Source: an uncultured bacterium (GTDB lineage: Bacteria > Verrucomicrobiota > Kiritimatiellia > RFP12 > UBA1067). From it: DNA of 64,000 nucleotides. A model generated the notes under the pieces. It ran no database searches and was not told where the DNA came from. It saw nothing but the letters and a program-made list of their open reading frames with translations. Shown here one piece after another: positions 1-64,000 of the stretch. The stretch's first letter is position 1, and every line of letters starts with the position of its first letter. The DNA lies in assembly GCA_902761275.1 (NCBI GenBank), contig CACWJS010000001.1, positions 11,477 through 75,476 on the forward strand, in the 5' to 3' direction. A program made the translations under genes and the position numbers.

Positions 1-116
1 GCGCGACCTTGCGCCCCATATCCTCCGCCTTGTCGCAGCCGTCGACGAGAACCATCAACCCCACACCCAAGACAAAGCAAAACAGCAATTTCGTGAATCC
101 AGTTGTCTTACGCATA
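1..116 (-). CDS. Secreted/lipoprotein-like protein, N-terminal fragment (gene runs off window start)
   Basis: ATG at 116..114 (minus) preceded by GGAGGA SD; N-term MRKTTGFTKLLFCFVLGVGLMVLVDGCDK = signal peptide plus Cys; extended -10 (plus-strand CATTATACCA at ~160-170) upstream. Confidence 0.5.
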
Positions 117-230
117 TTAATCCTCCATTTCATTAGATTTCTCTGCACAATCTGAGGGCATTATACCATACAATTCCCGCGAAAGACAATGCTCACCCAA
201 GATTCTCTTTAGTTGGAAACCTCATTTCGA

Positions 231-253
231 GTTTAGACAGGATTTACAGGATT
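231..253. repeat. Intergenic repeat element copy (GTTTAGACAGGATTTACAGGATT)
   Basis: Same 21-23 nt as 1191-1215; inverted partner at 1244-1272; related AATCCTGTCAATCCTGTC at 52683-52712. Confidence 0.6.
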
Positions 254-295
254 GTTTTCAACCTATATTCGGTAGTTGGATGGGGTAGTGTTTAA

Positions 296-329
296 CGCAG
301 AGGCGCAGAGACGCAGAGAACGCGGAGAG
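296..329 (+). repeat. Tandem (N)CGCAGAG x4 repeat block
   Basis: cgcagaggcgcagagacgcagagaacgcggagag; near-identical (2 mismatches) to reverse complement of 23741-23774; degenerate inverted copies at ~451-553. Confidence 0.65.
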
Positions 330-587
330 TTTTATGCATTTTGAGAAGACATCTCCTTGTAGGCGCTGACAACATCATTCACCCAATTGGTGATGGCTCA
401 TGCTCTCGGACAGCGTTTGGAATTCAGCATTTTCACAACAAATTTCATTCTCTGCGCACTTTGCGTCTCTCGGCACTCGCTCTGCTCGGCTTGGCTCGCT
501 ACGAATCGCGAGCCCCGCTTGCGCGGCGGTTACGCGCCTCTGCGTTAAAAAATGAACTGCCGTTTTTAGGGTTAATCCTGCCCAATT

Positions 588-1169
588 TCACTTCTGCTTC
601 AGCCGCTCGGAGGCCTTGCGAATGTAGCGCGGGAGGTTGCTCCAGACGGAATGATAGCCGTAGCCGCCATTTCTCATCTCGTCAATCGCGTCGTCCACCG
701 TCCAGCCCTCGCGCAAAATGCGATACATCGCGCACATCGTCCCGGTTCGGTCCGCCCCGTGCTGGCAATGCACCAAGACCGGAACGGCATTTGTGTCGTC
801 CAAGACCGAGAGGAAATCAGTGACATACTTGTCCTTCATGTTCCCCGTGAAAATCTCAATGCGACGTGCCTTAAGCGGAAGACCGCCGATCTCGTCAGAA
901 TCGGAATGGTTGTCGCGCAGGTTCACTACCGTCTTTATGCCGAGCGCAACGAGATTTGTCATCCCCTCCGCCGTCGGCTGCGCGCTACGATAAAGCCGGT
1001 CCGAGACTTTATGCAAATTGGGAACGCCCGCGCAGGTCATCGGCACAGCCCACTTCTCAGGTCTCGCCGTCGTGTCCACGCGCGTCGCCTGCTCTTCCGC
1101 AGCGCCGAACGCCGAGACAAAGATCGTCACCCCCGCAACAACCAGTGCAAACATTTTTAGCTTTTTCAT
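588..1169 (-). CDS. Secreted protein tyrosine / dual-specificity phosphatase (CX5R family)
   Basis: N-terminal signal peptide MKKLKMFALVVAGVTIFVSAFGAA; catalytic P-loop VHCQHGADRTG (HCxxGxxR[S/T]). Confidence 0.8.
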   Translation of the reverse strand: MKKLKMFALVVAGVTIFVSAFGAAEEQATRVDTTARPEKWAVPMTCAGVPNLHKVSDRLYRSAQPTAEGMTNLVALGIKTVVNLRDNHSDSDEIGGLPLKARRIEIFTGNMKDKYVTDFLSVLDDTNAVPVLVHCQHGADRTGTMCAMYRILREGWTVDDAIDEMRNGGYGYHSVWSNLPRYIRKASERLKQK

Positions 1170-1190
1170 TTCGTTTGTTCCTTTCGCGTT

Positions 1191-1272
1191 TTTTAGACAG
1201 GATTTACAGGATTTACAAGATTAAGATTTCCATCCTCTTCCCCTAATCCTGTCAATCTTGTTAATCCTGTCC
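1191..1272. repeat. Imperfect inverted-repeat element (GACAGGATTTACAGGATTTACAAGATTAA ... TAATCCTGTCAATCTTGTTAATCCTGTCC)
   Basis: Two arms are reverse complements around a ~20-nt spacer, abutting the vsr stop codon; left arm repeated at 231-253. Confidence 0.6.
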
Positions 1273-1739
1273 TACACCTTCTTCCCCCACTCTGCAAGAT
1301 TCCTGAGGACAAATGCAAATGTCTTTTCACGCTCCTTCGCTGTCTTGAGACCACATTCCCAAATGACGATGAGGTTCCATCCATCTGCCGTCCACGCCTT
1401 TTCGTGTTCCGCGTCGCGGCGGACATTTCGCCGGAACTTCGCGTTCCAAAACGCGCGGTTTGACTTCGGCCTCGTGGCGGTCGCGCAGATGGCGGTTTGG
1501 ACAAGCTTGCGGCCATCCCACTCCCACCCATGCTGGTGCCAGAAGCAGCCACGAACCTCGATGAGTGCGCGGCACTTTGGAATCACGATGTCTGGATGGC
1601 CCACGATGCGCTTGTCGCAGACGCGGAAGCGGTAGCCGTTCTCCCAGAGCATTTTGCGAACGACGACTTCCGGCAGCGTGTCGCGCGAGTGTATCGCCGA
1701 CATTATCTTCGACCGCTTCTCCTTGCTCACCGTGTCCAT
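1272..1739 (-). CDS. vsr: Very-short-patch-repair (T/G mismatch) endonuclease Vsr
   Basis: 155 aa; Vsr-like sequence: RSKIMSAI, TLPEVVVRKML, ALIEVRGCFWHQH. Confidence 0.8.
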   Translation of the reverse strand: MDTVSKEKRSKIMSAIHSRDTLPEVVVRKMLWENGYRFRVCDKRIVGHPDIVIPKCRALIEVRGCFWHQHGWEWDGRKLVQTAICATATRPKSNRAFWNAKFRRNVRRDAEHEKAWTADGWNLIVIWECGLKTAKEREKTFAFVLRNLAEWGKKV

Positions 1740-1750
1740 GTCGTCCCTTT

Positions 1751-2344
1751 CTACACGCCCTCTATCGCAGCGACCATGCGGCCGATGCGCGTCTTCGCCT
1801 GGCTCACCTGGTTGCGCGTAACACCAAACTCGCGCGCGACTTCGTCGATTGGACGCTCCTCGACGACATACGCACGATAGAGGCGCTTGTTGAGGTCAGA
1901 TACGAGCGTCTTCGTAAGGACATGTTCTTCGGCCGCGCGATGCCGCGCCATCGCCCACTCCGCGTCCATCGCCGCAGTCACGCTGTCCGCAGGGATGCTC
2001 GGCTCCGCGTCATCGAGCGGAACATTGAGTCCGAGCCCGCGCGCCTTTTCGCGGCGATACGCCATGTAGAGCTGGCTGCGGATCATCTTCGCGAGATACG
2101 CGCGAAAGTTCCCCTTTCCTTCGCGCACGGAGAACTTGTTGCCGCGGAAAATGCGCACAAGCCCAACGAGCACTTCCTGCACTACGTCGTCCACGTCGCG
2201 TCCGTCGCCGCGTCGCCGCGCAAACTCGCGTATCGCAGGAACATACAGGTCGGCGAAACGCACCCAGTTCGCCTCGTCCTCGCCCGTTACCTGCGCAGCG
2301 AGTTTGACGAGAAGCGTCGCGGGTGTCTCCGGGAATGCGCTCAT
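1751..2344 (-). CDS. ECF-family RNA polymerase sigma-70 factor
   Basis: Start MSAFPETPATLLVKL at 2344 (six-frame ORF is 5'-extended); sigma region 2 (QEVLVGLVRIFR) and region 4 HTH (IDEVAREFGVTRNQVSQAKTRI); start overlaps kinase stop (ATGA). Confidence 0.8.
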   Translation of the reverse strand: MSAFPETPATLLVKLAAQVTGEDEANWVRFADLYVPAIREFARRRGDGRDVDDVVQEVLVGLVRIFRGNKFSVREGKGNFRAYLAKMIRSQLYMAYRREKARGLGLNVPLDDAEPSIPADSVTAAMDAEWAMARHRAAEEHVLTKTLVSDLNKRLYRAYVVEERPIDEVAREFGVTRNQVSQAKTRIGRMVAAIEGV

Positions 2345-3375
2345 TTCGCCTCCAGCACAGACATTCTCTCGCGCAGTTCCCTTAACTCGCGCTCGGCCAT
2401 CTTGCGCTGTCCGCGCTCGTACGCCGCATAGATCGCGACCGCCGCAAATGCCGCGGCTGCGAAAAGCATGAGTCCCGCGAGAATCCAATGCGGAAAACGA
2501 ATTCGCAACATGACGTCGTTTCCGCCGCCGCCCGCTGTGACGAGCGACCGAAACGGATTCTTGTCCGGCTTCCGCCAGGCGAGAAGCCTACGCTCAGTTG
2601 GTTTTTCAGCAAGAAGCGCCGGAATGAGACGCCGCCACTGCGGGTCGAGCGGAAGGAGCAGGTCGTCCAGTTTAACGCCGGGCGCGTACCACACCTGTGT
2701 GAGGAGTCGCAGCATCATCACGCCAAGCGAATAGAAATCGGACGCAGCGGATTCGTCGCCTCCGTCCGCGACTTCGGGCGCGATATAGAACGACTTGCCC
2801 ATCAACGGCTTTTCGCCGCGCACGAGCGTGTTGACAGTCTCTTTCAGCTCCGCGCGCAAGTCGCGCGGCAGGATCTTCGATACACCGAAGTCGGAAAGAA
2901 CCGCGCGTCCGTCCGAACCGACGAGCACGTTTTCAAGCGTGACGTCTCGATGGACGACACCCATCGCGTGGATGTATTCCAATCCCTCGCGGAGATCTTC
3001 GTACCAATTCGCCGCAAGCTCCTCCGTCGCCTCGCCGCTCTCGAGCGCGTCCTTCAGCGAGCGCGGACGCCCAGACTCGTCGAGAACGAGGTCCATGACA
3101 TAGTAAGGGAGGCCGGTCTCAGAGTCAACATCCATGTCATAGACGCGCACGATGCGCGGATGTGACAGGCGCGCGAGAAGCCGCCCTTCGACCTGGAAGC
3201 GCTTGCGCAAGAACTCGACCTCGCCGTGGTCAAGCGTGAACGCCTTCAACGCAAAGTGCGCTCCGAGCCGTTCGTTCTCGACTTCGTACACCTCGGCCAT
3301 CCCCCCCTTCCCGAGCAGGCGCACGATGCGATAGGGTCCAATCTGTCTTCCAGTCTCAAGCATAGCGCTTAACAT
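2341..3375 (-). CDS. Membrane-anchored Hanks-type Ser/Thr protein kinase
   Basis: G-loop LGKGGMAEV, catalytic Lys FALKAF, HRDVTLENV, DFGVS, YIAPEV; C-terminal TM ILAGLMLFAAAAFAAVAIYAAY then coiled coil; 4-nt overlap with ECF sigma. Confidence 0.85.
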   Translation of the reverse strand: MLSAMLETGRQIGPYRIVRLLGKGGMAEVYEVENERLGAHFALKAFTLDHGEVEFLRKRFQVEGRLLARLSHPRIVRVYDMDVDSETGLPYYVMDLVLDESGRPRSLKDALESGEATEELAANWYEDLREGLEYIHAMGVVHRDVTLENVLVGSDGRAVLSDFGVSKILPRDLRAELKETVNTLVRGEKPLMGKSFYIAPEVADGGDESAASDFYSLGVMMLRLLTQVWYAPGVKLDDLLLPLDPQWRRLIPALLAEKPTERRLLAWRKPDKNPFRSLVTAGGGGNDVMLRIRFPHWILAGLMLFAAAAFAAVAIYAAYERGQRKMAERELRELRERMSVLEAK

Positions 3376-3384
3376 CGTGGGGGG

Positions 3385-3777
3385 TTAAGAAAACCAATTC
3401 TCGATTTTAAGTCCATCAAAGCGGGCAAAGTGTCCGGTGTTGCCAGTCGCCAATGTCGCGTCAAGCGTCAATGCCGTCGCCGCGATTATGACATCCGCGT
3501 CGTCAACCCGCCGTCCCTGACGCTCTAACGACGCCTTGAGATCGCCGAATTTCCGCATGATTTCATCAGTGGTATGATAGACAACCAGACTTTTCAGCAG
3601 CTTGTTGGTGGCAACGAGGTTCTCTTCCCTGAAATAAGATTTCTCGACGCCGTAGTAAAGCTCTCCTTCTACCATGGCAGGAATCCCGATCACTTCGTTC
3701 GCCACTTGCACATGTCCGAGCACCTTGGGATTGGCGTGCAATATCCCTATGCAGATGTTCGTATCAAGCAATATCAT
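3385..3777 (-). CDS. vapC: PIN-domain toxin VapC
   Basis: MILLDTNICI (Asp in first strand), 130 aa, PIN acidic residues; 4-nt overlap with upstream antitoxin gene. Confidence 0.8.
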   Translation of the reverse strand: MILLDTNICIGILHANPKVLGHVQVANEVIGIPAMVEGELYYGVEKSYFREENLVATNKLLKSLVVYHTTDEIMRKFGDLKASLERQGRRVDDADVIIAATALTLDATLATGNTGHFARFDGLKIENWFS

Positions 3778-4064
3778 AGCGACACCTCTCGGCCCTTTGT
3801 CCGATGGGATTCTATGTCCTTTATAACTTCGGCCTCGGTGCGCGAATCACGCCAAGTCCCAGCAGCGGCAAGGATATCACGCCTTTGAGCGGCTATTGGA
3901 TCTGTCCACAAATAATCGTCTACAGACACTTTCTCTGGATGCGCCACAACAAAGTCTATGATCGCCAACAACTCGCCGTTTATGCTTCTGTGATTAGCAG
4001 CAGCCCTATTTCGCAACCCAGCCAATGTTGACTCCGGGAGATTCCTCAATGTAAGATTTGCCAT
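3774..4064 (-). CDS. vapB: VapB/FitA-like antitoxin (plasmid-stability / Arc-type)
   Basis: 96 aa, MANLTLRNLPESTLAGLRNRAAANHRSINGELLAII resembles FitA/VapB DNA-binding N-terminus; overlaps vapC. Confidence 0.65.
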   Translation of the reverse strand: MANLTLRNLPESTLAGLRNRAAANHRSINGELLAIIDFVVAHPEKVSVDDYLWTDPIAAQRRDILAAAGTWRDSRTEAEVIKDIESHRTKGREVSL

Positions 4065-4086
4065 GGCAATCAGCTCCTAATTAGAT

Positions 4087-4125
4087 ATCATTTTGACATC
4101 ACAATGATATTATACCAAATCCACG
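4087..4125 (-). promoter_or_regulatory. Putative vapBC promoter/operator
   Basis: Minus strand reads TGGTATAAT (extended -10) ~45 nt upstream of vapB ATG; perfect 8-bp inverted repeat ATATCATT-N10-AATGATAT overlaps the -10; AGGAG SD 8 nt before ATG. Confidence 0.45.
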
Positions 4126-4154
4126 GACAGCTGCGCAAGGAGACGCGAGCCCAA

Positions 4155-4805
4155 TCATCGCGCAGGAGGCACGGAAACGCCGTATGGTTCGCAGATGGTC
4201 GGACGCGGATGACTGGCGAGCGAGAGTCGTGCGGCAACATTGATCCCTAAAACGGCAGCAAGCGCCACGAAAAGGCAAATCACAGCCGCTCGCAAGTTCT
4301 TTGTCCGCGGCATCCGGCCGACAATCCATTTAACCGCGCAAAACGCCGGAGAGAAGAAAAACAGAATCGCAAGGAGCACGGCTTTTGCGCGATTAACGGT
4401 AATTCCCATGACGGCAATATATCGCCATAACTCCCAAGTGAACCACATCGACCACATGAGCGGCAGCGCAAAGGCAATCAGGAAAACAGATGTGTGCGCA
4501 AGCCGCCATATTCGACACCGCGAAATCAGTCCGCACATATGCCAATTGAAAATAGTCCAGGCCTCTGTCAGAAGAATGATGACCGCAATCTTGGTAAGCC
4601 CACTTTGATCCATCGCCGCTCCCGCAATGACTCGGTTAAAGTCATACTCCGCAAACTCCTTTTGGAAAACATGGAGGGTGAAGGCGATTTCAGGCCATAA
4701 TAACGTTGCGAACTGCCAGCACGACAAGGCGCATATCACGCCAGCGACGCAACGGAGCACCCACCGCGCCAGGCGCCCGTATAACTCAGCATTCTCCACT
4801 TTCAT
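4155..4805 (-). CDS. Multi-pass membrane protein (paralog 1 of 3, Yip1-like topology)
   Basis: True start MKVENAELYGRLARW at 4805 (six-frame ORF is extended by out-of-frame R-rich sequence); ~5 hydrophobic helices; N-terminal motif shared with next two genes. Confidence 0.55.
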   Translation of the reverse strand: MKVENAELYGRLARWVLRCVAGVICALSCWQFATLLWPEIAFTLHVFQKEFAEYDFNRVIAGAAMDQSGLTKIAVIILLTEAWTIFNWHMCGLISRCRIWRLAHTSVFLIAFALPLMWSMWFTWELWRYIAVMGITVNRAKAVLLAILFFFSPAFCAVKWIVGRMPRTKNLRAAVICLFVALAAVLGINVAARLSLASHPRPTICEPYGVSVPPAR

Positions 4806-4818
4806 AATGCAATGACGC

Positions 4819-5481
4819 TCACCGTGCCGAGGCGGCTTTGAGGCCGACGGAATCTCCGAAGTGCATGAGGAAGAAGCATTTGCCCTCGGGCGTGCGCGGC
4901 GTGCCGATTGGCGCGAGCATCGGACGAACGAGCGTGACAGTCTGAAGCGCGACGACGGCGAAGACGACGAGCCACAGATGAAGACCGGCCTTGTTAGCGA
5001 CGATTTTCTTCTCCGCCGCCGCCGTAATCGGGCACACCACGAACGCAAGCGACAGCGCGGCAAGGAAGCATGACAGGACAACGATGAACGCAACATTTTC
5101 CGTCGACACGGAGAAAAGCCACAGAATCGGCGACAGCGCCGCGAGGAGACTTCCAAGCGTCGCCGTGCAGACGAGTCCGATGACGGCGAGCCGCGCCGCC
5201 GAGAGCTTCGACCCGCTGATCGTCGCAAAGACATACAGCGTTGGAAAACAGAGGACGAACGAAAACGCCGCAATGCCAACCATCTTTGCCGCGTCAAGAG
5301 CCGCGACCTTCAGGTCCACAAACGACCCGATGGCAAATCCGAATAGCGCACATCCAACTGCCGACACAAGCGCAAGAAATACGGCAAGCCGCCAGTAGTG
5401 TGCCCTGCCGTCCGCAAAGCCCATAACCTCGCCAGGCGCGCGCAGCAGTTCGCCAAGCCCTGGTGTTTTCTCGTTATTCAT
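4819..5481 (-). CDS. Multi-pass membrane protein (paralog 2 of 3)
   Basis: 220 aa, 5-6 TM helices; N-terminus GLGELLRAPGE related to the flanking paralogs; 4-nt overlap with next gene. Confidence 0.55.
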   Translation of the reverse strand: MNNEKTPGLGELLRAPGEVMGFADGRAHYWRLAVFLALVSAVGCALFGFAIGSFVDLKVAALDAAKMVGIAAFSFVLCFPTLYVFATISGSKLSAARLAVIGLVCTATLGSLLAALSPILWLFSVSTENVAFIVVLSCFLAALSLAFVVCPITAAAEKKIVANKAGLHLWLVVFAVVALQTVTLVRPMLAPIGTPRTPEGKCFFLMHFGDSVGLKAASAR

Positions 5482-6143
5482 TTTACTACTCCTCCGTTGA
5501 TTAGGTGTGGTATGATCTGGGTGAAGAGGGATTCAAGAAAGTTGCTTTCAAGAGCGTCGGAGCGGAGAAACTCGACGGATATGTTTGGGCTCCCGACAAG
5601 CGGACGCATGATCCATCCAAGCTGACATCCGACGACGGCAAATGCCACAAGCCAAAGCCCCATCATGAGGACGAGCCGGCAGTCCGCCGAGACTCGCCTC
5701 TTGAGACTCCTATAGAGAAGCGAGACCCCGACGGTTCCGGCGCTTCCCATTACGACGATGTGCGCAAGCATCATCGCGGCATGCGCAAGACGCATCGTCT
5801 CGCGCGTGCCAGAATCCGGCGCGGCGGAAAAGACGAAGAACAAAACGACAGGCGCCGCCGCAAGAAGTATTGCGCCAGCGACGGACATCGCGAAGAAAAC
5901 GGCTTCAAGGACCTCGCGATACCTTAGCCCTGCGCCCGTAGCGAGAGCGGCCATCCAACAGAAAAGCGAAACAATTAGCGTCGCGCCGACAAACACCACA
6001 GGGAGCTTCACCGCCACATACGCCGCCATGAGCGGCGAGCGCCACACGGCCAAGACCGCGCCATACACGCCCGTCGCCGCCGCCACAAACAGGATTCGCC
6101 GCGCCAAGTGTCCGTAAAACTCTCCATTCTCCGTTGTCATCAC
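5478..6143 (-). CDS. Multi-pass membrane protein (paralog 3 of 3)
   Basis: MMTTENGEFYGHLARRILFV matches the MKVENAELYGRLARW motif of paralog 1; hydrophobic helices throughout. Confidence 0.55.
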   Translation of the reverse strand: MMTTENGEFYGHLARRILFVAAATGVYGAVLAVWRSPLMAAYVAVKLPVVFVGATLIVSLFCWMAALATGAGLRYREVLEAVFFAMSVAGAILLAAAPVVLFFVFSAAPDSGTRETMRLAHAAMMLAHIVVMGSAGTVGVSLLYRSLKRRVSADCRLVLMMGLWLVAFAVVGCQLGWIMRPLVGSPNISVEFLRSDALESNFLESLFTQIIPHLINGGVVK

Positions 6144-6219
6144 AAGGGAGAATGCACGCGCGCGGCGAAAATGTCACCGGGCTACATAAGCCGTACGCGA
6201 AGCAGAAGTTACATCCCGT

Positions 6220-9200
6220 TTATTCGGCGAATTTCAGCGGAGGGGGAGGTGCGGCCTTGCGAGCGGCGGCCTCCTTTGCAAGCGCGTCAACCGCCGCTTC
6301 AAGCTGCGGGTCGCGGCCTGCGGCGATGTCGGCCGGCGTCGTCTCGACCTCGATGTCGGGCTTCGCGCCGTGACACTCCATGTCGGTTCCGTCGGGACGG
6401 AAGAAGCCGATGCGAGGACGCCTCATGACACCATAGTCAAGAAGGTTCAGGTCGAAAGTTCCGATCACGTCGCCCGCCGTCTCGGTGCCGACGACCTTGG
6501 CACGGCCGAGCGTCTTCATCGCGTGGGTGAACTCCTCGGCATTCGACTGGCTGCGCTCGTTTGCGAGCACGACGACAGGAAGCGACGTTATGACAGGCCT
6601 CCCGAAGCGCGAGATGATATAGCCCTCTTCCTCGACGCCGCGATAGAGCGTGCGGACGTGGCGACGGCCGCAGAGTATGTCGATGAGGCGGTCTGCCGTG
6701 TGACCGCCGGTATTGAAGCGCACGTCGATGATCACACCGTCCTTGCCGAAGCATTCCGCGAACACCGCATCAGTGAACGCATCCGCCGCATCGTCTCGCA
6801 TAGCGTCTATGGCGAGATAGCCGAAGTTGCCCTTCTCGCGCACGCTCCTGCGCGTCTCGATGACCTCTGCCGCGCGAAGGAGACGGCGCGCCGTCAAGAA
6901 GTGTATTCCCTCGACTTCGCGCACGAGGGAATTCGTCTCGCCCTCGCGCTTGACAGAGAGCGTGAACCTGTGCGGCAGGGGAACTGTCATCGCCTCGGCG
7001 TAGTCCATTCCTGGGAAGACTTCCTTGCCGTCTACCGAAAGGACTATGTCTCCCGCAAGCAACCCCTCTTTGCCGCGATCGGCAGGCGAATCGCGTATAA
7101 TGTCCTTTACGCGCCATCCTTCGCCCTTCCAGTCGGGATCAAAGCGGGCGCCGAGATGCGCGGTAATCGGCTTCCAGTCGCTTGCGCTTGCCGCGGGAAT
7201 CCAGCGCGCCCGCGTCGCGTTGTTCGCCCAAAAGCCGAAGTGAGAGCCGTCTACCTCGCCATACATCATCTCCATGATGCGGGCAAAGACGCTCCACGCC
7301 GGCGCATTGCGGGCGGCAAGCCTGTATTTCTCCCTGACCGCCTGCCAGTCCGTTCCGTGGGTCGCCGGATCGCAGAACCCGTCTCTCATGTCTGCCCACG
7401 CAATCAGGAAGGCGAGTTCCTGCCAGTCTGCGACGTCGATTGTCTGGTAGACCGTGAATCCGAACGACTTGTCGCCGCGCGCCGGCAGGCCGTCAAGGAT
7501 GCCGAGTATCGTCTCCTCGGCATTAGTGTCGTCTCCAGTCTTCGTCCACGACCTCAGGAGAACCGACTTGCCGAACATCTCCTTGTCCTTGTCGTCGGTG
7601 ATCTTCGCCTTCCACGTCTTGCCGTTCCAGTTCCAGCCGAGGGTGCGGCCATCCGGCGCGAAGAGAGGATCCTCGCCTCTCATGTCCAGTTTCCTGACAC
7701 GCTCGAAGAGCCCGTCGAAGACAATGCGATACGACCCTTCCCTGATGCCTCGTTCCGCCTTCTCGTACGCCTCGTCCTCTGGATCGAGATAGACGTAGAA
7801 TATGCGCGGATCTCGTCCGCTTGCCGCGCGCTTTCCAGAAAACGCAAGGACGCGACCGTCAGACGACCACGTTGGATCGCCATCCCAGTCGTAGTTGCGC
7901 GAGACGTTGTACGGCGCTGGCGTCGGGGTGCCGTCTTCGCCCTTCGCCCAGGTCGGGATTATCCACACGTCGCAGTTGCCGTAGCCATCGCGCAGCGTCG
8001 CTGCGACATAGCGGCCGTCTGGCGACCACACGTAGCTGTAGCAGTCGGAAGACTGAAGTGGCGCGACATGGCGCACTACGCCGTTCGTGTCGGCAAACGA
8101 AAGATGTCCGGCAAGATCGGCCCAGGCGAGAGAGCCGCCGTCGGGGGAGACGGATAGAGTCCTGCGGCAGACGTCGCCGCTGACAATCCGCTCGCGGACG
8201 AACGACACGTTCTTCCACCATGCGAGGGAAGGGTCGGCGCGCCTGGCACGCCACACGTCGGCGCCATCGCCATGGTCAGAGAGGTAGTAGAGCGTCTCGC
8301 CGTCAGGCGAGAACGCGCAGTCGCGCTCGTGCGTCCGCGACGAGCCGTGTATCAGTACGGGGCGCCTGTTCTTTTCCTCGTCGGAAAGCTCCATCGCCCA
8401 GACATCGCCGCCGGCAGTGAACGCGACGCCCTTGCCGTCCGGCAGGAACGCGTAGTTACCAAGCCCGTAGTTGTTGTCTGCATTTGAATACCTGTGGCAC
8501 ACCGTCCGCGGCGACGCCGGGTCGAAGCCGGCAGGCCTGACGGCGATGCGCGTCGCCACCGGCTTCTTGGCCGTCGGGTCAAGCCGCCAGAAATCGAGCC
8601 CCTTGCAGAAAACCATCGTGCGCCCATCGTGCGAAAGCGAAGGCGTGCGGACATGATCATCCGAAAACGCGGTAATCACGCGATCATCGCCAGACTTCAG
8701 GTCGCGGCGGTGGACATTCCTGATTCCGCCTGCGCCGGAGAGGTAGTAAAACGACTTGCCGTCGGGAGCCCAAATCGGATCATACGCGCCGTCGCGACCT
8801 GTCACCATGGCCGAGAACTTGCCGCTGTCGCGGTCGTAGAGCCATATCTCGCCGGCGAACGACGAGGACGAGCCGGGACGACGCTTGCGCAGATCGCGAA
8901 TCCCGCCTTCGCACTTGTCGACGAAAAGCACCTTGCGGCCATCAGGCGAAAGCGAAGGCGAACATGCGGGCGCGTCGAAGAGCGTCACCTCGGCGCCACG
9001 GACGGCGAGGGGAACGAGAATGGCACGGCGCGAGTTGCGCACGCTCGTCACGCTCTCGGACGAATTGTCGCGGGACGCGGTGATGAGCAAGCTTGAGCCA
9101 TCCGACGAGTATGCGCACGGAACGCAGCCCTGGGTGTGGAACGAAAGCTGTCGAAGACCGCCTGCTGAAAGGCCGTCTGGGGCAAGCGAAAGTTCGAACG

Positions 9201-9507
9201 GCATATCAGCCCCCGCCCTACTCGAAAGGAACGCGACCTTTTTCCCGTCGGGCGACAGGACCGGCGACCTGTCGGTGCCAATTCCGTCACCAAGCGGAAT
9301 CGCCGCACCGCCGGAAGTCGACGCGCGCCAGACGCGCCCACACCACGCGAACACGAAAAACGAACCATCGGGCGAGACAGACGGCGACTCGGCAAGATAT
9401 ATCTCTGACCAATCGCGGACTGCGGGAGACTGTTCCTGTGCTGGGATTTGCGCCACGGACGTTGCGGCGACGGAGATTGCGGATAGGAGGATTGCTGTTG
9501 TTTTCAT
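6220..9507 (-). CDS. Tricorn-like protease (beta-propeller + PDZ + S41 C-terminal-processing peptidase), secreted
   Basis: True start MKTTAILLSAISVAATSVAQ (signal peptide) at 9507; TolB/WD40-like repeats (SPDGKKVAF, SPDGRKVLF, APDGKSFYY); PDZ (GDIVLSVDGKEV); S41 signature (GVIIDVRFNTGGH, ANERSQSNAEEF). Confidence 0.8.
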   Translation of the reverse strand: MKTTAILLSAISVAATSVAQIPAQEQSPAVRDWSEIYLAESPSVSPDGSFFVFAWCGRVWRASTSGGAAIPLGDGIGTDRSPVLSPDGKKVAFLSSRAGADMPFELSLAPDGLSAGGLRQLSFHTQGCVPCAYSSDGSSLLITASRDNSSESVTSVRNSRRAILVPLAVRGAEVTLFDAPACSPSLSPDGRKVLFVDKCEGGIRDLRKRRPGSSSSFAGEIWLYDRDSGKFSAMVTGRDGAYDPIWAPDGKSFYYLSGAGGIRNVHRRDLKSGDDRVITAFSDDHVRTPSLSHDGRTMVFCKGLDFWRLDPTAKKPVATRIAVRPAGFDPASPRTVCHRYSNADNNYGLGNYAFLPDGKGVAFTAGGDVWAMELSDEEKNRRPVLIHGSSRTHERDCAFSPDGETLYYLSDHGDGADVWRARRADPSLAWWKNVSFVRERIVSGDVCRRTLSVSPDGGSLAWADLAGHLSFADTNGVVRHVAPLQSSDCYSYVWSPDGRYVAATLRDGYGNCDVWIIPTWAKGEDGTPTPAPYNVSRNYDWDGDPTWSSDGRVLAFSGKRAASGRDPRIFYVYLDPEDEAYEKAERGIREGSYRIVFDGLFERVRKLDMRGEDPLFAPDGRTLGWNWNGKTWKAKITDDKDKEMFGKSVLLRSWTKTGDDTNAEETILGILDGLPARGDKSFGFTVYQTIDVADWQELAFLIAWADMRDGFCDPATHGTDWQAVREKYRLAARNAPAWSVFARIMEMMYGEVDGSHFGFWANNATRARWIPAASASDWKPITAHLGARFDPDWKGEGWRVKDIIRDSPADRGKEGLLAGDIVLSVDGKEVFPGMDYAEAMTVPLPHRFTLSVKREGETNSLVREVEGIHFLTARRLLRAAEVIETRRSVREKGNFGYLAIDAMRDDAADAFTDAVFAECFGKDGVIIDVRFNTGGHTADRLIDILCGRRHVRTLYRGVEEEGYIISRFGRPVITSLPVVVLANERSQSNAEEFTHAMKTLGRAKVVGTETAGDVIGTFDLNLLDYGVMRRPRIGFFRPDGTDMECHGAKPDIEVETTPADIAAGRDPQLEAAVDALAKEAAARKAAPPPPLKFAE

Positions 9508-10811
9508 TATAGCGGTTTCAGGTAGAATGCGTCGTGCGTTATTGCGAAAGCCCAGTCTGCGGGCATGCGTTTGAGTTCGTGTCCGGCTCCCCATGAGTCG
9601 GTGTATAGAATTTCCTTTAGCTCGGTCTTTTTCGTCTTCGGGTCCTTGCCCTCGACATAGCCGATTATTAGCCGTATGTGCCCGCCAGCGACCTGCGGGA
9701 GACCAGGCTCCGGGAACATGCCGAGCGTGACGCCCCAGAAGACGGGAACCCCCTGGTCGACCTGCGCCTTTACGCCAGTCATGAACTTCTTGTAGCGAAA
9801 GTCCTTCATCCTCATCTTCTTCACGACCTTCGGCTTCATCGCCGCAAGTATCTCGCCGACGTTGACAGAATTGCCGCGCATGAAACTGTTGATGGATATC
9901 TCGCTCTCGCCCTCTGATTTCGCCGCCTTGTTGTACTGCTCGATGTCCTTCTCCAAGTCCTCGAAGGAGCTGGTCATCGTCACGATGTCCTGGTAGCCAA
10001 GCCGACACTTCGAGCCGACCGCCTTTACCGCCTCCTTCATGTCCGAGATGGAAGTGCCGCCGCGCGCCGTAGTGCCTGCGGCCTGGGCGATCTCGTGCTC
10101 GTCTATGGTGAAGCCATAGTACCTGAGGACGCGCTCGCTCGTTGCCGCCGCACAGTAGCCCTTCCGCCCCTGGTCGACCATCGGCACGCCGTCTATCCAG
10201 ACGTCGCCGTCGGAATTCTTCTTAACGTGTGCCTTGGTCTTTGTCTTCGAGACGATCCCGCCCGACTTCGCGGACGCCTTTACCTTCGCGCCGCCCTTTG
10301 GGTGCATCGTGACGCGAACGTAGTCTGCGGTCAAATCCTTCTCCTTCACGCCGTCCACTCCCCAGACGAGGTCAATGTCGCAGTCGCCCTTGTTCCACTT
10401 CTTCGAATACTGGTAACCGCCCGTCTTTAGCTTCTTCTTCTCGGGGTTCGCCCCGATCTTCCCGCCCGGCTGCGCCTTCGCGGCAATAGCGTTAAGGAGT
10501 TTTTTGAGTCCTTCCGAATCGAGGCCGACAGAACCCCTGTCGTCGCCACGGTTATAGAGCGACATCTCGACACGTGTCGCACCGTCGGCACCATAGTATA
10601 TCCTCGCCTCCCACACTTCAAGCCCATGCCAAGTGCAGGCACCTCGCTTCATGCAGTTCACGATGTCGCGCTTCTGGCTTGCGAAGCCGAAGCCGTCCTT
10701 CTGGTGGTCTACCGCGAAATCGACGGCAGACTCCTCCCAGGCGTCGGGTTTGGCGAAATGCGTACCAAGATCACACGCTGAAAGCATCAATGGAAGTATC
10801 AGCGCGAGCAT
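9507..10811 (-). CDS. Lipoprotein with C39-like (papain-fold) cysteine peptidase domain
   Basis: Lipobox LMLSAC; catalytic Cys context QGRKGYCAAATSERVLRYYG ... GTS and His GGHIRLIIGY typical of Peptidase_C39_2; stop overlaps tricorn start (TAATG). Confidence 0.65.
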   Translation of the reverse strand: MLALILPLMLSACDLGTHFAKPDAWEESAVDFAVDHQKDGFGFASQKRDIVNCMKRGACTWHGLEVWEARIYYGADGATRVEMSLYNRGDDRGSVGLDSEGLKKLLNAIAAKAQPGGKIGANPEKKKLKTGGYQYSKKWNKGDCDIDLVWGVDGVKEKDLTADYVRVTMHPKGGAKVKASAKSGGIVSKTKTKAHVKKNSDGDVWIDGVPMVDQGRKGYCAAATSERVLRYYGFTIDEHEIAQAAGTTARGGTSISDMKEAVKAVGSKCRLGYQDIVTMTSSFEDLEKDIEQYNKAAKSEGESEISINSFMRGNSVNVGEILAAMKPKVVKKMRMKDFRYKKFMTGVKAQVDQGVPVFWGVTLGMFPEPGLPQVAGGHIRLIIGYVEGKDPKTKKTELKEILYTDSWGAGHELKRMPADWAFAITHDAFYLKPL

Positions 10812-12340
10812 GGCGTGAAGTCTACCCTCCGCTGGCGAAAGTCAACCTTGGCAACATGCACCTTGAGGCGCGAGCCTGCCCTCCAGCTGCCGCCGCCCGG
10901 CGCAGAAAGCGACTGGTCGTGTTCGTTGTACTTGACGAACCGCCGCGACAGAAGACTTACGTGGACAAGCCCAGAAACGGCGAGCTCCGGGATTTCGACG
11001 AAGCATCCGAACGGCGTGCACTTCGAAACGACCGCGTCGTAGTCGAGCACCTGGCGCGTCTTGAGCTGGTCTTCCAAAAGCCGGTATTTCTTTATTTCGA
11101 GAAGCCCGCGTTCTGCCTCGGCCGCGATCTCTTCGCGCTCGGACGTGTGCTTCGCCCAAGTGGCGAGAAGCTTCGGCGGACGCTTGGCGGAACCGCCCGA
11201 GAGATAGTCGGCAAGTTGGCGGTGGAGCGTCAGGTCGGGATAGCGGCGTATCGGCGAGGTGAAGTGCGCGTAGTAGCGCTTCGCAAGCCCGAAGTGGCCG
11301 ATTGCCGACGCGTCGTAGACCGCGCGCTTCATCGAGCGAAGGACCATCATCGCAAGCGTAGGATAGAGGGGATTGCGCTTGATAGTCTGGAGCAACTGCG
11401 CGAAGACATGGGGGTTCGAGATATTCCCCGCCTTTATGCCGAGACCCTTCAGCTCGGCGCGGAGCATGTCGATCTTCTCGTCGTCCGGCGGCTCGTGGAG
11501 TCGGGCGAGGATCTTGATGCCCTTCGTCCATAGCTCCTTCGCGACAGCTTCGTTCGCAGCGACCATGCACTCCTCGATCATCTGGTGCGACTCGTCGTAG
11601 GGGCGCGTGACGAGACCCGTCATCTCCCCGTTCGAGTCGAGGATAACCTCGGCCTCGGGGATTTCGATGTCAAGCGCACCCGCCGCAAACCGCTTTGCGC
11701 GTATCTGCTGGGCGAGCGTGGAAATCGCGCGTATCGTCTTCGCCTCGCGCGAGGCGATCCTCGCGTCGGATTTGCCGCGGATGACGGCCATCACCTGCTC
11801 GTAGGTGAACCGCGCCTTCGAGCGGATGACAGACTTCGAGAACGAACGCTTGACGACCTCGCCATTCTTGTCAAACGTGAGAAAAACGGAAAAGGCGAGA
11901 CGGTCTTCGTCGGGAACGAGCGAGCAGACGCCGTTGCAGAGTTCCTCGGGGAGCATCGGCACGACCCTGTCGCAGAGATATACGCTCGTGGAACGACGAT
12001 ACGCCTCGCGGTCGATCGCGCTCCCCGGCTTAACGTAGTGCGAGACGTCCGCGATGTGAACACCGAGCACGCGGTTGCCCTTGCGGTCGGTCTCGAGGGA
12101 AAGCGCGTCGTCGTAGTCGCGCGCCGACTGCGGGTCGCAGGTGAAGATGAACTTGCGCCTCAAGTCGAGCCGCCCGGAGCGCTTTATCTCTGCATCGGAA
12201 ATCGGTCGCGCCGAAATGCGCCTCGCCTCGGCGAGAACAGCCGGGGGAAACGCCTTTGGCAGCTTGTAGAACTTCATCACCGCCGCGGTGTCTTCCTTCG
12301 GCGTCTTGCCAGGCGGCGGAAACAATATATCATCACTCAT
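10799..12340 (-). CDS. rnr: RNase II/R-family 3'-5' exoribonuclease (RNB + S1 domains)
   Basis: RNB catalytic region (ARLHEPPD, HFGLAKRYYAHFTSPIRRYPDLTLHRQL) and C-terminal S1-like domain; ATG at 12340 (six-frame track starts at an upstream GTG 12343); TGGTATACT -10 immediately upstream. Confidence 0.8.
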   Translation of the reverse strand: MSDDILFPPPGKTPKEDTAAVMKFYKLPKAFPPAVLAEARRISARPISDAEIKRSGRLDLRRKFIFTCDPQSARDYDDALSLETDRKGNRVLGVHIADVSHYVKPGSAIDREAYRRSTSVYLCDRVVPMLPEELCNGVCSLVPDEDRLAFSVFLTFDKNGEVVKRSFSKSVIRSKARFTYEQVMAVIRGKSDARIASREAKTIRAISTLAQQIRAKRFAAGALDIEIPEAEVILDSNGEMTGLVTRPYDESHQMIEECMVAANEAVAKELWTKGIKILARLHEPPDDEKIDMLRAELKGLGIKAGNISNPHVFAQLLQTIKRNPLYPTLAMMVLRSMKRAVYDASAIGHFGLAKRYYAHFTSPIRRYPDLTLHRQLADYLSGGSAKRPPKLLATWAKHTSEREEIAAEAERGLLEIKKYRLLEDQLKTRQVLDYDAVVSKCTPFGCFVEIPELAVSGLVHVSLLSRRFVKYNEHDQSLSAPGGGSWRAGSRLKVHVAKVDFRQRRVDFTPCSR

Positions 12341-12379
12341 CACGACAGATAGTATACCAAAAAACAGGGGCGTCCATTT

Positions 12380-14578
12380 TCAGGGCACGAGGGTGATGCC
12401 GCACTCGAGGCGCTTCCCCTCGTCGCGATTCAACACCTCTACATAGTACGGGGCGTGACCACCCCTGCAGAAGAGTCCGTGCACCGCCGCGACGCCCTCG
12501 GTCTCGATCACGCCCTTCACGAGCGAGACCATCGCCTCAGTTATCCTGAGACCGGGAACGAAAACGGGGATCCCCGGCGGATATGGCACAAGGAACTGCG
12601 AGGCAATGCGGCCGACGGACGACTCGAGCGTCACGAACTCGCCGTCGCAGAGAGCCGCATCCCTGGGCAGGACGACTGGCTGTCCCGCTACAGCGCCGCC
12701 AACGCCGCCATCGTCGAGAACTTGCGTGGGGCACCCGATAAGTTCGCGGTTGAGGCGGCAGACTCGGAAGAGGTCTTCGAAATGCTCCTCGGCCGTCCCG
12801 ACTGTCACGAGGAAGAGAATCGTCGTCGAAGTCGCCTTCTCCCACTGGATGTGAGACTTTAGAAGCGCCTTGCGAAAAGCCGCGCACGCAGCGGGGCTCC
12901 GGAGCATCAGGACAATCTTGAGCGGATCCTTGAGGAACCCTGCGCCGCTCCAATCCTGGTCGCCGCCTGCGATGTCCGTAAGGTCAGCGAAACATTCCTC
13001 CTCGGGAAGACCGCACTCGGCGGCGACGCGCGCACGGAATTCCGCCGCCCACTTCAGGCGCTCGTCGATTAGCTTCATCCCCTCGAGGCGCATCTGCACA
13101 CCCGCCACGTCAAGGGTCGCGAGGAACGGATAGTGCGGCGACGTCGAGTGCCAGTAGCGGAGGAACTCGTGCAGGTCGTGGGTGAACTTCTCGAAAGAGC
13201 CATGGCCGTTCAGCGCGAAGCGCCGTCTAAGCCAGCGGAACTGCGGTGACGCGTCCTCTTCAAGCAGTTGCTTGAAGCGCGTCGAGACGTGAATCATTGA
13301 CGCCTGGGAAAAAGACGCCATCGTCTTGTGGGTCGACTGCACGGCAAAGTGCGCGCCCGCCCGCTCGTTGACCGCGTTGTAGCGCATCGCGAGGCCGGTG
13401 ACAGGGTCGGTGTGCGTGTAGAACGGATGGAAGCCCATATACGCGGCCCAGGCTTCGTCCGCGTAGAAAAGCACGCCAGCCCTTTCGCAGAGCCGCGCGA
13501 CCTCCCAGACTGGATACAGGACCCCCTCGTAGGTGCACGTGGTAAGTATCAGCAACCGCGGCCGAGAAGAAATGGGGCTCGACGCATCCGGTACGCGACG
13601 CTCTGGCATTGTCGCCGTCTTCGCAAGCTCGGCCTCTATGTCCGCGAGCGACACGGGGCCCCACACGCCGAGGCGCGCGTTCCAGCGCGACGGCAAGTAG
13701 TGCGGCACGGCGCCCGAGGTGACGATCGCGTGATGAACCGACTTGTGGCAGTTGCGGTCGACAAGCACTACCTCCCCCGGCTTTAGAAGCGTCATCAGCA
13801 TCGCCTTGTTGGAGGTCGAAGTGCCATTCGTCACATACCGGCTAAGCGCGCTCCCGAAGATTTCGGAAGACATCTTCTGCGCCTCGGAAAGCGGCGTCTG
13901 CACCTCCGGGCTCGAAAGATCGCCAAGAGACTCGACAGACACCGAAAGGTCGGACCTGAAGATCATCGAGCCGAACGCCTCGTGGAGGCCGCGCAGGAAC
14001 GGCGAGGCCGAGAAGGCGTTGCCTCCGTTGTGCCCTGGGGTGTGCCAGTTGGTGCCCGCCTTGACCTGCACGTACTGGCGCATCGCGCTCCAGAAGCGCG
14101 GCAGCCAGAACGACTTGAAGAGATGTACGATCCGCTCGTGGTGGACGGCAGGGTTTGCAAGCACCTCCGCACCCTTCTTCGACCATCGCCTTTGCGGAAC
14201 GACCACGGGAGCGTTTCCAGGATAAGTCACCACGACCTTTGGGATCGCAGGAAGATATGTCTTCAGCCAATCCTTAAGCAAGACGCCGCGGACGGACCCG
14301 GAATACAAGGCGTCGTCGACCATGAACAGGCAGATGTCGTCGCCGCCTTCAGTCATTCCCCTCGACGGATCGCCGTCGATGAACAGCGCGTCTGGAAGCG
14401 CATCGGCAGACGAAACCGTCGTAAGCTTGAGCGGCGGATACTCGAGGGGCATGCGGACGTTGAACGCCTCGGCGCAGAAGTCACGGAACGCATCGGACAT
14501 CCCGTGTTCTACAACGGGAAGATGCCTCGCGTCGTCTTCGCGCGAAGCATGCAGCCATATTACAGTTAGCGACCTCAT
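12380..14578 (-). CDS. Orn/Lys/Arg decarboxylase family (fold-type I PLP, with N-terminal wing domain)
   Basis: 732 aa; PLP-lysine motif AVQSTHKTMASFSQ; overall AdiA/CadA/SpeF-like length and layout. Confidence 0.8.
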   Translation of the reverse strand: MRSLTVIWLHASREDDARHLPVVEHGMSDAFRDFCAEAFNVRMPLEYPPLKLTTVSSADALPDALFIDGDPSRGMTEGGDDICLFMVDDALYSGSVRGVLLKDWLKTYLPAIPKVVVTYPGNAPVVVPQRRWSKKGAEVLANPAVHHERIVHLFKSFWLPRFWSAMRQYVQVKAGTNWHTPGHNGGNAFSASPFLRGLHEAFGSMIFRSDLSVSVESLGDLSSPEVQTPLSEAQKMSSEIFGSALSRYVTNGTSTSNKAMLMTLLKPGEVVLVDRNCHKSVHHAIVTSGAVPHYLPSRWNARLGVWGPVSLADIEAELAKTATMPERRVPDASSPISSRPRLLILTTCTYEGVLYPVWEVARLCERAGVLFYADEAWAAYMGFHPFYTHTDPVTGLAMRYNAVNERAGAHFAVQSTHKTMASFSQASMIHVSTRFKQLLEEDASPQFRWLRRRFALNGHGSFEKFTHDLHEFLRYWHSTSPHYPFLATLDVAGVQMRLEGMKLIDERLKWAAEFRARVAAECGLPEEECFADLTDIAGGDQDWSGAGFLKDPLKIVLMLRSPAACAAFRKALLKSHIQWEKATSTTILFLVTVGTAEEHFEDLFRVCRLNRELIGCPTQVLDDGGVGGAVAGQPVVLPRDAALCDGEFVTLESSVGRIASQFLVPYPPGIPVFVPGLRITEAMVSLVKGVIETEGVAAVHGLFCRGGHAPYYVEVLNRDEGKRLECGITLVP

Positions 14579-14583
14579 GTGGA

Positions 14584-15894
14584 TCAGCCGACGACGATTT
14601 CCTCAGACGGGAAGCGCACGTGCCGCTTCGACTCGCGGTCGCCGATCATCAAGACGACGGTAAGCGCACCGAGACGACCGATGAACATCGCCACCATTAT
14701 CACAAATCGGCCTGGAGTGGAGAGCGATGCCGTGGTATCGCCTACCGCAAGCCCCGTCGTGGTGACGGCCGAGACTGCCTCAAAGAAGAGCGCGTCGGAC
14801 GAGATGCCGGAATTCGCCTCGGTGACGAAAAGCGCACCAGTCACGACAACGGCGAACATTACTATCGCCATCAGGATCACGAGGGCCTCGCGCACGATTT
14901 CGGTCGGGATCAACCTTCCGTCCATAACGGTCTCGGTCTCACCGCGGCACATCGCCGTCGCCGTGTAGATGATGACCGCAAGCGTCGTCACCTTCATGCC
15001 GGCCGCGGCGGAACCTGGCGCGCCGCCGATGAACATGAGGCACTCGTAGATGAGGCGCGTCAGCGGGTGGAGCGACTCAGTCGGAATCACGCAGAAGCCG
15101 CACGTCCTCGGCGTGACGGCCTGGTAGAAGCCGACAACCGCCTTGTCGGAGAGGCTCATGTCCTTCAGCGAGAGGTTCCACTCGACGGCGAGGAACGCGA
15201 TGAAAGTCAGGGCGAGCAGATAGAACGTGAACCGCAGGACGACGCGCGTGTGGAGCGAAAGGCGTCCGCGAGCGCCGGAAATGCGGTGGAGAAATTTGAA
15301 CGTGCAGAGGTTGTAGATGACAAGAAAGCCAATGCCACCGAGAATCGTCTCGATGCCCATCACTATGACGGGCCAGCTGCGCGGGAACTTCGCAAGAGAG
15401 TCGGACTCGAGGCCGAAGCCGGCGTTGCAGAAGCTCATTATCGAGTAGAACACCGCCTCGTACCAGTTGCCGAAATGCGGATAGAGCGCCAGCGTGAAGA
15501 CACCCTCTATTACGAGCATCGAGCCGACGATCCAGCAGATGAGCCCCCTAAGCCCCTGGATCTGCCTGACCCCGTAGGCGTTCATAAGCGAGAACTCGCT
15601 CACGAGCGAGATGCGCCGCCCTATCGCGACGAGAAAGAAAGTGCCGCACGTCATGAGCCCAAGACACCCAAGCTCGACGAGCACCATCAAAACCACCTGG
15701 CCTGTCGTGGAGAACTCGCGCCCGATGTCGACGACCGTGAGCCCAGTCACGCACACGGCCGAAAACGCCGTAAATAGGGACGTGACGAAGTCGCCGCGCA
15801 TGTTGTCTGCGCGGCAACATGGAAGCGCGAGGACGATTGCACCGACCGCGATCAGCGCAAGAAAGCCGAGCGCGAAGGAAATGCGGCTTTTCAT
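14584..15894 (-). CDS. trkH: TrkH/KtrB-family K+ uptake transporter membrane subunit
   Basis: 436 aa polytopic; repeated pore-loop GxG-like segments (TGLTVVD, NAGFGL, TTTGLAVGD). Confidence 0.8.
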   Translation of the reverse strand: MKSRISFALGFLALIAVGAIVLALPCCRADNMRGDFVTSLFTAFSAVCVTGLTVVDIGREFSTTGQVVLMVLVELGCLGLMTCGTFFLVAIGRRISLVSEFSLMNAYGVRQIQGLRGLICWIVGSMLVIEGVFTLALYPHFGNWYEAVFYSIMSFCNAGFGLESDSLAKFPRSWPVIVMGIETILGGIGFLVIYNLCTFKFLHRISGARGRLSLHTRVVLRFTFYLLALTFIAFLAVEWNLSLKDMSLSDKAVVGFYQAVTPRTCGFCVIPTESLHPLTRLIYECLMFIGGAPGSAAAGMKVTTLAVIIYTATAMCRGETETVMDGRLIPTEIVREALVILMAIVMFAVVVTGALFVTEANSGISSDALFFEAVSAVTTTGLAVGDTTASLSTPGRFVIMVAMFIGRLGALTVVLMIGDRESKRHVRFPSEEIVVG

Positions 15895-16649
15895 TTTCCG
15901 AAAGTACCCTTCTCCTTAAGCCACACCATCCAGACGGACAGCTCGTAGAGGAGGCAGAGAGGAACGGCCATGAAGATCTGGCTCATCGGATCGGGCGGCG
16001 TAAGGAACATCGAGAGGACGAACGACATCACAATCGCAATGCGGCGCTTTTCCCTGAGCCCCTTCGAGGTGACGACTCCAAACCACCCGAGGACGAAGAT
16101 AATGAGCGGCAGCTGGAAGACGAGACCGAAGGCGATGATCGTCTTGAGGACGATGGAGATGTAGCCCTCGAGCCGGATGATCGTCGAAGGGATTCCGCAC
16201 CATTCGTTGATCGCCCTGAACGCCCTCACGACCATCGGCAGCGTCTTCGCGTACGCGACGCCAAGGCCGACGAGGAAGAAACCGCTTCCCGCGACGAGTA
16301 TCGACATCAAGACGACCTTCTCGCGGTTTGTGAGCGCCGGGAAGATAAAGCGGAGGATCGCGTACATTATGAACGGAAACGCAAGCGCCGTGCCGCCCCA
16401 GCCAGCGATGGAGATTATCGTTGAGACGCCGGTAGTAAGGTCTAGACCCTGTAGGAGTTCCTCGCTCTCGCCAGCAGGACTCTTTAGCCATTCAAGTATC
16501 CACGGCGTGCAACACCCAGCGATGACGGCGCAAATCGCCCAGGCGACCGCGCCGAAAACGAGCATGTCGCGCAGGGCAAGCAGGTGCTCGAGGAGCGGAC
16601 GCGGCGGGTCGTTCCTGGCGTCTGGGTCTTTTAGCAGAGCGATTGCCAT
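15891..16649 (-). CDS. tatC: Twin-arginine translocase subunit TatC
   Basis: 252 aa, 6 TM; TatC-like LEHLLALRDMLVFGAV, GFFLVGLGVAY, FLTPPDPMSQ. Confidence 0.9.
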   Translation of the reverse strand: MAIALLKDPDARNDPPRPLLEHLLALRDMLVFGAVAWAICAVIAGCCTPWILEWLKSPAGESEELLQGLDLTTGVSTIISIAGWGGTALAFPFIMYAILRFIFPALTNREKVVLMSILVAGSGFFLVGLGVAYAKTLPMVVRAFRAINEWCGIPSTIIRLEGYISIVLKTIIAFGLVFQLPLIIFVLGWFGVVTSKGLREKRRIAIVMSFVLSMFLTPPDPMSQIFMAVPLCLLYELSVWMVWLKEKGTFGK

Positions 16650-16996
16650 TACGCGCCCTCCACTGGCGGCATGCCCGTAGCAGGCGGCTCGACAGGCACA
16701 GTACCGCCTGTATCGTCACTTGCGGTCGCGGGCTCAGCGTTCGCGGAACCTACGGTGAATGCGTCCTCCGGCTGCTTCTCGACTTCCTGCACGGCCTTGG
16801 TGAACTCGGTGTCCATGTCGAGGAGCTGGCGCTTGAAGTTCTCGGCGGCGCGACGGAACTTTGAATAGTACTGGCCGACCGTGCGGGCCGCCGAAGGGAG
16901 CCGCTTGGGGCCGACAACAACAAGAATGACGGCGAGCAGCACAAACCACTCGCCGAAGCCGATGCTGTCGAAAATGACCGCCAGCGTCATCTGCAA
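16649..16996 (-). CDS. tatA: Twin-arginine translocase TatA/B-family protein
   Basis: N-terminal TM plus amphipathic helix (IGFGEWFVLLAVILVVVGPKRLP), acidic tail; 1-nt overlap with tatC. Confidence 0.8.
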   Translation of the reverse strand: MQMTLAVIFDSIGFGEWFVLLAVILVVVGPKRLPSAARTVGQYYSKFRRAAENFKRQLLDMDTEFTKAVQEVEKQPEDAFTVGSANAEPATASDDTGGTVPVEPPATGMPPVEGA

Positions 16997-17000
16997 AAAA

Positions 17001-17564
17001 TCACGGCTGGTAGATTACGAACTCGCCGCGGCGGTTCTTCGCCCACGCGGACTCGTCGCTGCCGACAACCGCCGGCTTCTCCTCGCCGAAGCTGCGCGTC
17101 TGAATGCGGGAAGCATCGACACCGCTCTGGACAAGATAGTTGCGGATGATGCTTGCGCGGTTCTCGCCGAGCGCCATGTTGTACTCGTTCGAGCCGCGCT
17201 CGTCGCAGTTGCCCTCGACGACGACCACGCGGTCGGCGTGCGAGCCGAGATGCTGCGCAACCTCGTCGATCTTGCCGATTTCGCCCTGAGGAACGACGGT
17301 CGAGTCAAAGCCGAAGTATACCGGCGCGAAGTCGACGTCGGTGCAGCGCGTGCAGTATTCCTCGAACGGACGCTCACCAACGCCGGTGCCGTCAATCAAG
17401 CCCTCCTGATTGTCCACGAGGGTGGAGATGTCGGAACCACCTGCGGCGCCAAGACCAGAACCGGAACCGTCTTTTGCGCCCGTGTTAGTCTTGTTGTATT
17501 TGCAGCCCGAGACCGCGAAGGAAAGGGCAACTGCGACAACTACCATCAACGTTGAAATTTTCAT
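17001..17564 (-). CDS. pal: OmpA-family peptidoglycan-associated lipoprotein (Pal-like)
   Basis: Lipobox AVSGC; OmpA C-like motif VVVEGNCDERGSNEYNMALGENRA. Confidence 0.8.
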   Translation of the reverse strand: MKISTLMVVVAVALSFAVSGCKYNKTNTGAKDGSGSGLGAAGGSDISTLVDNQEGLIDGTGVGERPFEEYCTRCTDVDFAPVYFGFDSTVVPQGEIGKIDEVAQHLGSHADRVVVVEGNCDERGSNEYNMALGENRASIIRNYLVQSGVDASRIQTRSFGEEKPAVVGSDESAWAKNRRGEFVIYQP

Positions 17565-17618
17565 CTTTTTCTCCTATGTGTGAAGTTGTGAATATGATAC
17601 CGAATTCTGCCGCGGAAA

Positions 17619-18308
17619 TCAAGTGGGAAACGAGACTTTCCACGGACCGCGGGATTGCCAGCACTCCCGGACGGCCTCAACGGATGGATCGACGTATATT
17701 GGCGTCGCCTGGTGGCGAAACCACGTGTCCTGGCGCTTCGCGAGCTGGCAGGTGCGCGTAAGGATCTTTGCACGGTCATCGCCCTCGCGGTAGCCGATTG
17801 CGAGAGAGGCCGTTCTCGACCAGACGGGATACATCTCCTTCAGCCGCCGTTTCTCGGCATCGAGCCCGGCCATGAACATCGCATCTAACCGCGCGGCGAT
17901 ACGCGCACGCACCACTGCACGGTCGATGCGGATCACCGGATACTCAGGCGGCGGCTTCTCCCAGCGCCGGTCAAGCCCGCGGAGAAGCGCGGAAAAATAG
18001 AGCCCCGTACCGCCGACGATCACTATCGGAACATCCTTTGGAACAGCCGCCGCCCATGCCGAAGCGGCCCTAAGCCACGCACCGGAAGAAAACTCCTCTG
18101 CTGGCGTCACGACGTCTACCCCACCCATGTGGAACTCCTCGCGCTCGGCAGCCGACGGCTTTGCGGTCCCAATGTCCATGCCGCGATATACGAGCATAGA
18201 GTCTGCACTCAGGATCCACGCGCCCATTTCACGCGCAAGCGCGGCCGCGATGTCGCTCTTGCCGCTCGCAGTCGGCCCGGCTAGGATGTACGCTTCCCGA
18301 ACGAGCAT
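17619..18308 (-). CDS. miaA: tRNA dimethylallyltransferase MiaA
   Basis: True start MLVREAYILAGPTASGKS at 18308 (P-loop), then ILSADSMLVYRGMDIGTAKP; six-frame ORF is 5'-extended into lspA. Confidence 0.8.
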   Translation of the reverse strand: MLVREAYILAGPTASGKSDIAAALAREMGAWILSADSMLVYRGMDIGTAKPSAAEREEFHMGGVDVVTPAEEFSSGAWLRAASAWAAAVPKDVPIVIVGGTGLYFSALLRGLDRRWEKPPPEYPVIRIDRAVVRARIAARLDAMFMAGLDAEKRRLKEMYPVWSRTASLAIGYREGDDRAKILTRTCQLAKRQDTWFRHQATPIYVDPSVEAVRECWQSRGPWKVSFPT

Positions 18309-18745
18309 AGGATAAGAAGCCCCGCCGCGACCGTGATAAATGTGTCGGCGAGGTTGAAGCAGGGGAAGTGGTACGCGGCCTTCCAGTGAAAGTCGAAGAA
18401 GTCGATGACGAAGCCGCGGAAGACGCGGTCGATGAGATTGCCGACGATGCCGGCATAGAGAAGCACCTCGGCGACCGCCGCCGCACGCCCGTCGCCGAAG
18501 ATGGACTTCCGCTTCCAAAGGAGGAACGCAAGCGCGACAACCGCAAACGCGGCGAGCGGCCAGACCTGCCCCTGGAACATGCCCCACGCGCAACCCCTGT
18601 TCTCGACATACGCAAGGTCGAAGAAACCAGGGATGATTGGTAGCGAAGAAGCCCCCTTGAGATAGCCCGCCGCAAGCTCCTTCGCCACCGCATCCGCGAG
18701 AACGAGGTGCACGACGACGGCAAAGACGACGAGGTAGCGCCTCAT
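18281..18745 (-). CDS. lspA: Lipoprotein signal peptidase II
   Basis: 154 aa, 4 TM, conserved FNLAD and ENRG motifs. Confidence 0.85.
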   Translation of the reverse strand: MRRYLVVFAVVVHLVLADAVAKELAAGYLKGASSLPIIPGFFDLAYVENRGCAWGMFQGQVWPLAAFAVVALAFLLWKRKSIFGDGRAAAVAEVLLYAGIVGNLIDRVFRGFVIDFFDFHWKAAYHFPCFNLADTFITVAAGLLILCSFGKRTS

Positions 18746-19542
18746 CAGCTACGATTGCGCTCCATCTCGCTCTGGCACTCCATGCACGTCAGAACGAACG
18801 GCTGGTTGAGGAGACGGGGTTTGCGAATCAGCTGGCCGCAGACGGTGCAGACGCCGTACGACCCGTCGTCGATGCGATGAAGCGCCTCTTCGATCTGCTG
18901 GATGGTGCGATTGATGTTGCCCATCTGGCCGAGCGCCTGGAGACGCAGCGTCTGGTTGGTGCCGTCTCCGCCGTCGGACTCATGATCCTCGGCCTCGTTG
19001 AAGCCGGTTGCCTTCATCGCGTTGACGCCCGAGAGCGCCGCAGCGCGGGCTTCGATGAGACGCTTGCGGAAATCCTTGAGGTCGGCTGCGGGGAACTTGA
19101 CCGTCGACTTGCCCTGTGCGCGAGTCGTGGGGCGACGCGAAAGCTTGATTTCGTTGCCGGTGCGAACCTTGTCGGCCATCGCCGCAGAGCGCTTCATCTC
19201 CTCGGCGATCGACATCGCGAACTCGACGGCCTTGGCGGTGTCCATCGCCTCTACATCGGGCGAGACCGGCTTCTCCACTGCTACCACGCGACGCGTGATG
19301 CGCGGAGGAACGCGCTTGATCTCCGTCTTCGTCTTCTTGGCGACTGGCTTGACAGGCTTCTTCGCGGCAACTTTCTTAGCCGGCTTCTTGGCGACAGGCT
19401 TCTTCGCCTTCGCCGCCGGTTTCTTCGCAGCTGGCTTCTTTGCAACGGGCTTCTTGGCCGGCTTCTTGGCGGCGACCTTCTTGGCCGGCTTCTTCGCAAC
19501 CGGCTTCTTTGCCTTCGAGGACTTCTTGATGCTGACTCCCAT
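18745..19542 (-). CDS. DksA/TraR-family C4 zinc-finger protein with N-terminal histone-H1-like (AKKP)n tail
   Basis: N-terminal ~90 aa of KKPAKK/AAKKP repeats; C-terminal DksA-like coiled coil and CTVCGQ...CMECQ zinc finger. Confidence 0.7.
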   Translation of the reverse strand: MGVSIKKSSKAKKPVAKKPAKKVAAKKPAKKPVAKKPAAKKPAAKAKKPVAKKPAKKVAAKKPVKPVAKKTKTEIKRVPPRITRRVVAVEKPVSPDVEAMDTAKAVEFAMSIAEEMKRSAAMADKVRTGNEIKLSRRPTTRAQGKSTVKFPAADLKDFRKRLIEARAAALSGVNAMKATGFNEAEDHESDGGDGTNQTLRLQALGQMGNINRTIQQIEEALHRIDDGSYGVCTVCGQLIRKPRLLNQPFVLTCMECQSEMERNRS

Positions 19543-19592
19543 GATTGGCCTCCTCTCTATAAATTCTTCTGTTTGACAACGTCTCTATTCTA

Positions 19593-21671
19593 TCATATTT
19601 GGACGCCGGGTGGAAGCTTCATCCACTCGCGAATTTCATCCGACAGCGGCTGTATCTCTACGACCGTGGCGAACTTCACCTCGCCCTCCGCGCCGGGAAG
19701 CTCAAACTGGTCGCCGACCTTCTTGCCGAGCATATTCTGCGCGAGACGCGTCTTGGACGCGAGGATGCACTTCTCGATGTCGTTGTCCCACTCTCCGAGG
19801 ACCGTATAGGCCTTGCGCCCTTCCGGACCCTCGATCACGACGGTGACGCCTGGCATCACCTCGTCGGTCTTGGCGTCCGAGAAGTCACCGGGCTTGACGG
19901 CCTCGAGCTCAGCCTGCATGACGGTCTGCTTCTGCATCAGCACGCGCTGCTCGTCCTTTGCGTACTGGTACTCCGCGTTCTCCGAGAGGTCGCCGTAGCT
20001 CTTCGCGAACTCGATGCGCTTGACGTTCGCGGGCATGTCCTCGTTGATGAGCTTGAGGTACTCCTGCTTCCTGAGGCCGTAGCTGCGGAGCGAAGTGACG
20101 CGCGCATACTCCTTCTTCTTCTCGGTCTTGACGAGGTGGCTCTCGAGCGCGGGAACGATGTGCGTCATCCTCACGACGATAGTGTGGTGGGTCGACGGGT
20201 CCCACGCGATGGACGCCTGGAAGCGCTCGAAGAACAGCACCTGGTCGGCGGGCTTCAGGAGCTTGAACATCTTCTCGAGCCATGCCCTGTCGCCAAAGAG
20301 GCGGCGGACGATGTTCTGCATCTTGAGCGTCTCGCCGCCGCGCCTGCCCTCGCCGAGCGCAATCGCGTGGGTGAGGATCGTCGCGACCGGCGGGAGCTCG
20401 GGCCACAGCTCGTAGGACTTGAGCACCTTGATGTTCTTGCCGTCAATCGGAACATCGGCGTACTCGAACTTGCCGAACTGTTCGATCTTTCCGACGATGA
20501 GTGTGACGAGCGTCGCAGGCGCCTGCGTGTCCTTCATGAAACCACCGAGCGCGGCACGGCACGCCACCTCGGCGCCGAAGCGCGAAACGATCTCGGAGAC
20601 GGCCGTGAAGCAGAGCTCGGGAACCGCGGCGTAAAGCTTTGCCTTCGCCTCGTCGGAGTCCGCGAGGAAAGAGATCATCGCGCCAACCTCGCGAGCCGGC
20701 AGGGACGACGCTGCGGCGATGTAGCGCTTGCGCTCCCAGAGGTACGCGCGCATGTCAGCCGCGGCAGGACGCGCAAAGCCAAGCTCAAGGACGAGCGAGG
20801 CGAGGCGCGCATACAGCGCGTCGTCGACGTTGCGCGCGGCGGTCACCGCGAACTCGAGTCGGTCGGCGATCTTGGACTTTGCATCGTCGGTGGCGGTCTT
20901 GAAGCGGCCCTGCGAGACATATTCGCGAACAGCCGCGAGGATAAGCTTCGGGTCGGTCTCGTGCGAGAACGCCGTGAGCCAGCCGTCGCCATAGTCCTCG
21001 ACGGACGCCTTGAGGCGAATCGGGTCGGTGCGCTTCGCGGGAATCTCGACGAGCTTGTCCTGGTGAAGCGCCTTTCTCGCCTCTTCCCAGAACTTCTTCC
21101 AGTTGACGGACTTGACGAAGCCGTTCTGGACGCAGATATCCTCGAGGCGGACGATCGTCATATCGCCGTAGCTCTTGAGGACTTCCTTCACGAAGTCGCC
21201 GGGGCGCTCCTTGAGCATCGCCTCGAACGCCGCAGGGTCGGCCTCACGGAGAACGAGGATGTGGCCTTCCGGCGCGCCCTCGAGCATATCGCACGCGGCG
21301 GCGTAAGTGAACTGGTGGCCCTTCTTCGTCTTGAAGTCGACGGTGATGCGCTTGTAGAAGTAGTCGAGGCGTTTCACCTTGCCGATGCCCCAAGCCTTGC
21401 TGAGAACGAGCGCGCCTGGCTGGAAGCCAACGAGCTTCTCGAGCTTCACGAGAGACTCGTCAAGTGGACTCTCGCCAAAGCCAACGCCATCCAAAAAAGA
21501 AAGAAGAAGACGATCTCTTGTCGTCTTCTTCAATGCGTCCCTTATACCCGTCGCGCGGATCTTCTTGTCAAGTTCTGCCCTGTTTTCGCGCACGAGCCGA
21601 AAAGCCCCTTCGAAGTCTTGCTTCTCCGCGCACTCGTTCAACTGATTCACCAACGCTTCCGTATCGGCCAT
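19593..21671 (-). CDS. greA: GreA-family transcript cleavage factor with ~540-aa N-terminal extension
   Basis: C-terminal Gre coiled-coil signature SYGDLSENAEYQYAKDEQ plus FKBP-like Gre C domain (GVTVVIEG...YTVLG); TGATATAAT -10 and AAGGAG SD upstream. Confidence 0.7.
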   Translation of the reverse strand: MADTEALVNQLNECAEKQDFEGAFRLVRENRAELDKKIRATGIRDALKKTTRDRLLLSFLDGVGFGESPLDESLVKLEKLVGFQPGALVLSKAWGIGKVKRLDYFYKRITVDFKTKKGHQFTYAAACDMLEGAPEGHILVLREADPAAFEAMLKERPGDFVKEVLKSYGDMTIVRLEDICVQNGFVKSVNWKKFWEEARKALHQDKLVEIPAKRTDPIRLKASVEDYGDGWLTAFSHETDPKLILAAVREYVSQGRFKTATDDAKSKIADRLEFAVTAARNVDDALYARLASLVLELGFARPAAADMRAYLWERKRYIAAASSLPAREVGAMISFLADSDEAKAKLYAAVPELCFTAVSEIVSRFGAEVACRAALGGFMKDTQAPATLVTLIVGKIEQFGKFEYADVPIDGKNIKVLKSYELWPELPPVATILTHAIALGEGRRGGETLKMQNIVRRLFGDRAWLEKMFKLLKPADQVLFFERFQASIAWDPSTHHTIVVRMTHIVPALESHLVKTEKKKEYARVTSLRSYGLRKQEYLKLINEDMPANVKRIEFAKSYGDLSENAEYQYAKDEQRVLMQKQTVMQAELEAVKPGDFSDAKTDEVMPGVTVVIEGPEGRKAYTVLGEWDNDIEKCILASKTRLAQNMLGKKVGDQFELPGAEGEVKFATVVEIQPLSDEIREWMKLPPGVQI

Positions 21672-21706
21672 TTGCCTCTCCTTTCGAAAAATAGGTGCAT
21701 ATTATA

Positions 21707-22204
21707 TCATAAATTCCGCTCGCGCACGCGGCGAATCATCGCTTTCTCCGGGCAGGTGAATGGATCGGCGTGCTTTGTGCAGTTTATGCACCCCGTGTAG
21801 AGCTTGTGCATGATCTTCGTCTTCGGGACCTCGACGAAACCAAGTGAGGCGAAGAACTCGGGGGTGAACGTAAGCGTAACGAGCTCGCGCGGCGAAAACG
21901 CCGCGGCGCGTTCTGCGACGGCCTCGACGAGCGCGCGCCCGATGCCGCGCCGCCTGAAGTCCTCTTTCACGGCAACCGAGACGATCTCGACTGTCGCCGC
22001 CTCGGGAGCGCCTATCTCTGGATGTATCTGGTATGACGCGCAACCGGCCATCTTGCCGCCCGCCTCCGCGACGACGAACCTGTCTATCGACTCTACGATA
22101 TTCCCGAGCGACCTCGGCACAAGGCGATCGACATTTGCACCGATGAGGGCATAGACGCCCTCCGCGTCGCCGAGTCGTGCCTGCCTTATCGAAAATCCGT
22201 CCAT
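21707..22204 (-). CDS. GNAT-family N-acetyltransferase with C-terminal Cys cluster
   Basis: Acetyl-CoA motif VAVKEDFRRRGIGRALV; tail CINCTKHADPFTC. Confidence 0.7.
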   Translation of the reverse strand: MDGFSIRQARLGDAEGVYALIGANVDRLVPRSLGNIVESIDRFVVAEAGGKMAGCASYQIHPEIGAPEAATVEIVSVAVKEDFRRRGIGRALVEAVAERAAAFSPRELVTLTFTPEFFASLGFVEVPKTKIMHKLYTGCINCTKHADPFTCPEKAMIRRVRERNL

Positions 22205-22219
22205 AGCCCTCCCACTTGG

Positions 22220-23671
22220 TCAGAACAGGCGAGTCACTTCGCCGTCGATCGCGTCCACGTCGCAAACGCGCGTCTGCGCGATGGGCAGCTTCTCAAGCTC
22301 GGCGACGGACGGCGGCGGGGCAACAAGCACGTCCTCGCCATAGGCCCTGAGGCAGGTCTCCGGGAACTTGTACGGCGTCGCGGTAGCGGCGACGACGCAC
22401 GGCGCGCCGTCCGGCAGACCCAGTTTCTTCGCGACGAACGTAGCGACGGCGGTATGCGGATCGACAAGGTAGCCGGCGGCCTCGCGCATGCGGCGCATTT
22501 CCGCTTCTGTCTCCTCGGGTGTCGCGACACCGCCCTCGAAATCTGCGAAAAGGCGCCCCTTCGCGCTCTCCGAAAGCTCGTACCGCCCTTTTTCGGCAAG
22601 ATTCTTCATCATGCGCGTCGTTTCTGCGCAGGCGCGTTCGATATCGCCGTCAAGCCCCCCTGAAATCATCCAGAGAAGGCGCTCGACGTTCGAAGACTTC
22701 CTGATGTCCATCGAGGGGGAGTTCGTGACGGTGAAATTCGGGCCGGGGTCGTAGATGCCGGTCTTCACGAAACGCGCGAGGACGTCGTTCACGTTGGACG
22801 CGACGATGAACTTGCGAATCGGGCTTCCAAGAAGCTTCGCGTAGTACGCCGCGAGAATATTGCCAAAGTTGCCAGAGGGCACGACAACGTCAAAAACTCC
22901 ACCATCCTTGGGCCGGGGTGCGGGGGTGCCATAACCCCCGTCCGTTCCATTCAGTTTAGCCCCTGCAAGAACGTAGTAGGCGATCTGCGGCACAAGCCGC
23001 CCCGTGTTTATCGAATTGGCGCTCGAGAGAGTGATGCCGTGCGCGGCGGCCTCGGCGCGGATCGCGGGGTCGGCGAAGATGCGCTTCACCGCCGCCTGCG
23101 CGTCGTCGAAGTTGCCGCGGATGCCGACGGCGTGGACGTTCGCCTCGGCGGGAGTAGTCATCTGGAGCCGCTGGATGCGCGAGGTGCCGGTAGCGGGATA
23201 GAAGACGACGATCTCGGTGCCGTCAACGCCGGCGAAGCCCTGCATCGCGGCTGATCCGGTGTCGCCGCTCGTCGCCGTAAGGACGAGAACGCGACGGCCG
23301 CCGGCTGCGTGGCGCATGAAGACGGGGAGCATCGAAAGCGCGACGTCCTTGAAGGCGCCGGTCTTGCCGTGGAAAAGCTCGAGCATGTGAAGCCCGTCCT
23401 TCTCGACGAGAGGAACAGGGTCTTCGGCCGGGAAGCGAGAGGAGAGGCGGTCGATTGCAGACTTGCGGACCTCTTCAGGGAAATCGCCGAAAAGGCGAGA
23501 CAAAACAAAATCCTCTGCCTTGCCCAAGGTCGTCAGATTAGGGTCATTTAGAGTCACATCACTACCTAACCCTATAACCGGCACATAAAGACCGCCATCG
23601 GGCGCAAGGCCCTGAAAAACTGTTTCAGGCGCCGTCGCCTCAATTCCCTTTCTTGTAGAAACATATTTCAT
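22220..23671 (-). CDS. thrC: Threonine synthase
   Basis: 483 aa; PLP-lysine motif FHGKTGAFKD; long-form ThrC length. Confidence 0.9.
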   Translation of the reverse strand: MKYVSTRKGIEATAPETVFQGLAPDGGLYVPVIGLGSDVTLNDPNLTTLGKAEDFVLSRLFGDFPEEVRKSAIDRLSSRFPAEDPVPLVEKDGLHMLELFHGKTGAFKDVALSMLPVFMRHAAGGRRVLVLTATSGDTGSAAMQGFAGVDGTEIVVFYPATGTSRIQRLQMTTPAEANVHAVGIRGNFDDAQAAVKRIFADPAIRAEAAAHGITLSSANSINTGRLVPQIAYYVLAGAKLNGTDGGYGTPAPRPKDGGVFDVVVPSGNFGNILAAYYAKLLGSPIRKFIVASNVNDVLARFVKTGIYDPGPNFTVTNSPSMDIRKSSNVERLLWMISGGLDGDIERACAETTRMMKNLAEKGRYELSESAKGRLFADFEGGVATPEETEAEMRRMREAAGYLVDPHTAVATFVAKKLGLPDGAPCVVAATATPYKFPETCLRAYGEDVLVAPPPSVAELEKLPIAQTRVCDVDAIDGEVTRLF

Positions 23672-23740
23672 TTCCCAACTCCTAACTTCTTACTCCTGAC
23701 TCCTAACCCCTAACTTCTCCGCTATCCAACTTCCCAAAAC

Positions 23741-23774
23741 CTCTCTGCGTACTCTGCGTCTCTGCGCCTCTGCG
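23741..23774 (-). repeat. (N)CGCAGAG x4 tandem repeat in thrC leader
   Basis: Reverse complement = cgcagaggcgcagagacgcagagtacgcagagag, matching 296-329. Confidence 0.65.
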
Positions 23775-23837
23775 TTAAAAATTCTGATAAAAAAGATATC
23801 AATTCCATTCTCCAACTCCAACTCTGAACTCCAACTC

Positions 23838-24956
23838 CTAATTAAACATAAACTCCACGACATCCCCATCCTGCATCTCGTACTCCTTGCCCTCGGGGCG
23901 AAGCGCTCCCGCCTCGCGAGCGCCCTTCTCGCCGCCGTACTTGACGTAGTCGTCAAACGAAACGACCTGGGCCCTGATGAAGCCCTTTTCGAAATCGGTG
24001 TGAATGACGCCGGCGCACTTCGGCGCCTTCCAGCCACGGCGGAAAGTCCACGCGCGGACTTCCTTTGGCCCCGCAGTTAGGAAACTCGCGAGACCCAGCG
24101 TGTGGTATGCAAGCTTGATCGTCCTGTCGAGCGACGACTCCGTGAGCCCGTAGCTTTCGAGGAACTCCTTTGCCTCGGCATCCGAGAGCCCCGCGAGATC
24201 GGCCTCCATCTGGGCGCACACGACTACGCACTCCGCGCCCTCCTTCGCGGCATATGCCTTAAGCGCGTCCACATGTGCATTGCCTTCGCCCGTCACGTTG
24301 TCGTCGGCGACGTTCGCGCAGTAGATGACCTTCTTGTCGGTGAGGAAATGGAGTTCCTTCAGGACGTCGAGAATCGCGTCGCCTTCCTTCCTCGGGAACG
24401 AGCGGACGGATTTCCCCTCCTCGAGATGCTTCAAAAGCGCCGCGCAGGCCTCGGCCTCCGGGCGCATCGCGGGCTTCGCCTGCGCCTCCTTCTTGATGCG
24501 GTCGTAGCGCTTCTGCAGCTGCTCCATGTCGGCAAGGACAAGCTCAGTCTCAATCACCTCGGCGTCGCCCACGGGGTCGATCGGCGCCGACTTGTTGCCG
24601 CCTTCCTGGACATGGATGATGTCGTCGTTCTCGAAGCACCTGACGACGTGCAGTATCGCGTCGCACTCGCGGATGTTCGCGAGGAACTTGTTGCCAAGCC
24701 CCTCGCCCTTGGACGCACCCTTGACGAGACCGGCGATGTCGGTGAACTCGACCGTCGCGCGGATTATCTGCTGCGGGCTTACGATCTTCGCAAGCGCCTC
24801 AAGTCGCAGGTCTGCAACTTCGACAATGGCGGAGTTGGGCTCAATCGTGCAGAACGGGTAGTTCTCGGCCGCCGCCTGCTGCTTCTTGGTAAGCGCGTTG
24901 AACAATGTGGACTTGCCGACGTTTGGAAGACCTACAATACCAACTGAAAGACTCAT
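23838..24956 (-). CDS. ychF: Ribosome-binding ATPase YchF (Obg-family GTPase)
   Basis: G1 GLPNVGKST, TGS C-terminal domain, 372 aa. Confidence 0.9.
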   Translation of the reverse strand: MSLSVGIVGLPNVGKSTLFNALTKKQQAAAENYPFCTIEPNSAIVEVADLRLEALAKIVSPQQIIRATVEFTDIAGLVKGASKGEGLGNKFLANIRECDAILHVVRCFENDDIIHVQEGGNKSAPIDPVGDAEVIETELVLADMEQLQKRYDRIKKEAQAKPAMRPEAEACAALLKHLEEGKSVRSFPRKEGDAILDVLKELHFLTDKKVIYCANVADDNVTGEGNAHVDALKAYAAKEGAECVVVCAQMEADLAGLSDAEAKEFLESYGLTESSLDRTIKLAYHTLGLASFLTAGPKEVRAWTFRRGWKAPKCAGVIHTDFEKGFIRAQVVSFDDYVKYGGEKGAREAGALRPEGKEYEMQDGDVVEFMFN

Positions 24957-24962
24957 TTTACA

Positions 24963-25004
24963 GGTTGAAAAGTTGAAGGGTTGAAAAGTTGAAGGGTTGA
25001 AAGG
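24963..25004. repeat. Tandem 16-mer repeat (GTTGAAAAGTTGAAGG x ~2.6)
   Basis: Direct tandem copies immediately upstream of ychF start; no SD on the transcribed strand. Confidence 0.6.
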
Positions 25005-25010
25005 TTTTAA

Positions 25011-25952
25011 TTATTCATTATTCTCCCCCTTGTATTCCCAATCGGGATACATGGACTTTAGGACTGCGCGGTAGTACTCCGCGTCCACTGTGCGCCCCTC
25101 CTTCAGGGCGGCGACAAAGAGCTTTTCAATCGGGGCTACGATGCGAGCGCGCGAGGCTTCCGCTAGAAGGCCGTCCGCCTGCGCCCTTATGCGGTTAGCC
25201 TTGGCCAGCGCACGCGTCTCCTTCGAAAGCGCCGGATCGTTCTCGGGTAGCTTTGGCTCCTTCTTGCGCGGGCGAGCCCTGCCGTTCTCGTCGATCTCCG
25301 TGTCCTCGTCGGGAAGCCACGAGAGGTCCGCTATCGTCTTCTCGGGCCTCAGCGCGCGCTCGCGCTCGTCAAGCTCCTTCTGGTAGTCCAAAAGCTCAGC
25401 GTTCAGCGCCTCATAGCGCTGCCGTTCCTCGGCAAGTTCGGCCATCGAGACCTTTAGCTTCAGCGTCTCGGCCTCACGTATCGCCCTTGTCGCCTCGGCG
25501 CGAGCAAGCTCGTCGGCCGCCGCCTGCGCCTTCGCCCGTTCTGCATCGGCGTTCTCCTTGGCGGTCTTCAGTTCCGCGTCCTTTGCCGCCTTGAGGTCTG
25601 CCGCCTTCTTCGCCTCGGCCTCGGCCGTCGCACGTTCGTCGGCGGCAATCGCCTTCTTCTCCGCGAGGTTCTCGTTCTCAAGCTTTAGTTTCTCGTTCTC
25701 CGCCTCCGCCGCTGCAAGGGCGGTCGCTGCGCTCTTCTCCTTTGCCTCGGCCTCGCGCGCGTTCGCCGCGGCAGTTGCGCGCTCGAGCTCGGCCTCGCGC
25801 GCACGCTTCGACGCAATCGTCTCCTCGCTCGCGGCCTTGTCGGCCGCCGCACGCGCGGCGTCGGCGCGCTGCATGGAGATCACGACACCAGAGATGCCCG
25901 CCGCGATGACGGCGACGCATACCGCGACTATGGCCACGATCTTCGCATTCAT
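25011..25952 (-). CDS. Membrane-anchored Ala/Glu/Lys-rich coiled-coil protein (hypothetical)
   Basis: N-terminal TM IVAIVAVCVAVIAAGISGVVI, ~180 aa heptad-rich low-complexity region, globular C-terminus; 4-nt overlap with upstream P-loop gene. Confidence 0.5.
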   Translation of the reverse strand: MNAKIVAIVAVCVAVIAAGISGVVISMQRADAARAAADKAASEETIASKRAREAELERATAAANAREAEAKEKSAATALAAAEAENEKLKLENENLAEKKAIAADERATAEAEAKKAADLKAAKDAELKTAKENADAERAKAQAAADELARAEATRAIREAETLKLKVSMAELAEERQRYEALNAELLDYQKELDERERALRPEKTIADLSWLPDEDTEIDENGRARPRKKEPKLPENDPALSKETRALAKANRIRAQADGLLAEASRARIVAPIEKLFVAALKEGRTVDAEYYRAVLKSMYPDWEYKGENNE

Positions 25953-26872
25953 GACAGATCACCTTTCACTTCTGTTTCCGTTCCGTCCGGCGACACACGC
26001 ACGATCTTTCCGCCGCGCATGACGGTGACCGTGAGCCCCGCCGCAAATGCACGCGCAATGGCATCGTGACTTGCCACAGCCGCAGGCTCCGACAGAGCGG
26101 GATTGGGCTGCATGTTAAATCTGCCGCCGGGAACAGTTATCTTCTTTGCGGCATCTGCTATTGGCGCAAACCACTTGGGGAATCCGCCATTCGCTTCGTC
26201 CGACGACATCAACCCGGTTTCCTCGTCCCATTCGGCGAAGAACCGCATCGTCTCGCCGCTGTTGTCGAAGAAGTACGCTCTGGAGAGGTGTGGCAGTGCT
26301 GCTGCGGCGTTCGCCACGGAAAGCGGAAACCTCGACGCGATCTTATCCGGCGGCACGGAGTGTCCGCCGAGCGCCGTGCGATTCTCGACGCGGGCAGCAT
26401 TGATGACCGCACTCTCGGTCGCGACAAAATAGAGATACGTCCGAAACCCGTTCTTCCGCGCCTCGCGCAGCGCGTCGACCTTGGACACATGGGAGAACAC
26501 AGACTCCTGCGAGAAGCTTGACTTCAGGAGAATGTGCATTGACTGGAGAAAAGAAGCGACAAGGGCGACGGTGTATGAATTGACGGCATCTGGAGCGAAG
26601 CGGATCAAGTCCGATTCAAGCGTTATCGAACCGTCGCGGAAAAGCGACTTGACATCTTCGGGATATGACGTTGTTTCGGCATAGCTGCGCAGGATGCCAT
26701 CCAAAAGAGACATGTGAGGTGCATACGCACCGGTACGCGAGACCTCCGCGAATATGTCGTCGGCGTTTATGACGTCGTAGAAGTTCACGGCATAGTCAGC
26801 GGCAAGGCGGCGCATCAGCGTCGTCTTGCCGGAGCCGTTCGGCCCCGCGACCATCCTAAGCCGAGGCGTCAT
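25949..26872 (-). CDS. P-loop NTPase (zeta-toxin/AAA_33-like kinase fold) with C-terminal extension
   Basis: Walker A VAGPNGSGKTT near N-terminus; 307 aa; overlaps secretin stop (ATGA) and the downstream coiled-coil gene. Confidence 0.55.
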   Translation of the reverse strand: MTPRLRMVAGPNGSGKTTLMRRLAADYAVNFYDVINADDIFAEVSRTGAYAPHMSLLDGILRSYAETTSYPEDVKSLFRDGSITLESDLIRFAPDAVNSYTVALVASFLQSMHILLKSSFSQESVFSHVSKVDALREARKNGFRTYLYFVATESAVINAARVENRTALGGHSVPPDKIASRFPLSVANAAAALPHLSRAYFFDNSGETMRFFAEWDEETGLMSSDEANGGFPKWFAPIADAAKKITVPGGRFNMQPNPALSEPAAVASHDAIARAFAAGLTVTVMRGGKIVRVSPDGTETEVKGDLS

Positions 26873-29800
26873 TTGGTCGTGGACTCCTCCTCTTTTGATT
26901 CTTCTGCCATAGGTTCGGCCTTCGTCTCTTCCTTTGCCGCTTCGGCAGCAGGCTCCGCTTCGGGCTCCGCCTTCGCCGCCTCTTCCGGCTCGGCAGGTGC
27001 CTCCTTCGCCGCCTTCTCGGCCTTGAGCTTCGCGTTCTCGTTCTCGGCCTGCGCGGCCTCGTCGGCGGCCTTGATCTCCGCCTCAGCCTCGGCGAGCTTA
27101 CTCGAGCGGACCTCGGCCGCCAGATCGGATAGCATCGTCTGGTCGTCGTCGTCGCGCGACTTCATCTTCTCCTTCAGCGCCTTTAGCTCATCCTTCTTCC
27201 CCTCTTTGTCAAGCTCGTCCTTGTGCATCTCGAGCCAGTGATTGCGCTCTTCTTTGCTCATCTGCTCAAGCGCCTTGGCGCGCTTGACCTTCTCGTCCTC
27301 TATGGCGAGCTTGGTCTTGCGTTCCTCGTCCTGGTTCTTCCACTCGTCCTTGAGCTTGCGCATCTGCTCCTTCCTCGAGACGGGGTCGGCGATGGGCGAC
27401 GCGGACCAGCCGTGGTCGTCCCAAGGACGCGTGTCGCTGAGCGCCTTCTTGCGGCGGAGCGCCTCGGCCTGCGCGGCCTCGCCCTCTTCAAGCACATACG
27501 GAGTCATGAACACGAGAAGCTCCTTGCGGTTCTCGGACTGCGAAACCGTGCCAAACAGCCACTTGCCTATCCACGGAATGTCCTTCAATATCGGGATGCC
27601 GGTCTCTTCTTCCTGGGTAAACGTCTCGGTAAGTCCGCCCAAGACGACCGTCTGCATGTTCTCAAGCAGTATGTCGGCCGACATCTTGCGCGTAAGGGCC
27701 GTGTCGATGTTCTCCTTGCCGGTGCCGCCGTTGGAACCGCTGACCAGCACCGTCTGCCCCGCGCCGAGCTGCGAGTATTCCTCCTCAATCTCAAGCATGA
27801 CAGTCCCGTTCGGGTTGATCTTCGGCGTTACCTTGATCTTGATGCCGATGTCCTTGTCGGAGTAGTTGTACGTGACAGTCGGGTTGCTGCTGCCGTAGCC
27901 GGAAGTCGACGTCGAGCCGCTGTAGAACTTGCGGGACTCCGTCGCCTCGATCGTCGCCTCCTTGTTGTCGACCGTCATCACGATCGGCGAGGCGATGTAC
28001 TTCGCGTGATTGTCCGTCTTCGACGCCTGGATTATGGCAGCGAGGTTGAGCTTGTCGGACTTCAGAATGTAGTTGATGCCGCTCCCGATTGGGGTTGCGC
28101 CACCAAAGTATGCCGAGGTGGCATTGCTGCTGACGTTCATGACGGTGCTAAGGAGCGCAGACGAAGCCGTGCTGCCGCCACCGCCGCCGAGCCCAAAATT
28201 TCCGTTGTTGACAAGACCGTCGCGCGCAACCTTGGAAACCGTCGGAAAGAACGTGCTGGCAGTGTCCTCGATGATCGTCGTAATCGTACTTTCGCTGCCA
28301 TCTGCACTAGTGCTCGTTCTCGTCGACGAAGACGACTTCTCGTAGCCCTCTGCAACGAGGTTGCCCAAAATTGACGTCGACGATCCAGTTTCTTCGCCGT
28401 CAACTGTCGTCGTAGTCTTTCGCTGCATGTAGTATAGCGGCTGGCCCATGCTGTTCTTCCGCTGCTCCGATTTTCGCCCACGTCCGCGCATGACCCAGTC
28501 CACGCCCGTCTGGAGCTCGTCGCCAAGCGTGACCTCGATGATGACCGTCTCGATGAGAACCTGGCTGAGCTTCACGTCCATCGCCTCGATGATGCTTTCG
28601 ACGACGGGGACAAGGTCCTTGTTCGTCATTACGACAAGCCCGTTGATCCTCTTGTCGGCGAGGACAGTCGTATTCTCCTTGGAAAGCTCGCCAGCCTTCG
28701 CCTCGCCAGTGCGCTGGTTGGCGCTCTTCCGCGTCGCGGTCGCCGCTGCCGCACCTGTCGGAGAGGAGACGCGGGTCGTGCCGCCCTGCCCCTTTGCGGC
28801 GGCGTTCTGGTTGCTCTTGGAATTACTCTTCGACGACGGCGCGTTGCCGATGAGGTCGTTGATCATGTCCGAGACTTCCTCTGCCTCGGCGTACTTGAGA
28901 CGATAGACCTTGACTACCGTGTCGGGCGTAGTCTCGACGTCTAGCTGCTTGATCACCTTTTCGAAAAAGTCGTAGTTCGACTTGGACGTTATTATCACAA
29001 GCTTGTTCGAGCGCTCGTCGGCGAGGATGAGCACCTTGCCGCGGATCATCCCGCGGTCAGCGTCGGACATCGCCGTCACAGTCGACTCCAAGGGCTTCGG
29101 CGCCTCTGGCTGATTGCGGTTGGCACCGAGGAGCCGTGGGCCGCCGATCGACGCCGGGCGGGTGAAGCCATTCTGCGAACCGGCATTGTTCTGCACGGCC
29201 TTGCCGTTCTTCTCCTGCTCCTTCTGCGACTCCTGTACGATCTGTTCGAGCGCCTGCTTGATGTCGCTCGCGGAAGCATTCTCGACCTGGTAGACGAACA
29301 CCTGTTCAAGGACTGGAGAGGAGATGTCCATCGCCCTCGCGATCTCGTCCATGCGCTTGATGTTCTGCCACGTGTCGGTCACGAGTATCGAGTTCGTACG
29401 CTCGAAGACATTGAGGATGCCGGTATCCGACTTGAAGTTCTCGAGCGCCTTCTGCGCCTCGCCGGTCGCGATTGACTTGAACGATATCATCACGGAAATC
29501 ACCCTGCCGTCCTTTGCATTCTCGGGAACGTCGGTGATGTCCATGTAGAGCGGGATGCCCTCCTTGCGGGCCTTGCCGCGCGGAACGGCGCGGATGAACT
29601 TCTCGCCGTAAGGCTCCAAGTGGATGCCGTTCATCTCGAGCACGACCTCGATTGCCTCAAGGTACTCCTCCTTGGAGAGCTTCTGCCCCTCGCGCGACTT
29701 GAGGGTGATCGTCGCGTTCGGAACGGCGGGGTCCTTCAGGATCGTCTTCCCAACCTGCTCACCGTACGTCTGGAAGACGATGTCGACGGGCGTGGCGTCC

Positions 29801-29895
29801 CAGTTGAGCGCTGGTGCCTCCTTGGGCTCGGCGTCCTGTGCGGACGCCATTGCCGAGACGAGCAGCGCGATGCTGCAGACAAGCGTTTTTTTCAT
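26869..29895 (-). CDS. Secretin (GspD/PilQ family) with long charged C-terminal coiled-coil tail
   Basis: Signal peptide; N0/N1-type secretin_N domains; secretin core (GGLTETFTQEEETGIPILKDIPWIGKWLFG); ~200-aa KE-rich tail. Confidence 0.85.
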   Translation of the reverse strand: MKKTLVCSIALLVSAMASAQDAEPKEAPALNWDATPVDIVFQTYGEQVGKTILKDPAVPNATITLKSREGQKLSKEEYLEAIEVVLEMNGIHLEPYGEKFIRAVPRGKARKEGIPLYMDITDVPENAKDGRVISVMISFKSIATGEAQKALENFKSDTGILNVFERTNSILVTDTWQNIKRMDEIARAMDISSPVLEQVFVYQVENASASDIKQALEQIVQESQKEQEKNGKAVQNNAGSQNGFTRPASIGGPRLLGANRNQPEAPKPLESTVTAMSDADRGMIRGKVLILADERSNKLVIITSKSNYDFFEKVIKQLDVETTPDTVVKVYRLKYAEAEEVSDMINDLIGNAPSSKSNSKSNQNAAAKGQGGTTRVSSPTGAAAATATRKSANQRTGEAKAGELSKENTTVLADKRINGLVVMTNKDLVPVVESIIEAMDVKLSQVLIETVIIEVTLGDELQTGVDWVMRGRGRKSEQRKNSMGQPLYYMQRKTTTTVDGEETGSSTSILGNLVAEGYEKSSSSTRTSTSADGSESTITTIIEDTASTFFPTVSKVARDGLVNNGNFGLGGGGGSTASSALLSTVMNVSSNATSAYFGGATPIGSGINYILKSDKLNLAAIIQASKTDNHAKYIASPIVMTVDNKEATIEATESRKFYSGSTSTSGYGSSNPTVTYNYSDKDIGIKIKVTPKINPNGTVMLEIEEEYSQLGAGQTVLVSGSNGGTGKENIDTALTRKMSADILLENMQTVVLGGLTETFTQEEETGIPILKDIPWIGKWLFGTVSQSENRKELLVFMTPYVLEEGEAAQAEALRRKKALSDTRPWDDHGWSASPIADPVSRKEQMRKLKDEWKNQDEERKTKLAIEDEKVKRAKALEQMSKEERNHWLEMHKDELDKEGKKDELKALKEKMKSRDDDDQTMLSDLAAEVRSSKLAEAEAEIKAADEAAQAENENAKLKAEKAAKEAPAEPEEAAKAEPEAEPAAEAAKEETKAEPMAEESKEEESTTK

Positions 29896-29899
29896 AAGA

Positions 29900-30436
29900 T
29901 CAGTCCTCCCTCATATAGGCGCAGGTCAGCGTAAACGACCCTTTCATGTAGCCCTTCTTCGAACTTGGCTTGAAATTGAGGTATCCGACGTCAAACATCC
30001 CCTCGGATGTGTTCTCGAGCTCGTGCATGAACTTTACGAGCGATTCGAGCGCGCCCTCCCAGTTCCTCACCTCGATCTGGAGCTCAAGGACGTCGCCCTT
30101 CTCGATCTCCTTGCCGGGCTGGCGCTGGGAAATGGAGATGTGATGCTTCTCTGCGAGTTCGTCGAGCTTCTGGAGCCATGTAGTATCCGTCGCCTTGCCG
30201 AACGCGAAAGTCGGCATCTGCGCCTTCTCCTCCTCGTAGGCGTCGTTCCACTTCTGGCGCTCGCCGATGAGCTTGCGCTCGGACTCGTACGTCTTCTTGG
30301 CCCCGGCATACACTTTCGCAGCCCGCTTCCACGCGTCCTGCTGGCTCACGAACCACAAGACCACCGCCATCGCGTAGAGCGCAAGCACCACGACGGCCGC
30401 AACAACCGCCTTTTCGCGAAGGGACTTGTTGTTCAT
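29900..30436 (-). CDS. GspM/PilO-like bitopic assembly protein
   Basis: 178 aa, one N-terminal TM, periplasmic coiled coil; lies between GspL-like and secretin genes. Confidence 0.5.
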   Translation of the reverse strand: MNNKSLREKAVVAAVVVLALYAMAVVLWFVSQQDAWKRAAKVYAGAKKTYESERKLIGERQKWNDAYEEEKAQMPTFAFGKATDTTWLQKLDELAEKHHISISQRQPGKEIEKGDVLELQIEVRNWEGALESLVKFMHELENTSEGMFDVGYLNFKPSSKKGYMKGSFTLTCAYMRED

Positions 30437-31680
30437 TCTTGCTCCTCCCCCTCGAAACGGCAGTCGATGTCAAAGCGTTGACGGCCGCCCTTGCCTGCGG
30501 ACGGGCCCTGCAAGTCGACCTGCGCGAAAAGGCCGCAGTCGACGAGCGCGTCCTTGAACTGGTAGACGAGCGCGGTGGAATCGGCCTCGCCAGAGAACTT
30601 CACGCCACCCGAACGTTCGCCGTCCTCGCGCCTGAAGTTCCAGGAATTTAGCTCGATGCAGGACGAGTCGGCCCCGTCGGGAAGCGGCAGGAGGTCGGAG
30701 ACCATCTTCATCGTCTCCAAGGCACCACGCGCGTGGTCGGAATACTTGCGAACAAGGTCTACCTTCTCCTTCATCGCGAGAACGGACTTGTACTGGCGCG
30801 AGTGCTCCCTGCAAAGGCTCTTCTGCCGGTCTGTCAGGAGACCGAACACCACGGGCACGCCGAAAAGGATCAACATGACAAACGCCCAGATTCCGCCGGC
30901 GATCGCGAGGAACTTCTTGAGCTTCGCCTTAAAGCGCGTCTCATCGAGCACCTCGCGCCAGCTCTCTGGCAGCGCGTCAAGGGAAGACGGCTCGCCAGAG
31001 CGTTCCTCTACGCCCTTGAGCGCAAGCGCGATGCGGTCTTCGCCCGCCTCTATGCGGCGCACTGGGGCGAACGGCTCAAGACTCGACGCGTCTACATCGC
31101 CCGATACGACGATCTCGGAAAGCGGCTTCGCGCCACCGAAGTCCTCGGCCTCGAGAAGCGAAAGCATCACTTCGCGCCGCAAGTCGCCCTCGGACGTGAT
31201 CGCGCGCACTGCGGACGGCTGGTCGTCGTCGAGCACGAAAAGCGAAAGGCAGTCGGCGCCCTTCAGAAGGACAAGGCGACGAACCCCGGTGCGTCCGTCG
31301 GAAAGCTGCGACCAAAGCCCGCGCAATTCGCCAAGCGAGAGGATGTCGACACGGGTAACGTTGATTTTAGCGGCATCGAGAGCATCCGCAATGTCGTCTG
31401 CGGCTCCCTCGGGGAGCGCTGCTGCGAGAACTACGCGTCCCTTTTCCGATTCGCGAACAGTCTCGCAAGACACGGTAAGCGGTTCGTCGGGGAACGGTGA
31501 GACGGCGGCAAGGATCCCAGACGCCGTCTCCACGGCGTCCGCCTCTTCGGGAACCCTCACCATCTTGACGACGAGACGCGACAAAGGCAAGGCCAGCACC
31601 GCTTCGCCAGGAACTATTTCCGAGCCAAGCGGGCGCAATTCGCCGCCCTCAAAGGCGACGACCTGTATACTTTCGGCCAT
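30433..31680 (-). CDS. GspL-like (PilM-PilN-type) bitopic assembly protein
   Basis: Cytoplasmic actin-like N-domain, one TM (FLAIAGGIWAFVMLILFGVPVVFGLL), periplasmic C-domain; first gene of secretin cluster. Confidence 0.55.
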   Translation of the reverse strand: MAESIQVVAFEGGELRPLGSEIVPGEAVLALPLSRLVVKMVRVPEEADAVETASGILAAVSPFPDEPLTVSCETVRESEKGRVVLAAALPEGAADDIADALDAAKINVTRVDILSLGELRGLWSQLSDGRTGVRRLVLLKGADCLSLFVLDDDQPSAVRAITSEGDLRREVMLSLLEAEDFGGAKPLSEIVVSGDVDASSLEPFAPVRRIEAGEDRIALALKGVEERSGEPSSLDALPESWREVLDETRFKAKLKKFLAIAGGIWAFVMLILFGVPVVFGLLTDRQKSLCREHSRQYKSVLAMKEKVDLVRKYSDHARGALETMKMVSDLLPLPDGADSSCIELNSWNFRREDGERSGGVKFSGEADSTALVYQFKDALVDCGLFAQVDLQGPSAGKGGRQRFDIDCRFEGEEQE

Positions 31681-31694
31681 TTGAACAAATTATA

Positions 31695-32429
31695 TCAAAA
31701 ACTGGGTATTTTGGGAACGACCTCAAGCAAATGTTTAGTATATTCGCTCTTTGGGTTCGCAAAGACCTCTTCAGAGGTTCCAGCATCGACAAAAAGCCCC
31801 TTCTCCATTACACAGACATTATCACACACATTCTTGACGACGGCGAGGTCGTGCGCCACGAGGAGAATCGAAAGTCCGAGGTCGCGGCGAAGGTCCCTGA
31901 GGAGGTTCAGGACTCGCGCCTGCACCGACACGTCAAGCGCCGAAACCGGCTCGTCGGCGATTAGCACCTTTGGCTGGCATGCAAGTGCGCGCGCGACTGA
32001 GACACGCTGGCACTGACCGCCGGAAAGCTCGCGCGGATACTGGTCGAGAACGGCCTTCGAAAGCCCCACGAGGGTGACAAGCCCGCCGGCATCCGTCGCG
32101 CCCTTCAAGTCAATCGCGCCACCCTTCGCCTTGCGCGTCGCATGGTGAAGGGTCTCGTCGAGCATCTGGCGCACGGTCATGCGCGGATTGAGCGAGCCGA
32201 CGGCGTCCTGGAAAATCATCTGGAGGCCGACTCCGGGCGCGATAGTGATCTTGCCCGCCGAGGGGCTTTCGAGCCCCACGAGCGTCTTCGCGATAGTCGA
32301 CTTCCCTGAACCCGACTCGCCGACGATCCCAAGCATCTCGCCCTCGCCAAGCGAGAACGAAACGCCCTTTACGGCCTCGAACGAGCCATACTTCACATGC
32401 AGATCTTCGACTTCAAGCAGTTTGTTCAT
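31695..32429 (-). CDS. ABC transporter ATP-binding protein (Dpp/Opp-type)
   Basis: Walker A GESGSGKST, signature LSGGQ, Walker B ILIADEP, H-loop. Confidence 0.85.
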   Translation of the reverse strand: MNKLLEVEDLHVKYGSFEAVKGVSFSLGEGEMLGIVGESGSGKSTIAKTLVGLESPSAGKITIAPGVGLQMIFQDAVGSLNPRMTVRQMLDETLHHATRKAKGGAIDLKGATDAGGLVTLVGLSKAVLDQYPRELSGGQCQRVSVARALACQPKVLIADEPVSALDVSVQARVLNLLRDLRRDLGLSILLVAHDLAVVKNVCDNVCVMEKGLFVDAGTSEEVFANPKSEYTKHLLEVVPKIPSF

Positions 32430-33790
32430 TTCAGCAGCCTCCGGCAGTTTGCATCAAGTTCACGGCGACGCCTCTCCGCCGATTCGCAGGCGGTGGCGAT
32501 GCGCGAGCGGTAAAGATCGTGGTCGAGCCCGAGGCATGTGCCCTCGTGTTTCTTGAGGGCAACGGCCTCGTCAGGGTTCTCGGCGTCGAGCTGTTCGAGA
32601 TGGTCCCGTACGTCGTGGTATGCGTCACGCCACGGCGTTCCCTTCGCGACCTTGCGAAGCGCGACGTCCGTCGCAAAAACTCCAGGCGTAAACGCGGCGC
32701 GGCACGCGGCGGGATCTACCTTCATCCCCTTGACGACCTTCGCGAGAATTCTCAGTGTCGTGCGCGTGATGTCGAGACCCTTCATATAGAGCCACTTGCA
32801 ATCCTGCAGGTCGCGGTTGTAGCCGCCAGGCATCGCGTGGAGAAGCGAAAGCGAAGCCGTCTGGAGCCCGAGGACCTGGGCAGCCTTCGAGCGGACGAGC
32901 TCGAGCACGTCTGGGTTGAACTTCTGCGGCATAATCGACGAACCGGTGCAGTACTCGCGCGGCAGGCGGAAGTACGCGAACTCTGGCATCGAGAAAAGGA
33001 TCATGTCCTCGGCGAGGCGCGAGAGGACGGCCATCAGCTGCGCGAGCGCCGAAAGAAGCGCCGCCTCGCATTCGCCGCGCGCCATCGAAGCGCCGAAGCA
33101 ATTGTGGATCGTGCGGGAAAAGCCGAGGAGCTTCGTCGTGCGCGTGCGGTCGAGCGGCAGCGGAACGCCGTATCCAGCGGCGCTCCCGAGGGGATTCGCG
33201 TCTGCGAGCGCGTAGGCCGCCTCGAGGTTCGCAAGCTGGTCGAGCACCATCTCGGCGTGGCCGGTCGCCCACATCTCGACGGTAGACGGCATCGCCGGCT
33301 GGAGATGCGTGCGCCCGACGAGCGGAATCGCGCCCGCGCACCAGCCGAAGTAGCAGAGCTCCGCGGCAAGAGCGCCAAGCTCTCCCTCTGCGGCAAGGAT
33401 CTCGTCCTTTATGTGAAGCCGGACGTCAACTGCAACCTGGTCGTTGCGGCTGCGACCCGTGTGTATCTTCTTGCCAAGGTCGCCGAGTTCCTCGGTAAGA
33501 AGGCGCTCGACGGCCATGTGAACATCCTGGTCGTCTTCGCGAATCGTGAACTTCCCCTTATCCGCGAGCGCGACGACGCGGCCAAGCGCCTTCCTGACCT
33601 TCGCGGCCTCTTGCTTCGTGACGACGGGGCGCTTGAGCCCCTTCATCTCCGAAAGCATCGTCACGTGTGCGGCGGTGCCCATACAGTCCCACTTCGCAAG
33701 CGCAAGATCGAGAACGGGATCGTCGCCCACCGTGTAGGCGAGAACGTCTGGGTCTACCGTGGAGTCGGTGATCGTCTTCTTCGTCTTCAT
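32426..33790 (-). CDS. argH: Argininosuccinate lyase
   Basis: True start MKTKKTITD at 33790; fumarate-lyase signature GSSIMPQKFNP; HTGRSRNDQVA loop. Confidence 0.9.
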   Translation of the reverse strand: MKTKKTITDSTVDPDVLAYTVGDDPVLDLALAKWDCMGTAAHVTMLSEMKGLKRPVVTKQEAAKVRKALGRVVALADKGKFTIREDDQDVHMAVERLLTEELGDLGKKIHTGRSRNDQVAVDVRLHIKDEILAAEGELGALAAELCYFGWCAGAIPLVGRTHLQPAMPSTVEMWATGHAEMVLDQLANLEAAYALADANPLGSAAGYGVPLPLDRTRTTKLLGFSRTIHNCFGASMARGECEAALLSALAQLMAVLSRLAEDMILFSMPEFAYFRLPREYCTGSSIMPQKFNPDVLELVRSKAAQVLGLQTASLSLLHAMPGGYNRDLQDCKWLYMKGLDITRTTLRILAKVVKGMKVDPAACRAAFTPGVFATDVALRKVAKGTPWRDAYHDVRDHLEQLDAENPDEAVALKKHEGTCLGLDHDLYRSRIATACESAERRRRELDANCRRLLK

Positions 33791-34569
33791 TCTTCGAGCA
33801 CTCCTTTCAATTTCGCATCCGCATCGTCTAAAAGCTTCAGCAGCTCCTCGCCAGAGAGCTTGAACCTCGCGAGTTCGACCAGGAACTTCGCGTATGCCTC
33901 TACCGCCTCGTTCATCTTGTCGCCGTGGCCCGAGCCGAACAGCATCAGCGACTGTATCTTCTGGTATGCGGCAAGCCGGACAAACGGGTCTTCCTTCGCA
34001 AACAGAACCGCATCCCGGAAAGAGCACGCGGCGTATTTGCCGCAGAAAGGCATGGCATAAAGCTCGGGATACAGGAAAAGCCGCGAGGCAAAGGTCATGA
34101 CGTCGTCCTTTGTAGCCACTCCCGGCAGGTGGACGCCGCGCAGCAGCTTCAGGTAGTCTTCATCCGTCTTGCCCGCGGCGTATTCGCCGCGCTCGCGCCA
34201 GGCGGCGACCTCGGACTGAATGTCCTCGACGCGCGTCACCGGGTCGGCCTCGCGCAGCTTCTTCGTGACGCCTGCGTCGTCAAGGTCAACGCCGTCTACG
34301 GCGCGGTAGAACGCGCGGACGACTTCGTGGCGGAACTTCCCGAGGTCCGCTCCAGACGGCGACGGCAGGTAGATGCGCGTGAACTTCATGCCGCCAGTAC
34401 GCGTAGCAGGGCGCGCAATCACGTCGGTGAGGTTGGTGCGGACGTCCCCGATGCGGACGATTATGCCCGGTTCTGCAAACTTCAGCTGCTTCTTGTTCTC
34501 GGCGGCATACAGTTTGCGGCAGATGCCAGAGGTGAAAGACGCGACTGGAAGCTGGAAGTCGCGGCGCAT
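33787..34569 (-). CDS. Hypothetical protein (start uncertain; could begin at an upstream TTG/GTG up to ~34700)
   Basis: Protein-like composition from MRRDFQLPVASF onward; extended -10 (ATTATACCA, 34703-34711) just below epmA stop suggests a promoter there. Confidence 0.4.
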   Translation of the reverse strand: MRRDFQLPVASFTSGICRKLYAAENKKQLKFAEPGIIVRIGDVRTNLTDVIARPATRTGGMKFTRIYLPSPSGADLGKFRHEVVRAFYRAVDGVDLDDAGVTKKLREADPVTRVEDIQSEVAAWRERGEYAAGKTDEDYLKLLRGVHLPGVATKDDVMTFASRLFLYPELYAMPFCGKYAACSFRDAVLFAKEDPFVRLAAYQKIQSLMLFGSGHGDKMNEAVEAYAKFLVELARFKLSGEELLKLLDDADAKLKGVLEE

Positions 34570-34715
34570 GTCCGCGGGACAGTCGCCGTAGACCTGGACG
34601 AGGCCATCAAGCTGCGTCACCGGCGCGGCTCTGAAGCGGTCGATGATCTCGGCTTTGGTAAGCGTCGCAAGCAATATAGTGGCAATTAGAGTCAAGGGTA
34701 GTATTATACCATAAT

Positions 34716-35549
34716 TCACTCGCCGCACATGGCGGAGTGGATATCGGCTTCGCCGAGAGCGAGCGCGACGAACCGGTCGACGCCGAGCGCAACGCCCGAC
34801 GCGCTTCCGACGAGCGGCAGAAGTTCGAGAAACTCCTCGTCGACGGGATAGTCGCTTTCCCCGAGAAGACGCCTCTCCTCCTTCGCCGCGAGAAAGCGCC
34901 GTCTCTGCTCCGCGCCGTCGCAAAGCTCGGTGAAGCAGTTCGCAAGTTCGACGCCGCCCATGTAGAGTTCCCAACGCTCAGCGACATCGCCGCGAAGCCG
35001 CGCGAGCGACGCGGCCTCCTTCGGATAGTCCATGAGAAACACGGGGTCCTTCGGAAGACTCGGCTCTATCTTCGCAGCCATGTCAAAGTCGAAGCGGTTC
35101 TGGTTCCATTCAGCCCACGGGTCCCACCCCGCCCACTTCAAGTACGCCTCTCGCACCGTAATCCGCAGGGGCGCGGCGCTATCGGGTATTATTTCACGAA
35201 GCAGCGCTTCCGCGTCGGCCGCGATGTCGAGATAGGTCGCGCCGAGGCGATACCACTCGATCATCGTAAACTCTGGGTTGTGGCGCGCGCCGAGTTCGCC
35301 GTCGCGAAAGCACGGGCCGATCTGGTAGATTCTGTCCATGCCGGCGGCAAGGAGCTTTTTCATCTGGAGCTCGGGCGACGCGCGAAGAAATCCCTTCCCG
35401 CACGGCGGGCAGTCGATGTGCGGCTCGGGCGCGGGCGCGGAAATCAAGACAGGCGTCGACACTTCCGTGAAGCCGCGATTGTCGAAAAACGCGCGGACGG
35501 CTCGAATGATCTCCGCTCGGCGCTTCAGGTTCTCGACGAGGCCGCCCAT
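34716..35549 (-). CDS. epmA: Elongation factor P beta-lysine ligase EpmA (PoxA/GenX; LysRS class II paralog)
   Basis: Class II aaRS motifs in a truncated LysRS-like protein: QIGPCFRDGE, MIEWYR, GVALGVDR. Confidence 0.85.
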   Translation of the reverse strand: MGGLVENLKRRAEIIRAVRAFFDNRGFTEVSTPVLISAPAPEPHIDCPPCGKGFLRASPELQMKKLLAAGMDRIYQIGPCFRDGELGARHNPEFTMIEWYRLGATYLDIAADAEALLREIIPDSAAPLRITVREAYLKWAGWDPWAEWNQNRFDFDMAAKIEPSLPKDPVFLMDYPKEAASLARLRGDVAERWELYMGGVELANCFTELCDGAEQRRRFLAAKEERRLLGESDYPVDEEFLELLPLVGSASGVALGVDRFVALALGEADIHSAMCGE

Positions 35550-35550
35550 C

Positions 35551-36324
35551 TCACTCGCGTATCCTGAACGCCTCTATCGACGTTGGCTTCTTCGTCGCCG
35601 GGTCGAAGTCAACTATCGCGCCCTCGAGGACGCAGGGGCCTTCCGCGACCTCGAAGCGCGCAGGGATTCCCGTGACGAACTTCTTCGTGACGGGAGCGAG
35701 GTCGCGCCCTATCGACGAAATATAGGGACCCGTCATGCCGAGGTCGGTGATGTACGCCGTTCCCTTAGGGAGAAGCCGTGCGTCCGACGTCTGGACGTGC
35801 GTATGCGTGCCGACTATCGCCGTCACGCGTCCGTCTACGTAGTGCGCCATCGTCATCTTCTCGCTCGTCGCCTCGGCGTGGAAGTCGACGAACACGGAAA
35901 CGTTCTTCGGAATCTCTGCGAGGACTCGGTCGATTGCCTTGAACGGACAGTCGACGGCCTGCATGAAGACGCGTCCCTGCACGTTGACGACGGCGAACTG
36001 GAACGTCGGCGCAGTTACAAGCGTCCACCCGCGGCCAGGGCATTCGGGGGCGAAGTTCGCGGGCCTGACGACGCGCTCAAGGGAGCCAATCTGCCCGGCA
36101 AACTCCTTCTGCCCCCAGGTGTGGTCGCCAAGCGTGATCGCATCGGCGCCAGAATCGAAAATCTCCTTCGCGAGCGCCGCGGTAAGGCCAGAGCCCGCCG
36201 CGCAGTTCTCGGCGTTCACGACGACGGCGGCAAGCAAGAGCTCGCGCCTGAGGCGCTTGAGCTCCTTCGCAAGAATTCGCCGTCCGGGGCTGCCGACGAC
36301 GTCGCCTATCATCAGTATCTTCAC
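35551..36324 (-). CDS. YmdB-like metallophosphoesterase (TIGR00282)
   Basis: Probable GTG start giving MKILMIGDVVGSPGR; GDHTWGQKE; GTHTHVQTSDARLLPKGTAYITDLGMTG. Confidence 0.8.
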   Translation of the reverse strand: MKILMIGDVVGSPGRRILAKELKRLRRELLLAAVVVNAENCAAGSGLTAALAKEIFDSGADAITLGDHTWGQKEFAGQIGSLERVVRPANFAPECPGRGWTLVTAPTFQFAVVNVQGRVFMQAVDCPFKAIDRVLAEIPKNVSVFVDFHAEATSEKMTMAHYVDGRVTAIVGTHTHVQTSDARLLPKGTAYITDLGMTGPYISSIGRDLAPVTKKFVTGIPARFEVAEGPCVLEGAIVDFDPATKKPTSIEAFRIRE

Positions 36325-36332
36325 TGTCTTGA

Positions 36333-37439
36333 TCAGTAGCCGTTCTGCTGGAGCCACGCCGCGGCGTTCCTGTCGCCGCGCGCGGCCATGCCGCGCACCT
36401 TCCAGGCGAGACTCTCTTTTTCGTCCTTCCTGACGCCGGTGCCGAGACTGTAGCACGACGAGAGGTTGTCCATGGCGGGAGCGAAACCGCGGGCCGCAGC
36501 GGCGCGATACCACTTCACCGCCTCCGCCTCGTCCTTCGCGACACCGTCGCCGTTGTAGCAGCACATGCCGTATGCGTTCATCGCCTCGGCGTTGCCGAGC
36601 TCAGAGGCCTCCTTCAGCAGCTCGACGGCCTTCTTGGCGTCCTTCTCGACGCCTTCTCCGCGCTGCAGGGCGAGAGCGTAGTTGAACATGCCGTAGGCAT
36701 TGCCGAGATCGGCGCTCCTCGCAAACCACTTTGCCGCAGTCGCGGGATTTGCCCGCACGACTATGCCGTCGCGGTAGAACCCTCCGATGTTGTTGATCGA
36801 CTCGGGATGCCCCGCCTCCGCGCTCGCGCAAAAGCATTTGTAGGCAAGATCCTCGTCCACCACGCAGCCGTAGCCCTGCATATAGCACATACCGAGGTTG
36901 TAAAGCCCGTTGGCGTCGCCTGCGTCGGCCGCCTTCTTGAAGATGCCGAAGCACTTTACGAGGACGCGCTCCACTTCGTTCGTCTCCATCGACGGGCTCC
37001 TGAGCGCTTTTGTCAGCGTTATGGTGCCCCATGCGTTCAGCGCCTGGACGTTGTCGCCGTCTGCCGCGCGCTTCAGGAACGACATGTCGTTCTTCTCGAG
37101 CGAAAGGAGATACCACGCAAGGGCGTTGTTCTTCTCCTCGGCGAGGCGGCGTATCTTGTCCCTCGCCTGGTCGAGATACTCCTTGCGCTTCTCTGGGGTG
37201 AGGCGAAGTTTCTTCGGGAGGTCGCTGTCGTTTGCGACAAGCGCAATGACAAACTGCTGAAGCGGGCGACCCTCCTTCGCGTCCGCGGCAACTATCTTCG
37301 CCGCCTCCTTGAATTCGCTGCGACTTCCAGACGCCCTGGAATTGAGGAGCCGAACTATCGCATCGGACGACTTGCTCGCCGCGAAGGACGCGGGGACTAG
37401 TGCGAGGGCGCAGAGCGCGGCTGCAAATATCCTTTTCAT
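36333..37439 (-). CDS. Secreted Sel1/TPR-like repeat protein
   Basis: Signal peptide; repeated Sel1 units (GLYNLGMCYMQGYGC, NNIGGFYRDG, YGMFNYALALQRGEGVEKD, MNAYGMCCYNGDGV). Confidence 0.8.
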   Translation of the reverse strand: MKRIFAAALCALALVPASFAASKSSDAIVRLLNSRASGSRSEFKEAAKIVAADAKEGRPLQQFVIALVANDSDLPKKLRLTPEKRKEYLDQARDKIRRLAEEKNNALAWYLLSLEKNDMSFLKRAADGDNVQALNAWGTITLTKALRSPSMETNEVERVLVKCFGIFKKAADAGDANGLYNLGMCYMQGYGCVVDEDLAYKCFCASAEAGHPESINNIGGFYRDGIVVRANPATAAKWFARSADLGNAYGMFNYALALQRGEGVEKDAKKAVELLKEASELGNAEAMNAYGMCCYNGDGVAKDEAEAVKWYRAAAARGFAPAMDNLSSCYSLGTGVRKDEKESLAWKVRGMAARGDRNAAAWLQQNGY

Positions 37440-38671
37440 TGCGAAAGCGAGATCTCCTTCTCTTCGCGCGTGGCGAGGTCCTTCATCCGCGCGACGCCTT
37501 TCTCAACGTCGTCCGGGCCAAGGAACACTGCCTTCGCGGCACCTGACTCCGCCGCGTGCGAGAAGAACTTCTTTGGCTTCTGGCTGCGAAGCGCGAGGTC
37601 AACGCACTCGCCCGACTTCCTGAGCCGCGCCGCAAGCGACACCGCCGCGTCGCGCTGCTCGGGGAACATGAAGCCGATGGCGACGCCCTTCCTCGCGGCC
37701 GCCGCGTCCTCGCCGAGCCGCGCCTTGAGAAGCTCGGTGACTACAACGTCGCCAAACCCGAGGCCAACGGCGCTCGTCGGCTCGCCGCCGATAGTCGTCA
37801 GAAGGTTGTCGTACCTGCCGCCGCCGAAGATCGCACGGAACTCGCCCTTAGTGTCGAAGCACTCGAAGACGACGCCAGTGTAGTAGCTGAGACCGCGGAT
37901 CACGGAGATGTCGAACTCGAGGCAGTCCGAGAAGCCGGCGATCTCCGCAAGGCGGAAAAGCTCGACGAGCTCGGGGCAGGCGGAGTAGTCCTTCGTCTCC
38001 ATGATGGCAAAGGTCGCCTCGATCTCGGCGTCCGAAAGCCCGCCGTCCTTTAGCATCGCGGCGATTTCTGCGTCGGGCATCTTGCCGCGCTTGTCGAGCG
38101 CAAGGAACACCTGGGCGTGGCGGTCCGCGGCGATGCCGCTCTTCGCGAGGAGTTCGCCGAGGAACTTTCTGGACGAGACATGCACCTTGAAGTCGGAGGA
38201 CGAGAGGCCCATGCGGCGGAGCGCGTCGCAGGCGGCGCCGATGACTTCGGCTTCCGCAAGCACGGAGTCCTCTCCTATGATGTCGAGGTTCCACTGGTAG
38301 TGCTCGCGCTTGCGGCCCTTCGTCATGCGCTCGTAGCGGAAGCATTGCGCGATAGTCGTCCACTTGAGAGGGAAGGATAGTTCCTTCTGGCGCTGCGCGA
38401 CCATACGCGCGAGCGTGGGCGTCATCTCGGCCCTAAGGGCTAAGTGGCGCTCTGACTTGTCGAAAAAGTGGTAAATCTGCTCGCCGACTTCCTCGCCCGC
38501 CTTGCGGGCAAGTAGCTCGTAGCTCTCGACGACGCACGCATCGTACTGACGGAACCCCGCCGCCGCCCCCGCGGCGCGAAACGCGTCGAAAACGCGGCTG
38601 CGCCACGCCATGTCCTCGGGATAGAAGTCCCTCATTCCGCGAGGCGGCTCAAAACTGATCTTGTCTGCCAT
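37436..38671 (-). CDS. hisS: Histidine--tRNA ligase
   Basis: Class II motifs (FRYERMTKGRKREHYQ, GGGRYD), HGGGH-equivalent region, anticodon-binding C domain; -10 GATAAT ends ~9 nt before ATG (near-leaderless). Confidence 0.9.
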   Translation of the reverse strand: MADKISFEPPRGMRDFYPEDMAWRSRVFDAFRAAGAAAGFRQYDACVVESYELLARKAGEEVGEQIYHFFDKSERHLALRAEMTPTLARMVAQRQKELSFPLKWTTIAQCFRYERMTKGRKREHYQWNLDIIGEDSVLAEAEVIGAACDALRRMGLSSSDFKVHVSSRKFLGELLAKSGIAADRHAQVFLALDKRGKMPDAEIAAMLKDGGLSDAEIEATFAIMETKDYSACPELVELFRLAEIAGFSDCLEFDISVIRGLSYYTGVVFECFDTKGEFRAIFGGGRYDNLLTTIGGEPTSAVGLGFGDVVVTELLKARLGEDAAAARKGVAIGFMFPEQRDAAVSLAARLRKSGECVDLALRSQKPKKFFSHAAESGAAKAVFLGPDDVEKGVARMKDLATREEKEISLSQ

Positions 38672-38720
38672 AGGTCGGTATTATCCTAAAAATCGCAGAC
38701 AAGGTCAAGTGGGAGACGGG

Positions 38721-38837
38721 TTAGCACTGATTTTCCTCGTGCAGCGGATTCGTTATCGCCAGCACCGCAAGCGGAACGAGCCAACAAAGCGCCGCGGCAA
38801 GGACCACCAGCTTGGGTCTATCATTCGTTTCGGACAT
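38721..38837 (-). CDS. Putative 38-aa single-TM peptide
   Basis: MSETNDRPKLVVLAAALCWLVPLAVLAITNPLHEENQC; GGAAAGG SD; starts 4 nt after isochorismatase stop; below the ORF-track size cut-off. Confidence 0.25.
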   Translation of the reverse strand: MSETNDRPKLVVLAAALCWLVPLAVLAITNPLHEENQC

Positions 38838-38841
38838 GTAG

Positions 38842-39393
38842 TTACCTTTCCGCAAGATATTCATCCGTGGACATCAATTTGACATGCAACGGCGCCAATC
38901 CTGCCAGAACCACTCGCGTCGCCGCGGCCTTTTCCTTGTCTAGGCCGCTCGTCGCATCGGTAAGATAAACGGCATACACCCCTGCATCGATCAAGCCGAA
39001 AACGGTGGACAGAACACAGCAGTCGTCGACAACTCCGGTCACCACGACCCTCTTCGCCCTTCGACATGCATCCCGGACTTGCGGGACGCAAAGTGACGAG
39101 TACTCAGACTTCGAATAAACCGGGAATCGGCCCGCCAGCGCGGCAATCTGCGGCAAAAGCTCATTCGCATGCAGGTCCTCGTTGATGGTCTTGTACTTCT
39201 GATTATATTCTTTCCAGACCCCTTGTGGATTCTCGCCCGCGATGAACTTCGTAATGATAGCGGAATCCACGGCGCCGCTTTCAACGATACGCCGAATGTT
39301 TTCGGCAGCGCCCGCGGCATCCATGCATTCCCACGCCCCGCCCTTTGCGTAGACGTTCTGCATGTCGATTATCAAAAGCAGGTCACCTTTCAT
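38842..39393 (-). CDS. Isochorismatase-family cysteine hydrolase
   Basis: 183 aa; catalytic Asp (LLLIIDMQNV) and Cys (GVVDDCCVLSTV). Confidence 0.8.
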   Translation of the reverse strand: MKGDLLLIIDMQNVYAKGGAWECMDAAGAAENIRRIVESGAVDSAIITKFIAGENPQGVWKEYNQKYKTINEDLHANELLPQIAALAGRFPVYSKSEYSSLCVPQVRDACRRAKRVVVTGVVDDCCVLSTVFGLIDAGVYAVYLTDATSGLDKEKAAATRVVLAGLAPLHVKLMSTDEYLAER

Positions 39394-39544
39394 TGTCCTG
39401 ATTCCTCTCCTTCAATTTAATTCTATAGCTATTATACCATATCTTTAGTGCCTCAAAAGTGATTCGAACCCTTACGCCTTTTGTCCCCAGGTTTCAAGTC
39501 CGACGCGGACACATCTCCTCGGTGGCGGATAGATCAACGATAGA

Positions 39545-39586
39545 GGGGCACTGAAAAATAAGGCTTTTGTGGGGCCTTGTCCCCAC
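39545..39586 (-). terminator. Rho-independent terminator downstream of pdxK
   Basis: Minus-strand RNA GUGGGGACAAGGCCCCAC (6-bp GC stem) followed by AAAAGCCUUAUUUUU. Confidence 0.5.
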
Positions 39587-39641
39587 GAAAGCTCGAAGGC
39601 ACAGAGTTATATTCTCTGAGTCTTTGTGCTTTTGGGTTAAA

Positions 39642-40466
39642 TTACAGCCCAGAAAGCTGCTGCACGAGGAACGGGATGGCGCGCTCGAAGCTAACGCCAT
39701 ACCAATGACCATCCTCGGTCGCCTTGATCGCCTCACAGACGACATCGGCCGCGAGAGCTGCGGCTTCAAGCGCCGTCTTGCCGCGCAGCACCGCGCCTGC
39801 AAAGACAGACGCATAGACATCGCCCGTTCCGTGGCTCATCTTCTCAAGCTTCGGATTGAAATCGTACTGCACCGTCGAACCGTCGGAAACGGCGCTTCCG
39901 AGCTCGTCCGGCGAGAAGCTGACTCCCGTGAGGACGACATTCTTCGCGCCGAGCGCGTGAAGCTTCGCAATCAGCGACTCAAGCTCGCCCTTCGTATAGC
40001 CGGAGAGCTTCGGCTTTTCGCCGACGAGCAGCGCCGCCTCGGTGAGATTCGGAAGAATGTAGTCCGCACCATTGACGAGCCGCGCCATCTTCGAGGGGAA
40101 GTCGGGCGCGAAGCCGGCGTAGAGAACGCCGTTGTCGGCCATCGCAGGATCGACGACGCGAATCGCGTCCTTCTCGGCGCACGTCTTGAAGATCGAGAGA
40201 ATCGGGTCGATGTGGCTTTCGCAGACATAGCCCGTGTAGAACGCGTCAAAGCGGATGCCATGCTCGATCCACTTCGCCTCGACCTTGGGAAGTTCGCCAG
40301 TCAAGTCTGCGAAAGTCCACGACTTGAAGCCGCCGGTGTGGTTAGAGAGGATCGCGGGCGGAAGGACGGCGCACTCGACGCCGCATGCGGAGACGAGCGG
40401 GAGCGCGACCGTGGTGGAGCACTGCCCTACGCAAGAGATGTCCTGTATCGTAAGAAGCCGTTTCAT
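39642..40466 (-). CDS. pdxK: Pyridoxal/pyridoxine/pyridoxamine kinase (PdxK/PdxY, ribokinase fold)
   Basis: 274 aa; RVVDPAMADNG, C-terminal GTGDVYASVFAG anion hole. Confidence 0.8.
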   Translation of the reverse strand: MKRLLTIQDISCVGQCSTTVALPLVSACGVECAVLPPAILSNHTGGFKSWTFADLTGELPKVEAKWIEHGIRFDAFYTGYVCESHIDPILSIFKTCAEKDAIRVVDPAMADNGVLYAGFAPDFPSKMARLVNGADYILPNLTEAALLVGEKPKLSGYTKGELESLIAKLHALGAKNVVLTGVSFSPDELGSAVSDGSTVQYDFNPKLEKMSHGTGDVYASVFAGAVLRGKTALEAAALAADVVCEAIKATEDGHWYGVSFERAIPFLVQQLSGL

Positions 40467-40476
40467 CTTAAACCTT

Positions 40477-41055
40477 TCACTTGATGAGCGACAGAAATTC
40501 CTGGCGAACCTTCTCGTCGGTCCTGAACGTGCCGAGAACAGCCGAAGTCGTCATTTCGCTGTTCTGTTTCTCGACGCCGCGCATCATCATACAGAGGTGC
40601 TTCGCCTTGATGACGACGCCAACGCCTTCCGCGCCAGTCTCGGCCATCACCGCGTCCGCGATCTCCTCGGTCATGCGCTCCTGTATCTGAAGCCGCCGCG
40701 CGTACATGTCGACTATGCGCGCAAGTTTCGAGACGCCGAGCACCTTGCCCTGGGAAATGTAGCCGATTGCGCACTTGCCGTAGAAAGGCAGCATGTGGTG
40801 CTCGCAAAGAGAGTAGAGCTCGATGTCCTTCAGGATCACCATGTGGTTCGTGCCCGACTTGAACCGCGCGCCGTTCACGACCTTGGCGATGTCCTGCCTG
40901 TAGCCGCGCGTCAGGAACGAAAGCGACCTCGCGACCCTCTCGGGGGTCTTCTTTAGTCCGTCGCGTCCGGGGTCCTCGCCAAGCTCGACGAGGAGATCCT
41001 TCACGAGCTTAGCAATCTTCGCCTCGTTCGGCACTTTCGCTGCTTTCTTCTTCAT
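40477..41055 (-). CDS. folE: GTP cyclohydrolase I
   Basis: True start [12 protein letters not shown] at 41055; FolE core ([34 protein letters not shown]); TGGTATAAT ends 9 nt before ATG (leaderless-type). Confidence 0.85.
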
Positions 41056-41134
41056 AGGCGTGATATTATACCATATCGTAAGGACAGGCGGCACAGCGCA
41101 AACGACGCACGAATTTGATATACTTCTATACACC

Positions 41135-43048
41135 ATGAAGCACCTCCCCGCAACGACCCTCTCGTTCGTCGCTTTCGCGGCGATGCCGCTTTTCGGAGAA
41201 ACCACCGCGACAAACACAGTAGCGGAACTCGAGCCCGTCGTCGTGACGGCCTCGCCCATCGCAAAGGAAGAGCGCTTTACGCCTGACGGCGCGGAAGTGA
41301 CTTTCGTCGGCTCCGACCAGACTGCGCGTCTCACCGCGCAAGACCTCCCGACGGCGCTTCGCCATGTGCCGGGAGTGTCGATCTCGCGCTATGCGCCGAT
41401 TGGCTCGTACGGCGGCGCGCAGGGCGGGAGCGTCTACGTACGCGGCACAGGCGAAAGCCGCCCGGGATCGTCGCTCACCGTCTTTCAAGACGGCGTTCCC
41501 GCCGTAGGAAGTTTCTTCAGTCATCCATTGCTTGACCTAAACCCGATAGACTTCGCAGAGTCAATCGAAATCACGAAGTCGCCTCGTCCGCGCACCACGC
41601 CGAATTCGTTCACCGCGATAGACATGACGACATGGCGGCAGCGCGAAGAGGGTTTTTCGGGCGAGACTGATCTCGCCTACGGCCGCTTCTCGACGCTCGT
41701 CGCGAGCGCGAAGGCGGGCGTTAAGGAAGGACCCTTCGACTTCGCCGCAGGCGCGGCATACCGCTACAGCGAAGGAAAGCGCGACCACAACATGGCCGAG
41801 CTCAGGAACGCGTTCGCGCGCGGCGGCATAGAACTCACCGAAGCGGACTATCTCACGTTCATCTACCGCCGCGCCGAATCGAAGGTGCAGGATCCCGGCG
41901 CGAAAGGAGAGCCGACGCCGATCCGCGACCAGTTCGACACAGATATGGACTCCTACGCCCTCCGGCTCGACTCCGACCGCGAGTGGATGAAGGGACACTC
42001 ACTCGTCTATGTGACCGACGGACGCATCCGCTGGCACAAGGATCACATCTCCGACACAAACCTCAACTCCCCCTACGGCTGGTCAAAGACAGACTGGCAG
42101 ACCTGGGGCTATCGCGGACTATATGATTTTATCGTCGGCGACGCGACTTTTACGCTCGGCCTCGACGAGATGGTGGAACGCGGCCGCACGAGGACGATAA
42201 ACGAGCGGACTGGCGCGCGCACATGGGCGCCCGGCGAAAAGTACCAGTTTCTCACCTCGCCCTACGCGGCGGCGCGCTACGACTTCGCGCTCGGCGACGG
42301 CTGGACGCTCACGCCTTCTGCTGGCACGCGCTATCACTTCATGAGCGACCTCCACGGCGAATGGGCGCCGTCTGCGGCAATTACGATCGGTACCGACGCG
42401 TTCGGCGTATTTGCATCATACGCGCGGGCAGTCCACTATCCGGGGCTCGTCTTCCGCGCCAACACGACTGCGTGGAACAAGATCGATGCGGAGACGATGG
42501 ACACGTTCACTGTCGGCGTTCGCGCCGCGCCGACGGAATGGCTGACAATCCACGCCTCGGCGTACAGGAACGAGATCGACGACCGCTTCGACCTCGATGC
42601 GGCAGGCCAGTACCACAACGCGAGCGACCTAAAAGCGACGGGCTTCGAACTGACCGCACGCGCAACGCCCACCGACGATCTCGCGCTCTTCGCGGGCGCG
42701 ACATACACAATAGCGGAAACACATCCCGTTTCGCGTCTTCCCGAGGCGACTGGAGTAGTCGGCGCGAGCTGGCGGTTCCTCACCCATCTTCACCTTGACG
42801 CAGACGTCGAATACTCCTCGTCGATGTACGCCTACACGGTGCGCTCGGCCGATCCCGCCGACCTTGCGAAGGTGCCGTGCTTCTGGACTGCGAACATTCG
42901 CCTCGCCTGCGACCTCAAGGCGTTCTCGCCGCTCGACGGAGAAGTCTATGTCGCCGCAGAAAACGCCTTCAACCGCCACTACGAATATTTCCCCGGCTAT
43001 GAAATGCCGGGAACGATGGTCTACGTCGGCTGCAAGCTGAAGTTCTAA
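41135..43048 (+). CDS. TonB-dependent outer-membrane receptor
   Basis: Signal peptide; TonB box EPVVVTASP; plug plus 22-strand barrel length; C-terminal ...VGCKLKF terminal Phe; only plus-strand gene. Confidence 0.85.
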
Positions 43049-43120
43049 CGGTGGCCATGTCCGCCGCCGACAAAACAGCCCCTCAGCAGAACAAGCGAAA
43101 AAAGGTCGTCGGACAAAGTA

Positions 43121-43197
43121 AATGCAATTACAACCATTTCCCGCCGACAACCCAACCACAATGCAATTACAACCATTTCCCGCCGACAACCCAACCA
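43121..43197. repeat. 38-bp tandem direct repeat x2 (AATGCAATTACAACCATTTCCCGCCGACAACCCAACCAC) with decaying CA-rich copies downstream
   Basis: Two exact copies, then degenerate CCGACAACAACCAAACCAC-type remnants to ~43380. Confidence 0.7.
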
Positions 43198-43420
43198 CGC
43201 CCCAACCGTCCTTGTCCTGTCCGCCATTCATCCATCCGTACAACCACGACTCAACCACCCTTCGTGTCGAATCCAATAACGATTCCGACACAACCATCCT
43301 CAATCCACGATTCCCCAAACCCGACAACAACCAAACCACTTCTCAACCACAACCCGCAAAGCGAAATAGGCGCAGTGGCGTCTGTTCATTCATGCATCAT
43401 CTTTATGATTCGTTCAAGAG

Positions 43421-45328
43421 TTACTTCGTGGTATCCTTTCGTAAAACAGAACGCAACCAGTCAATTAACATCACACAAAAGCCTATAAGCGATCCGGCAT
43501 TAACTGTTCCGCTAATCCATTTATTTAAATTCTCGCATTTAAAGTTGGCGTAATACACAATGACAAAAAGTGCCAAAGAGAAGGCAATCTTCAAACAGAG
43601 TTTAACAATCTTTAATATCTTTGACCTTTTCTTCTCGCGCAATCTTTCTTTTTGCTGCAACACGAGCAACTCATTTTGTTGTTTTGTTATTATCTCATCT
43701 TTTTCTTTTATCTCTTCTGTCTTTTCAGCTATAATCTTTTGATTTTCGGCCTGAATTGCCTGAACAAATTTCTCATGTTCTAAACGATACTGTCTATTCG
43801 ACTGTATTTCGACCTCTAGACGACCAATGGTTTCAGCCGAGAAATCAAGAGCTTCTTCGCAATTATCATTCTGTATCTCTTCAGGTAGCAATGGTTTTTC
43901 GCTCAAAGCTAGGATACGTGCACCCAACTGTTCTTGATTGATCTCCCCCTTTTTATACTTGAGCATACTATCTTGGTAAATGTCACTTACTTTTTGTGCG
44001 ACAATCTTCGAAATAACGATTCGCGCTTTTAGCAAAACCTCCGCATTAACAGGAAACTTATCACCACCAAAACCTCCATCAAGTTTGTACCACAACAAGT
44101 TTACAATATGGTTTAATGACATCGCATATCGTGCACAACTATTCGCCGGACGCGTCTTTTTATCATTCGCATATTGAGTATCGGAGGCACCAAGGACATT
44201 CCCAGAGTCACTTACAATTAGATACCTTGAGTCCAATTCAAATCCGGCGACTCGTCCACGACGCAACTTATTTACACGACTAATCGCCTCCCAGCCTTCT
44301 ATATCTCGTTCACTGCAGCAACCGGATGGCATTAAATCGTATTTTTTTAAATCTTCTGAATCATAATCGTATTTCTCGTCTTCGCACACTCCAAGCGACC
44401 TTAACTTGGCAAACAAGTCCGCCATCTTGATTCGCACGTCTGAAGACGTTCGGCTCCCATTTACAATCTGTTTCATCGCCGGTTTCTCCACATAAGCCAG
44501 CGAACGTCCCTCAACAATCATTTCGGCACTTTTGAAAAATCGCTCTATCTCAGATTTCACTTCAGAAAAATATCTCAAAGCAATCTTCCCCTTGCGATTT
44601 CCATCCTTTACCAATTGGTAAAAATCTTCTGCAAGTTCTTTATACACACTGCCATTATACCCGGTCAAGTCAAACAATATCTCTGTGTCCAGATACAATG
44701 TTAGTGAATGTTTCAAGCCTCCCCATTCGCTGATGTTACGATTTATGCCAAGGTAAAGAATCCCGCCTTCGCGAACCGAATCCAAAAAAGCCTGCAATTC
44801 TTTATCATCCTCATTTTCAACAATAAATGCACTAATTGTTTCGCTGTATTCAGTGCTGCCAACACCATCAACAAGATATGACACAATGGCCCTTACCACT
44901 CGTTTTCTATCAGCATCCGGATGCTCTTTGCGGATGCAATCAAATATTTTGTCTGCAATTTCGTCATATTTCGTCTCTTTGTTATTCTTCACTTCAACAA
45001 ATTGACCGTCGTCATTGCATAGCGAATCATCAACTTGGTAAGCATTGTTGACTCTGTTGATAAAACCTAACGTTTTCAAAGCAGTTTTTATGACCGCTTC
45101 AGGTATTTTGAATCCAAAATGGCTTTGCAATCTATCTCTCATCTCGGGAAGTGTGAAAGTATGTAAATGCTCATCATAGACGATGTACCCAATAAAATTT
45201 GACAGCAATTGATAAGGGCTTTTATATTTCCCCGAATCGTTCAATGCTTTCAACAACGCAAAAGACGCAATCGCTGTGATTGGCGCCTTTTCAGATTTAA
45301 TCCCATCCAATGCCATATATTTTTCCAT
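43421..45328 (-). CDS. Orphan AT-rich island protein: large soluble N-domain, C-terminal coiled coil, two TM helices (candidate defence/abortive-infection effector)
   Basis: 635 aa, visibly lower GC than neighbours; coiled coil KEKDEIITKQQNELLVLQQKERLREKK; TM helices ILKIVKLCLKIAFSLALFVIVYY and VNAGSLIGFCVMLIDWL; AAAGGAG SD. Confidence 0.6.
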   Translation of the reverse strand: MEKYMALDGIKSEKAPITAIASFALLKALNDSGKYKSPYQLLSNFIGYIVYDEHLHTFTLPEMRDRLQSHFGFKIPEAVIKTALKTLGFINRVNNAYQVDDSLCNDDGQFVEVKNNKETKYDEIADKIFDCIRKEHPDADRKRVVRAIVSYLVDGVGSTEYSETISAFIVENEDDKELQAFLDSVREGGILYLGINRNISEWGGLKHSLTLYLDTEILFDLTGYNGSVYKELAEDFYQLVKDGNRKGKIALRYFSEVKSEIERFFKSAEMIVEGRSLAYVEKPAMKQIVNGSRTSSDVRIKMADLFAKLRSLGVCEDEKYDYDSEDLKKYDLMPSGCCSERDIEGWEAISRVNKLRRGRVAGFELDSRYLIVSDSGNVLGASDTQYANDKKTRPANSCARYAMSLNHIVNLLWYKLDGGFGGDKFPVNAEVLLKARIVISKIVAQKVSDIYQDSMLKYKKGEINQEQLGARILALSEKPLLPEEIQNDNCEEALDFSAETIGRLEVEIQSNRQYRLEHEKFVQAIQAENQKIIAEKTEEIKEKDEIITKQQNELLVLQQKERLREKKRSKILKIVKLCLKIAFSLALFVIVYYANFKCENLNKWISGTVNAGSLIGFCVMLIDWLRSVLRKDTTK

Positions 45329-45430
45329 GTTTTGTGTCTCCTTTCTCTTTCAAAGCTTACGTAGTTTAATCTGCTAATACCGATCTCATAAATAAGTAAT
45401 ACCGATGATATATTCCCGCTAATATCCCCT

Positions 45431-45883
45431 CTACCACAACCCGTTGTCCCAGATCTGCTTGAGGATGAAATCGCAGTCGAGGGTCTTGTTGGTGATAGAC
45501 GACTTCTCGTGCTGCGCCTGGACATCTGCGGCCGTCTGGCGCGGGAGAAACTCGTCGCGGAAATACACCCATCCTGGCCTTAGCTCTGAGAGAAGATTTG
45601 TTATCGCCGGCTCGCTCGACGCATCCATCGCGCCGATCAGTCGCGTCACGGAGTTTGAAATGGCTGGAATGTCCGAGAACAACACGTCGTATGACACCAC
45701 GAGATGTGCGCCGACGAGGTCATTGGAATTCGCCGCAAGTCGCGTCTGTGCAAGTTCCAGGACATTCGTCCACTTGCCGACGTACCAGTCATTCGTTACC
45801 GCCGCAAAGGTATTCTCAGTGGGAACGGCGCGTGCCGAAAGCGCCAAGGCCAATGCCATTGCCGCAGTTGCCAATGTCTTCAT
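45431..45883 (-). CDS. Small secreted protein (hypothetical), downstream partner of giant paralog A
   Basis: Signal peptide MKTLATAAMALALALSARA; 150 aa. Confidence 0.5.
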   Translation of the reverse strand: MKTLATAAMALALALSARAVPTENTFAAVTNDWYVGKWTNVLELAQTRLAANSNDLVGAHLVVSYDVLFSDIPAISNSVTRLIGAMDASSEPAITNLLSELRPGWVYFRDEFLPRQTAADVQAQHEKSSITNKTLDCDFILKQIWDNGLW

Positions 45884-45914
45884 GATTTTTCCTTTCTGTT
45901 TACGTTATTTGTTC

Positions 45915-48653
45915 TCACCGTATCCTTCCCTCCACCACACCCGGCGAACAGAAGTTGTAGTTGAAGTCGAAGCTTGATGAAAAAACAGCGTGATTGTCGG
46001 TTGGCACGTGGTTCGGCCATAGCCGCCTAACCTTGACGTCCGCATAATCCCACATGTTGGTGGAAAGCGTGGTTGCCGCCGTCACCACTCCAGTGCCGGA
46101 AGCGACAGCCGTCCCTGCGTCCCAACTCATAGACGCCGTTTCGTCGTTGAAGGTGCCAATACCCTGTGCGAGCCACTGCGACACACCCCAAACGCCAAGG
46201 AACTCCGTTCCGTATCCAGCGAGAAAATTGCCAAGCTTCGCCATCCGCATGGGCACTCCGTAGAAAGACGCAACAGCCCCCATCCCTCTGATATCATCAA
46301 CCTGATTGTAGAACCACACGGTCGGACGCGAGACGTTGTCGACTCGTCCGAGATAATCGACAGCACCACCGTTCTTAAACCATCTCTTCCCAAAGCTTGG
46401 CGTCTGCCTTTCAAATCTGCCCGTTCGCGCGTTGAGATTCGACATCGCGGCGGCGTAAAGGGCAAAATCGGCCTCGAACACTCCGCTGACCTCCGCGCCC
46501 GAGAGCGGCAGCACGACGGTCGCGTAGGTATTTGACGAACCGGCGGCCTCGGCCTTGAAGCGGTAGACGCCACCCAGCTTCGGGTTTACGAACCGCGCCG
46601 ACAGACTACCCGAGCCCACTAGCGCACCGCTCATTTGCGGCGTTGCCTCCACTATGCTCCACGACGCTGACAGGCCACTCGTTGAGACACCCGCCGGCTC
46701 AAGCTCGAGAGCCATGTCAATATGGAAGTCCGCGATGCTGAATCCGTTTGTGCCAAGTGTCGCCACATTCTCAAACGGAACCACGAGATGCTTGTCGGGC
46801 GACGGGCTGTTTGTCACCGCGAATGGATAGTCCACTCCAGTCAGGAACGGCGGGGGATTCGTGCTCACGCCGGCGACAGCCGAGCTGACGTTCATCTGCT
46901 TGACACGCGCAACCGTCATGGATCGCATGACGGTACGTGCATCATCGCCCTGCAATGCAAGTTCGCATTCAAACACCACATCGCCGACACTCTCGCTTAG
47001 CTCCTCGCCCTCGACAAAGATTGTCGTGCCGCTCTGAATCGCCGCGCTCCATGCCATCGGCAGCGTCACTGAATGCGTCTTGTTGGTGTCCGCCCAAAGC
47101 GCGACCTTCCCAGATCCCGCCGTGCAACGCAGCGTCACGGTGCCTGATGGCTCTCCGCAGGGGCTATAGCCAACCGACAGGACGCCCATGTCGCCGTGAA
47201 GCATAACCACTGGCGAGACAGACATCCCAAGCCACGCCTCGGGATGCTCCTTGTTATATTCCTGGCATTCACAGCCCTGCTCCCACAGGAAACTCTGCGT
47301 GTATCCCTCCCATGTCGCCGCCGCGTCAAGACCGACATGCGAGAACCCGCCACACGAGCAATTCGGGTCGCACGTCCAGGTCAGCGACACGCCGTCAAAC
47401 ACCGCCTGGCAGCATCCGCCGGTGAAGCACGAAATTGACGCACCTACGTATGGCAAAGTATAAAGGACAAGGTTTGGCGCAGTTCCTGTGAAGCCAAGCT
47501 CAACCTGCCTCTGCACATAGAAATCTGAGCCCTGCGCGGCACCGCCCCTCCTAAGAGGCATCGACGTCGTTATCTCCGCAGCTGCGTCGCTCGTCGCCAC
47601 GTCAGACAGCGGACCATTTGCCGCCACGTGGTAGCGTGGCCCCATCAGAAGCGGGACCCGACATACCTGATTTGAGTTCGCGATCACCACCATGTCCCCG
47701 AGATTGCTCTCGCCCTCGCAGTCTATCGTAACGCGCGTGGCGTCGGATAGCGCCGAAAACTCAAGCCAATAGTACGCGGCCGCGCACACATTTGTGTGCC
47801 ATGCCACGACGGGCTCGCCGTTGATGCCGGCACTTGCCGACAGCACCGCGCCGCAGTTTGCGTTCAGCCAATCCGCCCCAGTCCCGAAACAGTCGCCGCC
47901 ATATACGGTCGGCTCAGGGTCTATGGTGTTGTCAAGACCATCGCCATCCCAGTCGTTAGGGTCGATCCTCCTGTAGACATTCGCGGCATCGTTCAACCAC
48001 GTCTCAAAGTCGCCGCCACGACGAAGCACAATCTGCAGGTTCACGCTGTCGTTGGTGTCGGCATTTGGAAAGACGTTCTCCCATCCGACAATCCGCTCGT
48101 CGCCATCTCCTGGAGCCCACCAGATGCGGCTCTCCCCCTGTACTGCGACGACGTTGCTCGCACCAGACGATATCTCGCCCGAAGGGTTGCGCGGGCTCAT
48201 CCTGATTCGGCCGTCGTGGAACCACCAGATCGACGAATACGAAGTGTCGTTCGACCCGAACGGAAACGACCATTCCCCGAAGTCGAGCCGATTGCGGCCA
48301 AAGCCCGACGCCGCTCCGCGCATATGCGCGTTGCCGAGATAGACGGCATTGGTCGGCATAGCGAAGGAATGCCCCGCGTCATTGGTCACATACCCAAGCC
48401 GGTAGCCACGCGCGATCTCCTCCTGCGTCACCATCGCGGGAAGCCCCACAAGCTGACGCATCAGTGCCCTCGTCGTAGAGTTCGTCTTGTCCGCCTCGAC
48501 CGCCGCGATGATGGCAAACGACAAGAAAAGGACCAGCAATTCCCTCGGCAGACTCTTTAGCCGTTCAAATCCACAGACCAGTGGCTTCAGCAAAAGCATG
48601 CCGCAGAAAACCACTGCGGCGCATATCCCGACAACATTCCAGTCGATGCGCAT
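45915..48653 (-). CDS. Giant secreted Cys-rich protein, paralog A (TSP3-like DxDxDG Ca-binding motif)
   Basis: 912 aa; N-terminal hydrophobic anchor; DPNDWDGDGLDNTIDPEP; Cys module CFTGGCCQAV...CDPNCSCGG; shares sequence along most of its length with 50258-52930. Confidence 0.6.
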   Translation of the reverse strand: MRIDWNVVGICAAVVFCGMLLLKPLVCGFERLKSLPRELLVLFLSFAIIAAVEADKTNSTTRALMRQLVGLPAMVTQEEIARGYRLGYVTNDAGHSFAMPTNAVYLGNAHMRGAASGFGRNRLDFGEWSFPFGSNDTSYSSIWWFHDGRIRMSPRNPSGEISSGASNVVAVQGESRIWWAPGDGDERIVGWENVFPNADTNDSVNLQIVLRRGGDFETWLNDAANVYRRIDPNDWDGDGLDNTIDPEPTVYGGDCFGTGADWLNANCGAVLSASAGINGEPVVAWHTNVCAAAYYWLEFSALSDATRVTIDCEGESNLGDMVVIANSNQVCRVPLLMGPRYHVAANGPLSDVATSDAAAEITTSMPLRRGGAAQGSDFYVQRQVELGFTGTAPNLVLYTLPYVGASISCFTGGCCQAVFDGVSLTWTCDPNCSCGGFSHVGLDAAATWEGYTQSFLWEQGCECQEYNKEHPEAWLGMSVSPVVMLHGDMGVLSVGYSPCGEPSGTVTLRCTAGSGKVALWADTNKTHSVTLPMAWSAAIQSGTTIFVEGEELSESVGDVVFECELALQGDDARTVMRSMTVARVKQMNVSSAVAGVSTNPPPFLTGVDYPFAVTNSPSPDKHLVVPFENVATLGTNGFSIADFHIDMALELEPAGVSTSGLSASWSIVEATPQMSGALVGSGSLSARFVNPKLGGVYRFKAEAAGSSNTYATVVLPLSGAEVSGVFEADFALYAAAMSNLNARTGRFERQTPSFGKRWFKNGGAVDYLGRVDNVSRPTVWFYNQVDDIRGMGAVASFYGVPMRMAKLGNFLAGYGTEFLGVWGVSQWLAQGIGTFNDETASMSWDAGTAVASGTGVVTAATTLSTNMWDYADVKVRRLWPNHVPTDNHAVFSSSFDFNYNFCSPGVVEGRIR

Positions 48654-48666
48654 GTTGCCCTCCGCA

Positions 48667-49161
48667 CTATCTGATGGTTATGTCAAACCGCTTGTTTAGA
48701 ACCGTCTCTACAATCGTCTCTCCGACTGTCCCCGCGCCTCGCTTCACGACTTTGGCCATGTTCCATGCTGGGTCGAAGCTGCGCCAACCGACGACAACCG
48801 TTTCGCCGACAGTGTCGTCCACTGTGCCGGAAACGTAGTCCACAAGATACCGCTCCCCGCAATCGCAGCCGAAAACGAATGCCGTCTCTTCAAACGAAAG
48901 ATCGCCGTTCCCGTCGGCATCGCAGCCAATTGCGACAAGCACCTCGTTTGAGACACAGTTCCCCGCGTCCAGAGTCAGACCGAATTCCCGCACTCTCTCG
49001 GCCTTGACGTGCAGCGGGAGATTTGTCGACACCTCTGTATTCGGCATAACGCCGTCAGGAAGCTGCGGCAGCGGATATTCCGCAGCCGCGCAGACCGTCG
49101 GCGCAAGGTGCGCGGCGACGGCAAAAAGCGTCGTCAAAAGAATCTTCTTCATCCCCTGCAC
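48667..49161 (-). CDS. Small secreted Cys-containing protein (hypothetical), driven by repeat-borne promoter
   Basis: Signal peptide MKKILLTTLFAVAAHLAPTVCAAAEY; 164 aa. Confidence 0.55.
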   Translation of the reverse strand: MQGMKKILLTTLFAVAAHLAPTVCAAAEYPLPQLPDGVMPNTEVSTNLPLHVKAERVREFGLTLDAGNCVSNEVLVAIGCDADGNGDLSFEETAFVFGCDCGERYLVDYVSGTVDDTVGETVVVGWRSFDPAWNMAKVVKRGAGTVGETIVETVLNKRFDITIR

Positions 49162-49287
49162 ACTCCTTTCTCCTGAGAAGGCGCCGACAGTATACCATCA
49201 AAGAGGGGATGTCAACTTATCGTAAACTTTTCGTTTGCGGGAAAAACGACGCAGGAGTTATCGTCTGCGATAACTTCATGGCACACG
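49120..49287 (-). promoter_or_regulatory. Promoter/5'-UTR/signal-peptide-start cassette, direct-repeat copy 1
   Basis: Minus strand: TTGACA ...(15) TATACT, ~36-nt leader with AAGGAG, ATG; ~85% identical to 55379-55541. Confidence 0.65.
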
Positions 49288-49431
49288 GCGAGGCAAGGCG
49301 CCTCTTAAATTAGGAGATATGCGGAGCGCGGCAAATCCACCGCGCAAGTCTGAAGCAACTTGCAAGCTGGTTCTTTCATAATGGTTTGACGGCGGCTGTC
49401 CCTCCCACCTCATTGCACCCTGTCCCAATCA

Positions 49432-50256
49432 TCATTTGAATTCATCCAGCCACTTGGGGATGTAGCCGGTGGTGTTTTCAAGATACTGAGCAAGAGTCCG
49501 CACGCCGCGAATGACGTTCTCCCGCGTTGAATAGCCGCGTTCGTAAAGGAGCATCTGCCCCTTCAAGTCTGCATTCATGTACCGCCGCGTCAACCCATTC
49601 TCGGACTCAATCTGATTAATTATCATTTCCTCGAGCTCCTTGGCGACCAATGCGAAATCCTCGCGTCCCTCGTCTGTAAACTTCCGGATGCATTTCCTTA
49701 TCATGGCCAACGCATCTGCCTCAAAATATGCCCCTTGCCTCGGAACCAATACTGCGGAGCGCTCAATATCGCCCAAGAGATTCATTCCCTCAATGCAATC
49801 GATAACGCATGCCTTAAACTCTTCCGGTGTTGCATACGAGCGCGACAAAATCCCGCCCTTAAACTCGCGGCTAATGGCGCCAGCGCAAGGTCTTACTATG
49901 TCGTAATAGTGTCCGGCGGATATACCCTTCATCCTCTCCGAAACGGTCGCGACGCAATCCTTCATGCCCCGAACATTCCCATTCAGAAGGTTTGTCGCGG
50001 CAGCCGTCCATACTGATTCCAATTGCGCACGTTCTGCATCGCTCACCCATTCAGGATGATAACGCAAGAGATCGCCGGGTGGGCAATCTTCGTCGATGCT
50101 GTTGTTTATCCATTCTTTCAACGGCGCTGCCGCATCTGGTGTCGATGTCTCATTAGAAGCCGACTTAACATGCTTCGGCATGAGAATACGACGAACGATG
50201 AATATGCCGCATGCAGCAACGATCAGCAATGTCAGTGTCAATAATGTCTTTTTCAT
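49432..50256 (-). CDS. Membrane-anchored/lipoprotein-like hypothetical protein
   Basis: MKKTLLTLTLLIVAACGIFIV N-terminal anchor; 274 aa; immediately downstream of paralog B. Confidence 0.5.
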   Translation of the reverse strand: MKKTLLTLTLLIVAACGIFIVRRILMPKHVKSASNETSTPDAAAPLKEWINNSIDEDCPPGDLLRYHPEWVSDAERAQLESVWTAAATNLLNGNVRGMKDCVATVSERMKGISAGHYYDIVRPCAGAISREFKGGILSRSYATPEEFKACVIDCIEGMNLLGDIERSAVLVPRQGAYFEADALAMIRKCIRKFTDEGREDFALVAKELEEMIINQIESENGLTRRYMNADLKGQMLLYERGYSTRENVIRGVRTLAQYLENTTGYIPKWLDEFK

Positions 50257-50257
50257 G

Positions 50258-52930
50258 TCAATGCACCCATTGAATGGTTTTGCCGTCTACTATAATCCGG
50301 CAGAATCGACCGCGCGACATGGTATGCCCGTGTTTCTCGATCGATGCCGTTCCATCGTCGGAAATGGAAAAAATTTGCTGATATGCGTCTTGTTTCCCGC
50401 CTATCAACAAGATTCGTGATAAATTGTCATTGTCAGCATTGATCTCATGCTCTGCCTCACGAACCCCGTGCCTGTCGTCGCCGTCAAACCGCATTCTGAC
50501 CCACCCTATGGGGATGTCCCAAACGAGACGTCCAGCGGACCAATTCTCATATTCCAAGGGATGTCCGGCTCTATCAACTGTCCAATAGTTATTTGTCGCT
50601 ATTCGAGTCGCCATGCCCCAACCGTAGTCAAATATACGCCAGTGCGTCCATTGCCCAGTGTAGTTTGTCGTTGCAAAATAACCAGATGGCATATTGGTGT
50701 GAGTGCATGGGATCTCGGACACCATGATTCCGTGGAACGACACGTTCATCGGGCCGACATAGTTCGTAATCGCAAGCAAAGTTCCCCCGACTGATCCCGG
50801 AGAACGACAAGGCGCATAGTATGAATCCCAGAAAGCATTTGGGCTTATTATTTCCTTCGGCTCGACAATTGTCATCTCAGGCCTATACTCAGCCTCGCGG
50901 CACACGACTTTCAGATTTGGCGTCACCGAGTAGATTGGGCACGCATATATTTTCCCCGCAGAATCTATGATATTGTCATAATGATACAGCTCGTTTGTAT
51001 CAATGCGCGTCAGCTGAACACTTGTCGCCACACTTTCGGGGAAACTGCGAAACTGAACCCGTTCCCCTACGCCATAGACATGGCGGTTGGTGCATGGGTT
51101 TTCGGGTGCTTCCCAGACCGCGGCGAGTTCCACGCGAACAGACGTGGCATGGCAGTCGTTTGTAATCGACTCTCCAGTGACATTGTCGGTCAGCGTAGCG
51201 ATAACCTCGATGTCGTCAGCCGTATCGCTCGCCGACAGCCCCACGTAGTTCATTGCATACGTTATCGACTGCCTTGCCGGAACAGACACCGACTGCGAGG
51301 GGAAGGCAGGACCCGAGTTCTTCTGTAACTTGCCAAGGTTCGTCGCGGACACGGACAGCACGGCGCCATTAGTTCCGCCGTTGGCACTGATAGTCAGCAT
51401 CGTCGCCGTCGAGCGCCGCGAAACCCACTCGCCAGGCGAGTTTTCGTATCCATCCTCGAATATGACCGCATCCTTGCTGAAATTGGCAGAGACAGATGCC
51501 GCATACGGAGCGGCCGATGGTGTCGGCGTTGGGTCTGGCGCATCTTCCCAGCATCCACACGAGGCATAACCAATGAACAACTTGGAATACCCTTCCCACA
51601 GCGCAGTCGTTTCAAAACTATGATACACTCCTCCGCAAGTACACGTCAAGGAACACGACCACTGCAATATACCGTCAACAACCTCCCGCGAGCAACACCC
51701 TCCGAGACAGGCGATAATCGAGGGGCGTACATTAATCGGCGAAGATGCCGCGCCATAGTTGCCTGTAGACCCTGCGCTTCTCGTCTGTATTCGCACCAGG
51801 GAAAGTTCCAAAGGCAAAGAAACGGTCAGGCGATTCTCGGCGTTCGTCACGATCTCCGCGTATTCGCTCGACACGGCAGAGTAGTCAATCGGCAAGTCGC
51901 TTTCGACTGTGTATGTCGCGCCAGCGAGAAGCGGGACGTGGCAGACTTGGTTTGTCCGCGCAATGATCACATGGTCGCCAAGGTCGCTCGCTCCATCGCA
52001 AGTGACGCGGATCGTCGCAACTCCGAGAACCCCTGTCACCGAAAGATCAAGCAAGTAGTAGGCATCGGGGTTCGCGTTTGGCGGCAAGGCATTTGCCACG
52101 CCAAAGAAATCTCCGTCGCAGCTTGTAGGATTCGCATCTCGCTCGTTATGGATTCCGTCATCATCCCAATCGTCGGGGTTGACGCGGCGGCAGACTGTCT
52201 CGACCTCGTTCGAACGCGTTACGAAGTCGCCGTTGGGAGAAAGGACGATCTGCGCATTTACGGGGCTGTTCGTGTCGCCGTCGAGGAAGAAGTTTTCCCA
52301 TGTTAGAACGCGGCTGCCATCATCGCCATCAAGCTGCCAGAACTGGCTTTGGCCTGGAACAGCAAACATCGGGACGCCGACAGCGCAGATTTCGTGCGCA
52401 GCATCTCGCGGAGTTGGGCGAATGCGACCATCGATGAAATACCAAAACGATGAAAACGCCTCGTCGTTCGTGCCGAGCGGGAATGCCCAATCGCCAAAAT
52501 CAATCCTGTTGTTTCCAAACGACGATGTCGCGCCGTGGATGTGCCAGTTCCCGACAAGCGCTGCGTTCGTCGGCATCGCATACGAAACCGCCGCGTTAGT
52601 CGTGACGCTCTCCACTCGCCAACCGCGAGAAATGTCATCAATAGTCGCCTGGACAGGATTCACAAGGTTTATAAGATTACCAATCCCTAACAATCCTGTC
52701 AATCCTGTCTGAAAAGAAGGCCCCTGCATCATCTGCGGCTGATTCATATTCGGCGGCACATTGTTCGTCTTCTGCGCATCGAGCGACGTGCCGACGGCGA
52801 GAAGCGAAAGCGCGAGGAGTAGCGAAGCCGACAGTCTGCGAAGTGCACGAACATTGATACGAACAAGGAACGCGAATATGCAGACGCACTCGGCAACGAC
52901 AAAGCAACTCCCAAGGAAATGCCAGTTCAT
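50258..52930 (-). CDS. Giant secreted Cys-rich protein, paralog B
   Basis: 890 aa; NPDDWDDDGIHNERDANP; Cys module CLGGCCSREV...CSLTCTCGG; collinear with paralog A. Confidence 0.6.
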   Translation of the reverse strand: MNWHFLGSCFVVAECVCIFAFLVRINVRALRRLSASLLLALSLLAVGTSLDAQKTNNVPPNMNQPQMMQGPSFQTGLTGLLGIGNLINLVNPVQATIDDISRGWRVESVTTNAAVSYAMPTNAALVGNWHIHGATSSFGNNRIDFGDWAFPLGTNDEAFSSFWYFIDGRIRPTPRDAAHEICAVGVPMFAVPGQSQFWQLDGDDGSRVLTWENFFLDGDTNSPVNAQIVLSPNGDFVTRSNEVETVCRRVNPDDWDDDGIHNERDANPTSCDGDFFGVANALPPNANPDAYYLLDLSVTGVLGVATIRVTCDGASDLGDHVIIARTNQVCHVPLLAGATYTVESDLPIDYSAVSSEYAEIVTNAENRLTVSLPLELSLVRIQTRSAGSTGNYGAASSPINVRPSIIACLGGCCSREVVDGILQWSCSLTCTCGGVYHSFETTALWEGYSKLFIGYASCGCWEDAPDPTPTPSAAPYAASVSANFSKDAVIFEDGYENSPGEWVSRRSTATMLTISANGGTNGAVLSVSATNLGKLQKNSGPAFPSQSVSVPARQSITYAMNYVGLSASDTADDIEVIATLTDNVTGESITNDCHATSVRVELAAVWEAPENPCTNRHVYGVGERVQFRSFPESVATSVQLTRIDTNELYHYDNIIDSAGKIYACPIYSVTPNLKVVCREAEYRPEMTIVEPKEIISPNAFWDSYYAPCRSPGSVGGTLLAITNYVGPMNVSFHGIMVSEIPCTHTNMPSGYFATTNYTGQWTHWRIFDYGWGMATRIATNNYWTVDRAGHPLEYENWSAGRLVWDIPIGWVRMRFDGDDRHGVREAEHEINADNDNLSRILLIGGKQDAYQQIFSISDDGTASIEKHGHTMSRGRFCRIIVDGKTIQWVH

Positions 52931-53028
52931 CGCCGTGCTACCTTACAAACCCCGCATCCGCTGACACAACAAATGAGACAGACATCGAACACAAAACATT
53001 AATCCGACCCAAAAGAGCCGCCTTTCTC

Positions 53029-55257
53029 TCATAAAGCAACATGCCACCCACTAATGTCATCATAGAGTTCTTGCAATGATCTTATTGACATGTCCACCAA
53101 CGGTTCGTACATAAATGAATTCAAATGTATTTGCTCAGGCGTCATTAAAGAAACCTTATTCAAAATAGTGCGTTCTGCTTCCGTGCCAAGATTCTGCGAG
53201 CGAAACGACTTAAACAACTTCCCAAATCGACTCCGGCCACTTACACGAGGCTGGCCCCTCTCTATTAGCATTGCTTCCATAAAGGACTCTGCCATTAAGC
53301 GTATAGTCATTGCAAGAACTACCTTGTTCTCAAGTTTGATTTCGTCAAGCTGCCCTTGTCCCAGCTCTTCTGATATTCGCCTAGCCTCGGCGAACAATAT
53401 GTCAACCCACGGCATATCCATATTCGGCCAAAACAGGTCTATATTCGAAATCCGCGGCAATGTTTTGAGATAAACATTTTTGACTTCACTTGCAAGCACT
53501 GACCTTGTAATCCGCAGCATGGGGTCTTCATGCTTGATGTCATGCAAGCATGATGTTAGAAGCAAATAATCTGAGGAACTATCGCCTTGGATATACTCTA
53601 TTAGATTACGGACAAATGGCAGCATAGCCAACAATATTCTATTAGTGGGGTTCGCAATCCAAGTTTGGAGAAGATTTCTTAAGAAGTGCCCTCCCGACAG
53701 TTTTATCTCCCTGGTTAATGGATCCTTTGTAGCCATAAATACATTCTGCGCTCTTTTCAAGCCTAGCCGGGAACATACTGTCCTGTAAAAATCTAGATTG
53801 TGAGTTAATATAATCGTACGAACCATGGAGTTCATACTTAAGTCCTGAATATATTCAATAATGGCATATTTGTTTTTATAGTCAAATGAATCAGCCACAT
53901 CATCAAAGATTAAAAGCAATGGACTCGTTTTGCGCACTTCAATTTCAAACAGAATCTGCAACAAACAAAACGCCCTACGCTCCCCCTTGCTTAACACGTC
54001 GCCCAATAAAGCGTCCGAAGTGCGCTCGACAGGGACTGCATTATTAGAATCATCGCAGTAATAAAACTTCAGCTTGGCATCTTCATGATTAACAAGAACA
54101 TTCTGCTGATTCTCAATCTCAACTTTAAATGGAGCATGAAATCTGTCATTAAATAAATCAATGATGTGTCTCCATATGGCCTGCTCTTGTCCCGCGCGAT
54201 TTAGAATATTCCGGAGCGTAGACTTTCTTTGTCTGTACAAATCAATCAATTGTCGATATGATTCTGCGACCCTTCGCAAATAAGAATACCAAACCTTCTT
54301 GCGAAAAGCATCATAATCCAAAAGATCAACAAGGTACTCGTTGTGTGCGAATATTGCCGCCTTAAAAGCCCTTAATTCCTTATTTTTCCCAATAGCGCCA
54401 TCAATCTTATCAAAGACTCTCCTAACAGCGGGCTCGTTGACCACTCGCGCTAATTCTCCATCGTATTTACTCTTGAACTCTTCGTATGTATTTAGATTAA
54501 CGCCACTATCTAATGTAATTTTATGTCCAACCTTGAAAAAAGAATTATCCTTTAAACTCTTCGAAATTGCATCTGCCTGCTCCGTACCAAATACAACATT
54601 GCCGACGACCTTAAAGAAATCCGACTGAGTCAAAACATTATTGTACTCCCTAAAATACTCCTCTATGCTCTGCCGATGTTTTTGAAGGAACTCACGGACT
54701 TTACCGCCTCTATCAAAAATATCGTTATACTTAAAAGAGTATTCGGGGGGAGCAACGTCGTCAATTCCATCAAATATGCGCTCTAAAATCTCTAAATCTG
54801 TCTCTTGACTATTAACAGCAAATGCCTCTCTCAATTCAACACTACAGTCAGAACTTTGCGAAACAGTTTTTAACTCGCCAAAAAATCGATCTAGCGCAGC
54901 ACTCAATTCTTGATATACAGCATCATATTCACGCTTCAATTCTTCGCTGGCAAGAAATGCGGAAACACTCTTTTCAGCAGAAACAAAATTCTCCGGGTCA
55001 ACAACATATACACTTTCAGGGGCAAGAGCCGCACCATTCCCTTCACGAAAAATTGCCACGCTTTCCCTATCCGGATAAACCAAATCGCCAGGAGCAAGCC
55101 CACGAGCATATGCCTGGAACGTCTTGGTTAATGATGTTTTCATTGTCCCGTTAGGCGCATAGACAACAGAATATGGGCAATCCGACGTAAACTCAAACTC
55201 ATGTTCAAGTTTGCCAATCCCATAACAGTTTTCTATTTGCATTTTTATTTTCGACAT
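53029..55257 (-). CDS. AT-rich island ATPase: split ABC/SMC-type (AAA_15/AAA_21-like) N-domain with degenerate Walker A plus ~260-aa unassigned C-terminal domain (candidate single-gene defence system)
   Basis: N-term KMQIENCYGIGKLEHEFEF...VVYAPNGTMKTSL (Walker A with Gly to Met); Walker B-like LLLIFDDVADSFD; H-loop-like TIILTHNLDF; long helical insert between; low-GC codon usage. Confidence 0.6.
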   Translation of the reverse strand: MSKIKMQIENCYGIGKLEHEFEFTSDCPYSVVYAPNGTMKTSLTKTFQAYARGLAPGDLVYPDRESVAIFREGNGAALAPESVYVVDPENFVSAEKSVSAFLASEELKREYDAVYQELSAALDRFFGELKTVSQSSDCSVELREAFAVNSQETDLEILERIFDGIDDVAPPEYSFKYNDIFDRGGKVREFLQKHRQSIEEYFREYNNVLTQSDFFKVVGNVVFGTEQADAISKSLKDNSFFKVGHKITLDSGVNLNTYEEFKSKYDGELARVVNEPAVRRVFDKIDGAIGKNKELRAFKAAIFAHNEYLVDLLDYDAFRKKVWYSYLRRVAESYRQLIDLYRQRKSTLRNILNRAGQEQAIWRHIIDLFNDRFHAPFKVEIENQQNVLVNHEDAKLKFYYCDDSNNAVPVERTSDALLGDVLSKGERRAFCLLQILFEIEVRKTSPLLLIFDDVADSFDYKNKYAIIEYIQDLSMNSMVRTIILTHNLDFYRTVCSRLGLKRAQNVFMATKDPLTREIKLSGGHFLRNLLQTWIANPTNRILLAMLPFVRNLIEYIQGDSSSDYLLLTSCLHDIKHEDPMLRITRSVLASEVKNVYLKTLPRISNIDLFWPNMDMPWVDILFAEARRISEELGQGQLDEIKLENKVVLAMTIRLMAESFMEAMLIERGQPRVSGRSRFGKLFKSFRSQNLGTEAERTILNKVSLMTPEQIHLNSFMYEPLVDMSIRSLQELYDDISGWHVAL

Positions 55258-55293
55258 TACTTGATTCCTTTCCCTGTTGATAACTTCTTTCCA

Positions 55294-55410
55294 TTATGGA
55301 ACACATTGCCATTGTTGAAGCCCAACGCCTCGCGACAATTCAAGGAGACATTCGCAATTATTATATTTTGTTGTCGTCGGCAAAAGCGTCGTCAAAAGCA
55401 TCTTATTCAT
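55294..55410 (-). pseudogene. Remnant 38-codon ORF carrying the first ~9 codons of the 48667-49161 paralog (MNKMLLTTL...)
   Basis: Sits in direct-repeat copy 2; homology to MKKILLTTLFAVAA stops after ~9 aa; followed by the AT-rich ATPase gene. Confidence 0.35.
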
Positions 55411-55541
55411 CCCCTGCACACTCCTTTCCTGAGAAGTCGCTGACAGTATACCATCAACGAGGGGATGTCAACTTATCGTTAGCTTTTCTGTTACGAGAAA
55501 AACGACTCAGAAGTTATCGAATAAGATAACTCCGTGGCATA
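55379..55541 (-). promoter_or_regulatory. Promoter/5'-UTR cassette, direct-repeat copy 2
   Basis: Same TTGACA/TATACT promoter and leader as copy 1; now upstream of remnant ORF plus ATPase gene. Confidence 0.65.
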
Positions 55542-55572
55542 TAACGGCGGCGATAACTTGCCAAGTCACCAA

Positions 55573-56685
55573 CTACCAAAGATGCAGCATTGTTATGAGG
55601 ATAAGAACACCGAGGAGTGCAAAGACGAGGCCAATCGCGATCTTCGCGGGGATCACGTTGCGCGACGACCATTTCGCCATCTGGAATGCGTCGGTCGTCT
55701 TCGAGGCGAGGACGAACACGGCGACAAGCGGAAAGACGAACGCAAGATTGTAGAGCGCGAGCAGAGCGAAGGAACGCCATGCCCCAGGCTCGCGAGATAT
55801 GAGTGCGAGGACAGGCACGTAGACCTGCCCCGTGCAGAGTGCGTCGAGCAGCGTCACGAGGAAGGCGCAACCGAATCCTGCGAGGACAACCGCCGGGCCG
55901 CTCCAGCTCTCCATCGCAATCTTACGTATCAGCACCTTCACCCCCTCCGGCAGCTTCAGAGTCACGACGGAGAAGACGGGTATTTTGCGGAAGCGCAGCG
56001 CATCGCGGAAACTCAGGAACGACAGTACGAAAAGCGAGAGCGCAAGAAGGGCCATCACTACGTCGTGGACTACGCGGAGCCCTTCTAACACCTTCAAGGC
56101 CTGCATGAGCCCAAGGCCCATCAGCATGTATGTGACGAACGTTCCGGCGCAGAAAGAAAGTCCGCCGAGGATTCGCGCCTTGCGCTTGCGCCCGCCGATG
56201 GCGAGGATTCCGGCAAGGGAAATCATGATCGCAAAGGAACAGGGGTTGAATCCGTCGACGATTCCCGCGAGGACGACGGTCGGAAGTGTCCAGCGCGACG
56301 CAGCGGCGGCGGTCTTCGACTCGACGGCCATTCCAGTAACGGGAATGTTTATCACGGGGCTTTCTGGGTCGTCGCAAAGAATCTGGACGTGCTTGGAGAA
56401 CTCGCCTGGGAGCATGGCCTTGAGCGCAACCGAGAGTGTCGCAGAAGACGACGGTGCGATGCACATAGCCGACAGCACGGCGTCAGTGCCGCAGCAGCCC
56501 TTAACCTGCGAGACGGCGACGGGCGAGGACGAGGCGTTGCGTATCTCGACCGACTTCGTCGCCGCCTCCCCCGCGGCTATCTCGCCGAACGCCACGCCCT
56601 CCGGCGGAACGGCAAGGCGAGGCGCGGAGAGGGCGGAGAGAATCGGGAGACAACATAGACAACAGAAAACAACTATTCTTCTCAT
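55573..56685 (-). CDS. DUF1573 (ASPM-like beta-sandwich) fused to CcdA/DsbD-family thiol:disulfide transmembrane domain
   Basis: Signal peptide; KSVEIRNASSSPVAVSQVKGCCGTDAVL (DUF1573-like); TM domain with GFNPCSF and LDALCTGQ Cys pair typical of CcdA/DsbD. Confidence 0.7.
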   Translation of the reverse strand: MRRIVVFCCLCCLPILSALSAPRLAVPPEGVAFGEIAAGEAATKSVEIRNASSSPVAVSQVKGCCGTDAVLSAMCIAPSSSATLSVALKAMLPGEFSKHVQILCDDPESPVINIPVTGMAVESKTAAAASRWTLPTVVLAGIVDGFNPCSFAIMISLAGILAIGGRKRKARILGGLSFCAGTFVTYMLMGLGLMQALKVLEGLRVVHDVVMALLALSLFVLSFLSFRDALRFRKIPVFSVVTLKLPEGVKVLIRKIAMESWSGPAVVLAGFGCAFLVTLLDALCTGQVYVPVLALISREPGAWRSFALLALYNLAFVFPLVAVFVLASKTTDAFQMAKWSSRNVIPAKIAIGLVFALLGVLILITMLHLW

Positions 56686-56693
56686 GTTTTTTA

Positions 56694-56723
56694 GCCGTGT
56701 AGAACGTGTAGATACGTGTAGAA
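56694..56723. repeat. Tandem (CGTGTAGAA/T)3 decamer repeat at promoter position of the DUF1573-CcdA gene
   Basis: ccgtgtagaa cgtgtagata cgtgtagaac immediately upstream of ATG 56685. Confidence 0.55.
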
Positions 56724-56726
56724 CAT

Positions 56727-57746
56727 TTAGTCAGCACGTTCGTTGATTCGTCGTATCGCCGCTTCGACTGCGGCCGAGCGGCGGGAGTCGCCCTTGAAGC
56801 GCTCTATAAGCGCGATGTCATCCGCGTTGCCGAGAAGCCCGATGGACCCGATGCAGACCGTGTCGAGAACTGCGTCGCGAGACGGCGAGGACAGGGTTTC
56901 GCGGAGAACCGGCAATGCGTCGGCAAAGCCACGCTCCCCGGCGAGCTGGATTGCGGCGATTCGCGCGGCGTGGTTGGCTTCCGGCTTGCACAAGGCAAGC
57001 GCAAGCCCCTTCAGCTCCTTGTCCTGCGACGGTGTCGCGCGGGCGTCTTCGGCAAGAGAGTACAGCGCCGTTCCCGCGTAGGGCTGCTTCGTCCTCTTCG
57101 CCGCCTTTACGAGCACGGCGCGGACGCGCAGGCGCCCCTTTTCATCAAGTTCGTCGAGCATCGCGCCGAGATGCTGAATGCAGTAGTCGAGGACGGCAGG
57201 CGGATGTGGGTGAGTGGGTGAGTTGAGAGTGGAGGAGTTGTGAGTTGAGATGCCGCGTCCTTCAAACATCACAATCAAGGTTTCCGCAAGTCCTTCCACT
57301 GGCGGCTCCTGGCTGCGGAGGAGGTTCATCACGTCGTTCTTGAGCGCGGCGACGCGCTCGACGCGCATCGCGTCGTCTGCCGAGCGCAGATACGTCAACA
57401 GCGCCTCAACGTCATCCTTCGGCAAGTCGCGCCTCCGCGCGATCGACCTCAACGCGTCGTTTCGCGCCTCATAGCGGTCGGCGGTCGCGGAATCCGCCCC
57501 GCAGACAATTGCGACGGCTGCGGACGCTTCGACGACTTCGTGATCCGATGGCTCTGGCTTGCGCTCCACCGCCTTGACACGCACCTCGGCGGGCGTCTGC
57601 ACAACCGGCACTTCCGGCAACGGCACCGGTTGCAGCCGCTCTCGCAAAGCGACCACAACCGCCGCCGCAATCAGCAGCACAGTCCCGCAGATAGCAACTA
57701 TCTTCCATTTTGTCATCTTACAATTCGCAGATACCCACAGTTTCAC
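56727..57746 (-). CDS. Membrane-anchored HEAT/PBS-lyase-like repeat protein (start possibly MTKWKIV at 57716)
   Basis: N-terminal TM IVAICGTVLLIAAAVVVAL; helical repeats ending ...LLGNADDIALIERF...AAVEAAIRRI; low-complexity linker STLNSPTHPHPP. Confidence 0.6.
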   Translation of the reverse strand: MKLWVSANCKMTKWKIVAICGTVLLIAAAVVVALRERLQPVPLPEVPVVQTPAEVRVKAVERKPEPSDHEVVEASAAVAIVCGADSATADRYEARNDALRSIARRRDLPKDDVEALLTYLRSADDAMRVERVAALKNDVMNLLRSQEPPVEGLAETLIVMFEGRGISTHNSSTLNSPTHPHPPAVLDYCIQHLGAMLDELDEKGRLRVRAVLVKAAKRTKQPYAGTALYSLAEDARATPSQDKELKGLALALCKPEANHAARIAAIQLAGERGFADALPVLRETLSSPSRDAVLDTVCIGSIGLLGNADDIALIERFKGDSRRSAAVEAAIRRINERAD

Positions 57747-57815
57747 TTCACTCGCCTCACATCATTCGGCCTCGACCGCTCAAGCATGGACTGTCAACTC
57801 AGACCTTTTAGCATA

Positions 57816-58244
57816 TCAATCTGTAGTCCATATTCCTCTTGCATTTTCATAGTGAAGGTCATATCCTTTGAATGGGAAGGATCTTGGTCTATGCTCTTTC
57901 ATTATTCCAGAGTAAGAAGTTTTTCTTGAAAACCGATACTCGTCAAAAGAAATCCATGCTTCTGATAACACAACCCCAAGAAATATTACCAGCAGGATCT
58001 TGGATGCGGCGAAATCGAAAATACCAGCGCATGACGATTGCTTTACCGCAATGCGGACAAAGCACAACAGGACAGACACTGTAAACACAACGCCAGTTGC
58101 AAGCACGACGCCGACCAATGCGCCTCGCATGCTAAAGCCAATAATCTCCGTCATGCATCTCCCTTCTCCATACATTTTGAATGTCACCAATAAAATGACA
58201 ATCTGCAACATACTTCTTAATAGATTTCCGCAATTATCTGACAT
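57816..58244 (-). CDS. Putative immunity protein for the RHS C-terminal toxin (small membrane protein)
   Basis: Start MSDNCGN at 58244 overlaps RHS stop (58234-58236) by 11 nt; 2-3 TM helices; AT-rich like the RHS tail. Confidence 0.45.
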   Translation of the reverse strand: MSDNCGNLLRSMLQIVILLVTFKMYGEGRCMTEIIGFSMRGALVGVVLATGVVFTVSVLLCFVRIAVKQSSCAGIFDFAASKILLVIFLGVVLSEAWISFDEYRFSRKTSYSGIMKEHRPRSFPFKGYDLHYENARGIWTTD

Positions 58245-61200
58245 ATGGAGGCTCCTCTCCACCTCGTGGTTCCTTAGGGGGGCCACCAAATTCGCCAGGA
58301 GGGACTATATATGGAGGTTGTTTCCCTATTCCTGATGCTATGTGATTAACACATGTTTCCATTGAATAATAGTTAACCGCACACTTTATTTTCACACAAG
58401 TACTTCCATCAACTTTGTATGTGGTGCCGCCAATGACAAAGCCATCAACAAGAAGCCATTTCCCTGCCAGTCCTCCGTATGCCGGGTTGCTGTATTCGTC
58501 AATTATCCAAATCCGCAACAATCCTTTGCAACTGTTATCAATGAAGAGTTTTCCTCTACCAAATTTGAAGCAACATTGGCATAAAGCTAGTCCCAAAAGG
58601 TCGAAATTACCTATAGGATTATTACCAGCAAATGCAATTTTCTGGACTACTTTTTCCCCCGAGGCTGAATCTCCACTGAGCAATTGGTCAAATATTGGAT
58701 CTAAAGACAGCCAACGCCCAGTAGCCATATGGAAATGCCGAAAATTGAAGTATAATAAACCCAAAGGGCAATCACTATATTCAGAACTGAAACGCCAAGG
58801 ATTACAATCGCCATCAATCATCCTAATGCACGTTCCAAATGGAGCATAATCGTAATGATACATATTTTTTGACGCCACCTCAGACACATTCTTATTCCCA
58901 TCATGAAAATAATACGATGCGCTTGCATTGTTCCGCCACACAAGCGGACGTGTCGCGACTGGTTCCGTCGGGTCCCACACATAGACATTTCCGTTGTTGT
59001 CGGCAATCTGAAGATAGCCCGCACAGGTGAAGAACTGTGAGTTTTTAACCACCCTGCGCCCCATACGATCGTATGACATGACGATGTTCGTGTCACCATT
59101 CGACCACTGAACGGGGCGGTTCTCGCCGTTATATATGACAGACCAGATGCCATTATCTGCTTTGATTAGGGTTTGATTGCCGTCATCGTCGTATTGTGGA
59201 CCGAAAACAGCATTTTCATTTGCAACAACACTGGTATTCGATATTAGCGTATACTGGTTCAGACAGTTGGCAACATATTCTGTGCGATTCGTGGCTTCCA
59301 ACGACCACAAACGATTGCCTATACAATCATATTTGTAGACATATTGATAATTCCTATCTACTGACACGACGGCGTTAGTCAATTCACCTCGGATGTTGTA
59401 GCCATACGAAATGACCTCTTCCTGTTCAAATGAGGAACCTGAGTGCGAGCATGAAACACACCTTCTCGTCGCACCGTAAGTATAATCGTACCGTGAAATC
59501 ACATTCGTTGGCGTGGTGTTGCAAACTTGAAGCAGCTGGTTGTTGGCATCGTATTGCCATGACGCGGTCATGCCATTGGGGTATGCGAGCAGGGATTTCA
59601 AATCTGAACCGGGAAGATACGACCACACAAATGGGGTCTCAGAACCGGCGGCAAGCATAGACGCAATACGCCCTGTTGCGTGATCATAACCTATCACAGT
59701 CTGCCATTCACCATTGAACGCATAGCCAGCATCGCGGCCGAAGTTATCCCAATGGCGAATGATTGTATTGGTTCCGGCCACGCCAATGACGGTTTCGTTG
59801 GTGAGAGAACCGAAAGAGTCGTAGAGGAAGGTGGTTGTGCCTGCGGCGTCGTGAGCTTCGGTCTGGCGGCCAATGGCATCGTATACGAGAGAAACCGTGG
59901 GTGTATTGTCAGAGTAGACTGTGTTAGTGAGGCTGCCCCATTCGTCATAGGAGTAGTCTGTGACGATGCCGCGAGCCCAGATGCGCTGAGAGAGTTTGCC
60001 GTCGGGAATGTAGGTGTAGGATGGACCCTTGCCGTCGGCGTATACCTTGTTCGTCATCGCGCCGGAGGCGATGTCGTAGAGCCAGGTGGTGACATCACCT
60101 GAATTGGGGCCGAGCGATTCGTTTCGGTACGTCATCATGGTCGCCTTATTACCGAAGATGTCGTAAGTGTAGCGCACGGGATAAGTCGCACCGCCTTCGT
60201 ATGTCTTACGGCCGCGAAGGTCGTATTCGTAGACCGTAGCGTTGCCAAGAGGATCGGTGACGGAGGCAAGATTTCCAAACTGGTCGTAGGCATAGGATGT
60301 ACGATTACCAAGCGCATCAATGGAAGCAGAGCGCTGGCCGAGGGCGTTGTACTCGGTGTGGCGTGTGTTGCCACGTCCGTCGGTATTTGCAATCTGGCGA
60401 CCGAGGGAGTCGTATGCGACTGTGTTGGTTACGGCAGAAACAGACACATCCATCAGCGAGACGCCGTAGCGAGAAATCGAAAGCGGCTTGTTGGTCGCGT
60501 AGGGAAGCGTCTGACGCGAAGCGACAAAAGGCGAAGAAACCAACATTTCGTTTTCTGTCATGTTGCCGCGAATATCGGTGGAGCGGGAACGCGCGGGAGT
60601 GGCGGCGGATAGGCCGGTAAGCTGTTGCGCAGAAGAGGTGACGAGTGGCGCGATGGCTGAGTCGGAGCAGGAGACGATGTTGGTTTGGGTGAGCCAAACG
60701 AAGGAGTCGGAGAAAACGAAAGAAGAACGCGTTTCGGTTTTGCGCCATTCAGACGGGCAAGCAGGGGCGCTTGCCCCTACCAAGCGCGTCGTCGCGATAC
60801 GGTTGCCGAGCGTGTCGTAGGTGTACTCGGTAGTCGGCTCGTAGTCGGCAGAGGTGGAGACGAGGCGACCGTAAGAGTCGTAGGCGTGAGTGGTGGCGAG
60901 AACAGCACCTCGGAAGCCGGAGCGTTCTTCACAAAGGGTCTGGCCAAGCATGTTCTCGTAGCGCTTGGTGAAGCGAGGCGAAGAAGCAGTTTCGCCCTGC
61001 ACGATGCGATACCAGCGAGTTCCGTCTGACAACATACCGGAGGTGTGGAACTCGGGAGTGATGGCGGTGCCGGTGATAGAGAGATTGTCTCCGGACGCGG
61101 AGCGAGAATAAACGACCGTCGAAGTGTTGGGGTGTTGGACGAACACGGTTCGCCCGTCTGGACTGTAGGTCGTCGTTGTTGTGTTGCTGAGAGTGTCGAT

Positions 61201-63300
61201 GCGGGAGATGGTGCGGCCGAGTTGGTCGTAGCGCGTGCGGGTTGCTGGCAGGCCGACATGAGCAGCGTAATTGGTTTGCCAAGTGGCAGTCTGGCGGCCG
61301 AGGGCGTCATAACGATAGCAGGTCGTGAGCCACGTGACATTGGTCATATCGAGCGGAATCAAGCGCGAAAAGGCGATCACGCGGCCTTCGTCGTCGTAGT
61401 CCCAGGTCGTGGTCGAGCCGTCGGGCTGAACTTCCGAAACCTTATGGCAACAGTCCCACGCCGTGGTCGTGACCTGACCGGCGAGGTTTTCGGATGTGAT
61501 GCGCTTGCCCTCGAAGTTGTATGTCATGCGGTTTCTAGCTATAGTATACCATATTCCGTCGATGTACGCCTCGGTACGCGTTTCGATTTCCTCGCCGCGA
61601 GCATTGGTAATCGTGATGTCGCGGGTCGTCTTGCCAGAGACGGGCGCGGGGGACTGCTCGTGAAGGTGGGTGACGGTGCGAACCCAAATGTTGGATGAAA
61701 GCTCATAATCGTAGAGGTCGAGCTTGCCATCCTCGTGGCGGATGGAGGCGACAAAGCCGGAGCGGGCGTCGTTCGCAACTACAGGGTAGAACGCCGTCAC
61801 CGTGCGGAGAACGTTGGTGCCGCCGTAGGCCGCGCCCTGCTCGCCAACCCGCTCGACGATGTTGGTAAAAGGCAGATAGGCATAGTATGTGCGCTCGCAT
61901 TCGATGCCGTCGAGCTTCTTCACGACCGTGCGCGGGCGGGTGTCGACGGGGAGCGCCGGGTCGCTCGGATCGACGGGGGTGTAGTCGTAGGTAGTCGTCT
62001 CGGTCATCATATCAGGACCGGAACGCGTCTCTGAGGTCACACGGTCAAGGTTGTCGTAGGCGTACTGTATGAGCAATCCCGACTGGCGCTTTTCAGTCTT
62101 GACCTGCCCCTTGCCGTTGCCGGAAGTGTAGTATGTCCAAGTCGTAGTGTCGGTTACGCCGCCGAAGCCCTCCACGCGGTTCGTCATCGCAAAGCCCCAT
62201 GACTCCCACTTGTAGTTGGACTCGCGCCGCGCGAGCACGGCTCCGCCGGGCGACCTCGTCGTGCTGACGATCTGCGCCGCCCGCTCGTCCTGCGTGTAGC
62301 GCCCCTTCTCCACCCTGACGCCAGAGGGCCTGGTCAGCGACCACTCCCCGAGGGCGTAGTCGAACTGGTACGTCTCGGGTTCGCCGCCGCCGCTCTGGAT
62401 CGTGACGACGGCCCGCTTCCCGCCGTTGCCGGAGCGGAGTGAAAGACGCCTGACTGGGCTGGACTGCGGTAGGGCGTACAGCCCCGTCGCGGCGTCCTTC
62501 GCCGGCGGCTCCTGCAGCGCGTAGACCGCGACGTCGTAGCCGGAGAAGCCGGCGGCAGGCGTCACGTCGGCAAGGCGCGAAGGCGTCAGGAACTGGCGAA
62601 CGCCGTTGGAGTCGTAGACTATCTCGACGCCCATGTCGGCCGGGGTGACGGTTCTGCCGCGCGCGTCGGTGACGGAGACGAGCGCCCCGAGCGCCCCAGT
62701 CGCGTTCGTCGCGAGGAACCGGCGGCGGGTGCCGTCGCCGACGTAGAGGTCGTAGTAGACCGGGCCAGACGCAGTCGCCCAGCCCTCCGCGTCGACCATC
62801 TGGAGCCGCTCGTCCATCTTGACGTGGACGCCCGGATCGGGCCTCCCGAGGGACTCGCCGTTCGCGAAGACGAAGTGGACGGGCTCGCCGTTCGGGTGGG
62901 AGAAGACGACCTCCGCCGGCGTCGCCCCGTCCGGCATCGTCTTCTGCCCGAGCCGCTTGAAGGTGTAGCCGCCGAGGACGGCGTAGAGTGACTCCGGCGT
63001 GAATACCGACGGCGAGCCGCCGTCCGCGAACACCTTGAGCGAACACTCGAGCGAGCCGGTCCACGGCGTCGTCACGCCGAGGCCGAGCCATGCCTTTATG
63101 CACCCGTTGTCGACGCCACTGTCGCCACCAACGGGGCATCCGCAGGTGTTGTTGGCCGGGTTGCACTCGGAAGGCGGATTAGCCTGCGTGGTTGCCCCAC
63201 CGAGGAGCACCGCCGGCAGAAGCGCCAACGCCAACGCGGCAAAGCCGACATGAACCCACGACTTCTTCGTCCGATCTGCGGCCACTTTGGAATTTTTCAT
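58234..63300 (-). CDS. RHS/YD-repeat polymorphic toxin with short Cys-rich C-terminal toxin domain
   Basis: 1688 aa; signal peptide; dozens of YD repeats (YDALGR, YEYDLRGRK, YTYDIFGNK, RYDYTYG); RHS core (YYFHDGNKNVSEV...YAPFG...NPWRFSSEY...YFNFRHFHMATGRWLSLDP) ending NNPIGNFDLLGL (NPxxxxDxxGL cleavage-type motif); ~115-aa variable tail. Confidence 0.9.
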   Translation of the reverse strand: MKNSKVAADRTKKSWVHVGFAALALALLPAVLLGGATTQANPPSECNPANNTCGCPVGGDSGVDNGCIKAWLGLGVTTPWTGSLECSLKVFADGGSPSVFTPESLYAVLGGYTFKRLGQKTMPDGATPAEVVFSHPNGEPVHFVFANGESLGRPDPGVHVKMDERLQMVDAEGWATASGPVYYDLYVGDGTRRRFLATNATGALGALVSVTDARGRTVTPADMGVEIVYDSNGVRQFLTPSRLADVTPAAGFSGYDVAVYALQEPPAKDAATGLYALPQSSPVRRLSLRSGNGGKRAVVTIQSGGGEPETYQFDYALGEWSLTRPSGVRVEKGRYTQDERAAQIVSTTRSPGGAVLARRESNYKWESWGFAMTNRVEGFGGVTDTTTWTYYTSGNGKGQVKTEKRQSGLLIQYAYDNLDRVTSETRSGPDMMTETTTYDYTPVDPSDPALPVDTRPRTVVKKLDGIECERTYYAYLPFTNIVERVGEQGAAYGGTNVLRTVTAFYPVVANDARSGFVASIRHEDGKLDLYDYELSSNIWVRTVTHLHEQSPAPVSGKTTRDITITNARGEEIETRTEAYIDGIWYTIARNRMTYNFEGKRITSENLAGQVTTTAWDCCHKVSEVQPDGSTTTWDYDDEGRVIAFSRLIPLDMTNVTWLTTCYRYDALGRQTATWQTNYAAHVGLPATRTRYDQLGRTISRIDTLSNTTTTTYSPDGRTVFVQHPNTSTVVYSRSASGDNLSITGTAITPEFHTSGMLSDGTRWYRIVQGETASSPRFTKRYENMLGQTLCEERSGFRGAVLATTHAYDSYGRLVSTSADYEPTTEYTYDTLGNRIATTRLVGASAPACPSEWRKTETRSSFVFSDSFVWLTQTNIVSCSDSAIAPLVTSSAQQLTGLSAATPARSRSTDIRGNMTENEMLVSSPFVASRQTLPYATNKPLSISRYGVSLMDVSVSAVTNTVAYDSLGRQIANTDGRGNTRHTEYNALGQRSASIDALGNRTSYAYDQFGNLASVTDPLGNATVYEYDLRGRKTYEGGATYPVRYTYDIFGNKATMMTYRNESLGPNSGDVTTWLYDIASGAMTNKVYADGKGPSYTYIPDGKLSQRIWARGIVTDYSYDEWGSLTNTVYSDNTPTVSLVYDAIGRQTEAHDAAGTTTFLYDSFGSLTNETVIGVAGTNTIIRHWDNFGRDAGYAFNGEWQTVIGYDHATGRIASMLAAGSETPFVWSYLPGSDLKSLLAYPNGMTASWQYDANNQLLQVCNTTPTNVISRYDYTYGATRRCVSCSHSGSSFEQEEVISYGYNIRGELTNAVVSVDRNYQYVYKYDCIGNRLWSLEATNRTEYVANCLNQYTLISNTSVVANENAVFGPQYDDDGNQTLIKADNGIWSVIYNGENRPVQWSNGDTNIVMSYDRMGRRVVKNSQFFTCAGYLQIADNNGNVYVWDPTEPVATRPLVWRNNASASYYFHDGNKNVSEVASKNMYHYDYAPFGTCIRMIDGDCNPWRFSSEYSDCPLGLLYFNFRHFHMATGRWLSLDPIFDQLLSGDSASGEKVVQKIAFAGNNPIGNFDLLGLALCQCCFKFGRGKLFIDNSCKGLLRIWIIDEYSNPAYGGLAGKWLLVDGFVIGGTTYKVDGSTCVKIKCAVNYYSMETCVNHIASGIGKQPPYIVPPGEFGGPPKEPRGGEEPPYVR

Positions 63301-63317
63301 CGTCGTTTTCCCCGAAT

Positions 63318-63953
63318 TCAGTTATTGGAATATATCAGACTTCCGTCCTGGTAGATGTAGGTGCGGTGACAGACCGAGGTTGTCACGCCGCGCGCGCGGA
63401 TGAAACGGATCGTGTAGTGACCGTCGGCGTCGAAGTCTTCCGCCGTCAGGGTCTTGGTGCGCGTCCCGTCCTCGAACGCCACACCGGCTACGAATATGGA
63501 GAGCGTGACCGTCATCCCCTCGGGGACCGAACCGAGAAGGAGCGATATCTCCACGAGCTGCGAACCGTCTGGATATGTATCGGCAATGCGGTAATATGTC
63601 CCGTTGTCCGCCCACACGGGCGATACCTGCACGGCGTCCGATATCGCACCATCCTCGGCGAGCCGGGAGACCATCCCGAGGTCGCGGTCGGCATGGGTCA
63701 GGAGCGAAAGCGTCACGCCGCCGCCAGATGTTTCAGCATCGACCACGAGCTCGGAGTCGTGCTCCAGGACGTTGCGCGGCGAAAGCTGCGGGCAGGCGAG
63801 CGTCTGCCTGGCGTCGAGGAGGACCGCGGGGTTGCGCTTCGGGAAGCGCGACTGGACAACTTCGACAAGCGCGTATGCAGTATCGTCAAAAAGGAGCCCG
63901 TGGTGCGTCACCGCAACGAGGAAGAGCCCCGCCGTTTCGAAGCGGTACGGCAT
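63318..63953 (-). CDS. Hypothetical protein upstream of RHS gene (N-terminus may lie near window end)
   Basis: 211-aa ORF with protein-like composition; no recognisable motif. Confidence 0.4.
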   Translation of the reverse strand: MPYRFETAGLFLVAVTHHGLLFDDTAYALVEVVQSRFPKRNPAVLLDARQTLACPQLSPRNVLEHDSELVVDAETSGGGVTLSLLTHADRDLGMVSRLAEDGAISDAVQVSPVWADNGTYYRIADTYPDGSQLVEISLLLGSVPEGMTVTLSIFVAGVAFEDGTRTKTLTAEDFDADGHYTIRFIRARGVTTSVCHRTYIYQDGSLIYSNN

Positions 63954-64000
63954 TGCGATGGTCTCGGTCCAGTTCGTGACGGCGAGCCACGCGGCACCGC

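Follow-up and report, generated by a model that had tools for sequence, protein, structure and literature searches.

The RHS gene and its shell

The minus strand of the stretch of DNA analyzed here (64 kb, hereafter the window) carries at 58234..63300 a gene for a protein of 1688 aa which, from its repeats and core, is an RHS/YD-repeat polymorphic toxin, followed by a small membrane-protein gene. A YD-repeat protein with an RHS core had been proposed for this position, and both the ORF and the family searches bear this out. Seven stretches of the protein matched PF05593 (RHS_repeat, E 1.3e-30, Pfam), TIGR01643 (YD_repeat) was matched at E 2.9e-23 (NCBIfam), and NF041261 was matched as well. 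With phmmer the solved RHS cocoons 8cp6 (Tse5, E 3.8e-22, the best PDB sequence match), 7q97 and 8h8a were recovered. The N-terminus (ca. aa 1–40, 63181..63300, minus strand) reads as a putative Sec-type signal peptide, MKNSKVAADRTKKSWVHVGFAALALALLPAVLLGGATTQA|NP, the bar marking the cleavage position that we infer from the sequence. Neither a PAAR nor a VgrG domain was found at this end with Pfam and NCBIfam, nor any other N-terminal match.

The shell segment at 59701..63237 (minus strand, GC 0.614) is orthologous to the RHS protein of a locus (L016) in a Verrucomicrobia MAG, with 60–83% amino acid identity per 100-aa window and 71% nucleotide identity. The C-terminal part of the shell (aa ca. 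1200–1571, 58588..59700, minus strand) is divergent, with only 28–40% identity to the same orthologue, and has a low GC (0.455) and steps in GC3. The shell is closed by the RHS-associated core TIGR03696, or C-terminal plug (aa 1485–1571, 58588..58848, minus strand; 44.1 bits vs. a cutoff of 32.5, model positions 1–76 of 76), and ends with ...NNPIGNFDLLGL at aa 1571, leaving aa 1572–1688 as the tail. RHS proteins have an aspartyl-protease motif, DPXGX18DPXG, preceding the cleavage, which in Tse5 takes place at L1168|I1169 (PMC10684867). Comparison of motifs indicates that the plug has a degenerate version, LDPIF-x29-FDLLGL|A, in which the two Asp residues and the closing GL are kept, the first Gly is replaced by Phe and the second Pro by Leu, and the distance from Asp to Asp is 33 residues vs. 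22. Variation in this motif is common to the homologues (D[PAYL]xG). By analogy, cleavage is predicted after L1571.

A family of C-terminal domains

The tail, a putative C-terminal toxin domain (58237..58587, minus strand), has 117 aa and 7 Cys. It had been described as some 115 aa fitting no known toxin, and this stands: no Pfam or NCBIfam family was matched at E ≤1, and a search of 50 family members against Pfam at E ≤10 gave no curated toxin family (Tox-/Ntox, nuclease, deaminase, ART). The sequence profile matches in the PDB (UPS1, EscI, and others) were rejected (E ≥0.53, best 0.53), and a full-text search found no paper containing the motif GGPPKEP. A word-based search recovered 7 relatives and an exhaustive profile search 71 cluster representatives at E ≤1e-3, 54 of them at E ≤1e-10; with clusters defined at 50% identity, the family thus has at least 71 representatives. 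The metagenomes were scanned for relatives using a 4-sequence alignment as query. The tip is, in our reading, a new toxin family within an already known kind of system; the original prediction of a possibly new domain holds in the sense of unannotated, but not of unique.

In every family member inspected the domain is C-terminal. Some carriers have RHS core ends preceding it, including one of 1985 aa (P0023); others are an eCIS_core protein (PF13699, P0010), a C-type lectin protein (P0047) and TM-anchored forms. Such diversity of carriers is typical of polymorphic-toxin cargo. The family ranges over PVC-group bacteria, Shewanella and one Actinomycetota MAG. The Shewanella homologues, from four species, are membrane-anchored standalone proteins whose genes have a conserved housekeeping neighborhood, in synteny with that of a D-Ala-D-Ala dipeptidase; they have neither an immunity homologue nor the C64/C69/C79 cluster. 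Because of this housekeeping context without an immunity homologue, a non-toxic role of the fold is possible.

The AlphaFold model of the tail, built from a 50-sequence alignment (pLDDT 89.5, pTM 0.82), is all-beta with a single 5-residue helix and no hydrophobic helix, and the tail sequence contains neither a hydrophobic stretch nor a glycine-zipper segment. This run replaced an earlier one on 4 sequences, which was unreliable (good models 1/5). With Foldseek, no significant fold neighbor of the model was found in the PDB (best E 0.54) or BFVD (best E 0.32), known toxin folds included; cholesterol-dependent cytolysin domain 4 and the other PDB candidates were discarded as insignificant (E ≥0.54, TM ≤0.32). 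D1619 and K1629 are invariant across the family, and C1574, G1583, C1591, E1602, G1620, F1671, and P1678 are kept in at least 90% of its members; the two invariant residues and the near-invariant E are at most a hint of functional residues. Each of the six core Cys is present in 86–96% of the members, the optional Cys at positions 18 and 41 co-occur in 19 out of 19 cases (r = 1.0), and for positions 78 and 91 the co-occurrence is r = 0.73. These covarying pairs imply disulfides, bonds that do not form in the cytoplasm, and the tip would be held by three conserved ones.

The putative immunity gene

The downstream gene (57816..58244, minus strand) was confirmed as predicted, coding for a membrane protein of 142 aa and overlapping the RHS stop codon by 11 nt; its start, ATG at 58244, agrees with the alignment of the homologues. 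Hydropathy gives about three TM segments, and the three-TM form is conserved across a family of ca. 44 representatives. The conserved parts are a YGxGRxMxE loop and a C-terminal region, SExWI-x-DE-xxF ... RPRxWP ... TD, both of which would be periplasmic by the positive-inside rule only. PADLOC gave no match for this protein, and a match to MPN214 (NCBIfam E 0.0096, 15.8 bits vs. a cutoff of 250) was dismissed as noise.

Homologues of the 142-aa protein are encoded directly 3′ of tail homologues in many other loci (L001, with 34% identity and E 4e-17, L009, L010, L019, L020, L022, L023, L024, L026, L032, and L033), and the reverse search, departing from the immunity homologues, found the toxin directly upstream in L035, L036, and L037. 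One of these (L036) is a classic orphan array of modules made of RHS core end, toxin and immunity gene, one module being the pair described here. At another locus (L030), where the tail is divergent, the 3′ ORF codes for an ankyrin-repeat protein whose N-terminus is hydrophobic and signal- or lipoprotein-like. Because the adjacency is found in about ten independent loci, reached from both the toxin and the immunity sides, the toxin–immunity pair of the original prediction is supported, with the 142-aa ORF as the cognate immunity gene.

GC steps and recombination

The tail and the immunity gene have a GC content of 0.435 and 0.417, respectively, compared with 0.614 for aa 1–1199 of the RHS protein, 0.628 for the next gene and 0.603 for window positions 1–42000. 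The AT-richness noted originally for tail and immunity gene is thus real, but it is not limited to the last ca. 350 nt of the RHS gene, as the shell at aa 1200–1571 is already low. Along the gene GC falls stepwise (0.71, 0.61, 0.55, 0.45, 0.40) and GC3 goes from 0.9 to 0.35. The start of the low-GC divergent block is near 59,700 (aa ca. 1200), which is ca. 1.1 kb before the tail. This GC step coincides with the break in identity to the L016 orthologue, which has an unrelated C-terminal toxin, and the blastn match to L016 ends at 59723. The expected step in GC was found, but upstream of the cleavage motif. The probable site of a recombination breakpoint is near 59,700, inside the YD shell. The low-GC shell segment does not co-travel with the tail in other lineages (25–30% identity for the shell vs. 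53–57% for the tail).

No second copy of the RHS gene, the tail or the immunity gene exists within the window. In metagenomes, by contrast, copies of the tail/immunity block (57569..58515, minus strand) were found on contigs with ca. 99% nucleotide identity. They consist of a 5′-truncated orphan toxin and an intact immunity gene. Past the stop codon of the immunity gene the identity continues for 247 bp and reaches the 5′ part of the next gene, and there are three different 5′ junctions (58515, 58450, and 58420). These orphans are fused to a multi-copy, signal-peptide-like leader ORF and not to RHS core fragments. A decayed toxin next to an intact downstream gene would be the pattern expected for immunity retention. 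Together with the different toxin of the orthologue, these copies uphold the view that toxin and immunity gene are swapped by recombination. We propose that the low-GC block of ca. 1.95 kb (ca. 59,700–57,750), comprising toxin and immunity gene together with the final ca. 370 aa of the shell, recombined in from a lower-GC lineage, and that the toxin/immunity part is still mobile in the population, as the 99% identical orphan copies show. A scan for promoters and terminators of the locus gave sigma-70-like sites inside the tail coding region, with only 9/12 consensus matches, and no terminator.

How the toxin may act

We consider it likely that the locus encodes a Sec-exported RHS toxin with a disulfide-held, beta-rich tip that acts on the envelope, accompanied by a cognate three-TM immunity protein, and that the cassette was recombined in. 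The host would be a Verrucomicrobiota/Kiritimatiellae-like, high-GC bacterium exporting the RHS protein by Sec. The YD-repeat shell (aa ca. 40–1571) would enclose the 117-aa C-terminal domain, an exchangeable cargo of RHS proteins, the eCIS_core protein and other carriers, and, on the model of Tse5, RhsA, and TcC, aspartyl autoproteolysis after ...FDLLGL(1571) would release the tip. The toxin would then fold and act in the envelope of the target cell, its site being either the periplasm or the outer face of the inner membrane, where it may bind or modify an envelope component without forming an alpha-helical pore, and the immunity protein, residing in the inner membrane, might capture it at the membrane surface. 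The Cys co-vary, hydrophobic helices are lacking in sequence and model, and the immunity proteins are of a membrane or lipoprotein-like type, all of which points to an envelope-acting toxin that is not a helical pore former. A further step would be that the tail has a new disulfide-locked beta fold, which acts from the periplasm and kills because it binds or cleaves a component of the envelope (e.g., a peptidoglycan precursor), with neither pore formation nor an attack on nucleic acids, and which has been domesticated in Shewanella; we regard this as rather improbable.

The small, polytopic immunity protein with three TM helices could also be taken as the sign of a membrane-depolarizing or pore-forming toxin, comparable to Tse5-CT and the ionophoric CdiA-CTs, whose insertion or conductance the three-TM protein would block. 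Polytopic membrane immunity is typical of pore-forming colicins, Tse5/Tsi5 and ionophoric CdiA-CT/CdiI (PMC10684867, PMC11630599). However, the tail is hydrophilic and apparently disulfide-locked, has no hydrophobic or amphipathic helical stretch nor a glycine zipper, and is modeled as all-beta; Foldseek matched it to the membrane-binding domain of cholesterol-dependent cytolysins without significance (E >1 there, TM ≤0.32). We hold pore formation to be unlikely. Nor does the tail look like a much diverged enzyme acting in the cytoplasm (nuclease, deaminase, ADP-ribosyltransferase or similar), next to a membrane protein that would be an unusual immunity protein or none at all. It is generally known that most characterized RHS C-terminal toxins are cytoplasmic enzymes (cf. 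Zhang et al., 2012, PMC3482391), and the invariant D and K and near-invariant E would suit this reading. Against this, the 50 members matched no Tox/Ntox or other Pfam family at E ≤10 and there was no PDB sequence or fold match, the disulfides implied by the Cys pairs would be absent from the cytoplasm, and the linked 3′ proteins either are embedded in the membrane or begin with a hydrophobic, signal/lipoprotein-like segment. All this makes a cytoplasmic enzyme very unlikely.

There are also features that recall a binding or adhesion module, a small lectin-like beta domain with the membrane gene as a linked but non-protective partner: the Shewanella homologues are membrane-anchored, syntenic and without an immunity gene, one homologue has a C-type lectin fused to it, and there is a local similarity to the beta-hairpin of DUF5666 (hhalign probability 90.7, 23 columns). 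Yet the tail occupies the exact position of an RHS toxin and is swapped for another C-terminal toxin in the orthologue, it recurs both as one of the modules of an RHS orphan toxin/immunity array and as part of an eCIS_core carrier, and the decayed copies retain the downstream gene intact. We find an adhesion role very unlikely as well.

RHS proteins are a general delivery chassis, and it is the payload that is the new part each time. Payload and immunity partner make here a coherent family pair annotated by neither Pfam nor NCBIfam, and the locus appears to illustrate cleanly, in nature, how recombination is nested inside an RHS shell and how a toxin gene decays next to an intact immunity gene. 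If the envelope-acting toxin works other than by a helical pore, both its antibacterial mode of action and its type of immunity would be new; if the beta fold does kill from the periplasm, it would be a new mechanistic class of interbacterial toxin common to RHS and eCIS carriers. For now, as far as its sequence goes, it is one among many uncharacterized RHS tips.

Comparison with known systems

One of the closest comparisons is with Tse5 (RhsP1)/Tsi5 of Pseudomonas aeruginosa (PDB 8cp6; PMC10684867), where the C-terminal toxin of an RHS protein acts on the membrane and the immunity protein is itself a membrane protein. Both have the RHS cocoon, a plug with two catalytic-type Asp and a ...GL cleavage motif (cleavage being predicted here), and in both the gene next to the small toxin (ca. 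115–150 aa), on its 3′ side, is a small one for membrane immunity. Unlike Tse5, which is delivered by the T6SS and has no Sec signal, the protein described here has a putative Sec signal and no PAAR/VgrG context, and its motif is DPIF-x29-DLLG instead of DPXGX19DPXG. The Tse5 toxin is a helical, hydrophobic pore former, whereas this tail is modeled as all-beta and is hydrophilic and rich in putative disulfides, with no sequence or fold similarity between them. The combination of a toxin and a small polytopic inner-membrane immunity protein is shared with the ionophoric CdiA-CT/CdiI and pore-forming colicin systems (PMC11630599). The carrier here is, however, RHS and not CdiA, and the toxins of those systems are helical and hydrophobic, with no homology detected.

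DUF5666 (PF18914), whose repeat proteins are weak matches of the tail profile, shares with the tail family a beta-hairpin of 23 residues, (A)DGF/W-V-I-G-G-x-T-[YF]-K-V-D-x-x-T (hhalign E 1.2e-6). Only this one hairpin aligns, and DUF5666 lacks the Cys framework, the Pro-rich C-terminal strap and the toxin context. Membership of the tail in DUF5666 was rejected, the best match (E 0.072, in 3 of 50 members) being below the Pfam threshold and the hhalign alignment covering 23 columns only.

In classical enterobacterial Rhs loci there is a GC-rich core with a core extension that is AT-rich, and orphan toxin/immunity modules lie downstream (cf. PMC3482391). The same sharp GC contrast between shell and tip is seen here, as are orthologous cores with different tips and truncated orphans that keep the immunity gene. 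Unlike in the classical loci, the break in GC and identity falls within the shell, ca. 370 aa before the cleavage motif, and the 99% identical orphans are joined to a multi-copy leader ORF in place of RHS core fragments.

The RHS Gene and Its C-Terminal Tip

The minus-strand ORF at 58234-63300 encodes a 1688-aa protein that is matched by Pfam RHS_repeat in seven stretches (E 1.3e-30), by TIGR01643 (NCBIfam) and, at aa 1485-1571, by the RHS-associated core model TIGR03696 (44.1 bits against a cutoff of 32.5). It starts with a Sec-type signal peptide, and phmmer matched it to the solved RHS cocoons of Tse5 (8cp6, E 3.8e-22), 7q97 and 8h8a. No PAAR or VgrG domain was found in it by Pfam, NCBIfam or reading of the sequence. 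The YD-repeat shell closes with ...NNPIGNFDLLGL (aa 1571); the remaining 117 aa (aa 1572-1688) form a tail with seven cysteines. The RHS toxin with a Cys-rich tip and an overlapping downstream gene (by 11 nt) that had been described in the original prediction is thus real, as the ORF, the domain models and the phmmer matches attest. Judged by its sequence, the locus belongs to the RHS polymorphic toxins and carries all the features that can be tested at this level, except that the protease motif is degenerate (LDPIF-x29-FDLLGL at the shell end, for DPXGX18DPXG). Tse5 is cleaved after the equivalent GL, between L1168 and I1169 (PMC10684867), and by analogy autoproteolysis would be expected after L1571.

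The gene directly upstream (63318-63953, minus) is the C-terminus of a large protein. Its orthologue in L016, a locus from a Verrucomicrobia MAG (14-3454), is 1146 aa or longer and contains seven TSP3 (bacterial thrombospondin type 3) repeats. The gene is conserved beside RHS in both genomes, and its product may be a partner in secretion or at the surface.

A Family of Putative C-Terminal Toxin Domains

The tail matched no Pfam or NCBIfam family at E≤1, and a word-indexed protein search retrieved only seven relatives. An exhaustive HMM search with a four-sequence profile recovered 71 representatives of clusters at 50% identity at E≤1e-3, 54 of them at E≤1e-10. The domain sits at the extreme C-terminus in all members read, behind diverse N-terminal partners: many are RHS core ends (e.g., the 1985-aa RHS protein P0023), P0010 has an eCIS_core domain (PF13699), P0047 a C-type lectin, and the short forms are lipoprotein-like or TM-anchored. 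Polymorphic-toxin cargo is recognized by a single C-terminal domain on many carriers (Zhang et al., 2012; PMC3482391), and the carrier diversity found here matches this pattern.

In the trimmed alignment of 50 family members, D48 and K58 (D1619 and K1629 of the full-length protein) are invariant, and C3, G12, C20, E31, G49, F100, and P107 (C1574, G1583, C1591, E1602, G1620, F1671, and P1678) are found in at least 90% of the sequences. Each of six core cysteines occurs in 86-96% of members; two optional ones, at positions 18 and 41, co-occur in 19 out of 19 cases, and positions 78 and 91 are also correlated (r = 0.73), which is the behavior of disulfide partners. AlphaFold, run on the tail with this alignment, gave five concordant models (best pLDDT 89.5, pTM 0.82) of seven beta-strands and one short helix, in which the Pro-rich C-terminal segment (residues 91-117) reached a mean pLDDT of 93-96. 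By Foldseek the model had no significant neighbor in the PDB (best E 0.54, TM ≤0.32) or in BFVD, and a PDB sequence profile search was also negative. Pfam at E≤10 over all 50 members produced only sporadic matches to DUF5666 (3/50, best E 0.072), a likeness restricted to a 23-column beta-hairpin (hhalign probability 90.7). The tail had been considered not assignable to a known toxin fold and possibly a new domain, and both statements have held, although new here means unannotated, since the domain has a family of its own. As far as their sequences can tell, the tail and the immunity protein lie outside any curated family tested; they would represent new families, of toxin and of immunity protein, on the known RHS chassis. 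Unknown RHS tips are what a specialist would expect. The tail is a reasonable target for characterization, given a confident model with no Foldseek neighbor, a disulfide framework and a wide range of carriers.

As a caveat, four Shewanella species (L011-L014) carry a homologue of the tail that stands alone, is membrane-anchored and occupies a conserved place on the chromosome (e.g., L011, 9785-10345 and 10388-11011). It has 186 aa, lacks most core cysteines, including the C64/C69/C79 cluster, and is flanked by an Abhydrolase_3 esterase (alpha/beta-hydrolase) and a Peptidase_M15 D-Ala-D-Ala dipeptidase. The four loci have no homologue of the immunity protein. The Shewanella protein is either a domesticated version or a hint that the fold serves primarily as a binding module.

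The Downstream Gene as Cognate Partner

The immunity gene (57816-58244, minus), read from the ATG at 58244, overlaps the RHS stop codon by 11 nt and encodes 142 aa with about three hydrophobic segments. L001, a 100-kb contig, carries a tail homologue (57% identity) and, next after it, a protein of 139 aa that is 34% identical to the 142-aa product (E 4e-17). Loci were collected from genomes and metagenomes by their similarity to the tail, and in 11 of them (L001, L009, L010, L019, L020, L022, L023, L024, L026, L032, and L033) the gene immediately downstream encodes an immunity homologue, with 128-143 aa where the ORF is complete and about three TM helices. The residues invariant in their alignment fall in a YGxGRxMxE loop and in the C-terminal region (SExWI-x-DE-xxF ... 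RPRxWP ... TD). A search that started from the immunity protein yielded 44 proteins, all unannotated; three of the five contexts inspected (L035, L036, and L037) had the tail directly upstream, one had an unrelated 228-aa protein there, and one was a decayed orphan within an array of RHS fragments. L036 is a textbook orphan array of repeated RHS-core-end modules (...YYGYRYYDPxTGxWxSRDP...), each with its own different C-terminal toxin and immunity gene, one of them being the tail/immunity pair. More divergent tails precede other membrane proteins (213-aa and 169-aa, three TM) or, in L030, an ankyrin-repeat protein with a hydrophobic signal- or lipoprotein-like N-terminus. The expectation of a downstream immunity gene conserved beside the tail was therefore supported from both sides, and by this gene-neighborhood pattern the 142-aa gene is the cognate partner.

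Another array, on the related metagenome contig L040 (1581-3575), contains an RHS-core-end fragment with a different Cys-rich C-terminal toxin, several small ORFs and a frameshifted copy of the immunity gene, which in its intact form would share 80% identity with that of the window. It illustrates the decay of an orphan immunity gene.

Exchange of the Cassette

How much was exchanged, the tip alone or a larger block, can be approached from base composition and from L016, an orthologous locus (75% nucleotide identity in the upstream gene, 71% in RHS). The tail and the immunity gene are AT-rich, as had been noted (GC 0.435 and 0.417, whereas RHS aa 1-1199 has 0.614, the next gene 0.628 and the window from 1 to 42000 0.603), but this is not limited to the last ~350 nt: GC is down to 0.455 in the shell segment aa 1200-1571, and it falls stepwise over the whole gene (GC3 from 0.9 to 0.35). 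Protein identity to L016, per 100-aa window, is 60-83% up to aa ~1200 and then drops abruptly to 28-40%, coinciding with the end of the blastn match (59723) and with the GC step. Together they indicate that a block at ~59,700-57,750 was replaced in the lineage of the window, a block made up of the toxin and immunity genes together with the final ~370 aa of the shell. The L016 RHS protein ends in an unrelated toxin, and a 24-residue remnant of the tail's C-terminus lies further downstream. The proposed swapping of tip and immunity gene by recombination is thus supported by the different toxin, but the break is near aa ~1200 instead of at the cleavage motif. In other lineages the shell segment is only 25-30% identical versus 53-57% for the tail; it does not travel with it, so the tip has also been exchanged on its own.

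Tail/immunity DNA at about 99% identity was found in metagenome contigs L002-L008, L021, and L033. The toxin copies are truncated at the 5' side, with junctions at 58515, 58450, and 58420 (tail residues about 25, 46, and 56), and every contig that extends over the immunity gene has it intact. Toxin lost and immunity kept is the expected decay pattern, and it supports the recent exchange put forward originally. In L003-L006 the shared block continues 247 bp past the immunity gene and takes in the beginning (5' end) of the gene that comes next in the window, hence these copies derive from a locus like that of the window.

The orphan tails are joined in frame to an ORF start of ~58 aa that resembles a signal peptide, M(N/K)N(R/H)AK(S/T)AL.LALAIVGGIAAG(M/L)RCDAS...RPAAYTVK..TEGSDPF. 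This leader lies on a unit of ~270-330 bp that is repeated within contigs at 88-92% identity (L002-L008, e.g., L003 1545-1850 and 2723-2990; L002 124-411 and 992-1300) and occurs on others (L043 10001-10309; L044 3382-3627). A protein search for it retrieved 229 short proteins of 54-102 aa, one of which is named as belonging to a Kiritimatiellae MAG. Where contigs are long, the leader is a single copy between housekeeping genes, followed by accessory cargo (AbiEii, IpgD-like), and it may be a mobile-element end or cassette boundary. Tandem GTTGAAA(A/G)-type octamers found at 24963-24996 of the window, between the ORFs 23838-24956 and 25011-25952, also immediately precede the leader units in L002-L006, which suggests that they share a motif, regulatory or element-associated, and that the window and those contigs stem from related organisms.

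The cassette is followed, at host-like GC, by a HEAT-repeat protein of 339 aa that has a TM segment at its N-terminus (56727-57746, minus) and by a 370-aa protein with a DUF1573/Ig-like N-terminal domain (55573-56685, minus), whose C-terminal region, judged by eye, seems hydrophobic and multi-TM. Further on, a low-GC (0.40-0.45) 742-aa AAA_13/SMC_N ATPase (53029-55257, minus) matches the PADLOC candidate defense family PDC-S46 end to end (E 1.6e-219), and the neighboring 890-, 274-, 912-, and 635-aa ORFs (43421-52930) had no Pfam or PADLOC match. The region 43421-55257 may be a defense island.

Possible Mode of Action and Known Systems

The RHS architecture, the C-terminal cargo family, the co-inherited membrane partner and the recombination mosaic are established for this locus. 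Conservation and co-occurrence of the cysteines suggest that the tail would act outside the cytoplasm. Since it is hydrophilic and all-beta in the AlphaFold model, it is probably not a helical pore. The immunity protein has a net positive charge at the N-terminus and in loop 2, so that the positive-inside rule would place its conserved loop 1 and C-terminal region on the periplasmic side. We favor an envelope-acting toxin that would bind or modify a periplasmic or outer-leaflet target and that the immunity protein might sequester at the membrane surface. Functional analogues with membrane immunity proteins are Tse5/Tsi5 and the ionophoric CdiA-CT/CdiI, although both differ from the tail pair in fold class and in delivery.
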